The notes under the pieces are model-generated. The model was not told the origin of the DNA and ran no database searches. It saw nothing but the letters and a program-made list of their open reading frames with translations. From assembly GCA_963780375.1 (NCBI GenBank), contig CAWABV010000008.1, forward strand, positions 1,002,052-1,066,051: a stretch of DNA of 64,000 nucleotides, in the 5' to 3' direction. A program made the position numbers and the translations under genes. Numbering within the stretch: the first letter of the stretch is position 1; each line of letters begins with the position of its first letter. Source of the stretch: an uncultured Chloroflexia bacterium. Lineage in GTDB: Bacteria; Chloroflexota; Limnocylindria; Limnocylindrales; CSP1-4. Shown one piece after another: positions 1-64,000 of the stretch.

Positions 1-63
1 CTCGCCCGCCAGCATCAGCCCGGTCGGACCGGCCCCGGCGATCACCACTTCGTGCTCGGTCAT
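1..63 (-). CDS. FAD-dependent oxidoreductase/monooxygenase, N-terminal 21 codons only (gene runs off the window)
   Basis: The reverse complement of 1-63 reads ATG ACC GAG CAC GAA GTG GTG ATC GCC GGG GCC GGT CCG ACC GGG CTG ATG = MTEHEVVIAGAGPTGLM. This is a Rossmann GxGxxG FAD-binding N-terminus. Confidence 0.45.
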   Translation of the reverse strand, partial: MTEHEVVIAGAGPTGLMLAGE

Positions 64-244
64 CCCCGCACCGTGTCGTCGTTGCCCATCGGCCGATCGT
101 GGTCGATGGCGGTGCGGTGGTCAATCGAGGACGACGCGGCATCGTCCCGTGGGTCTCGTCGGGTATCGTGGGGCGGCCCAGCCGTCGTTCTGGCCGGACC
201 CGCGCCAGTCCTGCGCACCACCCCCGCCCGTCCCGGGAAGAGCC

Positions 245-2083
245 ATGGACCACGAGCCCGTACTCATCTCGACCATCGCGATCGGCCTGACTGCCGCGTT
301 CATCGGCGGCTTCGTGGCTCGCCGCCTCGGGCTGCCGGCGATCGTGGGCTACATCGTCGCGGGCGTCGCGATCGGCCCCTTCACTCCGGGTCTTGTGGCC
401 GACCCCAGCATCGCGACCGAGCTGGCCGAGATCGGCGTGATCCTGCTGATGTTCGGCGTCGGCATCCACTTCTCGTTCCGGGACCTCCTCGCCGTCCGGC
501 GGATCGCGATCCCCGGCGCGATCATCCAGATCGCGGTCGCGACGATCCTGGGGACCTGGCTCGGTGTGGTCCTCGGCTACGGCGTCGGCGGCGGGCTCGT
601 CCTTGGCCTCGCGATCTCCGTGGCAAGCACCGTCGTGCTCCTGCGCGCCCTCGAGGATCGGAACGAGCTCGACACGCAGCAGGGACGTATCGCCGTCGGC
701 TGGCTGATCGTCGAGGACCTGTTCACCGTCGTCGTCCTCGTGCTCCTGCCCCTGATCGCTCCGATGCTGGGTGCCATCCCGAGCGCGGAACACGGCACCG
801 TATCGGGTTCGATCGGCGCTGGCGGCCTCGCCGAGGTCCTCTTCGCCATCGCGAAGGCCGCGGTCTTCGCCGTGCTGATGGTGGTCGCCGGGGCTCGGCT
901 CATCCCGTGGCTACTTCTCCAGGTCGCGCGGCAGGGCTCGCGCGAGCTCTTCACGCTCGCGGTCCTCGCGATCGCTCTCGGGATCGCCTATGCCGCATCG
1001 TCGGTATTCGGCGTGTCGTTCGCCCTCGGCGCGTTCCTCGCCGGACTGGTCGTGAGCGAATCGGACATGAGCCATCAGGCGGCAGCCGACGCGCTACCGC
1101 TCCGCGACGCCTTCGCCGTCCTGTTCTTCGTGTCGGTCGGGATGCTGCTCGACCCGTCATACCTGCTCGCCAACCCGCTACCGGTCCTGGCGATGGTCGG
1201 GTTGATCGTCCTCGCCCAGCCGCTGGCGGCGTTCCTCATCGTCGTCGTCTTCGGCTATCCGACGCGGATCGCCCTGACCGTCGCCTCCGCGCTCGGCCAG
1301 ATCGGCGAGTTTTCGTTCATCCTCGGCACGCTCGGCCTGGCGCTCGGCCTCCTACCGGACGAGGGTTTCCAGCTGGTCGTCGCCGGGGCGCTGTTGTCCA
1401 TCGCCGTCAACCCGGTGCTGTTCGCGCTCATCGAGCCCTTAGACCGGCGGCTTCGTGACCAGCCATGGCTGGTCCGCGTCAACCGTCGCCGCATCGGCGA
1501 GCTCGCCACGCTCGGCGCGGAACAGCGGGCAACGCTCGTGAACCACGCGGTGATCTGCGGCTATGGCCGGGTCGGCCGGCTCATCGGGCCGGCGCTCGAG
1601 CGGCGAGGGTTCAAGTACGCGGTCATCACGCAGCAGCGCGACGAGGTCGATCGCCTGCGATCCCAGGGCGTCATCGCCATCTACGGCGACGCGGCGCACA
1701 CCGAAGTCCTCGAGATGGCCGGAGTCGAAGCCGCCCGCCTCGTCATCGTCGCGACGTCAGAGCCGAACGAGACGCGCCTGATCGTCGAGCGCGTCCAGGC
1801 CCTCGATCCGGGCGTCGACGTCGTGGTCCGCACGCACAGCGACGGCGAGGCGGCCCATCTCCGATCGCTCGGCGGAAAGGTGCAAGCGGTGCACGGGGAG
1901 CGCGAGCTCGCTGTGCAGATGGCGCGCTACTCGCTGCGCCGGTTCGGTCTCAGCAGCGCCGAAGCCGAGGCGGTCGCCCAGGGTCTGCGAGGGCGGGCGG
2001 TGGTCGTGAGTGAGGCGAGGCAGGCACCGCTCGCAGGAGCCGTCGGACGGCTCCGGGGATGGATCAGCGGCCGACGAGGGTGA
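245..2083 (+). CDS. CPA2-family monovalent cation:proton antiporter (Kef/YbaL-like) with C-terminal RCK/TrkA-N domain
   Basis: ATG at 245 (MDHEPVLISTIAIGL...) lies in frame with the 149..2083 ORF. The protein has multiple TM helices and the C-terminal segment VICGYGRVGRLIGPALERRGFKYAVI...VIAIYGDAAHTEVLEMAGVEAARLVIVA, which is a TrkA-N NAD-binding fold. Confidence 0.8.
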   Translation: MDHEPVLISTIAIGLTAAFIGGFVARRLGLPAIVGYIVAGVAIGPFTPGLVADPSIATELAEIGVILLMFGVGIHFSFRDLLAVRRIAIPGAIIQIAVATILGTWLGVVLGYGVGGGLVLGLAISVASTVVLLRALEDRNELDTQQGRIAVGWLIVEDLFTVVVLVLLPLIAPMLGAIPSAEHGTVSGSIGAGGLAEVLFAIAKAAVFAVLMVVAGARLIPWLLLQVARQGSRELFTLAVLAIALGIAYAASSVFGVSFALGAFLAGLVVSESDMSHQAAADALPLRDAFAVLFFVSVGMLLDPSYLLANPLPVLAMVGLIVLAQPLAAFLIVVVFGYPTRIALTVASALGQIGEFSFILGTLGLALGLLPDEGFQLVVAGALLSIAVNPVLFALIEPLDRRLRDQPWLVRVNRRRIGELATLGAEQRATLVNHAVICGYGRVGRLIGPALERRGFKYAVITQQRDEVDRLRSQGVIAIYGDAAHTEVLEMAGVEAARLVIVATSEPNETRLIVERVQALDPGVDVVVRTHSDGEAAHLRSLGGKVQAVHGERELAVQMARYSLRRFGLSSAEAEAVAQGLRGRAVVVSEARQAPLAGAVGRLRGWISGRRG

Positions 2084-2506
2084 TCCGGTGATCCGCGCGT
2101 AGTTCGAGAACCACGCGTCGCGGTCGACGACCTTCCCCGCGCGGTCGCGAACGGTCCGCGTGACCGACACCTGGAACCCGGCGACCGGGTACTCGATCCG
2201 CTTCGCTGAGCCGGCGGGCAGGCTGGAGGTGTACTCCACCACATCCGACGGAGCGCGATAGTTCCGCTTGGGGCCGGTCGCGAAGGTCACCCTCCGCCCG
2301 TTCGGGACGCTGTAGACCTCGAACTTGACGTAGCCGCTCCCGCCGTTCCGCCAGCCCATCCCACGGATCAGCAGCGGGTAGTCGGTGTCGTTGGTGAAGG
2401 ACATCGTCTGCTTCGAGCCAGAGGCGCTGATGAAGACGGTCGCGTCCAGCCCGACCGGATAGCGGTTGGCCTGTACCGGCTCGGCGGTCAGCCGTCGCCG
2501 GGCCAT
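1757..2506 (-). pseudogene. N-terminally truncated VanW-domain / G5-like fragment (remnant); the 3' part of the ORF overlaps the convergent antiporter gene and is probably not real
   Basis: The ORF begins 6 nt after the jag stop. Its first ~60 aa (PVGLDATVFISASGSKQTMSFTNDTDYPLLIRG...YVKFEVYSV) match only the C-terminal end of VanW domains. A G5-like segment follows (SSLPAGSAKRIEYPVAGFQVSVTRTVRDRAGKVVDRDAWFSNYARITG). The conserved VanW core and the N-terminal TM/PG-binding part are absent. Confidence 0.35.
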
Positions 2507-2511
2507 CTAGC

Positions 2512-3504
2512 TTAGCCGCCTCGCGGTACGAGGACGACGCGACGGTTCGGCTCCTCGCCGATCGACTGCGTCGCGACGCCAGAGTGATCGCGCAACGTGA
2601 GGTGGATCCAGCGGCGCTCAAGCGCCGGCATCGGTTCGAGTTGGAGCATCTTGCCGGTCTCCATCACCCGCGCCGCAGCACGATCGGCGAGCTCACGCAG
2701 CTGCCGTTCGCGGCGGCCCCGGTAGTCCTCGACGTCGACGAGGACACGGGTCCACGAGCCCATCTCCTTGGAGAGCATCAGGTTCACGAGATGCTGCAGG
2801 GCGGACAGCCGCTCACCCTTTCGGCCGATGAGCGCGCCCAGCGAATCGCGGTCATCGCCCTGGGCGACGACGTTGAGCCGGCTCGTCTCGCCGGCGGCGA
2901 CTTCTACTGTCGCGTTGAAGCCGAGGTGACCCATCAGCGTCTCGAGGATGCGCTTCCCGGCGGCGAGTGCCTCGGGCGATGCCTCGGATGCCTCGAGGTC
3001 GGCGCGTTCGGCGGCAAGCGAGCCGCGTGCGGCGGCAACCTCGGCAGCCTCCGACGCCGAGACGTCGCTGCCGCCGCGCTGGGCGCCGCGCGAGCTTCGG
3101 TCGTCACGGCGCGGGGGACGGTCGTCCCGCGGCCGATCGTCGCGGCGCGGGCCGCGGTCGTCACGCCGGGGCGGCCGGCCGCTCCGGTCGTCCCGCCGCG
3201 GTCCGCGATCGCTGTACTCGCGCGGGCGGTCGTCGCGCTGGGGTCCGCGGTCGTCGTACTCGCGCGGGGGCGGCGGGGGCAGGGGCTGCGATGCGGCAGC
3301 GTCCCGCTTCGGCGCGGCGCCGCCGAGGGCGCTCCGTGGCGCCGCGACGATACGGGCCGGCTCGGCGCCCATACCCAGGACGCCCCGACTCCCGGGGGTC
3401 AGGATCTCGAAATCGAGGTCGTTGAGCTCGGCACCGAACTCGTCGCGCGCTTCCTTCAGCGCCTCCTCGACGGTCTTGCCCGAAAACTCCTTGTAGGCAC
3501 TCAT
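2512..3504 (-). CDS. jag: Jag/KhpB (SpoIIIJ-associated protein; Jag_N + KH + R3H) with an RDDR-rich low-complexity linker
   Basis: The complement ATG at 3504..3502 gives MSAYKEFSGKTVEEALKEARDEFG, a Jag N-domain. The C-terminal KH/R3H region reads RLNVVAQGDDRDSLGALIGRKGERLSALQHLVNLML...RWIHLTLRD. The gene sits in the conserved position after yidC. Confidence 0.85.
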   Translation of the reverse strand: MSAYKEFSGKTVEEALKEARDEFGAELNDLDFEILTPGSRGVLGMGAEPARIVAAPRSALGGAAPKRDAAASQPLPPPPPREYDDRGPQRDDRPREYSDRGPRRDDRSGRPPRRDDRGPRRDDRPRDDRPPRRDDRSSRGAQRGGSDVSASEAAEVAAARGSLAAERADLEASEASPEALAAGKRILETLMGHLGFNATVEVAAGETSRLNVVAQGDDRDSLGALIGRKGERLSALQHLVNLMLSKEMGSWTRVLVDVEDYRGRRERQLRELADRAAARVMETGKMLQLEPMPALERRWIHLTLRDHSGVATQSIGEEPNRRVVLVPRGG

Positions 3505-3506
3505 GG

Positions 3507-4709
3507 TCAGCGTCGTCTCCCTCGTCGGCCCTGGCGTCCGCGTTCCTTCCGGCGGATCGTCTTGTCGGCCGTGGTCTTCTTCTCGGCGTCGGTCAGGATG
3601 GCCGCTCGCTTGCTCGGATCTGGGGGCGGTGGCATGTCCACCGGGAAGCGCGGGGTGTGATCGACGGCGAACGCCGGCGTCCAGCCGAAGAGCGGGAACA
3701 TCGACCCCCACCCGACGATCAGGTACTGCTGCACGATCGAGAAGATCGTGGCCACGATCCAGTAGATGAACAGGCCGGCCGGCAGGAAGCCGCCGTAGAC
3801 GACCGAGATGATCGGCAGGAACAGCATCATCTGGCGCTGGACCCGCGTGTTCGGATCGTCGTTCGTGGGGTCGGCCGCGGGGAGCATCATCCGCGACTGC
3901 ACCAGCTGGAGCCCCGCCGACAGGATGGCCAGGATGCTGATCCCGAAGCCCGCGATCGAGGCGATCGTAGAGGGCTTGCTCACGTCGATCTCCAGCCCGA
4001 AGAACGGGATGACGGTATCGATGCACGGACCGAGGGCCGCGCTCGGCAGGCCCGTCGCAGGATCGAGGTTGGTGCACGTCAGCGGGACGACCTGGACGCC
4101 CGCGACCGTCAGCATCGCGCGCGGGTCGACGTTGGTCAGCCCGTGCTGGATGACGGAATACATGATGAACAGGAGGGGGAGCTGCAGGAGGAGCGGCAGG
4201 CAACCGGCCAGGACGTTGACGCCGCGCTCGCGCATCAGCTCCTGCTGTGCCGCACGGACCTTCATCGAGTCGCCCTTGAACCGCCGCTGGATCTCCTTGA
4301 GCTCCGGCTGGAGGAGCTGCATCCGGCGCTGCGACACGAGCTGCTTGCGGTACAGCGGGATCAGGACCCCGCGTACGACGAGGGTCAGGACGACGATGCC
4401 CCAGGCGATCGCACCCGGGAAGCCGAGGTTGTAGAGGAATTCGTAGACGCCGACCATGACGATGAACATCGCCTGGAAGATCGGCGTGAACAGCCAGGCG
4501 AGCAGGCTGACCGGGTCTGCGCCCGGCGTGGCCGGGGTCAGCGGTGGGGCTGGGGTCGGTGATGCGCCATTGGCCCCGGGGGCGCCCGGCACGCAGGCGA
4601 CGACCAGCGGGATGATCGCGAAGATCACGAGCCCTGGCAGCATCCGGCGCAGGGCGGGGGACAGGGTCACGGGCTGGGAGCCTTCGCTATCGGACCGGGT
4701 CATACCCAC
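3507..4709 (-). CDS. yidC: membrane protein insertase YidC/Oxa1 family
   Basis: Contains [68 protein letters not shown] and multiple TM segments. It lies directly downstream of yidD, and its 3' end abuts the jag start. Confidence 0.85.
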
Positions 4710-4893
4710 CCGGGTTCCAGGGGTGACATCGGGCGATCCTCTTGGCCCCCATCCAGCTTCCTTTGAACAGGCCGTACTTCTGGATCGCCTGCTCCGTGTA
4801 GTGCGAACAGGTCGGTTCGAAGCGGCACGACGCGGGAAGCCAGGCGAAGACGATCCGGTAGAGCTTGATGGCCCCGATCCCGATCTGCTTCAT
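4687..4893 (-). CDS. yidD: membrane protein insertion efficiency factor YidD
   Basis: [67 protein letters not shown] is the canonical YidD sequence. The gene overlaps the rnpA stop. Confidence 0.85.
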
Positions 4894-5222
4894 CGACCGA
4901 TCCCTCCGAGCACGCCGCCCCGGACGAGTATCCGCTGCAACGCTCCGACCAGTGCGTCATGGTCGGCCTTGACGATGCCAGGCCGGGCGATGATGAGGAC
5001 GTCCCAGCCGGGCTGGAACGAGGGCGCCATCACCCTTAGCGCCTCGCGGAGTCGGCGGCGGACTCGGTTCCGGACGACCGCACTTCCCAACTTGCGTCCG
5101 GTCGAGATGCCGAAGCGTGTCGTCGCGAGGTCGGTCCGCAGGAACCGGGCGGAGAACAGCGGGTGGGACCTGGTCGTTCCCTTCTCCTGGATCGCCGCGA
5201 AGTCCTGCGGTCGGGAGAGCAT
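4890..5222 (-). CDS. rnpA: ribonuclease P protein component
   Basis: The complement ATG at 5222 gives [63 protein letters not shown], 110 aa. Its stop overlaps the yidD start (ATGA). Confidence 0.8.
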
Positions 5223-5257
5223 CACGAGTCGCGGCGACGATGTGCCGCGATCGCTGG

Positions 5258-5395
5258 TCAGGCCGTCAGTCGCTTCCGACCCCGAGCTCGCCGCGCAGCC
5301 AGGATCCGGCGTCCCGCGGTCGTCTTCATGCGGGCGCGAAAGCCGTGCTCCTTGGCTCGATGGCGCTTCTTGGGTTGGTACGTCTGCTTGGTCAA
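5258..5395 (-). CDS. rpmH: 50S ribosomal protein L34
   Basis: TTG start at 5395. The protein reads (M)[44 protein letters not shown], 45 aa, a textbook L34. Confidence 0.85.
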
Positions 5396-5881
5396 GGCGG
5401 TCCTGCGATCCTCTCGGTCCGACCTCGGGGACGGACGCTCGTCTTCCCCTAGAGGCACGCAAACGCGCCGGTGCCCCGCGGGACACATGGCGCGTCGTCG
5501 TCCGGCGGATGATAGGTCGGCTCCGGAGTGGGTGTCAAACGTGCGACACGGCCGGTGACGCAGCCGAGACGGCAGCCGATGTGGTCCGCCCTGACCGGCG
5601 AGGGGGCCTTGTCGGGCGGTTCGCACGTATACCCCCAGGGAGTATGCGCGAATCGCCTTGCGACGCGATCTTGGCCGGTGCTATCCTCTGCGGGCCCTCG
5701 GCGCCGGAGACGTTGCGGGAAGACGCCAGCAGGCCTCGTGGAGGGGCGCAGGCAGCGGTGATCCGGCCTCGTCGGATGGACGTCATTCGGACGTTCCACC
5801 GCCCCCAGCGCCACGACCGGGACACTGGCCCGCCGCTCTGTTATCGACCCGTCAACCCCGAACGCAGGTCCTATCGAACGA

Positions 5882-7267
5882 ATGGACGCCAAGCAGGTCT
5901 GGCGAGCTGCCCTGGGTGAACTCCAGGTGTCCCTATCGCCCGCCAACTACGAGACGTGGCTGCGCGACACGCGTCTCGTCGACGTCGACGAGCAACGCTT
6001 CCGGATCGCCGTCCCGAACGGCTTCGCCAAGGACTGGCTCGAGACCCGCTACCGCTCGCTGATCAGCCAGACCCTTGCCCGCATCGTCGGCTACAGCGTC
6101 CAGGTCGAGTTCGTGGTCGGTCCGGCACCGGCGGAGCCGATCGTCGACGGTGGCGAGAGCCCACAGCCGGCGGCGTCGACGAACGGTCTCAACGGCCAGG
6201 AGGTCCGCGTCGAGGCGACCCGGATCGGCGGCGAGGGCGGCGCGACCAACCTGAACCCGCGCTACACGTTCGCGAACTTCATCGTCGGTTCGGCGAACCG
6301 CCTCGGGCACGCCGCGAGCCTATCGGTCGCCGAGCGCCCGGGCCATGCCTACAACCCGCTGTTCCTGTACGGCGGCGTGGGGCTGGGCAAGACGCACCTG
6401 ATGCACGCCATCGGCAACCAGGTCATCGCCAGGTTCCCGCGCAAGCGCGTGGTCTACGCGACCTCCGAGAAGTTCACGAACGAGTTCATCACCAGCATCC
6501 AGCAGGGCAAGATCGACGAGTTCCGGTCGCGCTACCGCCGGATCGACCTCCTCCTCATCGATGACATCCAGTTCATCGCCGACAAGGAGCGGACCCAGGA
6601 GGAGTTCTTCCACACGTTCAATGCGATCCATGAGGACGGCAAGCAGATCGTCCTCTCCAGCGACCGGCCGCCGAAGGCGATCCTGACCCTCGAGGAACGG
6701 CTTCGGTCGAGGTTCGAGTGGGGTCTGATCGCCGACCTGACGTCGCCGGATCTCGAGACGCGCATCGCGATCCTCCGCGCCAAAGCCGAGGAGGGCGCGG
6801 TCCCGATCACATCCGACGTGGTCGAGTTCATCGCGCGCAAGGTCGTCTCGAACGTCCGCGAGCTCGAGGGCGCGCTGAATCGCATCGTCGCCTTCGCGAG
6901 CATGGGCGCGACGCCGATCAGCATCGAGCTCGCCCAGGCCGTCCTCTCGAACGTCCTCTACAACCCGAAGAAGCGGCAGGTAACCCCGGAGCGGATCGCC
7001 AAGGCGGTGTCCGACTACTACAGCGTCCCGATGGAGGTGCTCCAGGGCCAGAAGCGCGACAAGGCGATCGTCATGCCACGCCAGATCGCGATGTTCCTGA
7101 TGCGCGAGGAGACCGACGTCTCCCTGCTCCGGATCGGTGCCGAGCTCGGCGGGCGCGACCATTCGACGGTCCTCCACGCCTGCGACAAGATCTCGCGCGA
7201 GGTCGCCAACAACGACGAGCTGCGGCGCGAGATCGCTGCCGTCCGCGAGCTGATCTACGCCGAGTAG
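5882..7267 (+). CDS. dnaA: chromosomal replication initiator DnaA
   Basis: The N-terminus MDAKQVWRAALGELQVSLSPANYETWL matches DnaA. The AAA+ Walker A reads GGVGLGKTHLMHAIGNQ. The C-terminal DnaA-box binding domain reads ...DHSTVLHACDKISRE.... Confidence 0.95.
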   Translation: MDAKQVWRAALGELQVSLSPANYETWLRDTRLVDVDEQRFRIAVPNGFAKDWLETRYRSLISQTLARIVGYSVQVEFVVGPAPAEPIVDGGESPQPAASTNGLNGQEVRVEATRIGGEGGATNLNPRYTFANFIVGSANRLGHAASLSVAERPGHAYNPLFLYGGVGLGKTHLMHAIGNQVIARFPRKRVVYATSEKFTNEFITSIQQGKIDEFRSRYRRIDLLLIDDIQFIADKERTQEEFFHTFNAIHEDGKQIVLSSDRPPKAILTLEERLRSRFEWGLIADLTSPDLETRIAILRAKAEEGAVPITSDVVEFIARKVVSNVRELEGALNRIVAFASMGATPISIELAQAVLSNVLYNPKKRQVTPERIAKAVSDYYSVPMEVLQGQKRDKAIVMPRQIAMFLMREETDVSLLRIGAELGGRDHSTVLHACDKISREVANNDELRREIAAVRELIYAE

Positions 7268-7637
7268 GCGGATCCTCGCGCGCACCCATCATCTCGGCGG
7301 GGGATATCTCGCTGAAATGCGCACCGGCGTCGTGGATATGCGGGTGCAATGTCTCCCTTGCTGACCGTCGAGTCGCGACCTGTCCCCAGGCCATCGACCA
7401 CCGGGTCCCCCACCTGGACCTCCTTGTCCACGACTGGACCCGGTACCGTCAACGGCCTCCTGCCGCACGCGGGAGCACGCCCGTCCACGCGGTCCACAGC
7501 GTTATTACGGTGATGACGGAGCTAGAAGAAAGAGAGAAGATACCCACCACGGATCCTCCGGCCGACTCCTCGGACAAGCGTCACCTCGGCCGTCGGAGCA
7601 ATCCTCGTCGGAACACATCGAGTCGGAGCGTGCGCAC
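7268..7637. promoter_or_regulatory. oriC: candidate oriC: DnaA-box cluster plus an AT-rich unwinding element in the dnaA-dnaN spacer
   Basis: Box-like 9-mers against the actinobacterial consensus TTGTCCACA / TGTGGACAA: GTGGATAT (7333-7340), TGTCCCCAG (7381-7389), TTGTCCACG (7424-7432, 8/9), CCGTCCACG (7481-7489), GTCCACA (7492-7498). The segment 7501-7545 (gttattacggtgatgacggagctagaagaaagagagaagatac) is about 42% GC against roughly 70% background. Confidence 0.55.
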
Positions 7638-8756
7638 GTGAAGCTCTCGGTCATGCAGGAGAACCTGGCGCGTGGCTTGTCCATCGTCAGCCGGGCCGTA
7701 TCGAGTCGCAGCACCCTGCCGGTGCTCGCGAACGTCCTGCTCAAGACCGAGGACGCCGGGCTCAAGCTCACCGCGACCAATCTCGAGATCGGGATCACCT
7801 ATTGGGTGCCCGGCAAGGTCGACGAGGATGGCGCGACGACGGTGCCGGCCCGTCTCCTGACCGACCTCGTCAACTCCCTGCCCGCCGGTGACAAGGTCGA
7901 GCTCGAAGTGACCGGTGGCGACACCCTCAACGTCAAGGCCGGCCGCTTCCAGACGCACATCAAGGGCATCAGCGACGAGGAGTTCCCGGCGATCCAGACC
8001 GCGGGCGACCGACCCACGACCCGCATCGCCCAGAACGTCCTTCGGCGCGCCCTCGCCGAGACCGCGTTCGCGGCCGCCAGTGACGAGGCCCGGCCCATCC
8101 TGACCGGCGTCCTGGCGCGGTTCGAAGGCGATCAGCTGACTTTGGCGGCCGCCGACAACTACCGGATCGCCGTGAAGACCGTGCCGATCCTCGATCCGGT
8201 GCCGGAGACCAGCGTCGTCATCCCGGCGCGTGCGCTCAACGAGCTCGCGCGCGTCCTCGCCGACATCGATGACCCGGTCGAGGTCGTCCTGGCCGGTGCG
8301 CGCAACCAGGTGCTCTTCCATCTCGACGGGATCGACCTCGTCAGCCGCCTGATCGACGGCCAGTTCCCGAACTACCAGCAGGTCATGCCCCAGGCGCACG
8401 CGACGCGGGCGGTGCTCGATCGCGAGGAGCTCCTCCGGGCCGTTCGCCCGGCAGCGCTGATCGCCCACGAGTCGGCCAACATCGTGAAGCTCCAGATCGG
8501 CGGCGACGGCGATCCCGGCGTGACGGTCAGCGCGAATGCCGAGGTCGGCGACCACGTCGGGCAGGTCGAGGCGGCGGTCGAGGGCGACGGCACGACCATC
8601 GCCTTCAATGCCCGCTACCTGGCCGACGTCCTGACGAACGTCTCGGCCGACCAGTTCGTGCTGGAGCTCAACGGGCCGCTGTCCCCGGGCGTGTTCAAGC
8701 CGGTCGGCGACGACCGCTACGTGCACGTCGTCATGCCGGTCCGGACGACGTCCTAG
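7638..8756 (+). CDS. dnaN: DNA polymerase III beta sliding clamp
   Basis: GTG start. The protein MKLSVMQENLARGLSIVSRAVSSRSTLPVLANVLLKTEDAGLKLTATNLEIGITYWV shows the three-domain beta-clamp pattern. Confidence 0.95.
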   Translation: MKLSVMQENLARGLSIVSRAVSSRSTLPVLANVLLKTEDAGLKLTATNLEIGITYWVPGKVDEDGATTVPARLLTDLVNSLPAGDKVELEVTGGDTLNVKAGRFQTHIKGISDEEFPAIQTAGDRPTTRIAQNVLRRALAETAFAAASDEARPILTGVLARFEGDQLTLAAADNYRIAVKTVPILDPVPETSVVIPARALNELARVLADIDDPVEVVLAGARNQVLFHLDGIDLVSRLIDGQFPNYQQVMPQAHATRAVLDREELLRAVRPAALIAHESANIVKLQIGGDGDPGVTVSANAEVGDHVGQVEAAVEGDGTTIAFNARYLADVLTNVSADQFVLELNGPLSPGVFKPVGDDRYVHVVMPVRTTS

Positions 8757-8757
8757 C

Positions 8758-9924
8758 ATCGCGTCGCTCGCTTCGCTCTCGGCCCTCGACCTGCGCGGAT
8801 ACGCGTCGGTCGACGCGACCTTCGAGCCCGGCGCCCACCTGATCTGGGGACCCAACGCGGCCGGCAAGACGAGTCTCCTCGAAGCCATCGCGTTGCTCGG
8901 CTGGGGCCGATCCCACCGCACGAGCTCCGACGGCGAGCTGATCCGCTGGGGACGGGATCTCGCCCGAGTCGAGGGTCGGGTGGGGAACGACGTGCTCGAG
9001 GTCGCGATCCAGCGCTCGGGCGCCGACGGATCCGGTGGGCGGAAGCGGATCCGTGTGAACGGCGTGGGCCGACGGGCCGGCGCTCTCGGGCGTTACCTGC
9101 GGGTCGTCCTCTTCGCGCCCGAGGAGATGCTGCTCGTCATCGGCTCGCCATCGCTCCGGCGTGCGGCGATCGACGCCCTCGCCGTGGCGCGGTTCCCGAC
9201 GTATGCCGACGACCTCGGGACATACGGGCGGACCCTCCAGCAGCGGAACAGCTTGCTTCGGGCGATCCGCGAGGAGCAGGCGACACGCGACCAATTGCAC
9301 TTCTGGGACGGAACGTTCCTCGATACCGGCGGTCGAGTCGTCGCGGCACGGCTGGAGCTGATCGACGAACTGGCGCGACCACTCGCCGCGGCCCACAGCG
9401 AGATCGCCCCGGATGAGGCCGCCGCAGGGGCACTCAACTTGCGCTACGTCACGAATGCGCCGCAGCTCCCTGGGGAGAGCCCTCGGGACGCGCTCGCCAG
9501 GCGCCTCGTCGATACCGCCGAGAAGGAGATCTGGAACGGGTCGACGGTCATCGGACCGCACCGCGACGACCTGGCGTTCGATCTCAACGGACGCGACCTG
9601 GCCGGGTTCGCCTCCCGCGGCCAACAGCGGACCGCGATCCTCGCATTCAAGCTGGCCGAGCTCGACCTGCTGACCGCGCTCGACGGCCACCCGCCACTCC
9701 TGCTCCTCGACGACGTGTTCAGCGAGCTCGACCCGGAACGACGGTCGCATCTCGTCCGGCGGATCGCGGATCTGCCGCAGGCGTTCGTGACGACGACCAC
9801 GCCCGACGACCTGGACCCGGGCCTCCTCGCCATCGCCCACGGCTGGGAGGTCCGGCCGGGCGAGGCGGGCGCGGACCTGCGGCCGGCCCAGGCTCGAGCG
9901 CACCGCTCGGCGAGCCCGGCCTGA
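8758..9924 (+). CDS. recF: DNA replication/repair protein RecF (start codon unresolved)
   Basis: The in-frame translation from 8758 is IASLASLSALDLRGYASVDATFEPGAHLIWGPNAAGKTSLLEAIALLGWGRS... (Walker A). The C-terminal signature reads LLLLDDVFSELDPERRSHLV. The track ORF (TTG 8893) would delete the P-loop, so the true start is upstream. Confidence 0.8.
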   Translation: MASLASLSALDLRGYASVDATFEPGAHLIWGPNAAGKTSLLEAIALLGWGRSHRTSSDGELIRWGRDLARVEGRVGNDVLEVAIQRSGADGSGGRKRIRVNGVGRRAGALGRYLRVVLFAPEEMLLVIGSPSLRRAAIDALAVARFPTYADDLGTYGRTLQQRNSLLRAIREEQATRDQLHFWDGTFLDTGGRVVAARLELIDELARPLAAAHSEIAPDEAAAGALNLRYVTNAPQLPGESPRDALARRLVDTAEKEIWNGSTVIGPHRDDLAFDLNGRDLAGFASRGQQRTAILAFKLAELDLLTALDGHPPLLLLDDVFSELDPERRSHLVRRIADLPQAFVTTTTPDDLDPGLLAIAHGWEVRPGEAGADLRPAQARAHRSASPA

Positions 9925-9935
9925 CCGTTGGCGGC

Positions 9936-10268
9936 ATGAATGCGCCACGCCGACGCCCCATGCGCCGCATCGGCGACCTCATCCCCGACGCGGCCCGGGC
10001 CCTCGGCCTTGAGGACGAGCTGCGCCTCGCGCGGGCGATGACGACGTTCGAGGCGATCGTCGCCGAGCGTGTCCCGGCCGCGGCCGGTGCGTGCCGCGTC
10101 GTCCGGATCGAGGGTTTCGCGATCGACGTCGAGGCGGACGCGCCCATCGTGGCCCAGGAGCTCCGACTGCGCTCCGGGGAACTGCTGGCGGCGTTCGCGG
10201 CTGCCCCAGGAGGCATCGGGATCCGGGACCTTCGTGTCCACGTTCGTCGCGGAGGACCCCGCGTATAA
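9936..10268 (+). CDS. dciA: DUF721/DciA-family protein (predicted replicative-helicase operator in the recF-downstream slot)
   Basis: A small basic protein immediately 3' of recF. MRRIGDLIPDAARALGLEDELRLARAMTTFEAIVAERV...CRVVRIEGFAIDVEADAPIVAQELRLRSGELL fits the DUF721 pattern and the conserved dnaA-dnaN-recF-DUF721 synteny. Confidence 0.6.
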   Translation: MNAPRRRPMRRIGDLIPDAARALGLEDELRLARAMTTFEAIVAERVPAAAGACRVVRIEGFAIDVEADAPIVAQELRLRSGELLAAFAAAPGGIGIRDLRVHVRRGGPRV

Positions 10269-10364
10269 TCCCTCGGACCTGCCTGCCATCTCGGGGCGAA
10301 CGTCACGCCGATCCGGCCAGGGATCGTCCCGTCGCCTGACCAAACCCTATCGAGAGAGGCCCGC

Positions 10365-12608
10365 ATGGCCGCCCGTCTCCAACTGAAGCTAGGGATCGTC
10401 GCCGAGCACGACCGTCTCGACGACTCGCCGGACACGCTGGTCGTCGTCGAACCCAGTGTCGGGTCCGTCGCGCGATCGAAGGGCAACCTGTATCTGCTGG
10501 TCACCTCGCGGACCAGCTCGCGCCACGCCCTGGAGGCGACGCGGCTCGCCGCCGAGACGATCCGGAACGAGTACTACTACGACGAATCGGCGGGTATCCG
10601 TGTCTGCCTGCAGAAGGCCATCGCGACGGCGAACAAGCGGCTCCTGCACCAGGCCGACCGGCTCGCGCTGAAGTCGCCGGAGGGCAACGGTCCGATCGGC
10701 GTGGGCGTCGGGGTCGTGCGTGGCAACGAGATGTACGTCGCCACGGTCGGTCCGGCGGAGGCCTACCTGATCCGCCAGGCACGCCTCTCCACGCTGCCGG
10801 ATCCCCACCGCGAGCGCGGGCTACCGTCGAACGGCCTCGAACCCGAGGTCTGGCGCGGCGAGGTGACCGTCGGCGACTCGCTCGTGCTGATCTCGCCGAA
10901 CATCGTCGCCCGGCTCGGTGCGGACGAGCTCAAGGACGCGATGGTCACGCTCCATCCGCAGTCGGCGATGGAGCACCTCCACCAGCGCTTCAGGGCCGCC
11001 GACGGCTCGGGTAGCGACGGAGCGATCGCGTTCGAGGCGACCGAGGTGGCACCCACCACCCGCGGCCGCTCCCTCGTCCCGGTCAAGCCGGCCGAGCCGC
11101 TCGCCGGTGCGCCCGATCGCTCGCCGATCCCCCTTGCCGATAACGTGCAGGCGGCCGGCGCCGCCGTCGCATCCGCTGCCGACAGCGCCCGGACGGTGGC
11201 CGGGACGGCCTTCGAGCGGACCGTCGCGCGTCTCCATGACCTGCTGCCGCGGCGGCGACCAGCCTATCGCCGGGTCACCCCGCTCGCCTCACGCCGCGAG
11301 ACCCAACGCCGCGCGGCGATCGCCGTCATCGCCCTGCTCGTCGTCGTGGGCAGTCTGGCGATGTCGGTCTGGGCGTTCGGTGGCCGGACGCCGCAGGGCG
11401 CCATCAGCTCGATCAACGCGGGCCAGGCTGCGCTCGACAAGGCGGAGGAGAACCTCGACCTCGTGTCCGGTCCAGGCATCGACCTCGTGAGCGACGATCG
11501 CGACGAGGCGCTCCGGCTGCTCACCGAAGCCTACGGCGAGCTCGACAAGGCGGAGGATGCCAGCGTCAGCTCGCGGGTCATCGATCCGGTCCGGACGAAG
11601 GTCGTCGCGCTCCTGGACCGCGCCTATGGCGTCGTGGACGTGGCCTCGACGCCGCTGTTCCGGTTCAAGCCCGCCCAAGGGGCGGCCGCGTTCGACCTCC
11701 GCACGCTCGTCCGGGGTTACGACGATGCCCCGTATGTGATCGACCGGGCGACCAGGGCGGTCTACCGCGTCGATCTGAAGCGCAAGCGGGCGACCAACAT
11801 CGCCCGAAACGGCAAGGCGATCGGCAGCACGCGGATGGCCACGCCGAGGCTCCTCGCCGTCGGTGGTCGCGATCTGTTGATCCTCGACAGTAAGAACGCG
11901 GTCTGGAAGTGGCGGGCCTCGAACGACGCCGGCAAGGGGACGACCAACCGCGTCCAGGTCAACGGCGCCAGCCAGTGGGGCAACGACATCCTGTCGATCG
12001 GCACGTATCTGCGCGACTCGAGCCGCGGGCTCTACAACCTGTACGTGGTCGACCCCTCGGAGCAGCAGATCCGGGCCTATCCGCCGTCGGCCGACGGGGG
12101 CGGCTTCCCGGCCAAGTCCTCCGCGTGGCTGGCCACGGCCCGCCCGTTGGAGCAGATGACCGGCATGTACATCGACGGCGACATCTACGTCACCGAGAAC
12201 GGCGTCCTCGACCGCTACACCTCGGGCAAGAGCGACGCCTGGGAACCGGGCTCGCCCGGCGACGAACTACTCCGACCGACGACCAGCGAGGTCATCGTCG
12301 CCGGGGCCGGCGCCCGCAACGAGGGTCACGTGTACACGTTCGACCGCTCGAACGACCGGCTCCTTGCGTACGACAAGCGCACAGGCGACTTCGTCGCGCA
12401 GTACCGACTCAAGGATGGCGAAGGCTGGGCGGATCTCCGGGCGATGTACATCATCCCGGGCGTCGAGGACCAGCCCGACCGGCTCATCTGGCTGTCCAAG
12501 GATGCCGTTAACCAGGCCGTGCTCCAGGCCGCTCCCGAGACCGCTGGCGCGTCCCCGTCGCCGTCCGGTGGCGCCAGCGGCTCGCCGTCGACCGCGCCCA
12601 GCCCCTGA
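10365..12608 (+). CDS. PstP-like bitopic membrane protein: cytoplasmic degenerate PP2C-like domain, one TM helix, extracytoplasmic beta-propeller-like repeat domain
   Basis: The N-terminal region aligns to PP2C motifs, but the metal-binding residues are replaced: LYLLVTSRTSS at the DGMGG position and GVGVGVVRGNEMYVATVGPAEAYLIR at the GTT...VANVGDSRAYLLR position. A TM helix AAIAVIALLVVVGSLAMSVWAF follows. The C-terminal repeats read AVYRVD.., LYNLYVVD.., MYIDGDIYVTENGVLDRY, HVYTFDRSNDRLLAYD. Confidence 0.5.
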   Translation: MAARLQLKLGIVAEHDRLDDSPDTLVVVEPSVGSVARSKGNLYLLVTSRTSSRHALEATRLAAETIRNEYYYDESAGIRVCLQKAIATANKRLLHQADRLALKSPEGNGPIGVGVGVVRGNEMYVATVGPAEAYLIRQARLSTLPDPHRERGLPSNGLEPEVWRGEVTVGDSLVLISPNIVARLGADELKDAMVTLHPQSAMEHLHQRFRAADGSGSDGAIAFEATEVAPTTRGRSLVPVKPAEPLAGAPDRSPIPLADNVQAAGAAVASAADSARTVAGTAFERTVARLHDLLPRRRPAYRRVTPLASRRETQRRAAIAVIALLVVVGSLAMSVWAFGGRTPQGAISSINAGQAALDKAEENLDLVSGPGIDLVSDDRDEALRLLTEAYGELDKAEDASVSSRVIDPVRTKVVALLDRAYGVVDVASTPLFRFKPAQGAAAFDLRTLVRGYDDAPYVIDRATRAVYRVDLKRKRATNIARNGKAIGSTRMATPRLLAVGGRDLLILDSKNAVWKWRASNDAGKGTTNRVQVNGASQWGNDILSIGTYLRDSSRGLYNLYVVDPSEQQIRAYPPSADGGGFPAKSSAWLATARPLEQMTGMYIDGDIYVTENGVLDRYTSGKSDAWEPGSPGDELLRPTTSEVIVAGAGARNEGHVYTFDRSNDRLLAYDKRTGDFVAQYRLKDGEGWADLRAMYIIPGVEDQPDRLIWLSKDAVNQAVLQAAPETAGASPSPSGGASGSPSTAPSP

Positions 12609-12623
12609 CCGGGGAGACTCCCC

Positions 12624-13346
12624 GTGATCCCGCTCCACGACGCGAACCCGACCCGGCGGACACCGGTCATCACCCTCGCGATCGTGGCCGCGTGCGCGCT
12701 CGTCTACGGCTACCAGCTGCTGCTGTTGTTGGCGAACGGCGGCGAGGCGGCGCTCGCCGCCTTCATCACGCGCTGGGGCGTCGTCCCCGCCGAGCTCGTC
12801 GCGGCGTTCCGGGCGGGCGCGGTGGCCTCGATGGAGTCGCTGACACTCATCACGAGCCAGTTCTTGCACGGGAGCCTGGTCCATATCGGCGGGAACATGC
12901 TGTTCCTGTGGATCTTCGGCAACAACATCGAGGACCGGTTCGGCCGCTTCCGATTCCTGGCGTTCTATCTCGTCGGCGGCATCGTGGCGGGCCTTACGCA
13001 GGTCGCCATCGACCCGACATCGACCATCCCCACGATCGGTGCGTCCGGTGCTATCGCGGCGGTGCTCGGCGCGTATCTGGTGCTGTTCCCCCGCGCTCGC
13101 GTCACGACGGCTGTCTTCCTGATCTTCTTCTACCAGCTCATCGAGGTCCCGGCCGTTATCGTGCTGGGGTTCTGGTTCGTGCTCCAGCTGTTCGACGGAC
13201 TCGGCTCGCTCGGCGCGATGGGCGCGGCGACGACCGGAGGGGTCGCATTCTTCGCCCACATCGGCGGATTCGTGTTCGGGGCGGCCGTCGCGCTGCTCTA
13301 CCGGCTCAGCACGAGCGGGGGTCGGCTCGGTCGCACCGTGGGATAA
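12624..13346 (+). CDS. rhomboid-family intramembrane serine protease
   Basis: Six TM segments. The catalytic Ser lies in GASGAIAAVLGAY and the His in FFAHIGGFVFG. The conserved HGSLVHIGGNMLFLWIFG is also present. Confidence 0.85.
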   Translation: MIPLHDANPTRRTPVITLAIVAACALVYGYQLLLLLANGGEAALAAFITRWGVVPAELVAAFRAGAVASMESLTLITSQFLHGSLVHIGGNMLFLWIFGNNIEDRFGRFRFLAFYLVGGIVAGLTQVAIDPTSTIPTIGASGAIAAVLGAYLVLFPRARVTTAVFLIFFYQLIEVPAVIVLGFWFVLQLFDGLGSLGAMGAATTGGVAFFAHIGGFVFGAAVALLYRLSTSGGRLGRTVG

Positions 13347-13354
13347 TCGGGCCG

Positions 13355-13909
13355 ATGGACGACGGCTTGATCGAGATGGTCGTGGAAAGCGTCCGCGTCC
13401 ACATGCTCTCGAGCCGCCATGTCGTGATCCTCAAGGAAACGGGTCGCGAGCGGTACCTCCCCATCTGGATCGGGCCGTGGGAGGCGAGCGCCATCGCGAT
13501 GCGCCTCCAGGGGCTGACGCCCGAACGCCCGCTCACCCACGACCTGTTCGCCAGCACGCTCGAAGCGGTCGATGCTCGCGTGGCGCGCGTGATCATCTCG
13601 GACCTCGCTGACGAGACCTTCCACGCGCGGCTGTTCGTGGAGCGGGATGGCCACGTCGGCGAGATCGACGCTCGACCGTCGGATGCGCTCGCGCTGGCCG
13701 TCCGGGTCGGAGCGCCGATCTTCGCCGTGCCGTCGGTGCTCGATCAGGCCGGACTCGGCGCCGACGGCGGGATGGGCGAGGAGGGCGAGGGCGAGGGCAG
13801 CACCCTCGAGATGACCGGCGAGCAGATCGTCGACCCGCGGCTCGACGTCTTCCGGGAGTTCGTGAACTCGCTCGACGTCGATCCCGACGCCGAGGACCGC
13901 CAGAGCTGA
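13355..13909 (+). CDS. bifunctional nuclease (BFN/DUF151) family protein
   Basis: ATG at 13355. The protein reads MVVESVRVHMLSSRHVVILKETGRERYLPIWIGPWEASAIAMRLQGLTPERPLTHDLFAS...ARPSDALALAVRVGAPIFA with an acidic C-terminal tail. Confidence 0.7.
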   Translation: MDDGLIEMVVESVRVHMLSSRHVVILKETGRERYLPIWIGPWEASAIAMRLQGLTPERPLTHDLFASTLEAVDARVARVIISDLADETFHARLFVERDGHVGEIDARPSDALALAVRVGAPIFAVPSVLDQAGLGADGGMGEEGEGEGSTLEMTGEQIVDPRLDVFREFVNSLDVDPDAEDRQS

Positions 13910-13910
13910 C

Positions 13911-13929
13911 GCGCGCCGATCCGGCGCGC
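13911..13929. terminator. perfect 8-bp GC hairpin (GCGCGCCG-atc-CGGCGCGC) between convergent genes; candidate bidirectional terminator
   Basis: The sequence gcgcgccgatccggcgcgc starts 2 nt after the TGA of the nuclease gene and ends 8 nt before the stop of the convergent GT2 gene. Confidence 0.4.
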
Positions 13930-13936
13930 CAAGCCG

Positions 13937-14728
13937 TCAGCCGCCGGCGTCGATGATCGGCCGGCCGCGGCGCATCGCCCGCGACCGATTCGCCCACATC
14001 GCGAGCCGCGTGCGCCAGAAGTCGCGAACGGCCCGAAAGACCACCTGGAGTTTCGCGCCAGTGGGCGACCCGGCTGTGCGTGGATAGTGGGGGACGCCCA
14101 CCTCGACCACCGACCGACCGTCGGCCCGTAGCCGGATCAGGAGCTCCGCGGAGAAGAAGGCTCCGTCGGACTCGACCCGGACGCCCGCCAGCGCCTCGCG
14201 CCGGAACAGCTTGGAGGCGCAGTCGACATCGGTGACCGTGAGACCGAAGAAGAGCCGGTTGGCCAGCCGGTACGCACGGGCATACAGCGTCCGAACGAGG
14301 GGATCGGCGCGCTTGATCCGATACCCGACCACGACGTCGGGCTGATCCGCGCCGGCCAGCCGCTCGGTCAGGCGGCCGAGATCCTCGACACGGAACTGGC
14401 GATCGCCGTCGGTGAACGCGACGAGCTCGTAGCGTGCCGCGCCGAAGCCCGACCGGAGGGCGGCGCCGTAGCCGAGGTTGGTCGGATGGTGGACCGCCCG
14501 GACGACGCCCGGATGTGTAGCCGTCAGCTGGTCGGCGAGGGCCCGTGTCCGATCGCGCGAGCCGTCATTGACGGCGATGATCTCGAACGTCTCGGCGATG
14601 ACCGGCAGGCTCTCGAGCGCCTCCTCGACGAGGCCCTCGATATTCGCCTCCTCGTTATGCGCCGGGAAGAAGAACGAGAGGCGCGCGACGCGTCCGGGTC
14701 CCGTCGGTGCCGCCACGGTGGCCGTCAC
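13937..14728 (-). CDS. GT2 polyprenol-phosphate glycosyltransferase (dolichol/polyprenol-phosphate mannose/glucose synthase-like)
   Basis: LSFFFPAHNEEANIEGLVEEA...IIAVNDGSRDRT...NLGYGAALRSGF...FTDGDRQF is the GT-A DXD/ED architecture typical of Ppm1/DPM1/GtrB. Confidence 0.85.
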   Translation of the reverse strand: MTATVAAPTGPGRVARLSFFFPAHNEEANIEGLVEEALESLPVIAETFEIIAVNDGSRDRTRALADQLTATHPGVVRAVHHPTNLGYGAALRSGFGAARYELVAFTDGDRQFRVEDLGRLTERLAGADQPDVVVGYRIKRADPLVRTLYARAYRLANRLFFGLTVTDVDCASKLFRREALAGVRVESDGAFFSAELLIRLRADGRSVVEVGVPHYPRTAGSPTGAKLQVVFRAVRDFWRTRLAMWANRSRAMRRGRPIIDAGG

Positions 14729-16227
14729 TCGCCGGCCTCACGACTACGGATGACGCGACCGAGCAGGCTCGTATCGAAGCCGTCGATCTGCTCGACGACG
14801 TAGCGCTCGGCGATGCCGCGGATCTCCGATGGCTCGATGCGGATCACATAGACCGGCCGGGTCGGCAGGAATCGGTCGATCACTTGGTAGACGTCTCCCA
14901 GGTCGAGGTCGAGGCGGGTACGGTCGTCGATGATAAAGAGGTCGCGCCGTCGACCCTCGATCACTTGCGCATACCAGAGTGGCGTCGAGTAGCTCCACCA
15001 GCTCACGATGACGGCATTCGGCTCCATACGCGCGAGCGTCTGGTCCAGCCAGCGGGGCGCGGAGAGATCGCCGCTCCGGTCGACGACCCGGTAGCGATCC
15101 CCGAGCTCGATCGTGGTCGGGACCAGGAGGACGATGGCGAGGACGACCACGACCACCGGTTGCATCCGGCGGCGGCCCTCGTCGTCGAAGCCCCTCCCGG
15201 CCAGCCGGGCGATCCCCTCCGCGAGGGTCGCGAGCCACGTCCATCCCATCAGGACGGGAACGACGTAATAGCGGTCGATCATGGCGTTGACGTAGGACGC
15301 CGCGAAGAAGCAGGTGAGCGCGACCGCCGAACCGGTCAGCAGCGCATACCGCGGCTGCCGGAGCACGGTGACCGCGAACGCGAAGGGCAGGAGGACGGCC
15401 AAAGGCCCGAACGCGTCGATCGTGCGGAGCGCGAGGTCACCAGCCTTGAACGCGAGGTCGTCGAACGGGCCGAGAAGGGCTCCGCGGAATTGCTCCGCGA
15501 GCGCGATGTACCAGAAGCCATCCCATGTGTCGGGACGGCCGTATATCAACGGCGCAGGGAATGGCCCGGCCCGGAGCGGCAGCTCGAGGTAGACGAGGGC
15601 AGTGGTGAGGACGGCGGCGACCAGACAGCCGACGACGAGGCGCGGCCGCCAGAGCATCTCGGGATCGACCACTGCGACATAGAGGAGGATCGGCGGCAGG
15701 AAGAGCAGGGTCAGCGAGTGGTTGCCGGCCGCGAGCCCGAATACGACCGCCGCCGCCATGAGGGTCCGGTCCCGTCGCCCTTCCTCCCAGGCCACCAGGA
15801 GTCGCAGCAGGACGGCGCTCAGTGCGAGGTGCAGGGCGTGCGCCTCCGCCTGGGTACCGACCTTCCAGACGATGCCCGTAAGCGCGAGGCCGAGCCCCGC
15901 CATGACCCCGAGAAGGGCCGATCTCGTCAGCGCCCGGACGAGGTCGACCGTGACCGCGGCGGCCGCCGCTACGCACAGGCCCGCGAACAGGTTCATGCGG
16001 AACGCCGGGTCGCCGAACGGGCTCAGGAGGATGTTCGCGACCCACGCGAGCAGGACGTAGGTCGGGAAGCCGGTCGGATGGGCTGTGCCGAGCACCGGCG
16101 CGACGACCTGCAGCTCGGCGGTATCCCAGTACCCGATGCCCGGCAACATGGCGAGCCGCTCGGCGATGAACGCCACGATGCCGACCGCCAACGGGGGCAG
16201 CCACCGCCCGGCCGCCCCGCTCACCAT
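14725..16227 (-). CDS. DUF2723-family polytopic membrane glycosyltransferase (GT-C fold, TMEM260-like)
   Basis: The complement ATG at 16227 sits 1 nt after the stop of the upstream GT-C gene. The signature reads GIGYWDTAELQVVAPVLGTAHPTGFPTYVLLAW, with many TM helices. Confidence 0.65.
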   Translation of the reverse strand: MVSGAAGRWLPPLAVGIVAFIAERLAMLPGIGYWDTAELQVVAPVLGTAHPTGFPTYVLLAWVANILLSPFGDPAFRMNLFAGLCVAAAAAVTVDLVRALTRSALLGVMAGLGLALTGIVWKVGTQAEAHALHLALSAVLLRLLVAWEEGRRDRTLMAAAVVFGLAAGNHSLTLLFLPPILLYVAVVDPEMLWRPRLVVGCLVAAVLTTALVYLELPLRAGPFPAPLIYGRPDTWDGFWYIALAEQFRGALLGPFDDLAFKAGDLALRTIDAFGPLAVLLPFAFAVTVLRQPRYALLTGSAVALTCFFAASYVNAMIDRYYVVPVLMGWTWLATLAEGIARLAGRGFDDEGRRRMQPVVVVVLAIVLLVPTTIELGDRYRVVDRSGDLSAPRWLDQTLARMEPNAVIVSWWSYSTPLWYAQVIEGRRRDLFIIDDRTRLDLDLGDVYQVIDRFLPTRPVYVIRIEPSEIRGIAERYVVEQIDGFDTSLLGRVIRSREAGE

Positions 16228-17624
16228 CCGAGGATGCGACCCCAGATGACGCCCCACGCGTTGACCATCACGGACAGGACGATGAGGCCCATCGCCAGCG
16301 GCATCGCCCAAGCCGCTCGTCGCGCTCGATCGACGAGCCAGGAGAAGCCTATGGCTACGAGGACCAGCGCGAACGGGAGGACATCGTTACTGAACCGATA
16401 GCCGAACTGGACCCAACCCTGGCTGAAGTGCATGAGGTTCGCCACGGAGACCAGCGCGATCGCGAGCAGGGCGGCGACGACGATGCGGCGCCTCCTGCGG
16501 TCGAACCAGGCCGGGATCGCGAGCAGGAGGGCCGGTGTCGTCAGCAGCACGCTCATGCCTGTGTCTCGAGGCAGCGCCAGCGGGCAGTCGGGGTCGAAGA
16601 GCCCGCGCGTCCCACCGGGCGCCGCGCACAGCGGCCGATCGATCGTGCCGAGCGTGTCCTGGAAGCGCTCCGGCATGAGCGTGGGCGTGGACAGCAGCAT
16701 GATCGCGAGGTTCTGGGGCAGGTACCTGGGGTCCTCCGCGGTCCAGTCCGGGTGGTAGCCGAGACGGGTGTACGCCCGGGACTCGAGCTGGTAGAGGTGG
16801 TCGTAGGCCGGGTGGAAGACGTGGCCGGTCGAGACGACGTTGTAGATCACCAGCGCCGCCACGGGGATCGCCGCGCCGAGCGCGACGGCGACGCCGCGCC
16901 GTCGCCAGTCCCGGCCCGGCGCAACGAGGACGAAGAACGGCAGGGCGAGGATCACGGTGAGCCGCGCCGTCGCCGCCACGCCGATGAGGAAGCCGTTCAT
17001 GACCGCGCTCGGGAGGGTCCGGCGCCCCGCTCCACCCGAGGCTCCATCGCCGCCCCGCGCCGCAGCGTCGCCCGGGGCTCCCTCACCGCCCAGCGCCAGG
17101 CCGACCGCCAGCATCGTCAGCCCGACCGCCACGATGTGCGCCTGGTACCAGGTCGTCGTGTTCTGCGCCGCGTACCAGAAGGCGGTCCCGAAGGCGAAGA
17201 CCACCGTCGTACCGGCACGGACGACGATCGAGACGCCGAGCCGGCCGATCATCCACCAGCACAGCGCGACGTCGACGGCCGCGAAGATCGTGAAGATCAA
17301 CTGGTCATCCGCCTGGAGACCGAAGGCGGCCACGAACGGGATCACCACGAGGGCCGGCAGCGGCGGGAAGGGGATCAGGCCGCGCTCGCTGCCGGCCACT
17401 CGTCCGATGGGCAGGACGTCCTGGAAGAGGTAGTTGCCGAATCGTTCTGCCGTGTTCAGTACTGGATAGCGGATGCCGGCCTGACCCTCGAGGAACGCGG
17501 CGGCCTGCCACACGAAGTGGTCGTAGTAGCGCGGGACGAAGGTGAGTCGAAAGACCGCGAACGCGGCTACCGCGAGCGCGATCCCCGCCAGCGGGACGAG
17601 GACCGACATCGCCCGCGACGTCAC
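16221..17624 (-). CDS. GT-C superfamily membrane glycosyltransferase (ArnT/PMT_2/GT87-like)
   Basis: Polytopic, 467 aa, with the first-loop acidic motif ...NYLFQDVLPIG... It forms a 4-nt-overlap chain with the downstream DUF2723 and GT2 genes. Confidence 0.6.
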   Translation of the reverse strand: MTSRAMSVLVPLAGIALAVAAFAVFRLTFVPRYYDHFVWQAAAFLEGQAGIRYPVLNTAERFGNYLFQDVLPIGRVAGSERGLIPFPPLPALVVIPFVAAFGLQADDQLIFTIFAAVDVALCWWMIGRLGVSIVVRAGTTVVFAFGTAFWYAAQNTTTWYQAHIVAVGLTMLAVGLALGGEGAPGDAAARGGDGASGGAGRRTLPSAVMNGFLIGVAATARLTVILALPFFVLVAPGRDWRRRGVAVALGAAIPVAALVIYNVVSTGHVFHPAYDHLYQLESRAYTRLGYHPDWTAEDPRYLPQNLAIMLLSTPTLMPERFQDTLGTIDRPLCAAPGGTRGLFDPDCPLALPRDTGMSVLLTTPALLLAIPAWFDRRRRRIVVAALLAIALVSVANLMHFSQGWVQFGYRFSNDVLPFALVLVAIGFSWLVDRARRAAWAMPLAMGLIVLSVMVNAWGVIWGRILGW

Positions 17625-17650
17625 TACTCGGGGCCGGGGGTCGTCTCGGG

Positions 17651-20600
17651 GTGCCTGTGCTACGCTCAGATCAACCTTCCACGCTCGTGCAGGAGCCGTT
17701 CTACCCGGTGACTGGCCCCGATCCCGGTGCGTACGAGCGAGGCACGGGAGCGCCGCCTCGGTCGACCGGGATCCAAGGAGCCGTCGGCGTCGTCCTGATC
17801 GCCCTCGCTCTCGGACTCGCCATCCGGCTCACCCTTTTATACCTGCTCCCCGGTTCGGGCTTCGGGCCCGACCTGGCGTCGTTCCGTTTCTGGGCGAACG
17901 ACCTGGCGACGAACGGCCTGCACGGTTTCTACGAGCGTGACTTCTTCCACGACTACACGCCCGGTTACCTGTATGTCCTGTGGCTGGTCGGCACGGTCGG
18001 CAAGGCCATCGGCGGCATCGGTGACCTGATCAAGATCCCGCCGATCATCGCCGACGTCGGCATCGCCTATCTCGCCTGGTCGATGCTCCGCGAGCTCGGC
18101 GTCCGCGACCGCTTGGCTGTGCTGACCGCGCTGGTCGTGATGCTGAACCCGATCTTCTGGTTCGACAACGTGATCTGGGGCCAGGTCGACTCGTTCGGCG
18201 TGCTGTTCCTGCTGCTCGGCCTGCGCTCGCTCTGGCGCGACCAGCCGGAACGCGCAGCGATCTTCGGCGTCATCGCCGCCGTGATCAAACCGCAGCTCGG
18301 TATCCTGCTGCCGGTGATCGCGGTGGTCACCATCCGCCGTGCATTGCGACCGTCGCCGAAGGACCCGGCGTCGATCTCGGCGGTCGACCCGATCCGGCGA
18401 CTCGAGGCACAGACCGGCCACCCGATCCGGATCGTCACCACCGTCCTCGCGGGCTACATCACCGCGCTCATCCTCTGCCTGCCGTTCGGATTGACGGTGC
18501 TGCAGGTCATCCCGAACCCGCCCTTCGTCGCCTCCGGCCTGCTCGAGCAGATCGCCCTCGCCGGCGGTGGTTACCCGTACCTGACCGTCAACGCCTACAA
18601 CACCTGGGCACTCGTCCCGAGTGATCTCGGGATCAGCCTCGCGGCGTCTAGCCAGTGGGTCTGTGACGCCTCGACCACGCCGGCCGACCTGTGCGGAACC
18701 GGGGTCGTCCAGTTCGGGGCGGTCCCGGCGGTCGTCGTCGGCGCCGTCCTGCTGGTCGTGGCCATCCTCACCGTCCTGTGGGCGATCTGGCGGAACCCGG
18801 ACCGCCTCACGATCACCGTCGGGCTGGCCATCATCGCTCTGGCCTTCTTCATGGCCCCGACCCGCGTCCACGAGCGCTACGGCTTCCCGTTCTTCGCTAT
18901 CGGGGCAATGCTCTTCGCGATCTCGCCGCGCTGGCGGGTCGCGTATGTGGTCCTCAGCATCGCGACGTTCGCGAACATGTATGTCGTCCCGACGACGATC
19001 TATCCCCCGACCGATCCGACCACCAACCCGTTACGCGACTGGTTCGCCATCGGCCCCGAGATCCGCTCGCAGGCCGGCGTCACGATCGTCGCGGTCATGC
19101 ACACCGGGGCCTCGATATGGGCATGGCTCCAGCTGCGCCGCTCGGCACGGGAACGGCTCGAGGAGGAGCTCTACACGGCCTCGCGCGAGTCGCTACCCGA
19201 TCGCGTGCCGGGCCGCGCCGTGGCACCCGGCGTCGCGCCAGGAGCCGTCGGCCTGTCGGTGGCCGCATCGACGGCACAGCCGACCACGCTGCCGACCTGG
19301 TCCGAGCCGGCGCGGTTCGAGGAGGTCGGCGTGACCGGCTGGATCTCGGACCGGTTGCGGGCCGCACCCTTCCGCGCGGATCGCAGTCGCTCACTGGCGA
19401 GCGAGGGCGGCGGTCGCTTCGACCGTCTCGACGCGTGGCTGCTCGTCGTGCTGATCCTGGCCACGCTGGGGATCCGACTGTTCCGCCTGGCGGAGCCATA
19501 CCAGATGCACTTCGACGAGGTCTACCACGCGCGGACCGCGACGGAGTTCCTCCAGGACTGGCGCTATGGCGAGTCGCATGTCATCTACGAGTGGACCCAT
19601 CCGCATCTCGCCAAGTACGCGATGGCGGCCGGACTCGTGCTGTGGGGCGGGGACCACGTCCAGGCGACGGCCGAGCTCGGCACGCCGGTCCGCGCTGTCG
19701 CGATCGAGCCACGCCGGGAGGACGGGACGGCACGGGCCGGCGAGCGGTTGCACATCGCCACGGGCGAAGAGATCCGGACCGAGGATCTCCGGACACGCCG
19801 CACGATCGCGGAGACGCCGGCACCGGGAGTCGGCGCGCTCACCGTCGACTCGACCCTGACCCGCCTCGTCCTGGGCGCGGACGACGGCACGATCTCGACC
19901 ATCGACCTCACGGGTATCGGCATCGACGGTACCGACAGCACCCCGGTCCGGTTGGCGACCGTCCCGCATCCGGTCGACCATCTCCTGGTCGCCGACGACG
20001 GCACGATCGTCGCCGCCTCCGACATCGACGTCACGACCATCGATGGCACCTCCGGCGACATCCTCGGCCACGCCGAGTTCGACGGCGTCGCCGACCTGGC
20101 CCCGGGCGGCTCGGGCCCGGTGCTGCAGGGCGACCCGAGCGCTATCGACGACCCGACCGCGGTCGCCGAGACACTCGCCTCGCTCATCGGCGGCGACCCG
20201 CTCGACTATGAGTCGAGGATCACGAGGGCGGAGCCCGGGGCGTCGGTCCTGTTCGGTAGCCCGGGGAGCGGTGAGACGCGGACGTCGGTCGACGACGCCA
20301 TCACCGACGGTCGGCTGCCTGGGATCGAGATCGTCGACCTGCCGCGGATCGCGGTGGCGACGTCCGAAGGCGTCTCCTTCATCGATCCGGCGAGCGCGGC
20401 CACGACGTCGTCGGTGCCGCTCGACGGTGGCGCGCACGGGTTGGCGTTCGTGACGGGGATCGACGACACCCAGTTGTACGTCTCGAGCGGATCCCGTGAG
20501 GACCCGACGTACCACGTGCTCAAAGTGAGCGGCGATAAGGCGGCCAACGGTCCGATCGACCAAGGGAGCCACCCGCTGCCCGGTCTCGGCTCGCAGGTCG

Positions 20601-23044
20601 CCTACGACGAGGCCACCATGCACATCCACATCCTGGGCCTCGCGCCGCCGGAAGAAACGGCGGGATCCGGTGACCGCTGGACCGTGTACGTGATCCAGCC
20701 GCGCGCCGACGACCCCGCCGTGTATGCCGACGCGGCCCTCCCGCCCGACTTCACGCCGGTCGACATGGCGATGGACGTCGAGCCGCAGTACCAGACCGAC
20801 GACCGTGAAGACCTGCTGGTGTTCGACGGCGATGGCACCGTCGCCTCCATCGATACCGGCTCGCACGCCTTCGCGTGGCGCTTGCCGGGCGTCCTGGCCG
20901 GCGTCCTGATGGCCGCCAGCCTGTACGTCCTGGCCCGGATCCTGTTCGCGCGACGGAGCGTGGCCGTCGCCGTCGCCGCGTTCGTGATCCTCGACGGGAT
21001 GTTCTTCGTCCAGTCGCGCATCGGGATGAACGATGTCTACGTCGGCCTGTTCATCGTCGCGGCGTACACGGTCGTCGCCGCCATCTGGACGGGCTGGTGG
21101 CGTGGCCGCTTCGCGTTCTGGATCGCGATGCCCATCATCGGCCTGCTCCTCGGGCTGGCCTTGGCCTCGAAGTGGGTCGCGGCCTACGCGATCGGCGCGC
21201 TCATCCTGTTGCTGCTCATCCGCAGCGCCCTCGGGCGCATCGTGGCGATCCTCGGACTCATCGCGATCACCGGCGCGCTCGGCTACCTCGCGATGGCCGG
21301 CCAGTCGTTCGGCAACCTGCCGTTCCTCGTGATCATGATCGGACTGACGATCCTGGCCGTGGTCGTCGCGGTCTTCCATCCGATCGCCTGGACCGACGAG
21401 GAGATGTGGCTGGCGTTGCTGGCCCCGGCTGCCGCAGGTGCCGCCCTGTTCTTCGGGACTCTGGCGCTCGGCGAGCTGAACACGGAGATCGTCATCGGGC
21501 CCCTGTCGGTGACGCCGTTGCTGGCGGCCATCGCCACCTCGCTCGGCTCGGTCGTCGTCTATGCCGCGTTCCGTGTCGGCGGGTCACTCGGCTACGGACC
21601 GCTCGCGCCGCCGATCCGACCGGGCGATCCGGAGTGGGTCCTCGACCCACCCGGCGATGCACCGACCGGCTGGCTGCGACCCGGCTGGGCGTTCGGCATC
21701 CCGATCGTGTGGGCGACGATCTGCGTGCTCGCCGTCCCAGTCGGCGTATATGTCGTGAGTTACCTGCCATGGGCGGCGATAGAGAACCATCAGTTGTGGC
21801 CGGGCTACCCGGCCGGCCACAGCGGACAGACGCTCGTCGAGCTCACCCGCCAGATGTACGACTACCACAACGGGCTGACCGCGCCGCATCCCGCGTCGTC
21901 GCCATGGTGGGCGTTCCCGTTCGATCTCAAGCCCGTGTGGTTCTACCAGGAAGGCTTCGCCGGATCGACCAGCGCCGCGATCTACGACTCCGGGAACCTG
22001 GTGATCTGGTGGCTCGGGATCGCCGCTCTGATCTTCGTCTCGATCATGGCCTACCGCCGGCGGTCGCCAGCGCTCGCGCTCATCGCGATCGGCTTCGCCG
22101 GTCAGTGGGTGCCGTGGGCGCGGATCGACCGGGCAGCCTTCCAGTATCACTACTACACGGCGCTGCCGTTCCTGATCCTCGCCCTGGCATACCTCGTGGC
22201 GGAGCTGTGGCACGGGGCGTCACGCCGGACCTGGATGTGGATCCGCATCGCCGCCGCAGCGGCCCTCATCGGACCGGCCGTGATGTGGCTGTTCTCGCGC
22301 CCGCTGTGCGTCCTGGTGGGCGTCACGATCGTCAATCCCGGATCGCAAGCCTGTCCGGCCGTCATCCCGGACTTCGTCCTCACGATCCGGACCCTGGCGC
22401 TGCTCACGCTCCTCGTCGGTGGCGGGATCCTCCTCTGGCTGTGGCTCGCGCGCATGCAGCAGCGGGAGGGCGGTCTGGGCGACGCGCGGTCGAGCCTGCC
22501 CCTGCTCGGGGTGGCGTTCGGCATCGGCGTAGCCTCCCTGCTCCCGGAAACGCCACTCCTGACGTGGCGCGGGATCCCGGTCGAGCCGGTCGCGCTGCTC
22601 GTCCTCCTGCCACTGCTCTATCTCGCCGGGCAGGTGGTGGCGGCCCGCGACGCTCGCCGGTTCGTGGTCGGCATCGGCGTGGCCGTGACGGCGTGGTTCG
22701 TGCTCTGGTACCCGAACCTCTCGGCCTTGCCGTTGCCGTCGACCGTGGTCAACGCCTACCAGGGCTTCCTGCCGACCTACCTGTATGCCTTCCAGTTCCC
22801 CGTGAACACCGCTGCACGGCCGGCGACACCGTTGCTCAGCCCGGTCCCGATCGCGCTGACCATCGCCCTCGGCCTGACCTGCCTCGTGGTCGCCTACTCG
22901 GCCTCGGTCTGGCGGCTGGCACTAGCCGAGTCTCGAGCGAATGCGGCCTCGGGCTCTGGCCCGTCCGGTCCGGGTGCTGCTGCCGGCTCCTCGGCGATGG
23001 ACGGTGGGGCAGAGGGCCTGGCCCGGACCGGTGGGGGCGCCTGA
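17651..23044 (+). CDS. giant (1797 aa) fused membrane glycosyltransferase: N-terminal DUF2029/GT87 (PimE-like) domain, then a PMT-family (GT39-like) domain carrying a ~400-aa beta-rich extracytoplasmic insertion
   Basis: N-terminal domain: FGPDLASFRFWANDLATNGLHGFYERDFFHDYTPGYLYVLW, which is PimE/GT87-like. Second domain: LGIRLFRLAEPYQMHFDEVYHARTATEFLQDWRYGESHVIYEWTHPHLAKY, the PMT DE-loop. A soluble repeat-rich insert (GTISTIDLTG..., VADDGTIVAASDIDVTTIDG...) lies between them. More than 25 predicted TM helices. Confidence 0.7.
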   Translation: MPVLRSDQPSTLVQEPFYPVTGPDPGAYERGTGAPPRSTGIQGAVGVVLIALALGLAIRLTLLYLLPGSGFGPDLASFRFWANDLATNGLHGFYERDFFHDYTPGYLYVLWLVGTVGKAIGGIGDLIKIPPIIADVGIAYLAWSMLRELGVRDRLAVLTALVVMLNPIFWFDNVIWGQVDSFGVLFLLLGLRSLWRDQPERAAIFGVIAAVIKPQLGILLPVIAVVTIRRALRPSPKDPASISAVDPIRRLEAQTGHPIRIVTTVLAGYITALILCLPFGLTVLQVIPNPPFVASGLLEQIALAGGGYPYLTVNAYNTWALVPSDLGISLAASSQWVCDASTTPADLCGTGVVQFGAVPAVVVGAVLLVVAILTVLWAIWRNPDRLTITVGLAIIALAFFMAPTRVHERYGFPFFAIGAMLFAISPRWRVAYVVLSIATFANMYVVPTTIYPPTDPTTNPLRDWFAIGPEIRSQAGVTIVAVMHTGASIWAWLQLRRSARERLEEELYTASRESLPDRVPGRAVAPGVAPGAVGLSVAASTAQPTTLPTWSEPARFEEVGVTGWISDRLRAAPFRADRSRSLASEGGGRFDRLDAWLLVVLILATLGIRLFRLAEPYQMHFDEVYHARTATEFLQDWRYGESHVIYEWTHPHLAKYAMAAGLVLWGGDHVQATAELGTPVRAVAIEPRREDGTARAGERLHIATGEEIRTEDLRTRRTIAETPAPGVGALTVDSTLTRLVLGADDGTISTIDLTGIGIDGTDSTPVRLATVPHPVDHLLVADDGTIVAASDIDVTTIDGTSGDILGHAEFDGVADLAPGGSGPVLQGDPSAIDDPTAVAETLASLIGGDPLDYESRITRAEPGASVLFGSPGSGETRTSVDDAITDGRLPGIEIVDLPRIAVATSEGVSFIDPASAATTSSVPLDGGAHGLAFVTGIDDTQLYVSSGSREDPTYHVLKVSGDKAANGPIDQGSHPLPGLGSQVAYDEATMHIHILGLAPPEETAGSGDRWTVYVIQPRADDPAVYADAALPPDFTPVDMAMDVEPQYQTDDREDLLVFDGDGTVASIDTGSHAFAWRLPGVLAGVLMAASLYVLARILFARRSVAVAVAAFVILDGMFFVQSRIGMNDVYVGLFIVAAYTVVAAIWTGWWRGRFAFWIAMPIIGLLLGLALASKWVAAYAIGALILLLLIRSALGRIVAILGLIAITGALGYLAMAGQSFGNLPFLVIMIGLTILAVVVAVFHPIAWTDEEMWLALLAPAAAGAALFFGTLALGELNTEIVIGPLSVTPLLAAIATSLGSVVVYAAFRVGGSLGYGPLAPPIRPGDPEWVLDPPGDAPTGWLRPGWAFGIPIVWATICVLAVPVGVYVVSYLPWAAIENHQLWPGYPAGHSGQTLVELTRQMYDYHNGLTAPHPASSPWWAFPFDLKPVWFYQEGFAGSTSAAIYDSGNLVIWWLGIAALIFVSIMAYRRRSPALALIAIGFAGQWVPWARIDRAAFQYHYYTALPFLILALAYLVAELWHGASRRTWMWIRIAAAAALIGPAVMWLFSRPLCVLVGVTIVNPGSQACPAVIPDFVLTIRTLALLTLLVGGGILLWLWLARMQQREGGLGDARSSLPLLGVAFGIGVASLLPETPLLTWRGIPVEPVALLVLLPLLYLAGQVVAARDARRFVVGIGVAVTAWFVLWYPNLSALPLPSTVVNAYQGFLPTYLYAFQFPVNTAARPATPLLSPVPIALTIALGLTCLVVAYSASVWRLALAESRANAASGSGPSGPGAAAGSSAMDGGAEGLARTGGGA

Positions 23045-24195
23045 GGGACCGCCGCCTGGAAGCCGTCGGGTAGCGAGCCTGATGCGGCCAGGCGCCGGAT
23101 CACGAAGCCGTAGTAGTCATCGACCTTGGCCGTGACCCGCGCCCACGAGAACTCCTCGGCACGGACGCGACCCGAGGCGCCCATCTGTTCGCGCAACGCG
23201 GGGTCGCGGAGCAACTGGTCGATGGCCGTCGCCAGCTCACGTGGCTGCCGGGGCGGGACGAGCAGCCCCTCGCGGCCACGCCGCAGGACGCCCTTGTAGC
23301 CGTGGATGTCCGAGGCCACGATCGGTGTGCCGGCAGCCATCGCCTCGAGCAGGACGATCCCGAAGGATTCGCCGCCAGTGGCGGGTGAGGCGTAGACGTC
23401 GGCCGTCTTATAGAGCTGGGCCTTCTCGTCGTCTGACACTCGACCGAGGAACTCGACGCCATTGAGCCCGCGGGTCGCCACGTAGCGGCGCGCCTCGCGC
23501 TCCTGCGGCCCGGATCCGACGATCAGCAGCCTCGATCGGCCGCCCGTGCGGCGCAGGATGCGGTGCGCCTTGAGCAGGTCGAGCAGCCCCTTGCGCGGCT
23601 CGTGACGGCCCACGAACAACACGTTGGGCGTGCCGTCCTGCCAGCGCGCGATCGGCACGGCCGTCGCGAACCGGGCGACGTCGACGCCGTTGGGGATGAC
23701 CTTGTAGTCGCCCGGGAAATAGCGGTCGATGAAATGACGCGCCGCGGCGCTGACGGCGATGCGGCCATGCAGCCGAGCCGCGTACCCGCCCAGCGCCCGG
23801 CTGCCGAACTCATAGGACGGCGAGAAACCGGCGTAGGCGTGGAACGTCGCGATGTTGACGCTCGACGACTCGCGCAGCAGGAAGAGCGAGAGGAACGGCA
23901 CGAACGGCTCGTGGAAATGCAGGACGTCGAACCGTTCGCGCTCGAGCATGTCGTCGATCTGGGTCAGATAGCGCGGCGAGAAGGTCAGCGTCCCGACCGA
24001 GGCGTTGATCGGGACCGAGAAGCCGACGCCGAGCCGGATGATGTCGCCCTCCGACGCCCGTTGGGGGCCGTGGCTCGCGGTCAGGATGCGGACGTCATGG
24101 CCGCGCTGGCGGAGCCCCTGGTACAGGAACTGGACGTGCTGGGCGACGCCACCGCTGGCGGGGTAGATGTACGGGCAGACGAGGCCGACCTTCAT
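22894..24195 (-). CDS. pimA: GT4 glycosyltransferase, PimA-like (phosphatidylinositol mannosyltransferase candidate)
   Basis: The complement ATG at 24195 gives MKVGLVCPYIYPASGGVAQHVQFLYQGLRQRGHDVRILT. The C-terminal GT-B signature reads ASPATGGESFGIVLLEAMAAGTPIVASDI. It is last in the PI-pathway operon, and its 3' end overlaps the giant GT gene by ~150 nt. Confidence 0.8.
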   Translation of the reverse strand: MKVGLVCPYIYPASGGVAQHVQFLYQGLRQRGHDVRILTASHGPQRASEGDIIRLGVGFSVPINASVGTLTFSPRYLTQIDDMLERERFDVLHFHEPFVPFLSLFLLRESSSVNIATFHAYAGFSPSYEFGSRALGGYAARLHGRIAVSAAARHFIDRYFPGDYKVIPNGVDVARFATAVPIARWQDGTPNVLFVGRHEPRKGLLDLLKAHRILRRTGGRSRLLIVGSGPQEREARRYVATRGLNGVEFLGRVSDDEKAQLYKTADVYASPATGGESFGIVLLEAMAAGTPIVASDIHGYKGVLRRGREGLLVPPRQPRELATAIDQLLRDPALREQMGASGRVRAEEFSWARVTAKVDDYYGFVIRRLAASGSLPDGFQAAVPQAPPPVRARPSAPPSIAEEPAAAPGPDGPEPEAAFARDSASASRQTEAE

Positions 24196-25010
24196 CGCTC
24201 CGCACGTGGTTCGTAATGCGGGGGTCGGGCGCGTCCACCGGGATAGCCGTGGTCGCGGCCCGTGCCGGATCGGCGGATCCGCCCGCTGATCTCGTCGCGG
24301 GCGTCGACCGCTCGTTTGCGGATCTGCTGGCCGAAGACGCCGAATTGGCCGACCGTGCCGTGGAACGAGCCGCCGTGATCGGTCGTCCGCGCCGCGATCG
24401 CCGCGCGCAGGTCGACGGCCACGCTGCCGGGAAAGCTCGTCCAGCCGGCGCCGACCGCCTCGAGTGCATGGGCATCGCTGTTGCCGATCCGGGCCAGCTG
24501 GTGCTCGTCGGCGAAGCGCACGACCCGATCGTGCCACGGCCGCCCGAGCGCCGTCGGGTTGAACGTCTCGATCGCGTCCGGCCGGACCGCTTCGTCGGGA
24601 TCGTCGAGCAGGCGCCGGAGCGCCCAGCCCTGGGCGCACAGCGGGTACGGCACGAGGGGATGGGCGGGGATCGCGATGCCGCCCGCGTCGTGGACATCGG
24701 CGATCGTGCGGCCCAGCGTGCGGAAGGGCTTGATGCGACGCTCGATGAAGAGCGCGAGCAGGTGCCCGCCGAGGGTGGTCACCTCCTCGCCGACGATGAC
24801 GTCGATCGGCAGGCCGCGGTCGCGCGCGATCGCCCGCCCGGCGACCGCTGCGTCGATGCGCTCGTGATCGGTGATGGCGATGAGGTCGAGCTGACCCATC
24901 GCGGCGACGTGCTCGATGATCGACACGACGTCGGCGATGCCGTCCGAGGCGACCGTGTGGATGTGGAGGTCGGCTCGCCCCGCGTGGGTGGCCTCGTCGG
25001 CCGCCGTCAT
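24192..25010 (-). CDS. PHP-domain metal-dependent phosphoesterase
   Basis: The complement ATG at 25010 (MTAADEATHAGRADLHIHTVASDGIADV...) shows the PHP His motifs HIHT, DHE, HP. It has ATGA overlaps with both neighbours. Confidence 0.7.
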   Translation of the reverse strand: MTAADEATHAGRADLHIHTVASDGIADVVSIIEHVAAMGQLDLIAITDHERIDAAVAGRAIARDRGLPIDVIVGEEVTTLGGHLLALFIERRIKPFRTLGRTIADVHDAGGIAIPAHPLVPYPLCAQGWALRRLLDDPDEAVRPDAIETFNPTALGRPWHDRVVRFADEHQLARIGNSDAHALEAVGAGWTSFPGSVAVDLRAAIAARTTDHGGSFHGTVGQFGVFGQQIRKRAVDARDEISGRIRRSGTGRDHGYPGGRARPPHYEPRAER

Positions 25011-25975
25011 GCGGCCGCCTCGGCCCGATCGTCGTCCGGCGCCACGCCGTCGGCCAGGTCCGGCCAGATCGGGAAGAAGACGGCCCACCATTGCTCGGGC
25101 GCGTCCGCGATGACGCGCTCGAAGATCCGCGCGATCGATGCGGTGGTCGCGGTCGCGCGTTCGCGACGAGATCCCTCGGCGGCGACGTCGACCCGGTCGA
25201 GGCGTCCGATGTAGCGCCCGGGCGTCGTCCGCCGGACCGCGGTCACGTACGCCGGGGCGCCGGTCTCGATGGCGAGCAGCGCCGGACCCAGCGGCAACCG
25301 GGCCGGCGCGCCGAACAGCTCGGTGAGCGTCCCGCCCCCGGTCAGGTCGCGATCGCCGACGAGGCCCACCGGCGTCCCGGCGCGCAGGGCCGCGGTCAGT
25401 TCCCGCCGCGCCTCGCGCAGCCCGACGATCCGGATACCGGCCGCGCCACGCGTCCGGACGAACCAGGCCTGGAGCTCTGGATCGTCGAGCGTCTCCATCG
25501 GCCCGACCGCCTCTCCGACCCGCGACGCGAGGAACAGCGCCGGCAGCTCGAGCGCCCCGAAGTGCAGCCCGACGAAGATCGCCGGTCGACCCGGTGTGAA
25601 CGCGTCGTCGACCGTCTCCGGCGTCTCGACGGCCATCCGCCTGGGGAGCTCCGCCCCGGCGATGGCCGGTGTCCGCGCCACCTCGACGTAGTAGCGGGCG
25701 GCATGCCGGTACGCCAGCCGCACCAGTCGCTCCAGGGCGCGTGGGTCATGCGCCGCCTTCCGGGCCAGCGGCGTACCGCGATCGTTCGCGTCCAGCCACG
25801 TCACGACCCGCGAGAGGTTGCGCCGCGCCTGTGCCGCCCGTTCCGGCGTCATCCGGTACCAGAGGTCGCCGGCGAGCTCCGCCAGCGCCACCAGCGGCGA
25901 CTCGGGGAGATGGCAGGCCAGCCACGAGGCGCCGCGGATGGCACGACCGCGAAGCCGGCGGCCGAGGCGTCGCAC
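25007..25975 (-). CDS. LpxL/HtrB-family lipid acyltransferase (PIM acyltransferase-like), paralog 2
   Basis: The GTG at 25975 overlaps the upstream stop. The PF03279-like region reads ...LSRVVTWLDANDRG...FVGLHFGALELPALFLASRVG...GLVGDRDLTGGG... Confidence 0.7.
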   Translation of the reverse strand: MRRLGRRLRGRAIRGASWLACHLPESPLVALAELAGDLWYRMTPERAAQARRNLSRVVTWLDANDRGTPLARKAAHDPRALERLVRLAYRHAARYYVEVARTPAIAGAELPRRMAVETPETVDDAFTPGRPAIFVGLHFGALELPALFLASRVGEAVGPMETLDDPELQAWFVRTRGAAGIRIVGLREARRELTAALRAGTPVGLVGDRDLTGGGTLTELFGAPARLPLGPALLAIETGAPAYVTAVRRTTPGRYIGRLDRVDVAAEGSRRERATATTASIARIFERVIADAPEQWWAVFFPIWPDLADGVAPDDDRAEAAA

Positions 25976-25977
25976 GA

Positions 25978-27033
25978 TCAGGCGAACTCCGGTGCCGGGC
26001 CAGGGTCTGCGACGCCATCCAGCATGAGGCCGGCTCGCCGCTCGAGGTCGGCCGCCTCGTCCGGCGTCGACGGCCAGATCGGCTTGAAGCTGTACCACTG
26101 GTCGGGCGCTGCCGCGACCGAGGACGCGAGGGCATCGGCGATGGCCTGGGTGGCGCGCTGGAGGTCCGCGGGGTCCGATGACGGCACCTCGATGGCCGTC
26201 GACCACGACACGTGGAACGAGTCGTCGGGCAGCCGGCGGATCGAGATCGGCAGGATCAGTGAACGGCTCTTCGCCGCGAGCGTCGCGGGTCCCGCGGGCA
26301 GCGCCGTCCATTCGCCGAAGAGGCGCACGGGGATCCCATCGGCGCGATAGCCCCAGTCGACGAGCAAGCCGAGGATCTCGCGGCGGCGAAGTACGCCGAA
26401 GATCTCGCGGAGGTTCCGCCACGCGATCAGCTTCACGCCCCAGCCCTCACGCTGGCGACGGAGGATCTCGTAGATCTCGGGGAAGGCGAAATCGTCGGCG
26501 ACCACGCTGATCGGCATGCCGTGATGGGCGATGGCCGCCGCGACCGCCTCGTTGCTCCCGAGGTGGCCGACCGTCAGGATCAGCCCGCCGCCTGGTGCCT
26601 CCTGCCAGATCCGGCGCACCTCCTCGACGTCCAGGTCCGGTGCCAGCTTCGCGACCTGCTCGGGCGGCATCGACGGCAGCCGCATCAACTCGACGAGATA
26701 TCGCCCGTAGCCCATGTAGGCGGCCATCGCCGCCTCGCGGACGCGAGGATGATCGCGCGGCAGCCCTAGGACGTGCCCGAAGTTCCGGTTCGACCAATGG
26801 CGCTTCGTCGGCCAGGCGAGATAGGACAGCTGCGAGAGCCGGCCGATGATCGCCGCGGCCGGCTTGGGCGGCACCGAGGACAGCAGCCACGCCGTGGCGC
26901 GATACCCGAGGACGGCGAGCCGTTCCACGACGCGCGGGCTGGCGCCGCCGCGTCGGTGGGGCGCCTCGAGTCGGCGATCGATGCCGGACGGCTTGGTCGC
27001 GGAGGCCGGCTGCGGACGGTCTCCCGAGGTCAT
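25978..27033 (-). CDS. LpxL/HtrB-family lipid acyltransferase (PatA-like), paralog 1
   Basis: [57 protein letters not shown]...[15 protein letters not shown]. The ATG overlaps the ino1 stop. Confidence 0.75.
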
Positions 27034-28283
27034 GAACCCGCGGTCGTCGGAACTCCCGTACGCGCGCCGGCGAGCTTGCGGAGCTTGCGCGCGGCGGGCT
27101 TCTCTGTGCCGACCAGCGTCTCCGAATCATCGCCGCGGATGAACGCCTCGACCCGCTCACGGCCGACGTCGTCCGGGATCTGGCGCGGCGGGCTCTTCAT
27201 GAAGTAGGCCGATGGGGCGACGAGCGTGCCCGACAGCCCGCGATCGAGCCCGAGCTTGAGGCAGCGGATCGCGTCGGTTATGACGCCCGCCGAATTCGGC
27301 GAATCCCAGACCTCGAGCTTCAGCTCGGCGTTGAGGGGCACGTCGCCGTACGTCGTGCCCTCCATCCGGATGTAGCACCACTTGCGGTCCTGGAGCCACG
27401 GCACGTGGTCGGACGGACCGACATGGACGTTGTCGGCATCGAGCTCGTAGTCGAGCATGCTCGTGACGGCGTTGGTCTTCGAGATCTTCTTCGACTCGAG
27501 GCGCTCGCGCTCGAGCATGTTCAGGAAATCGGTGTTGCCACCGAAGTTCAGCTGATACGTGCGATCGAGGCGAACGCCGCGGTCCATGAACAACCGCGTC
27601 AGGACGCGGTGGCTGATGGTGGCGCCGACCTGGCTCTTGATGTCGTCCCCGATGACCGGCAGGCCTTCTTCGGCGAAGCGCCGCTGCCAATACGGCTCGC
27701 GTCCGATGAACACGGGGATGGCGTTCACGAACGCGACGCCGGCGCGGAGCGCCTGCTCCGCGTACCACTTCGTGGCTTCCTCGCTGCCGACCGGGAGGTA
27801 CGACACCATGACGTCGACCTCACGCTCCTTCAGGATCCCGACGATGTCGGCAGTCTCCCCGGGCGCCTTCTCGATGATCTGGCTCAGGTACTTGCCGAGG
27901 CCGTCATGGACCATCCCGCGCTCGACCGTGACGCCGAGCTTGCCGGTGTGATGGAACACGAACGTATTGTTCGGCTTCGTGTAGATCGCCTCGCCGAGGT
28001 CCTTGCCGACCTTGTTCTTGTCGATGTCGAAGGCGGCGACGAACTCGATGTCGCGCACGTGGTAGCCGCCGAGGTTAACGTGCATCAGACCGGGCACGAA
28101 GTCGTCGTCGTTCGCGTTCTCGTAGTAGTGGCGACCCTGAACGAGGCTGCTCGCACAGTTGCCGACCCCGACGATGGCGACGCGGACCTTGCCATCGCCG
28201 CGCCGCCTGGCGCCAGCCCAGTCATTCGACGGTGTCGAACCGTTCGTGCCGTTCCCGTTCCCGTTCTTGCCGTTCGTGCTCAC
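27030..28283 (-). CDS. ino1: myo-inositol-1-phosphate synthase
   Basis: [18 protein letters not shown]...[29 protein letters not shown]...[22 protein letters not shown] are diagnostic MIPS motifs. Confidence 0.95.
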
Positions 28284-28930
28284 GTCTGCTCCTGTTCGAT
28301 CGGGGGGCCCGCGGCCTCCCGGATGGCTTGTGCGCGGACATGGAGGATGCGCTGGAGGGTGGTGATGGTCGCCCCGACGGCGATGATGATCAGGGCGTAC
28401 TCGATGGCCTTGATGTCAGGCGGATCGGTGAGGATCAGACCGATCGAGACGATGACGAGCCGGACCTCCCGGGGCATGAGGCCGACGGCGGCCATCCCTC
28501 GCCCAGGCGTGAAGCCGAGGCCCTCGGACTTCGCGCGCGTGTAACTCACCATGAATGCCGCGCCCATCGCCGCGGCCGCCAGGATCGGCACGCGCTGGTG
28601 GCCAGCGAGCACCGCTCCCGCCACGATCCCGAGATAGACGATGGCCTCGCCCCAGCGGTCGAAGACGGAGTCCAGGAACGCGCCGAGGCGGCTGGCCTTC
28701 CCGGTCGCCCGGGCGAGCGTGCCGTCGAACATGTCGAAGACGCCGCCGACGAACACGACGAGACCACCCAGGGTCCAGCGTTCCGTCGCGATCAGCAGCG
28801 CACCGCTGACCGTGATCGCGAACCCGATCAGCGTCAGGGCGTCAGGCGTCAGGCCGAGCCGTCCCATGCCGAGTGCGATCGGTTCGAAGATGCCCTTGAT
28901 ACGGTCGCGGGCCTGGTTCGAGAGCGTCAA
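28280..28930 (-). CDS. pgsA: CDP-alcohol phosphatidyltransferase (phosphatidylinositol-phosphate synthase PgsA1-like)
   Basis: A TTG at 28930 forms a TTGA overlap with the arsR stop, giving a 216-aa product. It carries the CDP-OH_P_transf motif [30 protein letters not shown] and 5-6 TM helices. Confidence 0.8.
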
Positions 28931-29307
28931 CTCGCGATCCCCAGGATCGCGCGCTCGCGAGCGGCGACTTCGCCGAATGCCTCGGGTCGGAGGGTGCAGA
29001 TCGTCTCGCGGCCGACGCGACGCGTCTCCACGAGTCCGGCGGTGCGAAGCCGTTTGAGGTGGTGGCTGACGAGCGGCTGCGAGAGGCCCACGTGCGCGAT
29101 CAGCTCCGCGACACTGGCCTCGCCCTCGGCGAGTCGCCGGACGATGCGCAGGCGGTTCACGTCGGCGAGGGCCTTGTGGAAGGCGCGCAGTTCGCGCAGG
29201 TCCTCCGGCTGGAGGACGATCGAGGCTAGCGTGGAACGGAAGCGGGCGGGGGTCGGCACGTTCGGGTGGGGTTCTCCGGGGGGAAGGGTCGTCGGCGTGG
29301 GACGCAT
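28927..29307 (-). CDS. ArsR/SmtB-family HTH transcriptional regulator
   Basis: ALADVNRLRIVRRLAEGEASVAELIAHVGLSQPLVSHHLKRLRTAGLVETRRVGRETIC is a winged-HTH ArsR signature. It is the first gene of the overlapping PI operon. Confidence 0.75.
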   Translation of the reverse strand: MRPTPTTLPPGEPHPNVPTPARFRSTLASIVLQPEDLRELRAFHKALADVNRLRIVRRLAEGEASVAELIAHVGLSQPLVSHHLKRLRTAGLVETRRVGRETICTLRPEAFGEVAARERAILGIAS

Positions 29308-29337
29308 CAACGACCGTTGATATCAACGGATGTTGAT
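29306..29337. promoter_or_regulatory. tandem inverted repeats ATCAACG-ac-CGTTGAT and ATCAAC-ggat-GTTGAT; candidate ArsR operator in the divergent arsR/MFS promoter region
   Basis: The sequence atcaacgaccgttgatatcaacggatgttgat overlaps the arsR start codon and lies ~80 nt upstream of the divergent MFS gene. Confidence 0.5.
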
Positions 29338-29419
29338 GCTAGGAGCGCCTCGTGATGGTGTCAAGGCGTCGCCCCCGCCTCAGGGGATCACGCCGCTCGC
29401 CCGACTAGACTCGTCGACG

Positions 29420-31063
29420 ATGGACCGCGGGACCCGCCTCGTGCTGCTCGCCGTGTTCGGCGCCGGAGTGTTCCTGGCCGGGCTCGAGCTGATGATCACG
29501 GCCGTCGCCCTGCCGTCGATCCTCGCGGACCTCGTCGCCCCCAACGGGACGTCCGCCTGGACCGAGCTGCGCAAGGCCAGCTGGATCATCAACGGCTACC
29601 TGCTGGTCTACATCCTGATGATGCCGCTCGCCGGGCGCTTGGCCGACCTGTGGGGTGCCCGTCGCCTCGCCATGATCGCGCTGTCGATCTTCACGGTCGG
29701 CTCGGTGCTGGCGGGGATGACCCAGGACCTCGACCAGCTGATCGCGGCCCGGCTCGCCCAGGCCGTCGGCGGCGGCGTCCTCGTCCCGGTCGGGACCGCC
29801 GCCGCGGCGCATCTGTACGAGGACCATGGCCGGCCGCGGGCTCTCGGCGTCATCGGCGCGCTGACGTTCCTCGGCATGGCCGCCGGCCCGTTCCTTGGCG
29901 CCGCGGTCCTCTCGGCGATCCACCCGGAGTCCCTGCTCGAAGGAAGCGGCCTCGCCGAGAGCGGGATCGGCGCGGTGCTGGCACCGGCGTGGCGCTGGAT
30001 CTTCTTCGTGAACGTGCCCATCGCGCTGGCGGCGCTCGCGCTCGCGTGGGCGGCCGCGCCGGGCTGGGAGACGCCGCGACATCCCGGTCGGGTCGACATC
30101 GTCGGCGCGGCGCTGTTCGGCGTCGCCCTCGCCGGGGGCCTCGTGGCGCTGACGCTGATCGGCGCGCGGGGCGATCCGGGTGCCGAGGTCCCGCCCGATC
30201 GCGTGTCGGTGATCCTGGCCGTGGTGGCGGTCGTGGCGACGCTGCTCGCTATCCTTCGCGCCGCTCGGGTCCACGACCCGTTCCTCGACGTGCGGCTCTT
30301 CCGCCATGTCGGGTTCAGCGCCGCGAGCCTCGTCTCCCTGCTCACCGGCTATGCGTTCGCGACCGCGATCATCGGTGGGGCGGTCTTCGTCGATCGGGTG
30401 CTCTACGGGGGGCCGGACGAGCAGCGGCTGGCGCTCGGGGCGCTGGCCGGCGCGACCGCCATCGGTGCACTGTTGTCCGGATTCGCGGTCCGGGTCGCGA
30501 GCTTCCGGGTCGTGACCCTCGTCGGTCTGGCCGCGTCGGTCATCGGCCTGTTCGCGATGTCGCGCTGGACGCCATCCACGTCGATCGATGAGGCCGCCGG
30601 GGCACTCGGCCTGTTCGGCTTTGGGTTCGGCCTGTCCGTCACGCCCCGCTCGACGGCCGCGGTCGAAGCCGCCGGCCAGGCGGCCTTCGGAGCGGCATCA
30701 TCGGTGGTCACCGTCGCCCGGATGCTCGGGATGGCCGTGGGCCTCGCCGTCCTGACGGCATACGGGTCGACGACCATCGACCGGCTCTCGGCACAGGTCT
30801 ATGCGACACCCGACGCCTACCTCGCGTACATCCCCGAGAACCTGCAGGACCGACCCCTCAAGGACCCCCTCGTCGTCGAGGCGCTCGAGTCGTGGGCGTC
30901 GCGCGAGGCCGCGTCGATCATGGTCGGCCTGTACCTCGTCGCCGCCCTCGTCACGCTGGCGGCAGTGCCACCCGCGCTGGTGCTCGGCGGGGCGGCGCGA
31001 CGGGGAGCCGCCGCGCGTATGCTCCCCAACGATGGCGCTCCAGACCCCGGCTTCATCCTCTGA
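29420..31063 (+). CDS. MFS transporter, DHA2 (EmrB/QacA-like, 14-TMS) drug:H+ antiporter family
   Basis: ATG at 29420. MDRGTRLVLLAVFGAGVFLAGLELMITAVALPSILADL...WIINGYLLVYILMMPLAGRLADLWGARR matches the DHA2 N-terminal consensus. It is divergent from arsR. Confidence 0.8.
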   Translation: MDRGTRLVLLAVFGAGVFLAGLELMITAVALPSILADLVAPNGTSAWTELRKASWIINGYLLVYILMMPLAGRLADLWGARRLAMIALSIFTVGSVLAGMTQDLDQLIAARLAQAVGGGVLVPVGTAAAAHLYEDHGRPRALGVIGALTFLGMAAGPFLGAAVLSAIHPESLLEGSGLAESGIGAVLAPAWRWIFFVNVPIALAALALAWAAAPGWETPRHPGRVDIVGAALFGVALAGGLVALTLIGARGDPGAEVPPDRVSVILAVVAVVATLLAILRAARVHDPFLDVRLFRHVGFSAASLVSLLTGYAFATAIIGGAVFVDRVLYGGPDEQRLALGALAGATAIGALLSGFAVRVASFRVVTLVGLAASVIGLFAMSRWTPSTSIDEAAGALGLFGFGFGLSVTPRSTAAVEAAGQAAFGAASSVVTVARMLGMAVGLAVLTAYGSTTIDRLSAQVYATPDAYLAYIPENLQDRPLKDPLVVEALESWASREAASIMVGLYLVAALVTLAAVPPALVLGGAARRGAAARMLPNDGAPDPGFIL

Positions 31064-31175
31064 TGCCTCGCCCGGGAAACCGGGCGGGCCGGGCGCAAGA
31101 CGCTCAGGTGAGCCGCTGACGCGCCGCCGGACGCCGACCTCGGCATCGGGTCCCGGACGCATCCGTGTCGCGGCG

Positions 31176-32123
31176 ATGACCGACGGCACCGCGCGCGAGC
31201 TCGAGGGCGACGCCGCCATCAAGGCACTCCCCGACCTGCTCGATCGGCCCGAATCGTCCGTCTGGGTCGATCTCGCGGCGCCCTCCGCCGATCAAGTCGA
31301 GGCCGTCGGCAAGGTCCTTGGCCTGCACCCGCTGATCGTCGAGGACGTGCTGGAGGGCAACCAGCGAGCCAAGATCGAGACGACCGACGGCGTGGTGCAC
31401 ATCGTGATGTTCGCCCTCGAACGCAGCGAGTCCGTGATCATCAACGAGGTCGACCTCGTGCTCGGGCTTGGCTACCTGCTGACGGTCCACGACGTCGGCT
31501 GGGAGCCGCGCGAGTCCCACCACCTGCACGACGGCGTCGGGGCGGTCCTCAGCCACGGGCCGGATCACCTGCTGTGGGCCATCAGCGACGACATCGTCGA
31601 CGGCTATTTCCCGTACGCCGACCGACTGGGGGACGCGATCGACGACGTCCAGGACGCTGTCATCCGGGACGCGAAGCCCGAGACCCTCGAGCGCCTCTTC
31701 GCGCTCAAGCGCGAGCTCATCGAGGTCCGTCGGGCTGCCAGCCCGACCCGCGAGGTCTTCAACCAGCTGACGAACCGAGATATGACCTTCGTGGATCCTG
31801 ACGAGATCGTCTACTTCCGCGACATCTACGACCACGTCATCCGGCTGACGGACGAGCTGGACAACTACCGCGAACTCGCCTCTTCGACGCTCGACGTCTA
31901 CCTGACCCAGGTCAACAACAACCTGTCGGTGATCATGAAGCGACTGACCGGCGTCACGGTGATCCTCGCCGGCATCGGGGCCATCGCCGGCATCTTCGGC
32001 ATGAGCGAGGCGGGCGCCGCGCTCTCAGGCGCCGAGCGGGGCGGCTTCTGGGCGATCACCGCGGTCACCATCGCCTTGGGAGTGGGTGCCGCGTTCGTCC
32101 TGCGCCGGATCGGCTGGATCTAG
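31176..32123 (+). CDS. CorA-family divalent cation transporter (signature reads GMS rather than GMN)
   Basis: A cytoplasmic funnel domain is followed by two C-terminal TM helices flanking ...IAGIFGMSEAGAALSG..., with basic residues after TM2. Confidence 0.65.
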   Translation: MTDGTARELEGDAAIKALPDLLDRPESSVWVDLAAPSADQVEAVGKVLGLHPLIVEDVLEGNQRAKIETTDGVVHIVMFALERSESVIINEVDLVLGLGYLLTVHDVGWEPRESHHLHDGVGAVLSHGPDHLLWAISDDIVDGYFPYADRLGDAIDDVQDAVIRDAKPETLERLFALKRELIEVRRAASPTREVFNQLTNRDMTFVDPDEIVYFRDIYDHVIRLTDELDNYRELASSTLDVYLTQVNNNLSVIMKRLTGVTVILAGIGAIAGIFGMSEAGAALSGAERGGFWAITAVTIALGVGAAFVLRRIGWI

Positions 32124-32150
32124 GGGCTGACGCGCCGGCTGCGTACTCGG

Positions 32151-32870
32151 CTAGCCGCAGTTCACCGGCCGGGCGGTCGGGTGCGCCGCGTCGTGGTCGG
32201 TCGCACGCGCATCGATCGGCTTGGCGATGACCTGCGTGTAGCCGAACCGGCGACCGGGACCCTGCGACGTCTGCAGCCAGAGCTGCTCGCTCTTCGCCTT
32301 GGCCGGATCGTTGAGGCCGGTCGTGTACGGCTGGTCGCGACGGACCTGCGTGATCTCGTACCTGTACAGCCAGTCGTCGCTGGTCCATACCTCCACGGTG
32401 AGGCCGCGCTGGTCGTAGCCCCTCGTCTCCAGGAGGGGCAGGAACATGCCCTTCCGGGCGTGCGCGTAGATGTACGTCGCCTGGCCGAACCCCGGCTGCG
32501 AGAGCTGGGGCAGGTACATCGCCACGTTGCAGAACGGGTAGCCGGTATTGCCCTTGACGACGGCGAGGTCGATGCCGAGATCACGGACGCGCACCCGCGT
32601 CACCACGCGGTCCTTCGGCGGCAGTGTCGGCGTGGCCTCGGCGGTCGCTGTCGGCTGCGGGGTGCCGATCGGTGGCAGGGTGATGAGCGGCGTCGGGGTG
32701 GCGACGATGGCCGCCGATGGGTCGGGAGTCGGCCCGGTCCCCGGGTCGCCGGAACCGGCCGGGACCGGGACGGTGTACGTCAGAAGGCCGGCCGACAGGA
32801 TCGTCACGCCGAACGCCGTCAGCAGGGCGGGGAGCACGCGCGTTCGAAGCTCTTCCGAGGGGCCGACCAT
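32151..32870 (-). CDS. sortase-fold protein (class E-like) with Ser at the catalytic-Cys position; alternative upstream TTG start at 33143
   Basis: The order is TM anchor, Pro/Thr-rich linker, then a sortase beta-barrel pattern. PGFGQATYIYAHAR aligns to the His-containing PGxGNTVLAGHR motif of Streptomyces class E sortases. LTVEVWTSDDWLYRYEI is also present. The C-terminal EQLWLQTSQGP aligns to LTLTTCHP, i.e. TLxTC becomes TLxTS. Confidence 0.5.
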   Translation of the reverse strand: MVGPSEELRTRVLPALLTAFGVTILSAGLLTYTVPVPAGSGDPGTGPTPDPSAAIVATPTPLITLPPIGTPQPTATAEATPTLPPKDRVVTRVRVRDLGIDLAVVKGNTGYPFCNVAMYLPQLSQPGFGQATYIYAHARKGMFLPLLETRGYDQRGLTVEVWTSDDWLYRYEITQVRRDQPYTTGLNDPAKAKSEQLWLQTSQGPGRRFGYTQVIAKPIDARATDHDAAHPTARPVNCG

Positions 32871-32941
32871 GGGACGCGCATCGTAGCGTGGGTCGGGCGG
32901 GACCGCCGTCGGACCTCCGTACTGGTACCCTCCGCGCCAGC

Positions 32942-33613
32942 ATGTGGCCACGACTGTCGATCGTCGCCGGTCTGCTGACCGGTATCGCGGCCGCGGCACT
33001 GGTCCTCGGGGGGATCCTCCTGCTGGCCCCGGTGCCCGGTGCTGCGCCGACGCCCGCGCCCCAGCCGTCGGGCTCCTTCGCGCCGCCCGCGTCGGCGTCC
33101 CCGTCAGCCTCTGCGCAGGCCTCGGCCTCTGCGTCGTCCTCAAGCAGTGGCGGGTCCGCCGGGCCAGGCGCCGTGTTCCACGTCGGCGAGCCGGCGCCCG
33201 CGCTCGTCGTGCCCCAGGTCGGCGGTGGCGAGATCGACCTCGCGAACCTCAAGGGCAGCCCCGTGTGGGTCAACTTCATGGGCACCTACTGCCCGCCGTG
33301 TGTCGATGAATTCCCGCTGATGAACGAGTTCGCAGCCCGCTATGGCGACGAGGGGCTGGTCATCATCGCCGTCGACGTCAAGGAGGACGAGGGCACGGTC
33401 GCAGCCTTCGCCGACGGGCTGAACGCGACCTTCCCACTCGGCCTTGATTCGGACGGCTCGGCGCAGGCCCGCTGGGACGCCGTCGCGTTGCCGGTCCACT
33501 TCTGGATCGACAAGGACGGCGTGATCCGTGACGGGGCACAGGGCGGGATCGGCCCCGACATCATGGCCCGCGGGCTGCGTTCGATCATGCCGGGCGTCGA
33601 CGCCGAGGCGTGA
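32942..33613 (+). CDS. TlpA/ResA-like thioredoxin-fold thiol:disulfide oxidoreductase, membrane-anchored
   Basis: ATG at 32942. An N-terminal TM anchor is followed by the active site WVNFMGTYCPPCVDEFP (CPPC). It is divergent from the sortase-like gene. Confidence 0.8.
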   Translation: MWPRLSIVAGLLTGIAAAALVLGGILLLAPVPGAAPTPAPQPSGSFAPPASASPSASAQASASASSSSSGGSAGPGAVFHVGEPAPALVVPQVGGGEIDLANLKGSPVWVNFMGTYCPPCVDEFPLMNEFAARYGDEGLVIIAVDVKEDEGTVAAFADGLNATFPLGLDSDGSAQARWDAVALPVHFWIDKDGVIRDGAQGGIGPDIMARGLRSIMPGVDAEA

Positions 33614-34554
33614 CGCGCGCCGGCCGGTCGGACCCGGCCGGGCCGGTCTCGACGTCCGCAGCCGCGGTGTCGACCGCGGCCGACGTCGACGCCGCGATCG
33701 CCTCCCTGGTCGAGTCACCGCCGCCGCTCCTCGTCGTGATCGACTTCGACGGCACGCTGGCCGTCGGCTCACGCGATCCCGCGGTCGCCCGTATCGAGCC
33801 GCTCGCCCAACGCGCCCTGCGACGGCTCGGCGGCATCTCGACGGCCCGCCCGGAGCGTCTCCGGCTCGCGGTCCTGACCGGCCGCATCGTCGCCGACGTC
33901 GCAGCGCGCGTGCGCGTCGGCGGGATCGAGTACCTCGGCGACCATGGGCTGCAACACGGCCTCCTCGCCCGAGGCGCGCGAGCCGGGCGGCTGGCCGTCA
34001 CGACCGATCCGGCATTCGACGTCCATCGTGATCCGGCAGAGACGCTGGCGACGGGCGTCGCCAGCGAACTCGGGTCACCGTCCTGGCTGTTCGTGGAGCG
34101 GAAGGGACCGTCCGTGGCGTTCCACGTGCGCCAGGCCGACGACGTGGCGGCCGCCCGCGCCGCGGTCGTCGAGGCCATCGGGGCCGTGGAGCGCCGGCTC
34201 GGGCTCGTCCACGGGCTGGCTCACTATCGCGGCCGCTCGGTCGTCGATCTCCGTCCTCGCGAGGCCGGCGGCAAGCGCGAGGCGGTCGAACGGCTCATCG
34301 CGCGCCACCGACCGGGTGGTATCGCGGTCCTCGGCGACGAGATGAGCGACATCGACGCGTTCGAGGCGGTGATCGCGGCGCGGAACGGGACCGCCCGGGT
34401 CGGCGTGACGATCGCGGTCCACGGCGTCAGCCGACCGGCACCGCAGGAGCTCCTCGCACTCGCCGATCTGCAGCTCGGCGGAGCGCACCACGTCGGCCGC
34501 TGGCTCGCGGCGCTAGCGCGCCGGCTCGATGACCGGCCCGCGGCCCTCCGCTAG
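33610..34554 (+). CDS. otsB: trehalose-6-phosphate phosphatase-like HAD-IIB hydrolase
   Basis: The HAD motif I reads LLVVIDFDGTLA. The lysine motif reads GGKREAVERL, followed by VLGDEMSDIDAFE. The GTG overlaps the tlpA stop. Confidence 0.65.
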   Translation: MTRAGRSDPAGPVSTSAAAVSTAADVDAAIASLVESPPPLLVVIDFDGTLAVGSRDPAVARIEPLAQRALRRLGGISTARPERLRLAVLTGRIVADVAARVRVGGIEYLGDHGLQHGLLARGARAGRLAVTTDPAFDVHRDPAETLATGVASELGSPSWLFVERKGPSVAFHVRQADDVAAARAAVVEAIGAVERRLGLVHGLAHYRGRSVVDLRPREAGGKREAVERLIARHRPGGIAVLGDEMSDIDAFEAVIAARNGTARVGVTIAVHGVSRPAPQELLALADLQLGGAHHVGRWLAALARRLDDRPAALR

Positions 34555-36047
34555 CTCGGGATGGCCGAGATCGCGGCCGCGGCGCCCTCGACGATGCGCA
34601 GCAGCGGCGTCGGGACGAGGCCGAACAGGATCGTAAGCGCCGTGGCGGCGGCGAGGCCGCCCCACAGCAGGGCGCCGTGGCTCAGCGGCGGCGCGTCGGT
34701 TTCCGGGTCGCGCATGTACATGTAGACGGCGACGCGCAGGTAGTAGAACGCGGCCGCCGCCGCGTTGAGCACGACGAGCACCGCAAGCACCGTCAGCCAG
34801 CCGCCGGCCTGGACCGCGGCGAGGATCACGTAGGCCTTCGCCCAGAACCCGGCGAGGGGCGGGATGCCGGTCAGCGAGAGCAGGAACAGCAGCATCAGCG
34901 CCCCAAGCAGGGGCTCGCGCCGGCCGAGGCCGCTGAACGTCGCCAGACCGGACGTGACGCCGGTGCGCTTCTGGAGCGCCGCGACGACGGCGAACGCGCC
35001 GAGGTTCATGAACGTGTAGGCCGCTCCGTAGAAGAGCAGACCCTGCAGCCCGAGCACCTGACCGCCCGCGTACGCGGCGAGGCCGACCAGCATGTAGCCC
35101 GTGTGAGCGATCGAGCTGTAGGCGAGCATCCGCTTGACGTTGTCCTGCGTCAATGCCACGAGGTTGCCGACCGTCATCGTCAGCGCCGCGAGCACCATGA
35201 TCACCGGCAGCCACCAGTCCGACAGCGGTCCGAGCGCCTCCACGAACAAGCGGAGGATCAGCGCGAAGGCGCCGACCTTCGGGCCGACAGAGAGGTAACC
35301 CGTGATCGGCGTCGGCGAGCCCTGGTACGCATCCGGGGTCCAGTAGTGGAACGGGACGGCGGCGATCTTGAACGCGACGCCCGTCGTCAGGAATGCGAGG
35401 CCGACCGCCAGCCCGGCCTGGAGCGGCGCCTGTCCGGCCACGATCTGGCCGAGGATCTGGGTGATGCCCGGCCGTGATGGGTCGTCGCTGTCGATGAGGG
35501 TCGTGCCGGTGAGCCCCCACACGAACGCCAGCCCGAACAGGAAGATGGCCGAGCTGAACGACCCGAGCAGGAAGTACTTGATCGCGCCCTCGGTCGAATA
35601 GGCATCGGTCTTGTGGTAACCGGCAAGCAGATAGCCCGGCAGCACCATCAGCTCGAGCCCCAGGAACAGCAGCAACAGGTCGGCCGAGCCGGCGATGAGC
35701 ATCGCGCCCGTCATCGCGAAGATGAGCACCACCGCGAACTCGGCGATGGGCAGCCCGCGTGGCAGCAGGTAGTCGGGAGCGAAGACGATCGTCATCGCCA
35801 CGATCGTGATGAACAGGACGTCGAGGAACGTGGTGAGCGCGTCGACCTTGTACGAGCCGTTGAACGCGGTCGCCGTCTCCGCCCCGACCTGGATCGTCAC
35901 GAAGGCCGTGATGGCCAGCCCGATCAGGGCGGTGCCGATGGCCGGCCCATCGCGACCCGGCCATGCGAGGTCGACGATGAGGACGGCCGCGGCCGTCAGG
36001 ACCGCCGCGATCAATGGCGCGATGACGACGAGGTTGGCGAAGTCCAC
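34551..36047 (-). CDS. nuoN: NADH-quinone oxidoreductase subunit N
   Basis: A GTG at 36047 overlaps the nuoM stop by 1 nt. The product is a 14-TM antiporter-like subunit (...LELMVLPGYLLAGYHKTDAYSTEGAIKYFLLGSFSSAIFLFG...). It is last in the nuo operon. Confidence 0.9.
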   Translation of the reverse strand: MDFANLVVIAPLIAAVLTAAAVLIVDLAWPGRDGPAIGTALIGLAITAFVTIQVGAETATAFNGSYKVDALTTFLDVLFITIVAMTIVFAPDYLLPRGLPIAEFAVVLIFAMTGAMLIAGSADLLLLFLGLELMVLPGYLLAGYHKTDAYSTEGAIKYFLLGSFSSAIFLFGLAFVWGLTGTTLIDSDDPSRPGITQILGQIVAGQAPLQAGLAVGLAFLTTGVAFKIAAVPFHYWTPDAYQGSPTPITGYLSVGPKVGAFALILRLFVEALGPLSDWWLPVIMVLAALTMTVGNLVALTQDNVKRMLAYSSIAHTGYMLVGLAAYAGGQVLGLQGLLFYGAAYTFMNLGAFAVVAALQKRTGVTSGLATFSGLGRREPLLGALMLLFLLSLTGIPPLAGFWAKAYVILAAVQAGGWLTVLAVLVVLNAAAAAFYYLRVAVYMYMRDPETDAPPLSHGALLWGGLAAATALTILFGLVPTPLLRIVEGAAAAISAIPS

Positions 36048-37702
36048 TACGCGCCTCCGCCCTCGACTGCCGCGACGGTGTCCTCCCGCCGGCTGGCAAG
36101 GGCCACCGACACGGTCCGCGCCACGATCAGGAGCACGATGAGCGCGAGGCCGATCAGGACGACCTCGATGCCGATCGGGATAGCCTGCCCGCCGTGGGCC
36201 GACTCGAGCACGTCATCGACCGAACCCTGGACGAGTGTCAGCAACAGCCCCGGCTGGACGCCGAACACGACGATGAGCGTGGCGAGCGGCACGAGCGTCA
36301 GGATCTCGATCGGGCTGATGTCCGTCAGGTGTCCGCCGAGTCTCTCCAGGAAGTCCGAGACCTCCCCGAACACGACGCGCTGGTACATCCACAGCAGGTA
36401 CGCGGCGGCCAGGATCATGGCGAAGGCCGCGACCGCCGCCGCGTACGGGTTCACGACGAACGTCCCGACGAGGCTCAGGAACTCGCCGACGAAGCCCGAC
36501 AGCCCCGGTAACCCGGCCGACGCGAAGACGAAGAAGCCGAAGATCGCCGCCCACACGGGCATACGTGCCGCCAGGCCACCCATCTTGGCGATGGTCCTGT
36601 CGTGGGTCCGTTCGTAGATGACGCCGACGAGCAGGAACAAGCCGCCCGTGATCAGGCCGTGGTTGATCATCTGGAGGATCGCGCCCTGGACGCCCTGTTC
36701 GGTGAAGACGAAGGTGCCCAGCGTGACGAAGCCCATGTGGCTCACCGACGAGTAGGCGACCAGGCGTTTGAGGTCCGGTTGGACGAGGGCGACGATCGCG
36801 CCGTAGATGATCGCGATGAGCGAGAGCACGATGATCGTCGGGGCGAACGTCACGGCCGCGTCGGGGAAGAGCGGCAGGGCGAACCGCAGGAAGCCGTACG
36901 CGCCGAGCTTGAGCAGGATGCCGGCGAGGATCACCGAACCGGCGGTCGGCGCGTCCGTGTGGGCGTCCGGCAGCCAGGTGTGGAAGGGGAACATCGGCAC
37001 CTTGATGGCGAACGCCAGGAAGAACGCCAGGAAGGCACCGACCTGGAGTGCCGGCGCGAAACCGGGGCCGGCCGCGAATTCGCGAAGGGTCACGAAGTCG
37101 AACGCGTTGGTCCAACTGCCGGTTGACGATTGGAACGCGAACGCGGTAGCGAGGATGGCCACCAGCATCAGCAGGGAGCCGACGAGGGTGTACAGGACGA
37201 ATTTGATCGTCGAGTAGATGCGGTTGGCGCCACCCCAGATCCCGATGATCAGGTACATGGGGACAAGGACGATCTCCCAGAAGATGTAGAAGAGGAAGAG
37301 GTCCAGCGCCAGGAACACGCCGATCATCCCGACCTCGAGGACGAGGAACGAGATCATGTATTCCTTGATGCGGGTCTGGATCGGGACCCACGACGCAAGG
37401 ATGCAGATCCACGTTAGGGTCGTGGTCAGGACGACCAACGCCGCCGACAGCCCGTCGACGCCGAGCTTGTACTGGATGCCGAACACCGGGATCCAGTCGT
37501 AGGCCTCGATGAACAGGAACTGGCTCCCCGCGCGGCCAGGCAGGTAGCCGATGAGCATCAGCAGCGAGACCACCCATGTCGCCAGCGCGAAGGCCAGCGC
37601 CACAGGTCTCGTCCAGCCTGTCGGGAGGACGGCCACGACCAGCGCGCCGAGCAGCGGCAGGAAAGTGACGATCGTAAGGATCGGCAGCTCGGTGAGGCTC
37701 AT
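36047..37702 (-). CDS. nuoM: NADH-quinone oxidoreductase subunit M
   Basis: The complement ATG at 37702 (MSLTELPILTIV...) is followed by ...FYIFWEIVLVPMYLIIGIWGG...HTWLPDAHTDAPTAGSVILAGILLKLG. Confidence 0.9.
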   Translation of the reverse strand: MSLTELPILTIVTFLPLLGALVVAVLPTGWTRPVALAFALATWVVSLLMLIGYLPGRAGSQFLFIEAYDWIPVFGIQYKLGVDGLSAALVVLTTTLTWICILASWVPIQTRIKEYMISFLVLEVGMIGVFLALDLFLFYIFWEIVLVPMYLIIGIWGGANRIYSTIKFVLYTLVGSLLMLVAILATAFAFQSSTGSWTNAFDFVTLREFAAGPGFAPALQVGAFLAFFLAFAIKVPMFPFHTWLPDAHTDAPTAGSVILAGILLKLGAYGFLRFALPLFPDAAVTFAPTIIVLSLIAIIYGAIVALVQPDLKRLVAYSSVSHMGFVTLGTFVFTEQGVQGAILQMINHGLITGGLFLLVGVIYERTHDRTIAKMGGLAARMPVWAAIFGFFVFASAGLPGLSGFVGEFLSLVGTFVVNPYAAAVAAFAMILAAAYLLWMYQRVVFGEVSDFLERLGGHLTDISPIEILTLVPLATLIVVFGVQPGLLLTLVQGSVDDVLESAHGGQAIPIGIEVVLIGLALIVLLIVARTVSVALASRREDTVAAVEGGGA

Positions 37703-39687
37703 CCGCGGTTCCCGATCAGCAACAGGTACGACCCCGCCATCACGATCAGCCCGAGCGCGATGCCCAGGGCGTAGTTCTGCACGCGGCCGGTCTGCACGCG
37801 GCGGATGCCCCGCCCGGCGCTCACCGTGGAGCTGCCGATGCCGTTGACCGTGCCGTCGACGACTTCCCGATCGAACCACCAGATCGCGTCGGCGATCCGC
37901 CCGCCGATGACGATGAACAGAAGGTGGTTGAGGTCGTCGAACCACCACTTGTTGAGCGATGCCCGGTACAGGAAGGTGAGGCCCGGTCGGGCGCTGATCT
38001 CGCGCACGGCCTCCGGCCGGGACGGCAGGTGGATGCTGCCGATGTCGGCCCCGAACAGTCGCCACGCGAGCGCGACGCCGATCGCCGCGACCGCCACGCT
38101 GGCACCGATGAGCGCCCCGTCGATGCCGAACAGCTGGTACTCGGCCTCGGCGTGGTGGAGCAGCTCGACCGACTCGGCGAAGACCGGCTCGAGCCAGCCG
38201 TGGATGACGCTGGCGCCGAACGGGAGTCCGAGCGCAAGCCCGAGGAGCGTCGATGGGATCGCGAGCAGGATGAGCGGGACGGTCATGACCGCCGGCGACT
38301 CGTGGATGCGGTCCCAGACCTCCTTCGGGCCCCGGAAGTCGCCCCAGAACGTGAGGCCCATCAGCCGGAACATGTAGAAGGCGGTCAACAGCGCCACGAA
38401 CAGCCCGATCGCCCAGATCCACGGGAACCCGAGCTTGAACGCCTCGCCCAGGATCTCGTCCTTCGAGAAGAAGCCGGCCAGTGGCGGGATGCCGGCGATC
38501 GCGAACGAGCCGACGAGCATCGTCACGTAGGTGATGGCGATCTTCTTCGACAGGCCACCCATCCGCCGCATGTCCTGCTCTTCGTGGACCGCGTGGATGA
38601 CCGAGCCCGACCCGAGGAACAGGAGACCCTTGAAGAAGCCGTGGGTCATCAGGTGGAAGATCGCCGCCGTGAAGGCACCGACGCCGAGCGCGGCGAACAT
38701 GTAGCCGAGCTGCGACAGGGTCGAGTAGGCGAGCACCCGCTTGATGTCGGTCTGGGTCATGGCGATCGACGCGGCCAGGATCGCCGTGAAGATGCCGATC
38801 GACGCGACGACCACCATCGCCGACGGGGCCGCTGCGAACAGCGGGTTCGCCCGAGCCACGAGGTACACGCCGGCATTGACCATCGTCGCAGCGTGGATGA
38901 GGGCGGAGACCGGGGTCGGGCCCTCCATCGCGTCGGGCAGCCAGACGTGGAGCGGGAACTGCGCGCTCTTGCCCATGGCACCGGCGAACACGAGCAGAGC
39001 CACGACCGGCACCGGGACCGGGAAGGCCGCCAGGGTCGGCGAAAGCATGATCTCGAGCGAGTGGCGGACGTCCAGGGTTCCGGTGTTCAGGAAGATGGCC
39101 ATGATCCCGAGCGCGAACCCGACATCGCCGACCCGGTTGACGATGAACGCTTTCTTCGCGGCCAGGGCCGCCGAGCGCTTGCGATACCAGAACCCGATCA
39201 GCAGATAGCTCGACAGGCCGACCAGCTCCCACGCCACGAAGACGACCAACCAGGAGTCGGCCAGGACCAGCAGCAGCATCGAGAACATGAAGAGGTTGAG
39301 GTAGGCGAAGAACCGCCAGTACCCGGGGTCGTGGCCCATGTAGCCCACCGAGTAGATGTGGACCAGCAGGCCGATCGTCGTGACCACGATCAGCAGGCAG
39401 GCCGTCAGCTCGTCGACGTACAGGCCGAGGTCGACGTGGAAGGCGCCGGCCGGGATCCACGTCCACGGCCCGACGATATAGCCGTGGCTCTCGGTGCCCT
39501 CGATCGGCGGGGCCGAGCCGGTCAGCACGCTGACGACCGCGACCATGGCGATCAGCCAGGCGATGAAGATGACGCCGACGGCGACCCAGTGCGCCTGGAA
39601 CCCCAGACGGCGCCCGACGAGCGCGGTGAACAGGAAGCCCCCCATCGGCAGGACGAGGAGCAGCGGCAGGAGGCCCTCGACCGTCAC
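37699..39687 (-). CDS. nuoL: NADH-quinone oxidoreductase subunit L
   Basis: GTG at 39687. The protein reads MTVEGLLPLLLVLPMGG...FVAWELVGLSSYLLIGFWYRK...HVWLPDAMEGPTPVSALIHAATMV, with the long C-terminal amphipathic helix region. Confidence 0.9.
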   Translation of the reverse strand: MTVEGLLPLLLVLPMGGFLFTALVGRRLGFQAHWVAVGVIFIAWLIAMVAVVSVLTGSAPPIEGTESHGYIVGPWTWIPAGAFHVDLGLYVDELTACLLIVVTTIGLLVHIYSVGYMGHDPGYWRFFAYLNLFMFSMLLLVLADSWLVVFVAWELVGLSSYLLIGFWYRKRSAALAAKKAFIVNRVGDVGFALGIMAIFLNTGTLDVRHSLEIMLSPTLAAFPVPVPVVALLVFAGAMGKSAQFPLHVWLPDAMEGPTPVSALIHAATMVNAGVYLVARANPLFAAAPSAMVVVASIGIFTAILAASIAMTQTDIKRVLAYSTLSQLGYMFAALGVGAFTAAIFHLMTHGFFKGLLFLGSGSVIHAVHEEQDMRRMGGLSKKIAITYVTMLVGSFAIAGIPPLAGFFSKDEILGEAFKLGFPWIWAIGLFVALLTAFYMFRLMGLTFWGDFRGPKEVWDRIHESPAVMTVPLILLAIPSTLLGLALGLPFGASVIHGWLEPVFAESVELLHHAEAEYQLFGIDGALIGASVAVAAIGVALAWRLFGADIGSIHLPSRPEAVREISARPGLTFLYRASLNKWWFDDLNHLLFIVIGGRIADAIWWFDREVVDGTVNGIGSSTVSAGRGIRRVQTGRVQNYALGIALGLIVMAGSYLLLIGNRG

Positions 39688-39715
39688 TGGGAACTACCTT
39701 GCGGCACGCCGCTGT

Positions 39716-40033
39716 TCATTGCCTCATGGCGTCGTACTCGTCGACCAGAGGCGTCTTCTTGTTGCGGTAGATCGCGATGACGATGGACAGCCCGACTGTG
39801 GCTTCGGCCGCGGCGACGGCCATGACCATCAGCGCGAACACCGCACCCTGTGCGGTCGCGTCGGCGCGCGGGCCGAACAGCCCGAAGGCGACGATCGACA
39901 GGTTGACCGCGTTGAGCATCAGCTCGATCGACATGAGCATGCTGATCGCGTGGCGGCGCGCCAGGAAGCCGAACGAGCCGATGGCGAAGAGGATCCCGGA
40001 CAGGATGAGGTAGGTGTCGAGGCTGTCGCTCAC
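39716..40033 (-). CDS. nuoK: NADH-quinone oxidoreductase subunit K
   Basis: The GTG at 40033 overlaps the nuoJ stop. The product is ~105 aa with 3 TM helices: ...[43 protein letters not shown].... Confidence 0.85.
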
Positions 40034-40623
40034 GACGGTCCGCCCGGTTCGCGCTTGGCCAGGAAGACGCCACCGATCACCGCCGCGAGCAGCAGGACGC
40101 TGACCACCTCGAACGGGAACACGAACTGCTGGAACAGGATCCGCGACATGAGCGTCGTGCTGAGCCGGGCGCCGCGCGCGACCTCTCCCCAGTTCGTGGC
40201 CGTCACGGCCAACGCGATGACGATGGCGACGACCACCGCGGCGATCGACGCCGGACCGGCCTGCGTCTGGAACACCAGCCGTGTCGGGGCGTCCTTGGTC
40301 TGGGTGAGCATGATCGCGAACAGGATCAGGACGCTGATCGCGCCGATGTAGACGATGACCTGCGCCGCCCCGAGCAGCGGCACGCCCATCAGGACGTAGA
40401 TCCCGGCGAGCGCCATGAAGCAGACGATCATCGCGAGGCCGCACCGGATGATGTCGCGCATCGTCACGACGAGCAGGCCGCTACCGATCATCAGCGCCCC
40501 GAGGATCCACAGCAGCACGTCGTCCCAGTCCTGGTGGAGCACGACCAGCATCAGGGCCGCGATCCCGAGCACCGCGCCCATGACCAGGAACGCGAAGATG
40601 ATCTGAGGGAGCTTGGCGAGCAC
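40030..40623 (-). CDS. nuoJ: NADH-quinone oxidoreductase subunit J
   Basis: The GTG at 40623 lies 3 nt after the NuoG-like stop. ...[61 protein letters not shown]... is an ND6-like sequence. Confidence 0.8.
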
Positions 40624-40625
40624 GG

Positions 40626-43274
40626 CTACTCGTGCTGGCCGGGACCGAGCGCGGCGACCGCGCCGTGTCCGTCGTGGCCGTGTCCGTCGTGCCCGTTGCC
40701 GTTGCCGCGGGCACCCGGCGCGATACCCGTCAGCGTCGGCGGGAGCACCGGGAGCAGCCGGGCCGGGTCGTAGACGCGCCCCTCGGCGCGCGCTCGCTCC
40801 ACCCAATCGCGCTCGCGCCGGATGTACGTGACCTCGGTCTCCCTGTCGATCGCGGCGAGCGCGATGAGGTCGATCGCCGGGTCGGTCCGGCCGGTGTGCG
40901 AGAGTTCGAAGTCGGCACCGTCGCGCAGGGCGTCATACGGGCACGCGTCGACGCAGATGCCGCACAGGATGCAGCGGCTCTCGTCGACCTCGTACTTCTC
41001 GAGGACCCGTGGCTTGGGCATCAGGGCGCCGGTCGGACAGGTCTCGGCGCACCGACCGCACGAAACGCACGGTGTGTCGTTCAGGCTCATGTCCAGCGGC
41101 GTCGTGACGAGCGTATCGAAGCCGATGCGCATGAAGTCGTAGCACGCGGCGCCGACGACCTCGGCGCAGACGTTGGCGCATCGGCCGCAGTCGATGCAGC
41201 GCGACGGCTCGCGAAGGATGAACGAGTGCGAGTCATCGCGGATGTAGTCGTGGTTGATGCCGGTGAAGCGGTTCTCGGTGATCGATCGGTAGCCTGCGCC
41301 CTGGTGGTTGTTCGGCTCGAGCGTGGCGAGCGTGGTGCCGTACTCGATGCCGAGCCGCCGGAGGTCGCAGAACCCGATCGCCTCGCACGTGCACTGCAGG
41401 CAGCGGGTCAATTCCGCCATCGCGTCTTCGCGCGAGTAGGGCAGCTCGTACTCGATGTAGCTGCGGTTGCGCTCCTCCGCAGATAACGGCTTGAGCCGGT
41501 AGCGCGGCTCCTTCACCTCACCGGTGAACGGCACGATCGACAGGAACTCGGGCTGTGGCTCCGCCAGGGTCTGTCGCGTCCGGATCGCGTCGAGGTCCAT
41601 GCCCTTGAGGTAGGCGTCCACCGCATAGGCCGCTCGCCGGCCCTCGGCGACGGCCTCGACCACGGTCGCCGCGCCGATGCGCACGTCACCCGTGCCGAAC
41701 ACGCCGGGTCGGCCGGTCGAGAAGGTGACCGCGTCGGCCTTGAGCCGACGGTTCTTGGTCGCCTCGACGCCCTCGTTGCCCGGCGCGCCTGCCCAGTCGA
41801 GCTCAGGGCCCTGGCCGATGGCCAGCAGGACCCGATCGCACGGGATCGTGAACTCGGTGCCGGGCGCCGGCTCGGGCCGGCGCCGCCCGGACGCATCCGC
41901 CTCGCCGAGCTGCATCCGGATGAACTCGACGCCGGTCACCTTGCCCTTAGCGTCGGTCATGATCTTCGTCGGGCCGGCCTGGAAGATGGCGGTCACGCCC
42001 TCCTCGATCGCCTCATGGACCTCATCCGCCGCCGGCATGTCCTTCATGTCGCGGCGGTAGACGAGCGTCACCTCGCTGGCGCCCTGGCGGATCGACGTGC
42101 GCGAGCAGTCCATCGAGGTGAACCCGCCGCCGATGACGACGACGCGCTTGCCCTCGTGGCCCGGATACGGCAGACCGAGCGTGGCCGTGCGCAGGTACTC
42201 GAGGCCGTCGATGACACCATCGGCGTCCTCGTTCGGGATGCCGAGCTTGTTGGTGTCGTAACAGCCGATCGCGACCACGACCGAGTCGAAGCCCTGGTTC
42301 GTCAGGTCGTCGAGTGAGAAGTCGCGCCCGAGCCCGGCGTTGGTGACCATCCGCGCGCCGAGCCGCATGACCGACTCGTATTCGGCCTCCAGGACCTCGA
42401 TCTTCGGCAGCCGGTACTGCGGGATCCCGTAGCGGAGCATCCCGCCCGGCGCCGGGTCGCGCTCGAAGACGGTGACGTCGTGGCCAGCGATCAGCAGGTA
42501 GTAGGCGGCGGCCATGCCGGCCGGGCCGGAACCGATGACCGCGGCGCGTCGACCCGAGGTCGCCTGCGGCTCGAAGGGGACGGGCGGATCCACGCCGTCG
42601 TCGAGCATCGACTTGAGGACCTGGTCGCCGGCGTACCGATGCGAGTCGCGGATGGCGATCGCCTCGTCGACCTCGTCGCGCCGGCAGTGCTCCTCGCACG
42701 GAGCGGGGCAGACGCGGCCGAGCACGGACGGGAACGGGATCGTGCGCTTGAAGATCCGCGTGCTCTCGCGCCAGTTCGCCTCGGCATTGGCCTTGAGGAA
42801 CCCCGGGATGTCGATGTGGCTCGGGCACTTGTTCTGGCAGGGCGGCAGGCAATACGCGTTGTGGTCCGAGAAGATCAGCTCGAGGTTGGTCCGCCGCAGC
42901 CGGCGCACCTCCTCGGTCTGCGTCTGGACCTTCATCCCGTCCTCGCACGAACGCGAGCACGAGATCGGCGGATGCTCCTCGCCCTCGACCTCGACGACGC
43001 ACATCCGGCAGGCGCCGAAGCCCGGCAGCTTCGGTTCGTAGCAGAGCGTCGGGATCTCGATCCCGTTGTCGCGGCAGACCTCGAGGATCGTTTGGCCCTC
43101 GAAGCCCTCGACGACGCGACCATCGACCTCGATGCGGATGCGCGGCGTCGACTGCGGTCGCTGCGGCGCCTGTGTCTCGAGGAGGCGCTCCGCGAGGGAG
43201 GCGCGCGTCCCGGCCGGCGCCGATGCTTCGACGTCGGCGGCGCGGCGGTCCGGGCGGGCGAGCGTGTCGGTCAT
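40626..43274 (-). CDS. chimeric NuoG-position iron-sulfur flavoprotein: NuoG-type 2Fe-2S domain + GltD/NfnB-like NAD(P)H:FAD oxidoreductase module + NuoG/HydA-type N5/N4 Fe-S region + extra 4Fe-4S ferredoxin motif; no molybdopterin-like domain
   Basis: N-terminus: IRIEVDGRVVEGFEGQTILEVCRDNGIEIPTLCYEPKLPGFGACRMCVVEV, a 2Fe-2S domain. GltD N-terminal cluster region: HNAYCLPPCQNKCPSHIDIPGF...GRVCPAPCEEHC. Dinucleotide folds: AVIGSGPAGMAAAYYL and KRVVVIGGGFTSMDCSRTS. Then RCIDCGRCANVCAEV...CVSCGRCAETCPTGAL and CILCGICVDACPYDAL. It is translationally overlapped with nuoF upstream and lies 3 nt from nuoJ downstream. Confidence 0.75.
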   Translation of the reverse strand: MTDTLARPDRRAADVEASAPAGTRASLAERLLETQAPQRPQSTPRIRIEVDGRVVEGFEGQTILEVCRDNGIEIPTLCYEPKLPGFGACRMCVVEVEGEEHPPISCSRSCEDGMKVQTQTEEVRRLRRTNLELIFSDHNAYCLPPCQNKCPSHIDIPGFLKANAEANWRESTRIFKRTIPFPSVLGRVCPAPCEEHCRRDEVDEAIAIRDSHRYAGDQVLKSMLDDGVDPPVPFEPQATSGRRAAVIGSGPAGMAAAYYLLIAGHDVTVFERDPAPGGMLRYGIPQYRLPKIEVLEAEYESVMRLGARMVTNAGLGRDFSLDDLTNQGFDSVVVAIGCYDTNKLGIPNEDADGVIDGLEYLRTATLGLPYPGHEGKRVVVIGGGFTSMDCSRTSIRQGASEVTLVYRRDMKDMPAADEVHEAIEEGVTAIFQAGPTKIMTDAKGKVTGVEFIRMQLGEADASGRRRPEPAPGTEFTIPCDRVLLAIGQGPELDWAGAPGNEGVEATKNRRLKADAVTFSTGRPGVFGTGDVRIGAATVVEAVAEGRRAAYAVDAYLKGMDLDAIRTRQTLAEPQPEFLSIVPFTGEVKEPRYRLKPLSAEERNRSYIEYELPYSREDAMAELTRCLQCTCEAIGFCDLRRLGIEYGTTLATLEPNNHQGAGYRSITENRFTGINHDYIRDDSHSFILREPSRCIDCGRCANVCAEVVGAACYDFMRIGFDTLVTTPLDMSLNDTPCVSCGRCAETCPTGALMPKPRVLEKYEVDESRCILCGICVDACPYDALRDGADFELSHTGRTDPAIDLIALAAIDRETEVTYIRRERDWVERARAEGRVYDPARLLPVLPPTLTGIAPGARGNGNGHDGHGHDGHGAVAALGPGQHE

Positions 43275-44563
43275 CGGGCCTCACTCGCGACCGGCGTGGG
43301 CCGGCGATCGGGGTCGAAGGCGGACCCGAAGTATCGCATCCCGCTGGTGAGCGGGAGGGTCGCGAGACGCTCGTGGTCGCACAGCGCGGACTCGACGATG
43401 TCGTGCGCGAGATCGGCCGCCAGCTGCCCATCGACCGGCCGGAGCAGACCCCCCTCGCGCCGGCCGACGAGCTCGGCCAGCCGTTTCGTCCCGATCCGGC
43501 ACGGGATCGATTTGCCGCACGCCTCGTTCGAGCAGAAGCGCGTCAGGACCCCGATGAGCTCGAGAAGGTCGGTCCGGTCGTCGACCAGCACCAGAGAGCC
43601 GGATCCCAAGTGGGCGCCGGCCTCGCGCAGGCCCTCGAAGTCGTACGGCGTGTCAAGGGCATCCGGCGGCAGCAGGCCACCCGACGGTCCCCCGATGAGC
43701 AGTGCCTGCAGCGTGCGGCCCTGGGGCAGCTTCCCGCCCAGCTTGACGACGTCGCGCAGGGGCGTGCCGAGCGGGACTTCTGCGACGCCGTCCTTCCCCG
43801 GCGTGCGGACCTGGACGAGGACCGTTCCGGGCGCACGGGTCGAGCCGATGGACCGGAACGCCTCTGGGCCCTCGCGCAGGATCCACGGGACGGCAGCGAG
43901 GGTCTGCACGTTGTTGACGACGGTCGGCTGGTCGTGGAGGCCCGTGACCGCGGGATGCGGCGGCCGCTGCTCGGGCTGGCCGCGCTTGCCCTCGAGGGCC
44001 TTGATGAGGACCGTCTCCTCGCCGAGCATGTAGGCGCCCTGGACCGGCCGGACCGTCAGCCACAGCTCGCGGCCGGAGCCGAGGACGTCGTCGCCGAGGA
44101 AGCCCGCATCGGTCGCATAGCCGATGGCCGTGGACAGTGCGGCGATGACCTCCGTGTCCTCGCCCCGGACGGCGATGAAGGCCTCGTGCGCACCGATGGC
44201 GCTCGCGGCGATGGCAGTCCCCTCGATGACCGCGAACGGATCGCGCAGCATCAGCGTGCGATCGGTATGCGACGCCGGGTCGGCGCCGTAGCCGTTGGCG
44301 ATGACGTATCGCTTGGTCGCGTCGGTCGTGGCGGCGGTCCGCCACTTGTCGCCGGTCGGGTAGCCGGCGCCGCCTCGCCCACGCAGTCCCGATGCCGTCA
44401 CGGCGGCGATCGTGCCGGCGCCGCCGAGGTCACGGAAGGCGCGTTGCAGCGCGTCGAAGCCGCCGGCGGCGACGGCCGCGTCGAGGTCGGTCGGATCCTT
44501 CGCATCGGCCCGTGCCAGGAGGATGCGCGGCCACGAGGCTGGCGTGCGCAGGATGGTCACCAC
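43271..44563 (-). CDS. nuoF: NADH-quinone oxidoreductase subunit F (51-kDa FMN/NADH subunit); N3 cluster motif spacing deviates from the usual CxxCxxC
   Basis: The GTG at 44563 overlaps the upstream stop. The FMN site reads GLRGRGGAGYPTGDKW, followed by the SLBB region. The cluster motif is FCSNEACGKSIPCRIG ... LCDH, against the canonical ESCGxCTPCREG ... C. Confidence 0.85.
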   Translation of the reverse strand: MVTILRTPASWPRILLARADAKDPTDLDAAVAAGGFDALQRAFRDLGGAGTIAAVTASGLRGRGGAGYPTGDKWRTAATTDATKRYVIANGYGADPASHTDRTLMLRDPFAVIEGTAIAASAIGAHEAFIAVRGEDTEVIAALSTAIGYATDAGFLGDDVLGSGRELWLTVRPVQGAYMLGEETVLIKALEGKRGQPEQRPPHPAVTGLHDQPTVVNNVQTLAAVPWILREGPEAFRSIGSTRAPGTVLVQVRTPGKDGVAEVPLGTPLRDVVKLGGKLPQGRTLQALLIGGPSGGLLPPDALDTPYDFEGLREAGAHLGSGSLVLVDDRTDLLELIGVLTRFCSNEACGKSIPCRIGTKRLAELVGRREGGLLRPVDGQLAADLAHDIVESALCDHERLATLPLTSGMRYFGSAFDPDRRPTPVASEAR

Positions 44564-44564
44564 C

Positions 44565-45242
44565 TCAGTTCGGGGCGGACGCGCCGGGGCGACCGCCTCC
44601 CTCGAGCGCGGCGCGGAGTGCCGCCACGTAGCTGGATTCGGCCGGGCGGTGGCGCTCGACGGCCGCGACCTGGTCGGTCGCCGTCGGCGGCTCGAAGCGC
44701 AGGTGCGCGTAGTAGCTCGCCGTCCCATAGATCATCGCGTACCAGGTGCCGGTCTTGTGGCTGATGCGCTTCAGGGCGGCGACGGGCAGGTAGCCGTACG
44801 CCTCCTGCGTCGCCTCGAGGATCGGCAGCAGCTGCGCGGGATCCATGTCGTAGTCGTCGAGGATGCGGTCGACCTCAGCCATGTCGAGCGGCTCGTATGG
44901 ACGGAACGCGGGATCCGGCACGGGTCGGCCGGACCGGCGCAGTGCCGATTCCTCACGCCGCTCGCCGTACGTCTCGGGTGCTCCCCAGTGGACGTGGTAG
45001 CGCCCGCGGGTGTCGATGCCGCCCATGTCGATGCACTCGATCGGGCAGGCCTGCGCGCACTGGAAGCACGTCTCGCACTTGAGCGTGCCCCACTCGTCGT
45101 AGAGCAGCTGGAGGCGGCCCCGGAACTTGTGCGGAACGTCCAGCCGCACCTCCGGGTACATGATCGTGGCCTTCGGCTCGAAGAAGCGCCGCAGGGTCAG
45201 CGCCATGCCCTTGGCGATGCCGAGACCGGGGACGAAGCTCAT
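44565..45242 (-). CDS. fusion of a truncated NuoI (single Cx2Cx2Cx3CP motif) with the N-terminal helical domain of NuoE; no NuoE 2Fe-2S thioredoxin-like domain
   Basis: N-terminal half: MSFVPGLGIAKGMALTLRRFFEPKATIMYPEVRLDVPHKFRGRLQL...KCETCFQCAQACPIECIDM, matching NuoI up to its first motif. C-terminal half: ILDDYDMDPAQLLPILEATQEAYGYLPVAALKRISHKTGTWYAMIYGTASYYAHLRF, matching the NuoE N-domain (compare T. thermophilus Nqo2 ...LLRRVQQEEGWI...GVASFYSYYQF). Neither the second CxxCxxCxxxCP nor the 4-Cys N1a motif appears in any of the three minus-strand frames. Confidence 0.7.
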   Translation of the reverse strand: MSFVPGLGIAKGMALTLRRFFEPKATIMYPEVRLDVPHKFRGRLQLLYDEWGTLKCETCFQCAQACPIECIDMGGIDTRGRYHVHWGAPETYGERREESALRRSGRPVPDPAFRPYEPLDMAEVDRILDDYDMDPAQLLPILEATQEAYGYLPVAALKRISHKTGTWYAMIYGTASYYAHLRFEPPTATDQVAAVERHRPAESSYVAALRAALEGGGRPGASAPN

Positions 45243-45245
45243 CGC

Positions 45246-46592
45246 CTAGCGACCCAGGACCACGATCGCGCCTGCCGTGACGAACAGGTTGAGCAGCGAT
45301 GCCGGGAGCAGCCACTTCCACGCGAAACCCATCAGCTGATCGACGCGCACCCTCGGCAGGGTGCCCCGCATCCAGACGAACGTGAACACGAGCGCGTACG
45401 TCTTGAGCATGAACCAGAGGATACCGGCCACCCACTCGAGCCCGATGTACGCCCACGCCACGCCGAGCGTGACGATGAACACGTTGGCGAGCACGAACCC
45501 GATGAGCAGCGCCTGCCACCACTTGATGCGGGAGCTCAGCAGCCAGAACGGCGCGGCGAACAGGAGCGTCAGTACGACCGGCGCGAGCGACAGGATGAAG
45601 AGGAGGCCGACGTTGAACGACGCCGGATCGAGGCTCAGCTGGACGTGCCACGCGTCGGGGATCGCGAACGGCGCGTTCCATCCGCCCAGGAACAGCGTCA
45701 CGAACAAGGCCGAGATGATGAACACGTTGACGTACTCGGCGAAGAAGAAGAACCCGAACCGCATGCCGGAGTACTCCGTCGCGAACCCCGCGACGATCTC
45801 GGAGTCGGCCTCGGTCAGGTCGAACGGCGTGCGATTGGCCTCTGCCGTCGCGGCGATGAAGAAGATCAGTGCACCGAGTGGCTGCTGGAAGATGTACCAG
45901 TCGGTGAACCAGCCCTGCTGGTTCTCGACGAGTGTGTTGAGGCTCATCGTGCCGGCCAGCAGCAACAGCCCGACGACCGACAGCGTCAGCGGGATCTCGT
46001 AGCTGACCACCTGCGCGGCGGCGCGCAGCCCGCCGAGCAGCGAGTACTTGTTGTAGCTCGACCAGCCGGCCATCAGCAGGCCCACGACTGATAGGCCGCC
46101 GACGGCGAAGAAGTACAGCAACGCAAGGTTGATGTCGACCCCGAACAACCCCGGCGCGAACGGGATCACGAGCAACGACATGACGCTCGCGAGGTAGACG
46201 ACCACCGGCGCCCACGTGAAGACCACGGAGTCGGCGCCGGTCGGGGTGAAGTCCTCCTTCATGAGGACCTTGAGCCCGTGGACCACGGAGAGCAGCGACC
46301 CGAACGGCCCGACCCGGTCCGGTCCGATCCGAAGATTCATCAGGGCGATGATCTTCATCTCCATGTAGATGATCAGGAACGCGGTCGGGATCGTCATCAC
46401 CAGGATCACCGTCGCGGCGACCACGAATCGGACGATCGGCAGGTTCGCCGCCAGCGTGTCGACTGCCAGCTGCCCGAACGACGTGATCAGGATGATGAGC
46501 GCCGCCGTCGCGACGACGAGCAACGGGACGACGATGAACAGGAATTTCCCGGGCAGGGTCAGCCGGTCCCAACCCCGCGAGATGACGGTCAC
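45246..46592 (-). CDS. nuoH: NADH-quinone oxidoreductase subunit H
   Basis: GTG at 46592. ...IIALMNLRIGPDRVGPFGSLLSVVHGLKVLMKEDF...AEYSGMRFGFFFFAEYVNVFIISALF... is an ND1-like sequence. Confidence 0.9.
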   Translation of the reverse strand: MTVISRGWDRLTLPGKFLFIVVPLLVVATAALIILITSFGQLAVDTLAANLPIVRFVVAATVILVMTIPTAFLIIYMEMKIIALMNLRIGPDRVGPFGSLLSVVHGLKVLMKEDFTPTGADSVVFTWAPVVVYLASVMSLLVIPFAPGLFGVDINLALLYFFAVGGLSVVGLLMAGWSSYNKYSLLGGLRAAAQVVSYEIPLTLSVVGLLLLAGTMSLNTLVENQQGWFTDWYIFQQPLGALIFFIAATAEANRTPFDLTEADSEIVAGFATEYSGMRFGFFFFAEYVNVFIISALFVTLFLGGWNAPFAIPDAWHVQLSLDPASFNVGLLFILSLAPVVLTLLFAAPFWLLSSRIKWWQALLIGFVLANVFIVTLGVAWAYIGLEWVAGILWFMLKTYALVFTFVWMRGTLPRVRVDQLMGFAWKWLLPASLLNLFVTAGAIVVLGR

Positions 46593-46725
46593 TTCGAACT
46601 ACCTTGCGTGGAGTCCGGCGAGCCGAGGCCAAGGCGACCGCGAGCACCCAAGCGAGCGTAGCTTGAGCTACGTGAGCGCCGGGGCGCAGCGGTCAACGCA
46701 GGGATCGGCCGTCGGGCGACACGCC

Positions 46726-47994
46726 TCACTTATCGACGCCGCCCATGATCGGGTCGAGTGACGCCATGATCGCCATCGTGTCTGCTACGAGGTGGCCCGG
46801 CATCATCAGTCCGACCGACTGGAGATGCAGGAACGACGGGTCGTGGATCCGCATCCGGAACGGCTGGTCCGTCCCGTCGCTGATGGCATACACGCCGTAT
46901 TGCCCGCGGGGGCCCTCGATGCCCGCGTAGGCCCGCCCGGGCCGCGGCCGAAGCAGCCGCGGCAGCTTGGCCATGACGGGACCGTCGGGCATCTGGTGGA
47001 GGCACTGGTCGATGATCCGCAGGCTCTGCTTGATCTCGTCCATCCGGAGCAGGTAGCGGGCGAGGCAGTCGCCCTCCTGGCGGGTCGGGATGTCGAAGTC
47101 GAGCTCGGGATAGATGCTGTAGGGGTGCGCCCGGCGCATGTCGAACGGCACGCCGGTCGCCCGCAGGTTCGGGCCGCTCATCGTCATCCGCAGCGCGGTC
47201 TTCGAATCGATCTTGCCGAGGCCGCGCATCCGGCGCACGAAGATCTCGTTCTCATTGAGCAGCGTGTTGCCGGCTTCGATCTGCTCGGTCGCGTGGCTCA
47301 TCCACGTGCCGAGTCGGCTCATGAACTCGTGGTTGAGGTCGCCGTTGACTCCGCCGATGCGGAAGTAGTTGAACAGCATCCGCTGGCCCGTCAGCGATGC
47401 GAGCATATCGACGATCTCGTCGCGTTCGATGAACGACCACAGGATCGGCGTCAGGCCCCCGAGATCGAGCGCCATCCAGCCGAGGAACAACGCATGGCTG
47501 GCGACCCGGTTGAGCTCCGCTGACAGCACGCGGATGTATTCCGCGCGCCTGGGCACTTCCACGTCGAGCAGCTTCTCGAAGGCCATCACGCCCGGCCATT
47601 CGCAGAACAGCGAGCTCACGTACTCGAGCGGGTCGAGGTAGCAGATCGCCTGGTGGTAGTCGGCGTTCTCGCACAGCTTCTCGACACCTCGATGGAGGTA
47701 GCCGAGCACCGGGTCGAGGTCGACGACCTTCTCGCCGTCGAGCTTGAGGACGACCCGGAGCACGCCGTGGGTCGACGGGTGCTGCGGGCCCATGTTCAGG
47801 AACATCTCGCCGTCCCGCAGCGTGTAGAACTCGGCCTCGCGCTCCGTCCGCGGCGGGTAGGGCGGGACCGGCTCGAAGACGCCGAGGTCACGGTCGAGCT
47901 TGATGCGCGGATCGTCGGGCTCGCCCGCGAAGGCATCGTCGCCGAGATTGGTCGTATGGGTCCAGGCGTCCGATCGGGGGGTCGTGGCGGTCAT
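46726..47994 (-). CDS. nuoD: NADH-quinone oxidoreductase subunit D (49-kDa)
   Basis: ...NMGPQHPSTHGVLRVVLKLDGEKVVDLDPVLGYLHRGVEKLCE...RIHDPSFLHLQSVGLMMPGHLVADTMAIMASLDPIMGGVDK. Confidence 0.9.
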   Translation of the reverse strand: MTATTPRSDAWTHTTNLGDDAFAGEPDDPRIKLDRDLGVFEPVPPYPPRTEREAEFYTLRDGEMFLNMGPQHPSTHGVLRVVLKLDGEKVVDLDPVLGYLHRGVEKLCENADYHQAICYLDPLEYVSSLFCEWPGVMAFEKLLDVEVPRRAEYIRVLSAELNRVASHALFLGWMALDLGGLTPILWSFIERDEIVDMLASLTGQRMLFNYFRIGGVNGDLNHEFMSRLGTWMSHATEQIEAGNTLLNENEIFVRRMRGLGKIDSKTALRMTMSGPNLRATGVPFDMRRAHPYSIYPELDFDIPTRQEGDCLARYLLRMDEIKQSLRIIDQCLHQMPDGPVMAKLPRLLRPRPGRAYAGIEGPRGQYGVYAISDGTDQPFRMRIHDPSFLHLQSVGLMMPGHLVADTMAIMASLDPIMGGVDK

Positions 47995-48003
47995 CGCGGA
48001 TCC

Positions 48004-48558
48004 TCAGGTGCCGGCGGTGATCCGGCGTGGCGAGCTCGTCTGCGGGAGCTCGCTCGGCACGTGCGTCCGCTCCATCGGTCGGACGCCGGCGCCGGGTGAC
48101 CGGGCGGCGTCGTCGGCGAGATAGAAATCCTTCCGGAGCGGAAAGCTCTGGTAATCGGGGGGCATGTAGATGCGCCGCAGGTCGCGGTTGCCCTCGAACG
48201 TGATCCCGAACATGTCGTAAGCCTCGCGTTCCATCCACTCGGCGCCCTTCCACATGAAGGTGACCGAAGGAACGCGTGGGTCGTCGCGCGACAACCCGTC
48301 GGCGATGATCCGCAGCCAGTCGGTGGTGGTGGGACTCCACAGGTGGTAGACGACCTGCATCACTTCGCCCGTGTCGACGCCGCACAGGTCGGCGAGGAAC
48401 TCGAACGCGAATCCCGGTTCGTCGTGGAGCGCGGTGATCACCGGCACCACGTCGCCCGCGGCGATGCGGATCTCGGTCTCGTCGTGGCGCTGACGGATCG
48501 GCCCGGTCAGCTGCTCCTCGAAGCGCCGCTCGAGGCGAGCCTTGAATGCACGGTCCAT
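48004..48558 (-). CDS. nuoC: NADH-quinone oxidoreductase subunit C (30-kDa), not fused to D
   Basis: ...[38 protein letters not shown]...[25 protein letters not shown]. Confidence 0.85.
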
Positions 48559-48559
48559 G

Positions 48560-49342
48560 TCAGACCTGTGCGGGGACGGTCGGCCCGATCGCCCGCTCCG
48601 GCCAGTGGCCGCGACGATCCTTGACGAGCTGTTGGAGCTTCATCATCCCGAAGATGAGCCCTTCGGGCCGCGGCGGGCAGCCAGGCACGTAGACGTCGAC
48701 TGGCATGACCCGGTCGATCCCCTCCACCGTCGAGTAGCTCCGCTTATACCGGCCACCGGAACAGGTGCAATCGCCCATCGCGACGCACCACTTCGGTTCA
48801 GGCATCTGCTCCCAGAGGCGGACGAGTGGTCCCGCCATCTTCGTCGTCAGCGTGCCGGCGACGATCAGCACGTCCGCCTGGCGCGGGCTGGCCCGGAACG
48901 GGAACATCCCCCAGCGATCCATGTCGTTCTTCGATGTCGCCGCCGACATCATCTCGATGGCGCAGCAGGCGAGGCCCGACAGGAGCGGCCATAAGCTGTT
49001 CATCCGGATGAGGTCCAGGACGTAGTCGGCCTTCGTCGGGATGACCTCAAGGGGACCGCTCCACCGCGCGTCGTCACGGCGGCCCGCCCCGCTCGCCTCG
49101 ATGTCGGCGAGGTGGGTGATGGTGGTCGGCTGGTCGCCGTCGTACGCTGCCGGGTCGATCGATCGCCAGAGCGTGTTGGGCACGACGATCGGCGACATCA
49201 CCTCGTCGCTCGGTCGCGTGGCAGGCAGCCCGGGCTGGGCCGGAACATCCGATGAGATCTGGGTCGCGTCCGACGATCCACCAAGGCCGTCGGGATCGAC
49301 GCGGTGATCGTTCACCGCCATGTGAGAGCTCCCTTCCGCCAC
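48560..49342 (-). CDS. nuoB: NADH-quinone oxidoreductase subunit B (PSST, N2 cluster) with an ~80-aa N-terminal extension
   Basis: [10 protein letters not shown]...[44 protein letters not shown]...[13 protein letters not shown] carries the canonical N2 ligands. Confidence 0.9.
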
Positions 49343-49677
49343 GCGTACGCGAGGCCGAGCAACAGGATCAGAACGAACAAGACCATGCTGATGAACAGCC
49401 CGGCCGGGTTCAGGGTGGGGTCCTTGAAGACGATCGCCCAGAGGTAGATGAAGATCACCTCGATGTCGAACGCCACGAACAGCAGCGCGTAGATGTAGAA
49501 GGACAGCCCGAAGCGGCCGTGGGTGTCGCCGTATGTGTCGATGCCTGACTCGTAGGGAAGGCCCTTGTGCACGTCACCCTTGTTGCGATGGGAGACGAGC
49601 CACGCCGCGGCGATCGTCAGGAACACGAACGAGACGCCGGCGAAGGCGAAGCCCACGACGTACCAGAGCTGTTCCAA
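49312..49677 (-). CDS. nuoA: NADH-quinone oxidoreductase subunit A
   Basis: Three TM helices: ...YESGIDTYGDTHGRFGLSFYIYALLFVAFDIEVIFIYLWAIVF... It is the first gene of the operon. Confidence 0.85.
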   Translation of the reverse strand: MEQLWYVVGFAFAGVSFVFLTIAAAWLVSHRNKGDVHKGLPYESGIDTYGDTHGRFGLSFYIYALLFVAFDIEVIFIYLWAIVFKDPTLNPAGLFISMVLFVLILLLGLAYAWRKGALTWR

Positions 49678-50099
49678 TCGAACTCCCTTCGGGACCGTTC
49701 AAGAGGCGGCGGGCACGGGCGTCTCCGTGGAGTCGCCACGCACGTTCATTCTATCAGCGGGCACCGTCCGGCCGGGGCAGCGGCCCGGGTGGGAAAGGGT
49801 CTCCGACCCGCGGTTCTGCGGGCCTGCGACGGGGGCAGAAAGGGCAGGGCCGGCTGGGGGTCGACCGGCCCTGGGGATCAGCAGGATGCCCACGGATCGA
49901 CAGAGGAGGAGGCGCCGATCCGGATCGGTCGCGCGTTACCGGCGGTGATGTCATCCGACACCGCTGGCACCGCTGCGGGGAGCGCGACGCGCCGAGCGCG
50001 CGTGCAGGTTCGCGTCGCGCTCCCCGTCGCGATGCGGTCGTGCGACGACCATGTGCAGCGTGACGGTCCGCCGTCCGCTGGGGCAATACGGCATTCGCC

Positions 50100-51293
50100 C
50101 TAGTCGGGAGGCGCGTCCCGCCGCGTCGGCAGCCGATAGTCGAGCAGGCGGAGGGTGCCGCCCTCCGGCCAGCCTCGCCCGAAGACCATGACCCGGAACC
50201 GGCCCATCGCCGCCGGATCGAGCAGTCGCATCAGGCTCGAGCGCAGGAGGGCGTACTCCTCGATGGTCGTCGCCGGGTCCGCCTGGACCTCGCGGAGGCG
50301 GTCCTCGATCCCGAGACCCATCAGCGCCTCGGCTTGCGTCGTGATCCCGACCGTCGTCAGACCGGCGGCCACCGCGGCGCGTTCGACGGCCGTCACATCG
50401 ACGTGCGCGGTCAGGTCCTGCCGACCGACGAACCGGTACGGATCGTCCGATACCTGGTGCCGAACGTAGGCTCGGAGCGTGCCGTCCCGGCGGCGGACCG
50501 GGTCGTACAGCTCACTCGCCGGCGCCCCATAGTCGATCAGGATGAGCAGGCCGCGCCGAAGCGCGGCGGCCGCCGTCGCGATCCAGTGGTCAACGGCCAG
50601 GGCGATCTCGGCCGTCTGGCCATCGATGAGCTGCACGCCCTCGACAGCGAGACGCTCCGCGAGAGCCGGCGTCGACGGCGCGATCTCGACCTCGGCGAAG
50701 TCCCCGTCCGGCCCGACGTCCACCGCGAGCTCTCGCAACACGCCGCCGCGTCGGCGGACGCGATGGACTGGCAGCGCGTCGAGGACCTCGTTCGCGATGA
50801 CGACGCCGTCGAACGGCTGACCCACGGCGAGCTCGAAGGACCGGTCGGCCAGGCCGGCCTCGGCCAGGCGCTCCTGGAGCGTCGCCAGCCGTCGCCCGTC
50901 GATTTCCACAGCGGCGTAGCGGATCGCCGGCGACAGGGCGCGGAGGAGCGGGACGGCGAGTGCCCCTTCGCCGGCGCCGTGCTCCTGGACGACGAACCCT
51001 TCGGGCCGTGCGAGGGCCGTCCAGGCGTCATCGACGGCCCCGGCCAGCATCTCGCCGAAGATCGGGTGCAGCTCGGGTGCGGTGACGAAGTCGCCGGCGC
51101 GACCCGGTCGAGCATCGGCGGATCGGTAGTAGCCGCCTTCGGGGTCATACAGGGCGAGGTCCATGAAGCGCGCGAAGGGCATCGGCCCCGCGGCGCGGAT
51201 CTCCTCACGGATGCGGGCCGCGAGTCCCGGATCCTCGCGGAGGTCCGACAGGTCCGTGGGGGCATCCCGGCGGATCCCGGGCTGGAGCGGCAT
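50100..51293 (-). CDS. MidA/DUF185-family class I SAM-dependent methyltransferase (homolog of the mitochondrial complex I assembly factor NDUFAF7)
   Basis: ...GYYRSADARPGRAGDFVTAPELHPIFGEMLAGAVDDAW...VVQEHGAGEGALA... matches the FxTxPE(L/I)sxxFGE MidA signature. It ends ~420 bp upstream of the nuoA start on the same strand. Confidence 0.65.
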   Translation of the reverse strand: MPLQPGIRRDAPTDLSDLREDPGLAARIREEIRAAGPMPFARFMDLALYDPEGGYYRSADARPGRAGDFVTAPELHPIFGEMLAGAVDDAWTALARPEGFVVQEHGAGEGALAVPLLRALSPAIRYAAVEIDGRRLATLQERLAEAGLADRSFELAVGQPFDGVVIANEVLDALPVHRVRRRGGVLRELAVDVGPDGDFAEVEIAPSTPALAERLAVEGVQLIDGQTAEIALAVDHWIATAAAALRRGLLILIDYGAPASELYDPVRRRDGTLRAYVRHQVSDDPYRFVGRQDLTAHVDVTAVERAAVAAGLTTVGITTQAEALMGLGIEDRLREVQADPATTIEEYALLRSSLMRLLDPAAMGRFRVMVFGRGWPEGGTLRLLDYRLPTRRDAPPD

Positions 51294-52126
51294 CAGTGCC
51301 CGATGCTAGCCCGCCGCCCGAGAGCGAGCGGCAGGCCCGGCCCGACCAAGGTGTGGCCACCGAGCAGGACGGGAACCCGGGCGGTGGCCGCCGATGCCGT
51401 CATGGCGCGGAGCCACGGATCCGTCACCCGATCGTCGAGCAGCAGGTCGGAGGCGAACCGGTCCTCCGCCCGTGGCCAGCCCGCCTCGTCCGCGCCGAGA
51501 CGGTGCGCCAGCAGGACGCGGGTATCCACGATCGCCGCGTCGCCGAGCCGGGCCAGGTGCTCACCGAGAGAGCCTGGCCCGTCGCGCTCCAGCAAAGCCG
51601 CGAGAACTGATGCCGCCGGCCGCTGGTCGGGGCGGCGCGTCCGGAGCCCGCGCTCCTCGATCAGGGCACGGGTCCGTGAGGCGGTGTGGGCCTCGAGCCA
51701 GGCCAGGTTCGCGGCCGAGACGCGACCGGTCACCACCAGCTCGGCGCTTGGATCGGCGACGACGACCCGGATGGCATCGATCGCGCCCTGGAACCGCGCG
51801 ACGTCGGCCTCGTCCAGGTGGCGCCTCCAGCGGCCACCGAGCAGTACGAGATCGACCGGTCCATCGATGTCGACACCGAGCCGACGACGACCCCGCCGGT
51901 CCTCGACCGGCACGCCGGCGACCTCCTCGAGCCAGCGCGGGAGGGCGTTGTCGGCGTCGAGGTCCGGCACGCCGGCGAGCACCGCACGGGCGCAGGCGAT
52001 CGCGATGACGTCCCCCGAATAGCGATTGTTCGTGAGGGCGCGAGGTCGCGGCGAGGCCGCCGCGGCGACCAGCTCGCGTCGATCCGCGGCCCTTGCCAGC
52101 GGGATGGCCCCCGAGCCCATGACCAC
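51293..52126 (-). CDS. hypothetical protein (277 aa), co-oriented with and overlapping the midA-like start
   Basis: An ORF with coding-like composition and a 1-nt overlap with the downstream gene. No confident motif assignment. Confidence 0.4.
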   Translation of the reverse strand: MVMGSGAIPLARAADRRELVAAAASPRPRALTNNRYSGDVIAIACARAVLAGVPDLDADNALPRWLEEVAGVPVEDRRGRRRLGVDIDGPVDLVLLGGRWRRHLDEADVARFQGAIDAIRVVVADPSAELVVTGRVSAANLAWLEAHTASRTRALIEERGLRTRRPDQRPAASVLAALLERDGPGSLGEHLARLGDAAIVDTRVLLAHRLGADEAGWPRAEDRFASDLLLDDRVTDPWLRAMTASAATARVPVLLGGHTLVGPGLPLALGRRASIGH

Positions 52127-52425
52127 AAGACCGCCGTCGCCGAGCCTCCTTCGCGAGGGTCCGCAGGCGCGCCCCGAACGAGATGCCGTCTCGCGAGCCG
52201 GCGACGACCCCAGCCCTCGCCGCCCCCGCGCCGAGGAACCCCCGGCGATGTCGTTCTGCGGCCTCGAGGCGCGCCGAGGCCGTCGCGCGCGTCAGCGGTC
52301 CGGCGTCCTCGCCCGGCTCGACGTGGAGGATCGCGACGTCGACGTCGATCACGGGTCGGCGATCCTTCGCAGAGGTCGGATCGTGCCCGGATCGAGCGTC
52401 ATCGCCGGATAGTAAGGTGGCCTCG

Positions 52426-53061
52426 ATGAGCGCCCGCCGACGCGTCCGCGCGTATATCGGTCTCGGCGCGAACCTCGGGGACGCCGCGGCGACGCTCGGC
52501 GACGCCGTGCGCGCGCTGGGGGCGCTCCCGGGTATCCGCGTACGGGGGGTTTCCAGGCTCTACGCCACCGCACCGTGGGGCGTCACCGACCAGCCGGAGT
52601 TCCACAACGCCGTGGCGGCACTCCAAGTGACCCGCCCGTCGGCCTCATCCGACGCCCAAGCGGATGCGCTCCAGCTCCTGGCCACCCTCAAGGGCATCGA
52701 GCGCGATGCTGGCAGGCAGGCGCGGTCGCGCTGGGGGCCGCGTGAGCTCGACCTCGACCTGTTGCTGTACGGCCGCCACCGCATCAACGTCGGGCGGCCA
52801 CCGGGTGCCCGGTCCGTAGATGCCGCCGTCGACCCGGGAAAGGCCGCGAAACGGCTCGAGGTCCCGCATCGCGATCTCGGGCAGCGGCTCTTCGTCCTCG
52901 CCCCGCTGGCGGACCTCGCTCCGAGGCTCGTGCCGCCGGGCTGGACCGAGACCGTGGCGACTCGCCGCGACGAGATCGCACGGCCCGAGCCACCCGGAAG
53001 CGTCCGCGTCGTCGGGGAGTGGGATCCTTCGTCGGGCCGCTGGCGGCCGACCGGCGACTGA
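52426..53061 (+). CDS. folK: 2-amino-4-hydroxy-6-hydroxymethyldihydropteridine pyrophosphokinase
   Basis: ATG at 52426. RAYIGLGANLGDAAATL...VSRLYATAPWGVTDQPEFHNAVAALQ...RWGPRELDLDLLLYG are HPPK motifs. Confidence 0.8.
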   Translation: MSARRRVRAYIGLGANLGDAAATLGDAVRALGALPGIRVRGVSRLYATAPWGVTDQPEFHNAVAALQVTRPSASSDAQADALQLLATLKGIERDAGRQARSRWGPRELDLDLLLYGRHRINVGRPPGARSVDAAVDPGKAAKRLEVPHRDLGQRLFVLAPLADLAPRLVPPGWTETVATRRDEIARPEPPGSVRVVGEWDPSSGRWRPTGD

Positions 53062-54333
53062 TCAGGCAGTCTGGCGCAGCGCGTCGACGGCCCGGACGAC
53101 GTCCTCGAAGGAGCAGTACATCGGCACGGGGGCGAGCCGGACCAGATCTGGCTCGCGGACGTCGGCGACCACGTCGAACGCCTCCAGCGCGACGAGTCGG
53201 CCGTGCGCGTCGGGCACCCGGATCGACAGCTGCGACCCGCGCTGGGCCGGATCGCGCGGCGTGATGATCGTGCCGTCGGGGACATGTGCGTCGATCAGCC
53301 GCTCGAGCTCGCCGGTCAGGTTGACCGACCGCGCGCGAAGGGCGGACATCCCGACCTCGTCGAACATCGCGAGCGACACCGCGATCGGTGCGAGCGAAAG
53401 GATCGGTGGCGTCGAGATCCGGAACCCATCAGCTCCCGGACCTGGCTCGAAGGTCTCCGCCATGCGGAATCGACTCGCAGGGTCGTTGCCCCACCAGCCC
53501 GCCAGGCGAGGCGTGTCGTCCCGGCGCGCATGGCGCTCGTGGATGAACAGCTGAGCGAGCGCACCCGGCCCGCTGTTCAGGTACTTGTACGTGCACCACG
53601 CCGCCGCATCGACCTCGTCGTCATGGAGCGCGAGCGGCAGGTTGCCGGCACCGTGCGCGAGATCCCAGATCGCGACAGCACCCGCAGCATGCACGGCGGC
53701 GGTGTGGCGCCGGATGTCGAAGGCCTGCCCGGTCGCATAGTTGACGCCTGCAAGGAGCGCCACGGCCAGGACGTCGCGCTCGCGGACGATCGCCCCGTCG
53801 AGATCGTCCGGCCGGACCGTGTCCTCGCCCGGGCGTGGCCGCACGACGACTAGGTCGGTATCGGGGTCGAGGCCGTGGTGGCGGAGATGGGACTCGACCA
53901 CGTAGCGGTCGGACGGGAACGTCGGCGCGTCGATGAGGATGCGGCTCCGAGGCCCCTGCGGGCGGAAGAAGGACGCGAGCAGCAGGTGGAGATCGATGCT
54001 CAGCGTGTTGGCCGTGGTCACCTCGGCGGGCAGCGCGCCGACGAGTCTGCCCGTCGCCGCGGCCAAGTCGCGCTCCACATCGATCCACGGTCGTCGGGTA
54101 TCGAACCAGCCGTCGACGCCGAGCCGCGCCCAGGCATCGAGCCGCTCCTCCACCGCTGCCCTTGCCGCCTTGGGCTGGGCACCGAGGCTCTGACCGGCGA
54201 GGTACGCCTTCGGTCGGCCGTCGCGACCGACAGGCAGGCGGAACCGGTCGCGAAGCGCGGCGGCTGGATCCGCCGCATCGCGCCGGATCGCCGCCTCGCG
54301 CTCGGCCTCGATGGTCGATCCCGCCGAGGTCAC
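53062..54333 (-). CDS. kynU: kynureninase
   Basis: The GTG at 54333 overlaps the upstream stop. A PLP fold with ...AVAIWDLAHGAGNLPLALHDDEVDAAAWCTYKYLNSGPGALAQLFIHERH.... Confidence 0.8.
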   Translation of the reverse strand: MTSAGSTIEAEREAAIRRDAADPAAALRDRFRLPVGRDGRPKAYLAGQSLGAQPKAARAAVEERLDAWARLGVDGWFDTRRPWIDVERDLAAATGRLVGALPAEVTTANTLSIDLHLLLASFFRPQGPRSRILIDAPTFPSDRYVVESHLRHHGLDPDTDLVVVRPRPGEDTVRPDDLDGAIVRERDVLAVALLAGVNYATGQAFDIRRHTAAVHAAGAVAIWDLAHGAGNLPLALHDDEVDAAAWCTYKYLNSGPGALAQLFIHERHARRDDTPRLAGWWGNDPASRFRMAETFEPGPGADGFRISTPPILSLAPIAVSLAMFDEVGMSALRARSVNLTGELERLIDAHVPDGTIITPRDPAQRGSQLSIRVPDAHGRLVALEAFDVVADVREPDLVRLAPVPMYCSFEDVVRAVDALRQTA

Positions 54334-55736
54334 TCGCCGGACGTCTCGCCCGAGCGTGTCAGGCGCGCGGCGACGTCCGGGATGCCGCCACGGACGACGA
54401 GGCGGACCGGGTGCCCGCGCGCCTCGAGCAGACCCGCGGCGATCGTCGCGCGCGAGCCGGACTTGCACGCCACGGTCACCGGGGCGCCGTCGGGTATGGA
54501 CAGGTCCGCGCCCGCGATGATCCCCGCGAGCGGCATCGCGGCGGCGTCCGCGACCCGGCCCTCATCACGCAATTCGTCGGGGTCCCGGACGTCGACGATG
54601 ACCGGTCGCTCATCCGACCGGAGCTCGTCGGCCAGCTCGGCCGACGTGACGGTCGTCATCCGCGCGACGCCTCGTCCGGACGCAGCCCAGCGGTCGACGC
54701 CGCCCTCGAGGACGCCGACCAGGCGGTCGAAGCCGACGCGGACCAGCTGGTCGACCGCCTCGTGGGCGGCGCCCGCATCGGCGTCCGGCAGCACCAGGAC
54801 GAGCGGCGTACCGATGGGGAGGATCCAGCCGACGTACGAGGCGAACGTGTCGCCCAGCTCGACCGTGAGTGAGCCCGGGATGTGGCCTTCGGCGATCGCC
54901 CCCCGGCGTCGACCGTCGACGACCCGGGCGCCATCGGCGATGGCGCTGGCGACGGCGTCAGCGTCGAGGGCGTCCAGCGACGGCCGGTCGCCGAGCACGA
55001 CGGGGCCGGCCCGGTTCATGGCCGCCATCTGGCGGTAGTAGGCGGGATAGGGCATGAAGCCGGCGATCAGCTGTTCACGGAATCGGTCGGCATCGCCGAT
55101 CGCGAACAGCGGGTTCATGCGCCGTTCGTGGCCGATCGTCGACACCGTGTCGCTGTGCATCGGCCCGGCCGCGCAGAAGCTGCCGGAGCCGTGTGTCGGC
55201 CACACCGCGACCTCGTCGGGCAGCGTGGCCATCGCACGCAGCGACGCGAACTGCTGGCGGGTGAGCCCGTCCGTCGCCTCGTCGCCGAGCAGGTCGGTGC
55301 GACCCACGCTGCCGACGAGCAGCGACCCACCGGTCAGGACCGCCGATGGCGTCCCACCGTCCGCTGCCGTCTGGTCGTGGACCTCCCAGGCCAGGTGCTC
55401 GGGCGTATGGCCGGGCGTCGCTCGCGCCCGCAGGAGAACGCCGGCGACCTCGACCTCGTCGCCGTCATCGACCCCGCGGTGTTCGAACGCGTAGCGTCCG
55501 CGGGCAGGGGCGACGACGCGCGCCCCATCCGAAGACACGAGCTCGAGGGCGCCCGACAGGTAGTCGTTGTGGACGTGCGTCTCGACGACAGAGCGGAGCA
55601 GCCAGCCGCGGCGTTCCAGGATCTCGCGGACGCGCCAGGCGTCGCGCGGCGGATCGACGACCAGGGCCTCGCCGTCCGACGCGATGACGTAGGTCGAATT
55701 GCCCAGGCCTAGCGTGCGCAGGATCTCGACGTCCAT
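54330..55736 (-). CDS. MBL-fold metallo-hydrolase fused to tandem rhodanese domains (persulfide dioxygenase/sulfurtransferase CstB-like architecture)
   Basis: The N-terminal portion carries ...VVETHVHNDYLSGALEL...TPGHTPEHLAW... (HxHxDH). The C-terminal rhodanese portion carries VIVDVRDPDELRDEGRV and the Cys loop VACKSGSRA. Confidence 0.7.
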   Translation of the reverse strand: MDVEILRTLGLGNSTYVIASDGEALVVDPPRDAWRVREILERRGWLLRSVVETHVHNDYLSGALELVSSDGARVVAPARGRYAFEHRGVDDGDEVEVAGVLLRARATPGHTPEHLAWEVHDQTAADGGTPSAVLTGGSLLVGSVGRTDLLGDEATDGLTRQQFASLRAMATLPDEVAVWPTHGSGSFCAAGPMHSDTVSTIGHERRMNPLFAIGDADRFREQLIAGFMPYPAYYRQMAAMNRAGPVVLGDRPSLDALDADAVASAIADGARVVDGRRRGAIAEGHIPGSLTVELGDTFASYVGWILPIGTPLVLVLPDADAGAAHEAVDQLVRVGFDRLVGVLEGGVDRWAASGRGVARMTTVTSAELADELRSDERPVIVDVRDPDELRDEGRVADAAAMPLAGIIAGADLSIPDGAPVTVACKSGSRATIAAGLLEARGHPVRLVVRGGIPDVAARLTRSGETSGE

Positions 55737-55860
55737 CGGCGCCCATCATCGGGTACCGGTCCAGCGTCCGCCCGACGTTCCGCCATACTTCCAAGTCCGC
55801 GAGCCAGTCCGCGAACCAGATGTGGTCGGCTGGATCTGTGGGGAGGAGACGCTCGAAGCG

Positions 55861-56856
55861 ATGACCAAGATCGGCTACGCCGCGATGATGGAGCAGTTCC
55901 ATCCCAACGACCTCGTCGACTGGTGTGCCCAGGCCGAGGAAGCTGGGTTCGAGGCGGGCTTCATGGTCTCGGAACACTTCCACCCGTGGACCCCGAAGCA
56001 GGGCCAGAGCGGGTTCGCCTGGGCGTTCATGGGTGCCCTCGGGCAGAAGACGTCGCTCCGATTCGGGACGGCCGTCACCTGCCCGGGCTTCCGCTACCAC
56101 CCCGCGGTCATCGCCCACGCCGCGGCGACGCTCGGCGCGATGTACCCAGGCCGCTTCTACCTCGGCCTGGGGGCCGGCGAGGCACTCAACGAGCACGTCG
56201 TCGCCCCGGTCTGGCCGGAGGTGCCTATCCGCAGCGCGATGATGTTCGAAGCCATCGAGGTCATCGACAAGCTGTTCTCGGGCGAGGTCGTCCGTCACGA
56301 TGGCAAATACTTCACGCTCGAGCGGGCGAAGCTGTACACCCGCCCACCCGACGACCAGAAGGTCCCCATCTACGTGGCGACGGCCGGCCCGGTGAACGCC
56401 AAGAAGACCGGCAAGTTCGCCGACGGGCTGATCACCGTCGGTGCGGCGGACGAGAAGATGGAGCGGATCTGGGGCAGGTACGAGGAGGGTCGGGCCGAGG
56501 CCGGCAAACCCGCGGGCGGCCCCAAGTTCCTCCAGATCCACATCTCGTGGGCCCGCACCGACGAGGAGGCCATGCAGAGCGCCCTCGATGAGTGGCCGAA
56601 CGGTGGCATGGCGTTCTTTCCCAAGCAGGACATCAAGAACCCCGAGGACTTCGATGGCATCGCGAAACTGGTCCGTCCCGAGGATTTCACGAACCGGGTG
56701 ATGATCAGCAGCGATCTCGAGGCCCACTGCCGGCACATCCAGCACTACGTGGACATGGGCTACGACGAGATCCATCTCCACAACGTCGGGCGCAACCAGA
56801 CCGAGTTCGTCGAGGTCTTCGGCAAGGAGGTCCTGCCCAACCTTCGCCTGACCTGA
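55861..56856 (+). CDS. LLM-class F420-dependent oxidoreductase (F420-dependent glucose-6-phosphate dehydrogenase family)
   Basis: ATG at 55861. MTKIGYAAMMEQFHPNDLVDWCAQAEEAGFEAGFMVSEHFHPW...RFYLGLGAGEALNEHV matches the FGD1-family consensus. Confidence 0.7.
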   Translation: MTKIGYAAMMEQFHPNDLVDWCAQAEEAGFEAGFMVSEHFHPWTPKQGQSGFAWAFMGALGQKTSLRFGTAVTCPGFRYHPAVIAHAAATLGAMYPGRFYLGLGAGEALNEHVVAPVWPEVPIRSAMMFEAIEVIDKLFSGEVVRHDGKYFTLERAKLYTRPPDDQKVPIYVATAGPVNAKKTGKFADGLITVGAADEKMERIWGRYEEGRAEAGKPAGGPKFLQIHISWARTDEEAMQSALDEWPNGGMAFFPKQDIKNPEDFDGIAKLVRPEDFTNRVMISSDLEAHCRHIQHYVDMGYDEIHLHNVGRNQTEFVEVFGKEVLPNLRLT

Positions 56857-57945
56857 TCAGCCGACGAGTGGCCTCCCGCCGGCAACGACGGTGGCGACGA
56901 GGAGGCCCAGCAGCCCGATGACGACCCACACCGAGGCGCCGAGCAGGAACGGCCGACCGCCGACGGCGGCAAGGGACCGCAGATCCGTCGCCATCCCGAC
57001 ACCCGCGAGCGCGATCAGGATGAAAACGGCGGCGAGGGTCGAGCAGAGGTCCGCCAGCGTCCCGCCCGTCGGGAGCGGCGCGTCAAGCAGGCCGATGGAG
57101 CGCAGCGCGGCCACGATCACGAAGCCCACGACGAACCAGGGCACGGCCCGACTGACCATCGCCAGCCGGGAGGGGCTCGTGGCCGGCGGGCCATCCCCTG
57201 CCGCCTCTCCGGCGACGCGCTCCGAGCGCGCGACGAGCCAGGTCGCCCCCAGCAGTACCGGGAGGATGGCGAGGTTCCGGGTCAGCTTGACGACCGTGGC
57301 CACGTCACCCGCCGCCGGCGAGAACGCATAGCCCGTCGCGACGACCTGCGCCGTGTCGTTGACGGCGAGCCCGGCCCACGTCCCGAAGACCGGATCCGAC
57401 AGCCCGAGGATTCGACCGAGCACGGGCAGTAGCAGCACGCCGATGAGCCCGAACACGGTGATGGTCGAGACCGCATACGCCGTATCGCGGTGCTTCGCGC
57501 CGATGATCGGCGAGAGGGCGAGGATGGCCGAATTGCCGCAGATCGCCATCCCGACCGTCACGAGGACCGAGAGTGGCGGCACGAGGCCCAGCCGTCGGGC
57601 CAGCCAGATCCCGAGCAGCAGCGCGATGACGACCACGACGACGATGCCGACGATGCTGGCCCCGCCTGTCGCCAGCAGCTGCCCGAGCGTCAGCCGCGCC
57701 CCGAGCAGGGTGATGCCCAGCCGGAGCGCGTACCTGGCGGCGACCGTCGCGCCGGGGACGAGTCGCGGTCGGAGGGCGACGGCCGCACCCACCGCCAACC
57801 CGAGGACGAGCGCCAGCGCCGTCTCGAGACCGAGTTGGAGCGCCGACCCGATGAGCCGCGCGACGATCGCGACGGCGACGCAGGCCAGGAGCCCGGGGAG
57901 TGCTTCGGCCGCGACGTCGACCCGCGAGGACCGAGCCGCGGTCAG
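56857..57945 (-). CDS. UPF0324/YeiH-family membrane protein (putative sulfate-exporter-type transporter); start codon uncertain
   Basis: Polytopic, with ...[39 protein letters not shown]... The ORF upstream of 57945 overlaps glpX in another frame, so the start was placed at the CTG/overlap position provisionally. Confidence 0.5.
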
Positions 57946-58925
57946 AGTCGGACCCGGGGCGGGCTGTCCCGATCGAACATGTGGACGGTGTCGACGAAGC
58001 GGACCTGCTTCGTCTGGTAGGCCATCACGAGCGAGTGGGTCCGCGCCCCACCGCCGAAGAAGCGCACGCCCTGGAGCAGGTCGCCGCTCGTCACGCCGGT
58101 GGCCGCGAACACCAGGTTGTCCCCGGGCGCGAGATCCTCCGTGCAGTACACGCGGTCCTCGTCGCCGTGGCCCATCCGCTCGCCGCGCTCCTTCTCCTCC
58201 GCGTTGCGGTAGCGGAAGCGGGCCTGGATCTCCCCGCCAAGACAGCGCAGCGCGCCGGCGGTGATGACGCCCTCGGGTGCGCCACCGATGCCCATCACGG
58301 CGTGCACGCCGGTGCCGGACACCGCACACGAGATGGCCGCTGAGAGGTCGCCATCGCTGATGAGCTTGATGCGGGCCCCAGCTTTACGGACCTCACCGAT
58401 GAGCGCTTCATGCCGCGGCCGGTCGAGGATGACGACCGTGATGTCCGACACCTTCCGGCCGAGCGCGTCGGCGATGCGTCCCAGGTTCTCGGTCGGGGTC
58501 AAGCGGATGTCGACCTTGCCCGCGGCGGGTGGCCCGACGCAGAGCTTCTCGAGATACGTGTCGGGGGCATGGGTCAGCCCGCCGGCCTCGCTAGCGCACA
58601 GGACGGTGATCGCACCAGCCTGGCCGAGCGCGACGAGGTTCGTGCCCTCGAGCGGGTCGACGGCGATGTCGATCGCCGGGACCTCCTTGCGCTCCTCGCC
58701 GGTCTTCCCAACGCGCTCGCCGATGTACAGCATCGGCGCCTCGTCGCGCTCGCCCTCGCCGATGACGATCCGGCCGGCGAACTCGATCTCGTCCATCGTC
58801 GACCGCATCGCGCTCGTGGCTGCCGCATCGGCCTCGTCGCGGGCACCGCGACCCATGAACCGGGCCGATTCGATCGCGGCTGCTTCGGTGACACGGACCA
58901 TCTCGAGGGCGAGTAGCTGTTCCAT
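57942..58925 (-). CDS. glpX: fructose-1,6-bisphosphatase class II
   Basis: [27 protein letters not shown]...[21 protein letters not shown]...[13 protein letters not shown]. Confidence 0.9.
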
Positions 58926-58937
58926 GGGCTCCGTCGA

Positions 58938-60506
58938 TCAGTGGCGGAAGTGGCGTCGTCCGGTGAAGACCATCGCCATGTGATGGCGATCCGCGACCTC
59001 GATAGCCATCTCGTCCCGGATCGAGCCGCCCGGCTGGATGATCGCCGTAACGCCGGCGGTGGCGGCCGCCTGGATGCCATCCGGGAACGGGAAGTAGGCA
59101 TCGGACGCCATCACCGCAGTCTTCGCGCGGTCGCCGGCCCGCCGCAGCGCGATCTCGACCGACACCTGGCGCGAGGCCTGGCCGGCGCCGATGCCGACCG
59201 TCGCCGCGTTCCGTGCCAGGACGATCGCGTTCGAGCGGACGTGCCGAACGGCCCGCCAGGCGAACAGCAGGTCGGTGAGCTCCTCGAGCGTCGGCCGCCG
59301 GCGCGTAACGACCTGGAGCTGGCCGCGATCGAGCCCGAGGTCGTCCAGGTCCTCGACCAGGAGCCCGCCGGCCACCCGCTTGAAGTCGAGGTTGGCGATG
59401 CCGTAGTCGCGCATCCCGTCCGTGGGATCGGGCGGGACGGCGAGCAGCTCCAGGCCGGCCTTCTGCTTGAGGATCCCGATGGCTGCCTGGCTGAACCCGG
59501 GCGCCACGACCGCCTCGTACGAGTTCGCGGCGATCTCCCGCGCCGTGGCGCCATCAAGCTCGCGGTTCACACCGACGATGCCGCCGAACGATGCGACGGG
59601 ATCGGTCTCGAGGGCGTGGCGATACGCCTCCACGAGCTCGTCGTGCGAGGCCAGGCCGACGGGATCGGTGTGCTTCACGATCGTCACGGTCGGGGCCGTG
59701 TAGTCGCGCGCGATCAAGTAGGCGGCATCGAGATCGAGCAGGTTGTTGAACGACGGCCGACCGCCCTGGAGCTGCGTCGCGTCGGCCAGGGTTGCGCTCC
59801 GATGCGTCGTCTCGCGATAGAAGGCCGCGTGCTGGTGCGGGTTCTCGCCGTAGCGCAGGTCGTCGACCTTCTCGAGGACGAGTGCGAGACGGTTGGGGTA
59901 GCGGTTCCCGGAGATCTGATTGAGATACGCCGCGATCTCGGCGTGATACGCGGCGACGGTGCTGAAGGCCTCCGCCGCGAGTTGCGCTCGCGTCTCCGCG
60001 CTGACCTGCCCCAGCTCGCGGAGCTCGCCGATGATCCGCTCGTAATGCGAGGGGTCCGACGCCGCGGCGACCCCGGCGGAGTTGCGAGCAGCCGCGCCCA
60101 GCAGAGCAGCTCCACCTACATCGATCATCTCGATCGCCTCGTCGATCCCGACGAGCTTCGCCCCGACCGACGGCGCGAACGGCTTCACGTTGACGACGAC
60201 GAGATCGATCGGCGCGAGCCCCTGCTCCTTGAGGTCGGACATCTGCTCGGGGACGTCGCGGCGGGCGAGGATGCCCGCATAGACGGCGTGATGGAATGTC
60301 TTGACCTGGCCACCCATCGTGGGACCGCCGTCGGTCAGCTCGTTGACGGAGGAGACCTCGACCCCTTCACCGGCCAGGTAATCGCGCGTCCCGTCGGTGG
60401 CGAACATCTCCACGCCGAGCGCATGGAGCTCCCGGGCGAGCGCCGCGATCCCCTCCCGGTCCGCGACTGACAGCAGGGCTCGCACCCGGGGCGTTCCTCC
60501 TCCCAC
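58938..60506 (-). CDS. purH: bifunctional AICAR formyltransferase / IMP cyclohydrolase
   Basis: The MGS-like N-terminus reads RALLSVADREGIAALARELHALGVEMFATDGT, with ...GGQVKTFHHAVYAGILARR. The C-terminal AICARFT region reads ...GSIRDEMAIEVADRHHMAMVFTG. Confidence 0.9.
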   Translation of the reverse strand: MGGGTPRVRALLSVADREGIAALARELHALGVEMFATDGTRDYLAGEGVEVSSVNELTDGGPTMGGQVKTFHHAVYAGILARRDVPEQMSDLKEQGLAPIDLVVVNVKPFAPSVGAKLVGIDEAIEMIDVGGAALLGAAARNSAGVAAASDPSHYERIIGELRELGQVSAETRAQLAAEAFSTVAAYHAEIAAYLNQISGNRYPNRLALVLEKVDDLRYGENPHQHAAFYRETTHRSATLADATQLQGGRPSFNNLLDLDAAYLIARDYTAPTVTIVKHTDPVGLASHDELVEAYRHALETDPVASFGGIVGVNRELDGATAREIAANSYEAVVAPGFSQAAIGILKQKAGLELLAVPPDPTDGMRDYGIANLDFKRVAGGLLVEDLDDLGLDRGQLQVVTRRRPTLEELTDLLFAWRAVRHVRSNAIVLARNAATVGIGAGQASRQVSVEIALRRAGDRAKTAVMASDAYFPFPDGIQAAATAGVTAIIQPGGSIRDEMAIEVADRHHMAMVFTGRRHFRH

Positions 60507-60601
60507 CGCGCGTCCGTCGGGGGCGGACCGCTGGGGCCGAGTATAGCGTCAGGCATGGCATACTCCGGCCACCGACCGACCATCCCTGCAGCGAGGCAGC
60601 C

Positions 60602-61042
60602 GTGACGCTCGCGCCCTGGGACTACCTGTTCCTGTCGTTCAGCAGCCACAACTTCCCGGACCTGTTCCACCCGACGTGGATCGCGTCGCTCGCGCTGCTG
60701 ATCGTGCTCATGGTCCTGTACCGCGTGCGCACCCGAGCGCTCCACCGCCATCAGCCGTATGTCGACCTGTGGGAATGGCTCTGGTGGACGGGTCTGATCA
60801 CCTTCAGCCTGTTGATCATCGAGGCGATCTTCATCTTCGACTTCATCCTCGTGCTGGCGACCGAGATCATCGGGTTGGGGACCCTCGTGTGGATCCGGTT
60901 CATGCGCTTCCCGCCGATCCTGCGCGCGCACGAGCAGCGCCTCGCTCGGCAGCGCTACTACACCAAGCAGAAGTTCGCTGATCCCGAGGCGACCATCCGC
61001 CGCCGCGGCGGGCCGCGCCGCCAGCGTCGACGGCGCCGCTAG
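60602..61042 (+). CDS. small hypothetical membrane protein (3-4 TM, Trp-rich, basic C-terminal tail)
   Basis: The ORF shows hydrophobic periodicity (IASLALLIVLMVLY, WWTGLITFSLLIIEAIFIFDFILVLATEIIGLGTLVWI) and ends RRQRRRRR. Confidence 0.4.
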   Translation: MTLAPWDYLFLSFSSHNFPDLFHPTWIASLALLIVLMVLYRVRTRALHRHQPYVDLWEWLWWTGLITFSLLIIEAIFIFDFILVLATEIIGLGTLVWIRFMRFPPILRAHEQRLARQRYYTKQKFADPEATIRRRGGPRRQRRRRR

Positions 61043-61048
61043 AGTCCG

Positions 61049-61522
61049 ATGCCGATCGAGGTCGTCCGGTTCGGCGTCGGCCATCGACGGCCCGATGGTC
61101 CGCCGGGCACGATCGGCGTGACCGGCCAGCCGATCCACAGCGATCGCCGTGGCGCGATCAGCGAGCTGGCCTTCGCCCGCGAAGCTGCGATCGAGCCGCA
61201 CGCCAACCCGAACACGTCCTGGTTCATCGTCATCGAGGGCGGCGGCTGGGTCGGCGTCGGCGACGAGCGGTCTCGGGTCGCGGCGGGCGAGGCGGTCCTG
61301 TGGCCGGCCCATGTCCCGCACGCCGCGTGGACCGAGCACTCCGAGATGCGCGCGTTCATCGTCGAGTTCATGGGCGCCGACGACGACGTCCTCGGCGGCA
61401 CAATCGAGGGTCGTGCGGTCGAGGCCGGCGCCCTGGGCGTACCAGTCGCCCGTGGCGAGGGCCACCTCGTCACGGAGGGATCCCAGGTACGTCACGACCC
61501 GGAGGCCGGCGAACCGGCCTGA
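61049..61522 (+). CDS. cupin-domain protein
   Basis: The cupin_2 beta-barrel motifs are present: ...HANPNTSWFIVIEGGGWVGVGDE..AGEAVLWPAHVPHAA.. A GGCCGG-cgaa-CCGGCC hairpin overlaps its stop. Confidence 0.55.
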   Translation: MPIEVVRFGVGHRRPDGPPGTIGVTGQPIHSDRRGAISELAFAREAAIEPHANPNTSWFIVIEGGGWVGVGDERSRVAAGEAVLWPAHVPHAAWTEHSEMRAFIVEFMGADDDVLGGTIEGRAVEAGALGVPVARGEGHLVTEGSQVRHDPEAGEPA

Positions 61523-61588
61523 CCGGGTCGTGACGAGGGGTCGGGACCTCCTCCTGTCCCGCCCACGGGGGATTTCGAAGTAGGGCCC

Positions 61589-63115
61589 TTACTCGTCCAT
61601 ACGGGCAAGTCGGTCGAGTAGATCCAGGAAGCCGTGGACCTCGTCAGTCGGCGGCAGGGACTCCGCATGGCGGTAGGCGACCTCGGCGATATCGGCGAGA
61701 TGCACCCGGTTAGCCCATGGACTACCGCGCAGGACCTCGGCCGTGGACGCGACGACCGCGTCGAACCGGAAGAAGGGGTCCGTCGCCCCGAACTGGCGAG
61801 CCAGGTCACTGGTCCGGACCTCGCGGTCGATCTGGTCGGCGCCGCCGTCGTCCGGATCGGTCCAGCGGAGCGAGACGGTCGCGATGCGACCCTGCCGCCC
61901 AACGTCGTCGTTCAGCTGGATCGCGTACATCGCGGTCACGCTGTGGCCGGCGCCGATCGCTCCCGCGTCGACGCTGTCGTCCGTGAAGTCGCGGTCGTCG
62001 ATGGCCCGGTTCTCGTAGCCCACCAGCCGGTAGGCGGCGACCGCTTCCGGGTCGAACTCGACCTGGGCGCGGGCGTCGAGCGCGACCGTCTGGAGGGTGC
62101 CCGTGAGGTCCTGCGTGAAGAGCCGCTCGGCCTCGTCGCGCGTGTTCACGTAGGCGTAGAAGCCGTCACCCTGGTCGGCTAGCTGCTCGAGCAGGACGTC
62201 GTTGTAGTTGCCCATCCCGACGCCGATCGACACCAGCTCGATGCCGGCAGCGGCATCGCGGCGGATCCCGGCGAGGATGCTCTCGGGCTCGGTGAGGCCG
62301 ACGTTCGCGACGCCGTCGGACGCGAGGACGACCCGATCGATACCGTTCTCCGTCAAGGCCGAGCGAGCGAGGTCGTAACCCAGCCTCAGCCCGTGCTCCA
62401 GGTTGGTCGATCCGCCCGGCTGGAGGCGGTCGATGACGTCGAGGATCGCGTAGCGATCGGTCGCGGGCGTCGGCTCGAGCAGCACCTGGCCGGCATCGCC
62501 GAACGTGACGATGGCGACCGTATCGCCACGGCCGAGGCCGTCGACCAGCCGGGCGAGCGCGTCCTTCACGAGCTCGAGCCGGTTCTCGCGCGCCATCGAC
62601 CCGGAGGTATCGATCACGAAGGTGAGGGAGGCGTCCTGGCGAGCGTGATCACGGACCTCGCGTGCCTGGAGGCCGATACGAAGGAGGATCTCGGCGGGAT
62701 CCGTGAACGGGGTCGGCCCGCCGTCGGCGACGATCGAGAAGGTGTCGTCCAGCGGCGGTCGATAGCCCTGGTCGAAGGCGTTTACCCATTCCTCTACGCG
62801 GACGCTCGACGGGTCGGGTCGGAAGCCGTCGTCGACGTACCGCTGCGCGATGCTGTACGAGGCGGTGTCGACGTCCAGGGCGAAGGTCGAGACGCGGTCC
62901 TCGACCGGGTCGACGTACGGGTTGACGCCCGGATCCTCGTAGGTGACGCGGTCATAAGGCGTCGGGGCCGGCCCTTCAGGGTAGACCGGTGGTGGCTGGT
63001 GATGAGCCGGTGGCTGGGGGGCCGGGCCGCCGTTGGCGGTCGATGATCCCGCGGACCCGGAACAGGCGCTCGTCAGCAGGGCGACAGCAGCCAGGGCGAG
63101 GAGTGGCGTACGCAT
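61589..63115 (-). CDS. von Willebrand factor A (vWA) domain lipoprotein (YfbK-like)
   Basis: ATG at 63115 with a lipobox LLALAAVALLTSACSG. The vWA MIDAS reads FVIDTSGSMARENRLELVKDALARLVDGL...LASDGVANVG, with C-terminal DUF3520-like beta-rich regions. Confidence 0.75.
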   Translation of the reverse strand: MRTPLLALAAVALLTSACSGSAGSSTANGGPAPQPPAHHQPPPVYPEGPAPTPYDRVTYEDPGVNPYVDPVEDRVSTFALDVDTASYSIAQRYVDDGFRPDPSSVRVEEWVNAFDQGYRPPLDDTFSIVADGGPTPFTDPAEILLRIGLQAREVRDHARQDASLTFVIDTSGSMARENRLELVKDALARLVDGLGRGDTVAIVTFGDAGQVLLEPTPATDRYAILDVIDRLQPGGSTNLEHGLRLGYDLARSALTENGIDRVVLASDGVANVGLTEPESILAGIRRDAAAGIELVSIGVGMGNYNDVLLEQLADQGDGFYAYVNTRDEAERLFTQDLTGTLQTVALDARAQVEFDPEAVAAYRLVGYENRAIDDRDFTDDSVDAGAIGAGHSVTAMYAIQLNDDVGRQGRIATVSLRWTDPDDGGADQIDREVRTSDLARQFGATDPFFRFDAVVASTAEVLRGSPWANRVHLADIAEVAYRHAESLPPTDEVHGFLDLLDRLARMDE

Positions 63116-63485
63116 CGCGCGACCTCCTCCGGGTGCCACTGGCGAGCAGGCACACCCGGGCACTTGGGCGACCCACCGAGGTGGCTCGCAGGTCCCGAGT
63201 GGTGCCACCAGTGCACTGTCGGGCCGACACCTCGACGGCGGCACGGCTCTGGCGGTTCCGTGTCGCGTGGCCGAAGCGTTCGTCCCGGGGTCAATGGCGG
63301 CTCACCCGCATGTGGAACATCACGATGTTCCGATCAGCGGCGGAACGAGTGGCCGATGGCCGTTTTGGAGCGGATCCTGACACCTCGGCCGCCGTTCGGA
63401 ACATCTCGCGTCCCGCAAAGCGGAAGAATCGAAGTTCAGCCGCCGCTTGGAACATGGGGATGTTCCAATCGCGGTCCGGGACCGG

Positions 63486-63998
63486 TTACGAGGTCGGTCG
63501 ACCCTCCGCGGGAGCGACCGCGATGACCGCGCCGAGCTGGCTCAGGATCCGCGCGGTCGCGCCCCAGACGGACAGGCCGTCGACCTCGTAGTGGCCGTAC
63601 CGCACGGACCAGCCGCTGATCCGCCGCTCGACGGTCGCGACCGGCGCGTCCGGCACGAACGTGGCGACCGGCGGTTCGATGATCCGGACCACCTCGGCCG
63701 GTGAGGCGACCATCTGCGGGCGACGCAGGGCGATGGCGACTATCGGCGTCACGGCAAAGTCGCTGACCGGGATCCACAGCGGGTCGAGGGCGCCGACGAC
63801 GCGAACGCCGGCGGCGTCGGGGTCGAGCCCGACCTCCTCGGTGGCTTCCCGCAGTGCGGTCGCGACGGCATCGGCGTCATCGGGCTCGGCCTTCCCGCCG
63901 GGGAAGCTGACCTCGCCGGAGTGATGCCGGTCGTCATGTGAGGGCCGCTCGATCAGGACGACACGAGCATCGCCCGCGTCATCCGGATACACGAGCAC
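63486..63998 (-). CDS. Nudix hydrolase (CoA-pyrophosphatase NudL-like); N-terminus probably continues beyond the window
   Basis: The Nudix box reads GGKAEPDDADAVATALREATEEVGL, preceded by LIERPSHDDRHHSGEVSFPGG. The ORF start is 2 nt from the window end. Confidence 0.6.
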   Translation of the reverse strand: MLVYPDDAGDARVVLIERPSHDDRHHSGEVSFPGGKAEPDDADAVATALREATEEVGLDPDAAGVRVVGALDPLWIPVSDFAVTPIVAIALRRPQMVASPAEVVRIIEPPVATFVPDAPVATVERRISGWSVRYGHYEVDGLSVWGATARILSQLGAVIAVAPAEGRPTS

Positions 63999-64000
63999 GA

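Follow-up and report, generated by a model that had tools for sequence, protein, structure and literature searches.

A NuoI-type subunit apparently divided around an nfnCBA-like cassette in the complex I operon of Limnocylindria

Gene content and conservation of the nuo locus

The 64-kb window (the whole stretch of DNA analysed, 64,000 nucleotides long) carries a single operon with the complex I genes nuoA, B, C, D, H, J, K, L, M, and N, as expected for the Q- and P-modules. Three further genes are located between nuoH and nuoJ, encoding a fusion of a NuoI-type N-terminal half with a NuoE-type helical part (hereafter I'::E', the latter part being E'), a NuoF/NfnB-like flavoprotein, and a chimera in the place of NuoG (Table 1). 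A canonical N-module is not encoded here: E' is devoid of the cluster domain, the N3 pattern of the NuoF-like protein is altered, and NuoG is replaced by the GltD-containing chimera, which lacks the large NuoG C-terminal domain. No other nuoE, nuoI, nuoF, or nuoG was detected in the 64-kb window by tblastn searches with full-length NuoE-type and NuoI queries, and thus the absence of a standalone nuoE, claimed by an earlier sequence-only reading of this DNA, holds for the window. The start and stop codons along the cassette adjoin or overlap, which is consistent with co-translation. The I'::E' frame begins 3 nt past the stop codon of nuoH and ends 1 nt ahead of the GTG start of the nuoF-like gene, which lies in another frame; programmed read-through from I'::E' into nuoF is thereby ruled out, and the relatives share the same arrangement.

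Homologues of I'::E' were represented by at least 487 genomic matches, nearly all labelled Chloroflexota or Limnocylindria, and 80 related loci were examined. The gene order nuoABCDH-[I'::E']-F-[chimera]-JKL is identical in all 80 of these loci. The design is thus conserved across hundreds of Chloroflexota species from soil. The source assemblies of Limnocylindria recovered here include many soil and freshwater metagenomes, and single-contig genomes such as CAVTXK010000002, CAWHDR010000001, and CAWJBJ010000004 are among those found. Many of the 50%-identity representatives related to I'::E' (P0153, P0154, P0161, P0197, P0136, and P0244) were discarded as frameshifted translations of high-GC DNA, and the I'E'-F fusions seen among these representatives are artefacts of such translations. 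The dN/dS values, indicative of purifying selection, vary between 0.03 and 0.33 across the measured segments and between 0.09 and 0.33 within I'::E' (0.14 for residues 1-85, 0.33 for the tail). Within the operon, constraint is weakest on NuoF and on the part derived from NuoE (0.28-0.33, with 0.30 for the NuoF-like protein), and the GltD and Fe-S parts are under stronger constraint than both.

Table 1. Features of the nuo operon and of the proteins encoded between nuoH and nuoJ (positions in the window)
Feature	Position	Strand	Basis
nuoA, nuoB, nuoC, nuoD, nuoH, upstream in the same operon	45246..49677	-	ORFs; NuoH Pfam; synteny in 80 loci
I'::E' (flagged ORF), 225 aa: NuoI N-half fused to NfnC/NuoE-type N-terminal helical domain	44565..45242	-	ORF, sequence, domain matches, 80/80 loci
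I'::E' residues 1-85: NuoI N-terminal helix, first CxxCxxCxxxCP, subsequent beta-hairpin	44988..45242	-	Profile matches
I'::E' residues 86-119: Cys-free connector, HWGAPETYGERREESALRRSGRPVPD...	44886..44987	-	Column conservation, dN/dS
I'::E' residues 120-190: four-helix N-terminal domain of NuoE/NfnC (BfuC) type	44673..44885	-	PF01257, AlphaFold2, Foldseek
I'::E' residues 191-225: poorly conserved tail	44568..44672	-	Alignment, dN/dS
NuoF/NfnB-like flavoprotein core, 430 aa, without extra Bfu domains	43271..44563	-	PF01512 + PF10589
Chimera, 882 aa: NuoG/NfnA-type [2Fe-2S] N-domain, GltD/NfnL-like, NuoG-like Fe-S, NuoI C-half, variable tail	40626..43274	-	Pfam + NCBIfam
Chimera residues 136-560: GltD/NfnL-like domain, two [4Fe-4S] + FAD + NADPH site	41595..42869	-	PF14691 + PF07992
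Chimera residues 686-752: 2x[4Fe-4S] ferredoxin-like, CIDCGRCANVC ... CVSCGRCAETCP	41019..41219	-	PF22117 Fer4_Nqo3, Fer4_7
Chimera residues 753-835: NuoI C-half; motif CILCGICVDACP (nt 40938-40973), then DALRDGADFELSH	40770..41018	-	Profile matches
nuoJ, nuoK, nuoL, nuoM, nuoN, downstream in the same operon	34551..40620	-	ORFs; NuoJ, NuoN Pfam; nuoL-like paralogue matches; synteny

Two halves of NuoI and the NuoE-type helical domain

The matches of I'::E' to the NuoI family models are confined to the first half of these models: residues 9-82 correspond to positions 1-63 of 121 in TIGR01971 (E=4.5e-13, 48.8 bits) and to positions 13-87 of 180 in NF004536 (E=3.9e-14, 52.4 bits). Residues 125-186 match positions 2-63 of 145 in PF01257 (NuoE / 2Fe-2S_thioredx; E=1.9e-9), with 38 bits versus the gathering score of 24.8. 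Both the NuoI and the PF01257 matches far exceed chance. As a whole protein, I'::E' is neither NuoI, scoring 48.8 versus the cut-off of 113.05 (TIGR01971) and 52.4 versus 212 (NF004536) and having one of the two motifs of a single-polypeptide NuoI, nor NuoE, with a TIGR01958 score of 19.6 versus 142.4; the N-terminal four-helix domain of NuoE is present, and the thioredoxin-like CxxxxC...CxxxC [2Fe-2S] domain (N1a / C1) is absent. The cysteines of I'::E' are those of CETCFQCAQACP (C56/59/62/66, nt 45042-45077) and C70, the latter invariant within Limnocylindria but not conserved in distant relatives; residues 71-225 contain none. A six-frame regular-expression scan of positions 44400-45400 detected no second CxxCxxCxxxC, and its sole CxxxxC...CxxxC match is in a non-coding frame and crosses two stop codons. 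These results agree with the sequence-only reading, which had recognised a one-motif N-terminal half of NuoI, a connector free of Cys where the second motif was expected, the N-terminal helical domain of NuoE only, the loss of its N1a-carrying part, and the lack of a second CxxCxxCxxxCP or of a NuoE [2Fe-2S] motif in the three minus-strand frames.

In the AlphaFold2 model of I'::E', built on 48 homologues, a confident four-helix unit is formed by residues 121-178 (pLDDT 77-94), and the half-ferredoxin part has no confident fold (pLDDT 31-45); the latter fits the need for a partner, although it is no proof of one. The top Foldseek matches of E' are the NfnC N-terminal domains of 9bov_C and 9n5u_C, followed by StnA (8oh5_A), with the helical unit superimposed on 9bov_C at an rmsd of 1.2 A, a target-normalised TM of 0.91, and 44% identity, and the NuoE chains of complex I rank below NfnC, at 18-25% identity. 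The connector is strongly conserved, with a mean column conservation of 0.95 (residues 81-100) and 0.85 (residues 101-120) and a dN/dS of 0.09, among the lowest measured; this conservation points to a packed element and not to a flexible linker. Relatives with a full NuoE have VCHGTAC...ITEALEEELG at the place of VAAVER...YVAALRAALEGG in the tail (alignment A2). The tail is probably what is left of the thioredoxin-like [2Fe-2S] domain, a remnant of its first beta-alpha unit that no longer has the cysteines.

The whole 64-kb window contains only three CxxCxxCxxxCP motifs, and the two located outside I'::E' are at the C-terminus of the chimera. The last of the chimera's ferredoxin modules matches positions 71-115 of 121 in TIGR01971 (43.7-48.1 bits), with the match running past the motif into the NuoI-typical 'D-A-x(4-5)-F-E-L' segment; eight of the best nine family matches of this fragment are NuoI/NdhI models, all of them above generic ferredoxins. 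Judged from these profile matches, the missing half of NuoI is residues ~753-835 of the chimera, its colinear second half. The earlier suggestion that the missing ferredoxin capacity might be supplied by the chimera C-terminus is thus sharpened to a particular segment of NuoI. Joined to residues 1-84 of I'::E', this half gives one colinear stretch over TIGR01971 positions 1-115 with 99.3 bits, below the cut-off of 113, and the re-joined sequence aligns singly to mitochondrial NDUFS8 (9f5x_G residues 85-206) and to bacterial NuoI chains. Polyferredoxins such as FwdF equal NuoI in score in the PDB search with the same sequence, because of repeated matches; AlphaFold2 with single-sequence input gave the re-joined protein a pLDDT of 32.

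All eight NuoI cysteines are present in trans and are invariant across species (C56/59/62/66 in 80/80 loci, C768/771/774/778 in 63/63 loci). The statement of the sequence-only reading that the protein cannot bind the usual cluster pair therefore holds for the isolated polypeptide and not for the two halves taken together. Both halves are located between nuoH and nuoJ, the place of nuoI, and are the sole NuoI-like sequence in the window. The canonical NuoI (Nqo9 / NDUFS8, TYKY) is similar in its N-terminal region, two CxxCxxCxxxCP motifs, post-motif segment, and nuoH-nuoJ position, whereas here it is distributed over two polypeptides encoded ~4 kb apart, each fused to an electron-input subunit, and neither half reaches the family cut-off (48.8 and 43.7 versus 113 bits). 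In the solved complex I chains matched by the re-joined sequence, NuoI is always a single chain.

The nfnCBA-like cassette and its relatives

The best solved relatives of the chimera are NfnA 9bov_A (1.1e-163, residues 46-778), NfnA 9n5u_A, and StnC 8oh5_C. The [2Fe-2S] N-domain, the NfnL/GltD-like FAD/NADPH domain, and the NuoG/Fdh-like Fe-S region of NfnA are all present, and its C-terminal Fdh-like (pterin-fold) domain is absent (882 aa versus 1178 aa in NfnA). In the GltD-like domain, GSGPAG...FER, GGGFTSMD, and LVYRRDMKDMPA are invariant and align to the NADPH-oxidising NfnA; the putative NADPH-site motifs LVYRR... and GSGPAG are conserved at the sequence level. An invariant residue, His212, occupies the position of Lys170, the ligand of cluster A7, in the C. 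saccharolyticus NfnA. Almost all cysteines of the chimera (30/32), including every cluster-motif cysteine, are invariant in each locus covering them, the exceptions being C110 and C479 (Ala in 3 and 1 loci, respectively). Residues 686-752 are the most constrained segment measured (dN/dS 0.03), and their last cysteine, C746, is 22 residues ahead of C768 in the NuoI C-half.

The NuoF-like protein is most similar to NfnB 9bov_B (6.8e-90), NfnB 9n5u_B, and HydB among solved structures. It retains RGRGGAG, GEET, and NNVQT together with the invariant C344, C349, C355, and C395. Its FMN/NADH loop is derived (NGYGADPA in place of NADEGDPG), as is its N3/B1 pattern (EACGK[S/T]IPC in place of SCGKCxxC, the second N3 cysteine being Ser/Thr). 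FMN or NADH binding may thus be altered or lost, yet the invariance of these derived residues in their turn speaks for a function retained to some degree.

By these sequence relationships, E', the NuoF-like protein, and the chimera are homologues of NfnC, NfnB, and NfnA, encoded in the same C-B-A order. With NfnC, NfnB, and NfnA as the closest relatives of what is encoded between the two halves, nuoI appears interrupted by an nfnCBA-like cassette, and it looks as if the cassette was inserted in frame. That the three parts jointly form an Nfn/Stn-type (Bfu family) cassette inside nuoI was missed by the earlier reading. NfnABC/Stn is an electron-bifurcating NADPH:NAD+/ferredoxin transhydrogenase of the Bfu family (PMC11829005, PMC12018979), in which NADPH, NAD, and ferredoxin are connected through one chain and the NfnC N-terminal domain anchors as a structural wedge between the subunits in the solved structure (PMC11829005). 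Like NfnABC / StnABC (PDB 9bov, 9n5u, 8oh5), the source of the best solved relatives for all three proteins, the window cassette has the C-B-A order, an A subunit with the [2Fe-2S] N-domain, the NfnL/GltD insertion, and the NADPH motifs, and the NfnC N-terminal domain, kept in I'::E'. Unlike in NfnABC, the A subunit terminates in the NuoI C-half, with the Fdh-like pterin domain missing, neither the thioredoxin-like N-domain nor the C-terminal cluster/Zn domain is found in the B subunit, the C subunit lacks the [2Fe-2S] domain, and the Lys ligand of A7 is replaced by His. NfnABC is soluble, whereas the window module is encoded in a nuo operon and is therefore presumably membrane-bound and quinone-linked.

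Bifurcating Bfu enzymes are defined by the B2-B5 cluster/Zn domains, a criterion separating them from non-bifurcating homologues (PMC9304861), and the BfuC [2Fe-2S] cluster C1 belongs to the B1-FMN-C1 flavobicluster (PMC11829005). Neither feature is found in the window: the 430-aa NuoF-like protein comprises PF01512 and PF10589 only, without B2-B5, and the C1 domain is absent from I'::E'. The predicted Nuo-Bfu complex (Schut et al. 2022; PMC9304861) is a complex I-like proton-pumping quinone reductase of 14 subunits (A-N), reported from Deferribacteres, Proteobacteria, Planctomycetes, and Nitrospirae, with a Bfu-type NuoEFG whose genes are placed centrally in the nuo cluster. The placement of a Bfu-type input module inside the nuo cluster is shared with the window, whose version lacks the true Bfu core (B2-B5 and C1), unlike the relative L087, which qualifies on domain content. 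The words 'NuoI', 'split', and 'GltD' do not occur in that paper, so the split NuoI and an NADPH/GltD-type A subunit in Nuo clusters are unmentioned there. Exchange of modules on a conserved Q/P-module is also seen in Fpo with FpoF and in cyanobacterial NDH-1 with ferredoxin. In mbx-like operons, a gltD-like protein substitutes for NuoI (PMC4758237); a GltD-type NAD(P)H flavoprotein likewise adjoins the NuoI position here, whereas NuoI is kept but divided, and the module adds NuoF- and NuoE-type parts. The Nuo-Bfu predictions and the mbx-like substitution are the nearest published items; in the openly searchable literature, no description was found of a NuoI divided in two, a fusion of NuoI with NuoE, a GltD encoded within a nuo operon, or complex I of Limnocylindria.

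Less reduced relatives of the cassette, in which canonical NADH-site motifs are kept, share the division of NuoI. In the locus L087, a full NuoE and a 636-aa BfuB are encoded together with a GltD chimera that has RCIFCGDCVEACPYDAL at its end, and nuoJKLMN come next; the full NuoE and 636-aa B subunit correspond to the Bfu domain content, and one member of the L087 protein cluster is labelled Thermoleophilia. In L084, an F::GltD fusion is accompanied by a NuoG-like protein of 265 aa, which terminates in CIYCGLCVESCPHDAL. The split NuoI is also seen in the relatives L082 and L085. In all four of these architecturally different relatives, the NuoI halves are on the first and the last proteins of the cassette. 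The NuoE thioredoxin-like [2Fe-2S] domain is kept in P0233, P0246, P0256, and L087. On this comparison of sequences, other metagenome-assembled genomes (MAGs) hold a complete Bfu module inside the same NuoI split, and the window carries a reduced form.

Interpretation of the divided NuoI

A degenerate locus, in which most of nuoE was deleted together with the second motif of NuoI and a non-functional fusion was left, was one suggestion of the sequence-only reading; it would account for an I'::E' without half of NuoI and without the NuoE [2Fe-2S] domain, for a tail resembling a decayed remnant, and for the NuoE-derived part and NuoF being the least constrained in the operon (dN/dS 0.28-0.33). 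The conservation data refute it, and we regard it as very improbable: the ORF has the same length and frame and an identical cysteine pattern in 80/80 loci from different species (of at least 487 matches), all cysteines are invariant, the gene order is fixed, dN/dS is well under 1 in every segment (0.09 in the connector), and the operon itself contains the complementary NuoI half, likewise conserved. Hardly any weight is given to a sequencing or assembly artefact, i.e., a frameshift masking separate normal nuoI and nuoE genes. High-GC assemblies do give many frameshifted gene calls (e.g., P0153, P0154, and P0161), but no frame of positions 44400-45400 offers a second motif or usable NuoE cysteines, the stretch that joins the motif to the helical domain shows protein-level conservation in the ORF frame, and the same ORF is found in independent assemblies, among them single-contig MAGs of 2-2.9 Mb from long reads; the restored motif or separated genes envisaged by the earlier reading are thus not seen. 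It is also improbable that NuoI is not divided at all, with I'::E' binding its cluster or clusters in another way, for example as a homodimeric 2x[4Fe-4S] unit or as a single cluster via C70, and the last motif of the chimera merely adding a ferredoxin repeat to a poly-ferredoxin tail. This possibility is favoured by the capacity, in principle, of half-ferredoxins for homodimerisation, by the invariance of C70 within Limnocylindria, by the other ferredoxin motifs directly upstream in the chimera, and by the level scores of FwdF-like polyferredoxins and NuoI with the re-joined sequence. Against it, the last module of the chimera favours NuoI-specific models over generic ferredoxins, the 'D-A-x(4-5)-F-E-L' segment included, the halves are exactly complementary (model positions 1-63 and 71-115) and additive in score as one stretch, the four relatives with different architectures keep the halves on the first and last cassette proteins, and C70 is not conserved in distant relatives.

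We prefer, with a probability of about 0.75, the reading in which I'::E' functions as a subunit of a respiratory complex I of non-canonical build, whose core NuoI is made up of two polypeptides, with the nfnCBA-type cassette between them. The two NuoI halves, being colinear in sequence, would reassemble and cross-ligate the usual N6a/N6b pair of [4Fe-4S] clusters, and the reassembled NuoI would covalently tether the electron-input module to the Q-module, the NuoG C-terminal domain being absent. The E' helical domain would act as a structural wedge only, between the F and A subunits, as does the NfnC N-terminal domain in NfnABC. The likely function, as suggested by homology, is that of a proton-pumping NAD(P)H:quinone oxidoreductase, in which electrons would enter mainly from NADPH at the GltD-like FAD and pass through the [4Fe-4S] chain of the A subunit, the split NuoI, and N2 to menaquinone, driving proton pumping. 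The NuoF-like FMN site may be a second (NADH) entry or an exit, or a partly degenerate remnant, and electron bifurcation would not be expected of the window enzyme because the C1/N1a cluster and the B2-B5 domains are absent.

The same architecture might serve a different physiology, with NADH at the NuoF FMN as the main donor and the GltD-like site either as an NADPH-making outlet, operating by reverse flow driven by the proton-motive force or by NADH-to-NADP+ transhydrogenation via the shared Fe-S chain, or as a regulatory site. We consider this unlikely. It is in line with the RGRGGAG, GEET, and NNVQT motifs and four invariant cysteines of the NuoF-like protein, with the joining of NADPH, NAD, and ferredoxin via the same chain in the parent NfnABC, and with the canonical NADH-site motifs of the less reduced relatives. 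The FMN/NADH loop of the window protein, however, is altered at normally conserved positions, NuoF and E' are less constrained than the GltD and Fe-S parts, and neither the N1a/C1 cluster nor the B2-B5 domains of Bfu are left.

Extended to the whole lineage, the preferred reading is tentative, at somewhat less than even odds: Limnocylindria may respire with a proton-pumping complex I that has a two-polypeptide NuoI and takes electrons from NADPH, through a GltD/NfnL-type FAD, instead of or beside NADH, and L087-like relatives may possess a complete Nfn-type Bfu module that is membrane-bound and quinone-linked, coupling NADPH, NADH, and ferredoxin to the proton-motive force. The series of relatives, from a full Bfu module to one without B2-B5 and then to one also without the NuoE cluster domain, would offer a natural evolutionary route linking soluble enzymes that bifurcate electrons with respiratory complex I.

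The NuoI core subunit appears cut between its two cluster motifs in a widely conserved arrangement, with each half fused to the electron-input module. In current annotations, I'::E' is a 'ferredoxin', a 'hypothetical protein', or a 'subunit E', and under such pipeline labels these genomes would be scored as lacking nuoI, nuoE, and nuoG. If the halves reassemble, the N6a/N6b ferredoxin unit can form in trans, and an input module could be docked in a new way that dispenses with the large C-terminal domain of NuoG. The inserted Nfn/Stn-type module of the NADPH-oxidising kind raises the possibility of a proton-pumping complex I that is driven by NADPH or produces it, and an NADPH-fed complex I, if true, would change the modelling of redox balance for these uncultured bacteria.

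Operon layout and the two halves of NuoI

Neighbouring genes of the nuo operon touch or overlap: 3 nt separate the nuoH stop codon from the start of the 225-aa ORF, 1 nt lies between the stop codon of this ORF and the start of the NuoF-like gene F, and the F stop codon overlaps the ATG of the gene for an NfnA-like chimera with a GltD-like domain. Significant profile matches assign residues 9-82 of the ORF to NuoI models (first half only) and residues 125-186 to the NuoE family PF01257, up to position 63 of its 145. Its sole CxxCxxCxxxCP motif is CETCFQCAQACP, and it contains no cysteine after residue 70. A scan of the remaining frames of 44400-45400 revealed neither a further such motif nor any workable set of NuoE cysteines. 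In an AlphaFold2 model (48 homologues), residues 121-178 form a confident four-helix unit that superposes on the N-terminal domains of NfnC/NuoE, and the half-ferredoxin part is not resolved. Since the domain matches, motif scan, model, and a search of the 64-kb window, which yielded no second nuoE, nuoI, nuoF, or nuoG, agree, the sequence-only reading is confirmed in describing a NuoI-like N-terminal half fused to the NuoE N-terminal helical domain, with no standalone nuoE in this window.

Coordinates of the operon members and other features (window positions)
Feature	Position	Strand	Remark
nuoA	49312-49677	minus	operon member
nuoB	48560-49342	minus	operon member, 260 aa
nuoC	48004-48558	minus	operon member
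nuoD	46726-47994	minus	operon member
nuoH	45246-46592	minus	operon member, 448 aa
225-aa ORF	44565-45242	minus	between nuoH and F
F	43271-44563	minus	operon member
FMN/NADH-site loop	44267-44296	minus	F residues 90-99
N3/B1 motif	43499-43534	minus	F residues 344-355
Chimera	40626-43274	minus	operon member, 882 aa
His212	42639-42641	minus	chimera
NuoI C-half	40770-41018	minus	chimera residues ~753-835
C-terminal tail	40629-40769	minus	chimera residues 836-882
nuoJ, nuoK, nuoL, nuoM, nuoN	34551-40620	minus	operon members
PF02636 protein	50100-51293	minus	397 aa
O-mannosyltransferase-like ORF	17651-23044	plus	1797 aa

The other half of NuoI was found near the chimera C-terminus, where it covers positions 71-115 of the 121 of the NuoI model. 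Eight of the nine best family matches of this isolated fragment are NuoI/NdhI models, all ranking above generic ferredoxins. When residues 1-84 of the ORF are joined to chimera residues 753-835, they match TIGR01971 without interruption over positions 1-115 (99.3 bits, vs 48.8 and 43.7 bits for the separate N- and C-halves) and give single alignments to NDUFS8/TYKY and bacterial NuoI chains. The second motif, CILCGICVDACP, and the downstream DALRDGADFEL segment are conserved, and C768, C771, C774, and C778 are invariant (63/63 loci). Because the halves join colinearly and the C-half motif is conserved, the window encodes a complete NuoI as two pieces.

The suggestion that the missing ferredoxin capacity resides at the chimera C-terminus is thus borne out. 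That the ORF is unable to bind the usual cluster pair is true only of the isolated chain, as the second motif with its invariant cysteines lies on the chimera. The clusters of 2x[4Fe-4S] ferredoxins are ligated across motifs, one motif supplying three cysteines per cluster and the other motif the remaining one. Because of this cross-ligation, both clusters would staple the two chains to each other; that the halves assemble we infer from their colinearity and co-conservation. The poorly conserved tail that follows the NuoI half contains a Gly/His/Asp-rich run, GNGNGHDGHGHDGHG; metal binding by this tail is a guess.

Some further genes of the window were noted. Directly upstream of nuoA and on the same strand lies a PF02636 (Methyltransf_28, E=3.7e-47) protein, and 61 related loci have a homologue there in the same orientation; this family corresponds to MidA/NDUFAF7, which in mitochondria is the arginine methyltransferase that modifies NDUFS2 (NuoD) during complex I assembly. 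NuoH is long and seems to carry insertions, since a 298-position Pfam profile is stretched over residues 61-440, and NuoB has, judged by eye from its translation, an apparent N-terminal extension of ~90 residues ahead of the conserved core; each of these features may have arisen in adaptation to the changed peripheral arm. The plus-strand ORF has protein O-mannosyltransferase domains (PMT, PMT_4TMC) in its C-terminal third only.

Conservation of the fusion ORF

Database searches returned 2947 relatives of the ORF at E <= 0.001, and at least 487 matches were found in a one-genome-per-species collection. Of the 80 listed matches, nearly all bear the label Chloroflexota, Chloroflexia, Limnocylindria, or Limnocylindrales. 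All 80 fetched loci share the gene order A-B-C-D-H-ORF-F-chimera-J-K-L, as far as the contigs extend, and the motif region EWGTLKCETCFQCAQACPIECIDMGG is near-invariant, with all five cysteines present in 80/80 loci. The dN/dS values (Nei-Gojobori, window against ten loci) are 0.14 for the NuoI half, 0.09 for the connector, 0.28 for the helical domain, and 0.33 for the tail, with 0.13 for nuoD and 0.23 for nuoH as comparison. The fixed gene order, invariant cysteines, and dN/dS of 0.09-0.33 rule out a pseudogene, so that the earlier alternative of a deletion or degenerate locus is not upheld; the same conservation, together with the lack of a hidden motif in other frames, rules out an assembly artefact, and the proposed frameshift restoring a second motif found no counterpart in the frame scan.

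One locus (L014, DATNFQ010000083.1) and one protein (P0029) labelled 'Patescibacteria group bacterium' carry the operon at ~88% protein identity to the window and probably represent a mis-binned or mislabelled Limnocylindria contig.

An Nfn-type cassette and its relatives

The best solved relatives of the chimera are NfnA of the C. saccharolyticus (1.1e-163) and T. sibiricus (3.3e-143) NfnABC, a Bfu-family NADPH transhydrogenase, as well as the large subunit of Sporomusa StnABC. F is closest to the corresponding NfnB chains and HydB, with complex I NuoF ranking lower, and the helical domain of the ORF shares 41-44% identity with NfnC N-terminal domains vs 18-25% with complex I NuoE. The order of helical domain, F, and chimera (NuoE-like, NuoF-like, large subunit) equals the C-B-A order that we take to be that of Bfu operons such as hydCBA. 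Judged from these sequences, the locus is most simply described as an nfnCBA-type cassette placed in frame inside nuoI, with NuoI-N fused to the C-type subunit and NuoI-C replacing the Fdh-like pterin domain that ends the A-type subunit. Retention of the helical domain alone may be explained by the solved NfnABC, in which the N-terminal domain of NfnC fits like a wedge between NfnA and the NfnB Rossmann fold, anchoring the trimer (PMC11829005).

All distant full-length relatives, with 31-46% identity to the ORF, come immediately after nuoH and before a NuoF-like gene. The locus L087 (GCA_040769125.1, JAXGLO010000001.1, 663802-684563; GC 0.67) has a complete Nfn-type Bfu module within a split NuoI in a full nuoA-N operon: a 253-aa fusion whose NuoE part has all four cluster cysteines, a 636-aa complete BfuB-type F (thioredoxin-like N-domain, canonical NGDEGDPGAF, GAGAFVCGEET, ESCGKCVPC, C-terminal 2x[4Fe-4S]), and an 824-aa GltD chimera ending in RCIFCGDCVEACPYDAL, followed by nuoJKLMN. 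Its complex is a candidate for a quinone-linked enzyme that bifurcates or confurcates. For P0233, of the L087-type family, a 69%-identical protein shares a 90%-identity cluster with a Thermoleophilia-labelled sequence. L084 (Logan SRR22388304, 1321-6023) has the same NuoI split but differs in wiring, the GltD domain residing on F (1048-aa fusion) rather than in the G-like subunit; the NuoI half is fused to a full NuoE, and nuoJKLMN are preceded by a 265-aa HoxU/NuoG-like protein that terminates with the NuoI C-half, CIYCGLCVESCPHDAL. L085 keeps the NuoE cysteines, encodes a short F whose loop is the derived NAYGADP, and breaks off at the contig end with a GltD chimera carrying the NuoI C-half. 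The NuoE cluster domain is lacking both in L082 (short F with derived loop, 793-aa GltD chimera with NuoI C-half, other genes downstream and nuoJ-N not adjacent) and in the window, where the ORF tail can still be aligned to the initial beta-alpha unit of this domain and nuoJKLMN follow. Since these distant relatives share it, the split appears to predate and extend beyond Limnocylindria. The loci form a reduction series, and among the relatives examined the form in the window is the most reduced.

Exchange of complex I modules is known from Fpo and cyanobacterial NDH-1. 'Nuo-Bfu' complexes have been predicted (Schut et al., 2022; PMC9304861), and a gltD-like flavoprotein substitutes for NuoI in mbx-like operons (Degli Esposti, 2015; PMC4758237). 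The openly searchable literature yielded no description, for any lineage, of NuoI divided over two fusion proteins, of a NuoI-NuoE fusion, or of an Nfn/GltD-type A subunit within a nuo operon.

The NuoF-like site and the proposed NADPH path

The FMN/NADH-site loop of F reads NGYGADPASH where the canonical form is NADEGDPG(A/T)F; its core NGYGADPA is invariant across Limnocylindria, and L082 and L085 share the Tyr-Gly change. The canonical loop is retained in those relatives whose Bfu B subunit is complete (L081, L084, L087). The N3/B1 motif is FCSNEACGK[S/T]IPC vs SCGKCxPC: all relatives have Ser or Thr in place of the second canonical cysteine, and the invariance of Cys344, five residues upstream, suggests a relocated cluster ligand. 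L085 instead has Gly at the third cysteine position. The F gene is under weaker constraint (dN/dS), and its FMN site may be vestigial or may serve NADH as an additional port. By published criteria (Schut et al., 2022; PMC9304861), an enzyme that lacks B2-B5 and C1, like that of the window, is not expected to bifurcate; L087-type relatives might.

In NfnABC, NADPH electrons leave FAD by way of A7, A6, A3, A2, and A1 and so reach the B1-FMN-C1 site, the A2-A4-A5 branch being termed a dead end; cluster A7, beside FAD, has an unusual fourth ligand, which in C. saccharolyticus NfnA is Lys170 (PMC11829005). The chimera has an invariant His212 at the Lys170 position, with His also in L082, L085, and L087. 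Every cluster-motif cysteine of its [2Fe-2S], GltD-type, and NuoG-type clusters is invariant, as are the FAD motifs and the NADPH-type LVYRR motif. Of the segments measured, its 2x[4Fe-4S] ferredoxin-like domain is under the strongest constraint (dN/dS 0.03), and the last cysteine of this domain, C746, lies 22 residues ahead of C768, the first of the NuoI C-half motif. Because of these invariant motifs and the C746/C768 spacing, we infer a path in which electrons would pass from NADPH, the putative donor by homology, through FAD and the A-chain clusters to N6a/N6b of the re-assembled NuoI, then to N2 and menaquinone, and this path would end in proton pumping by the unchanged membrane arm.
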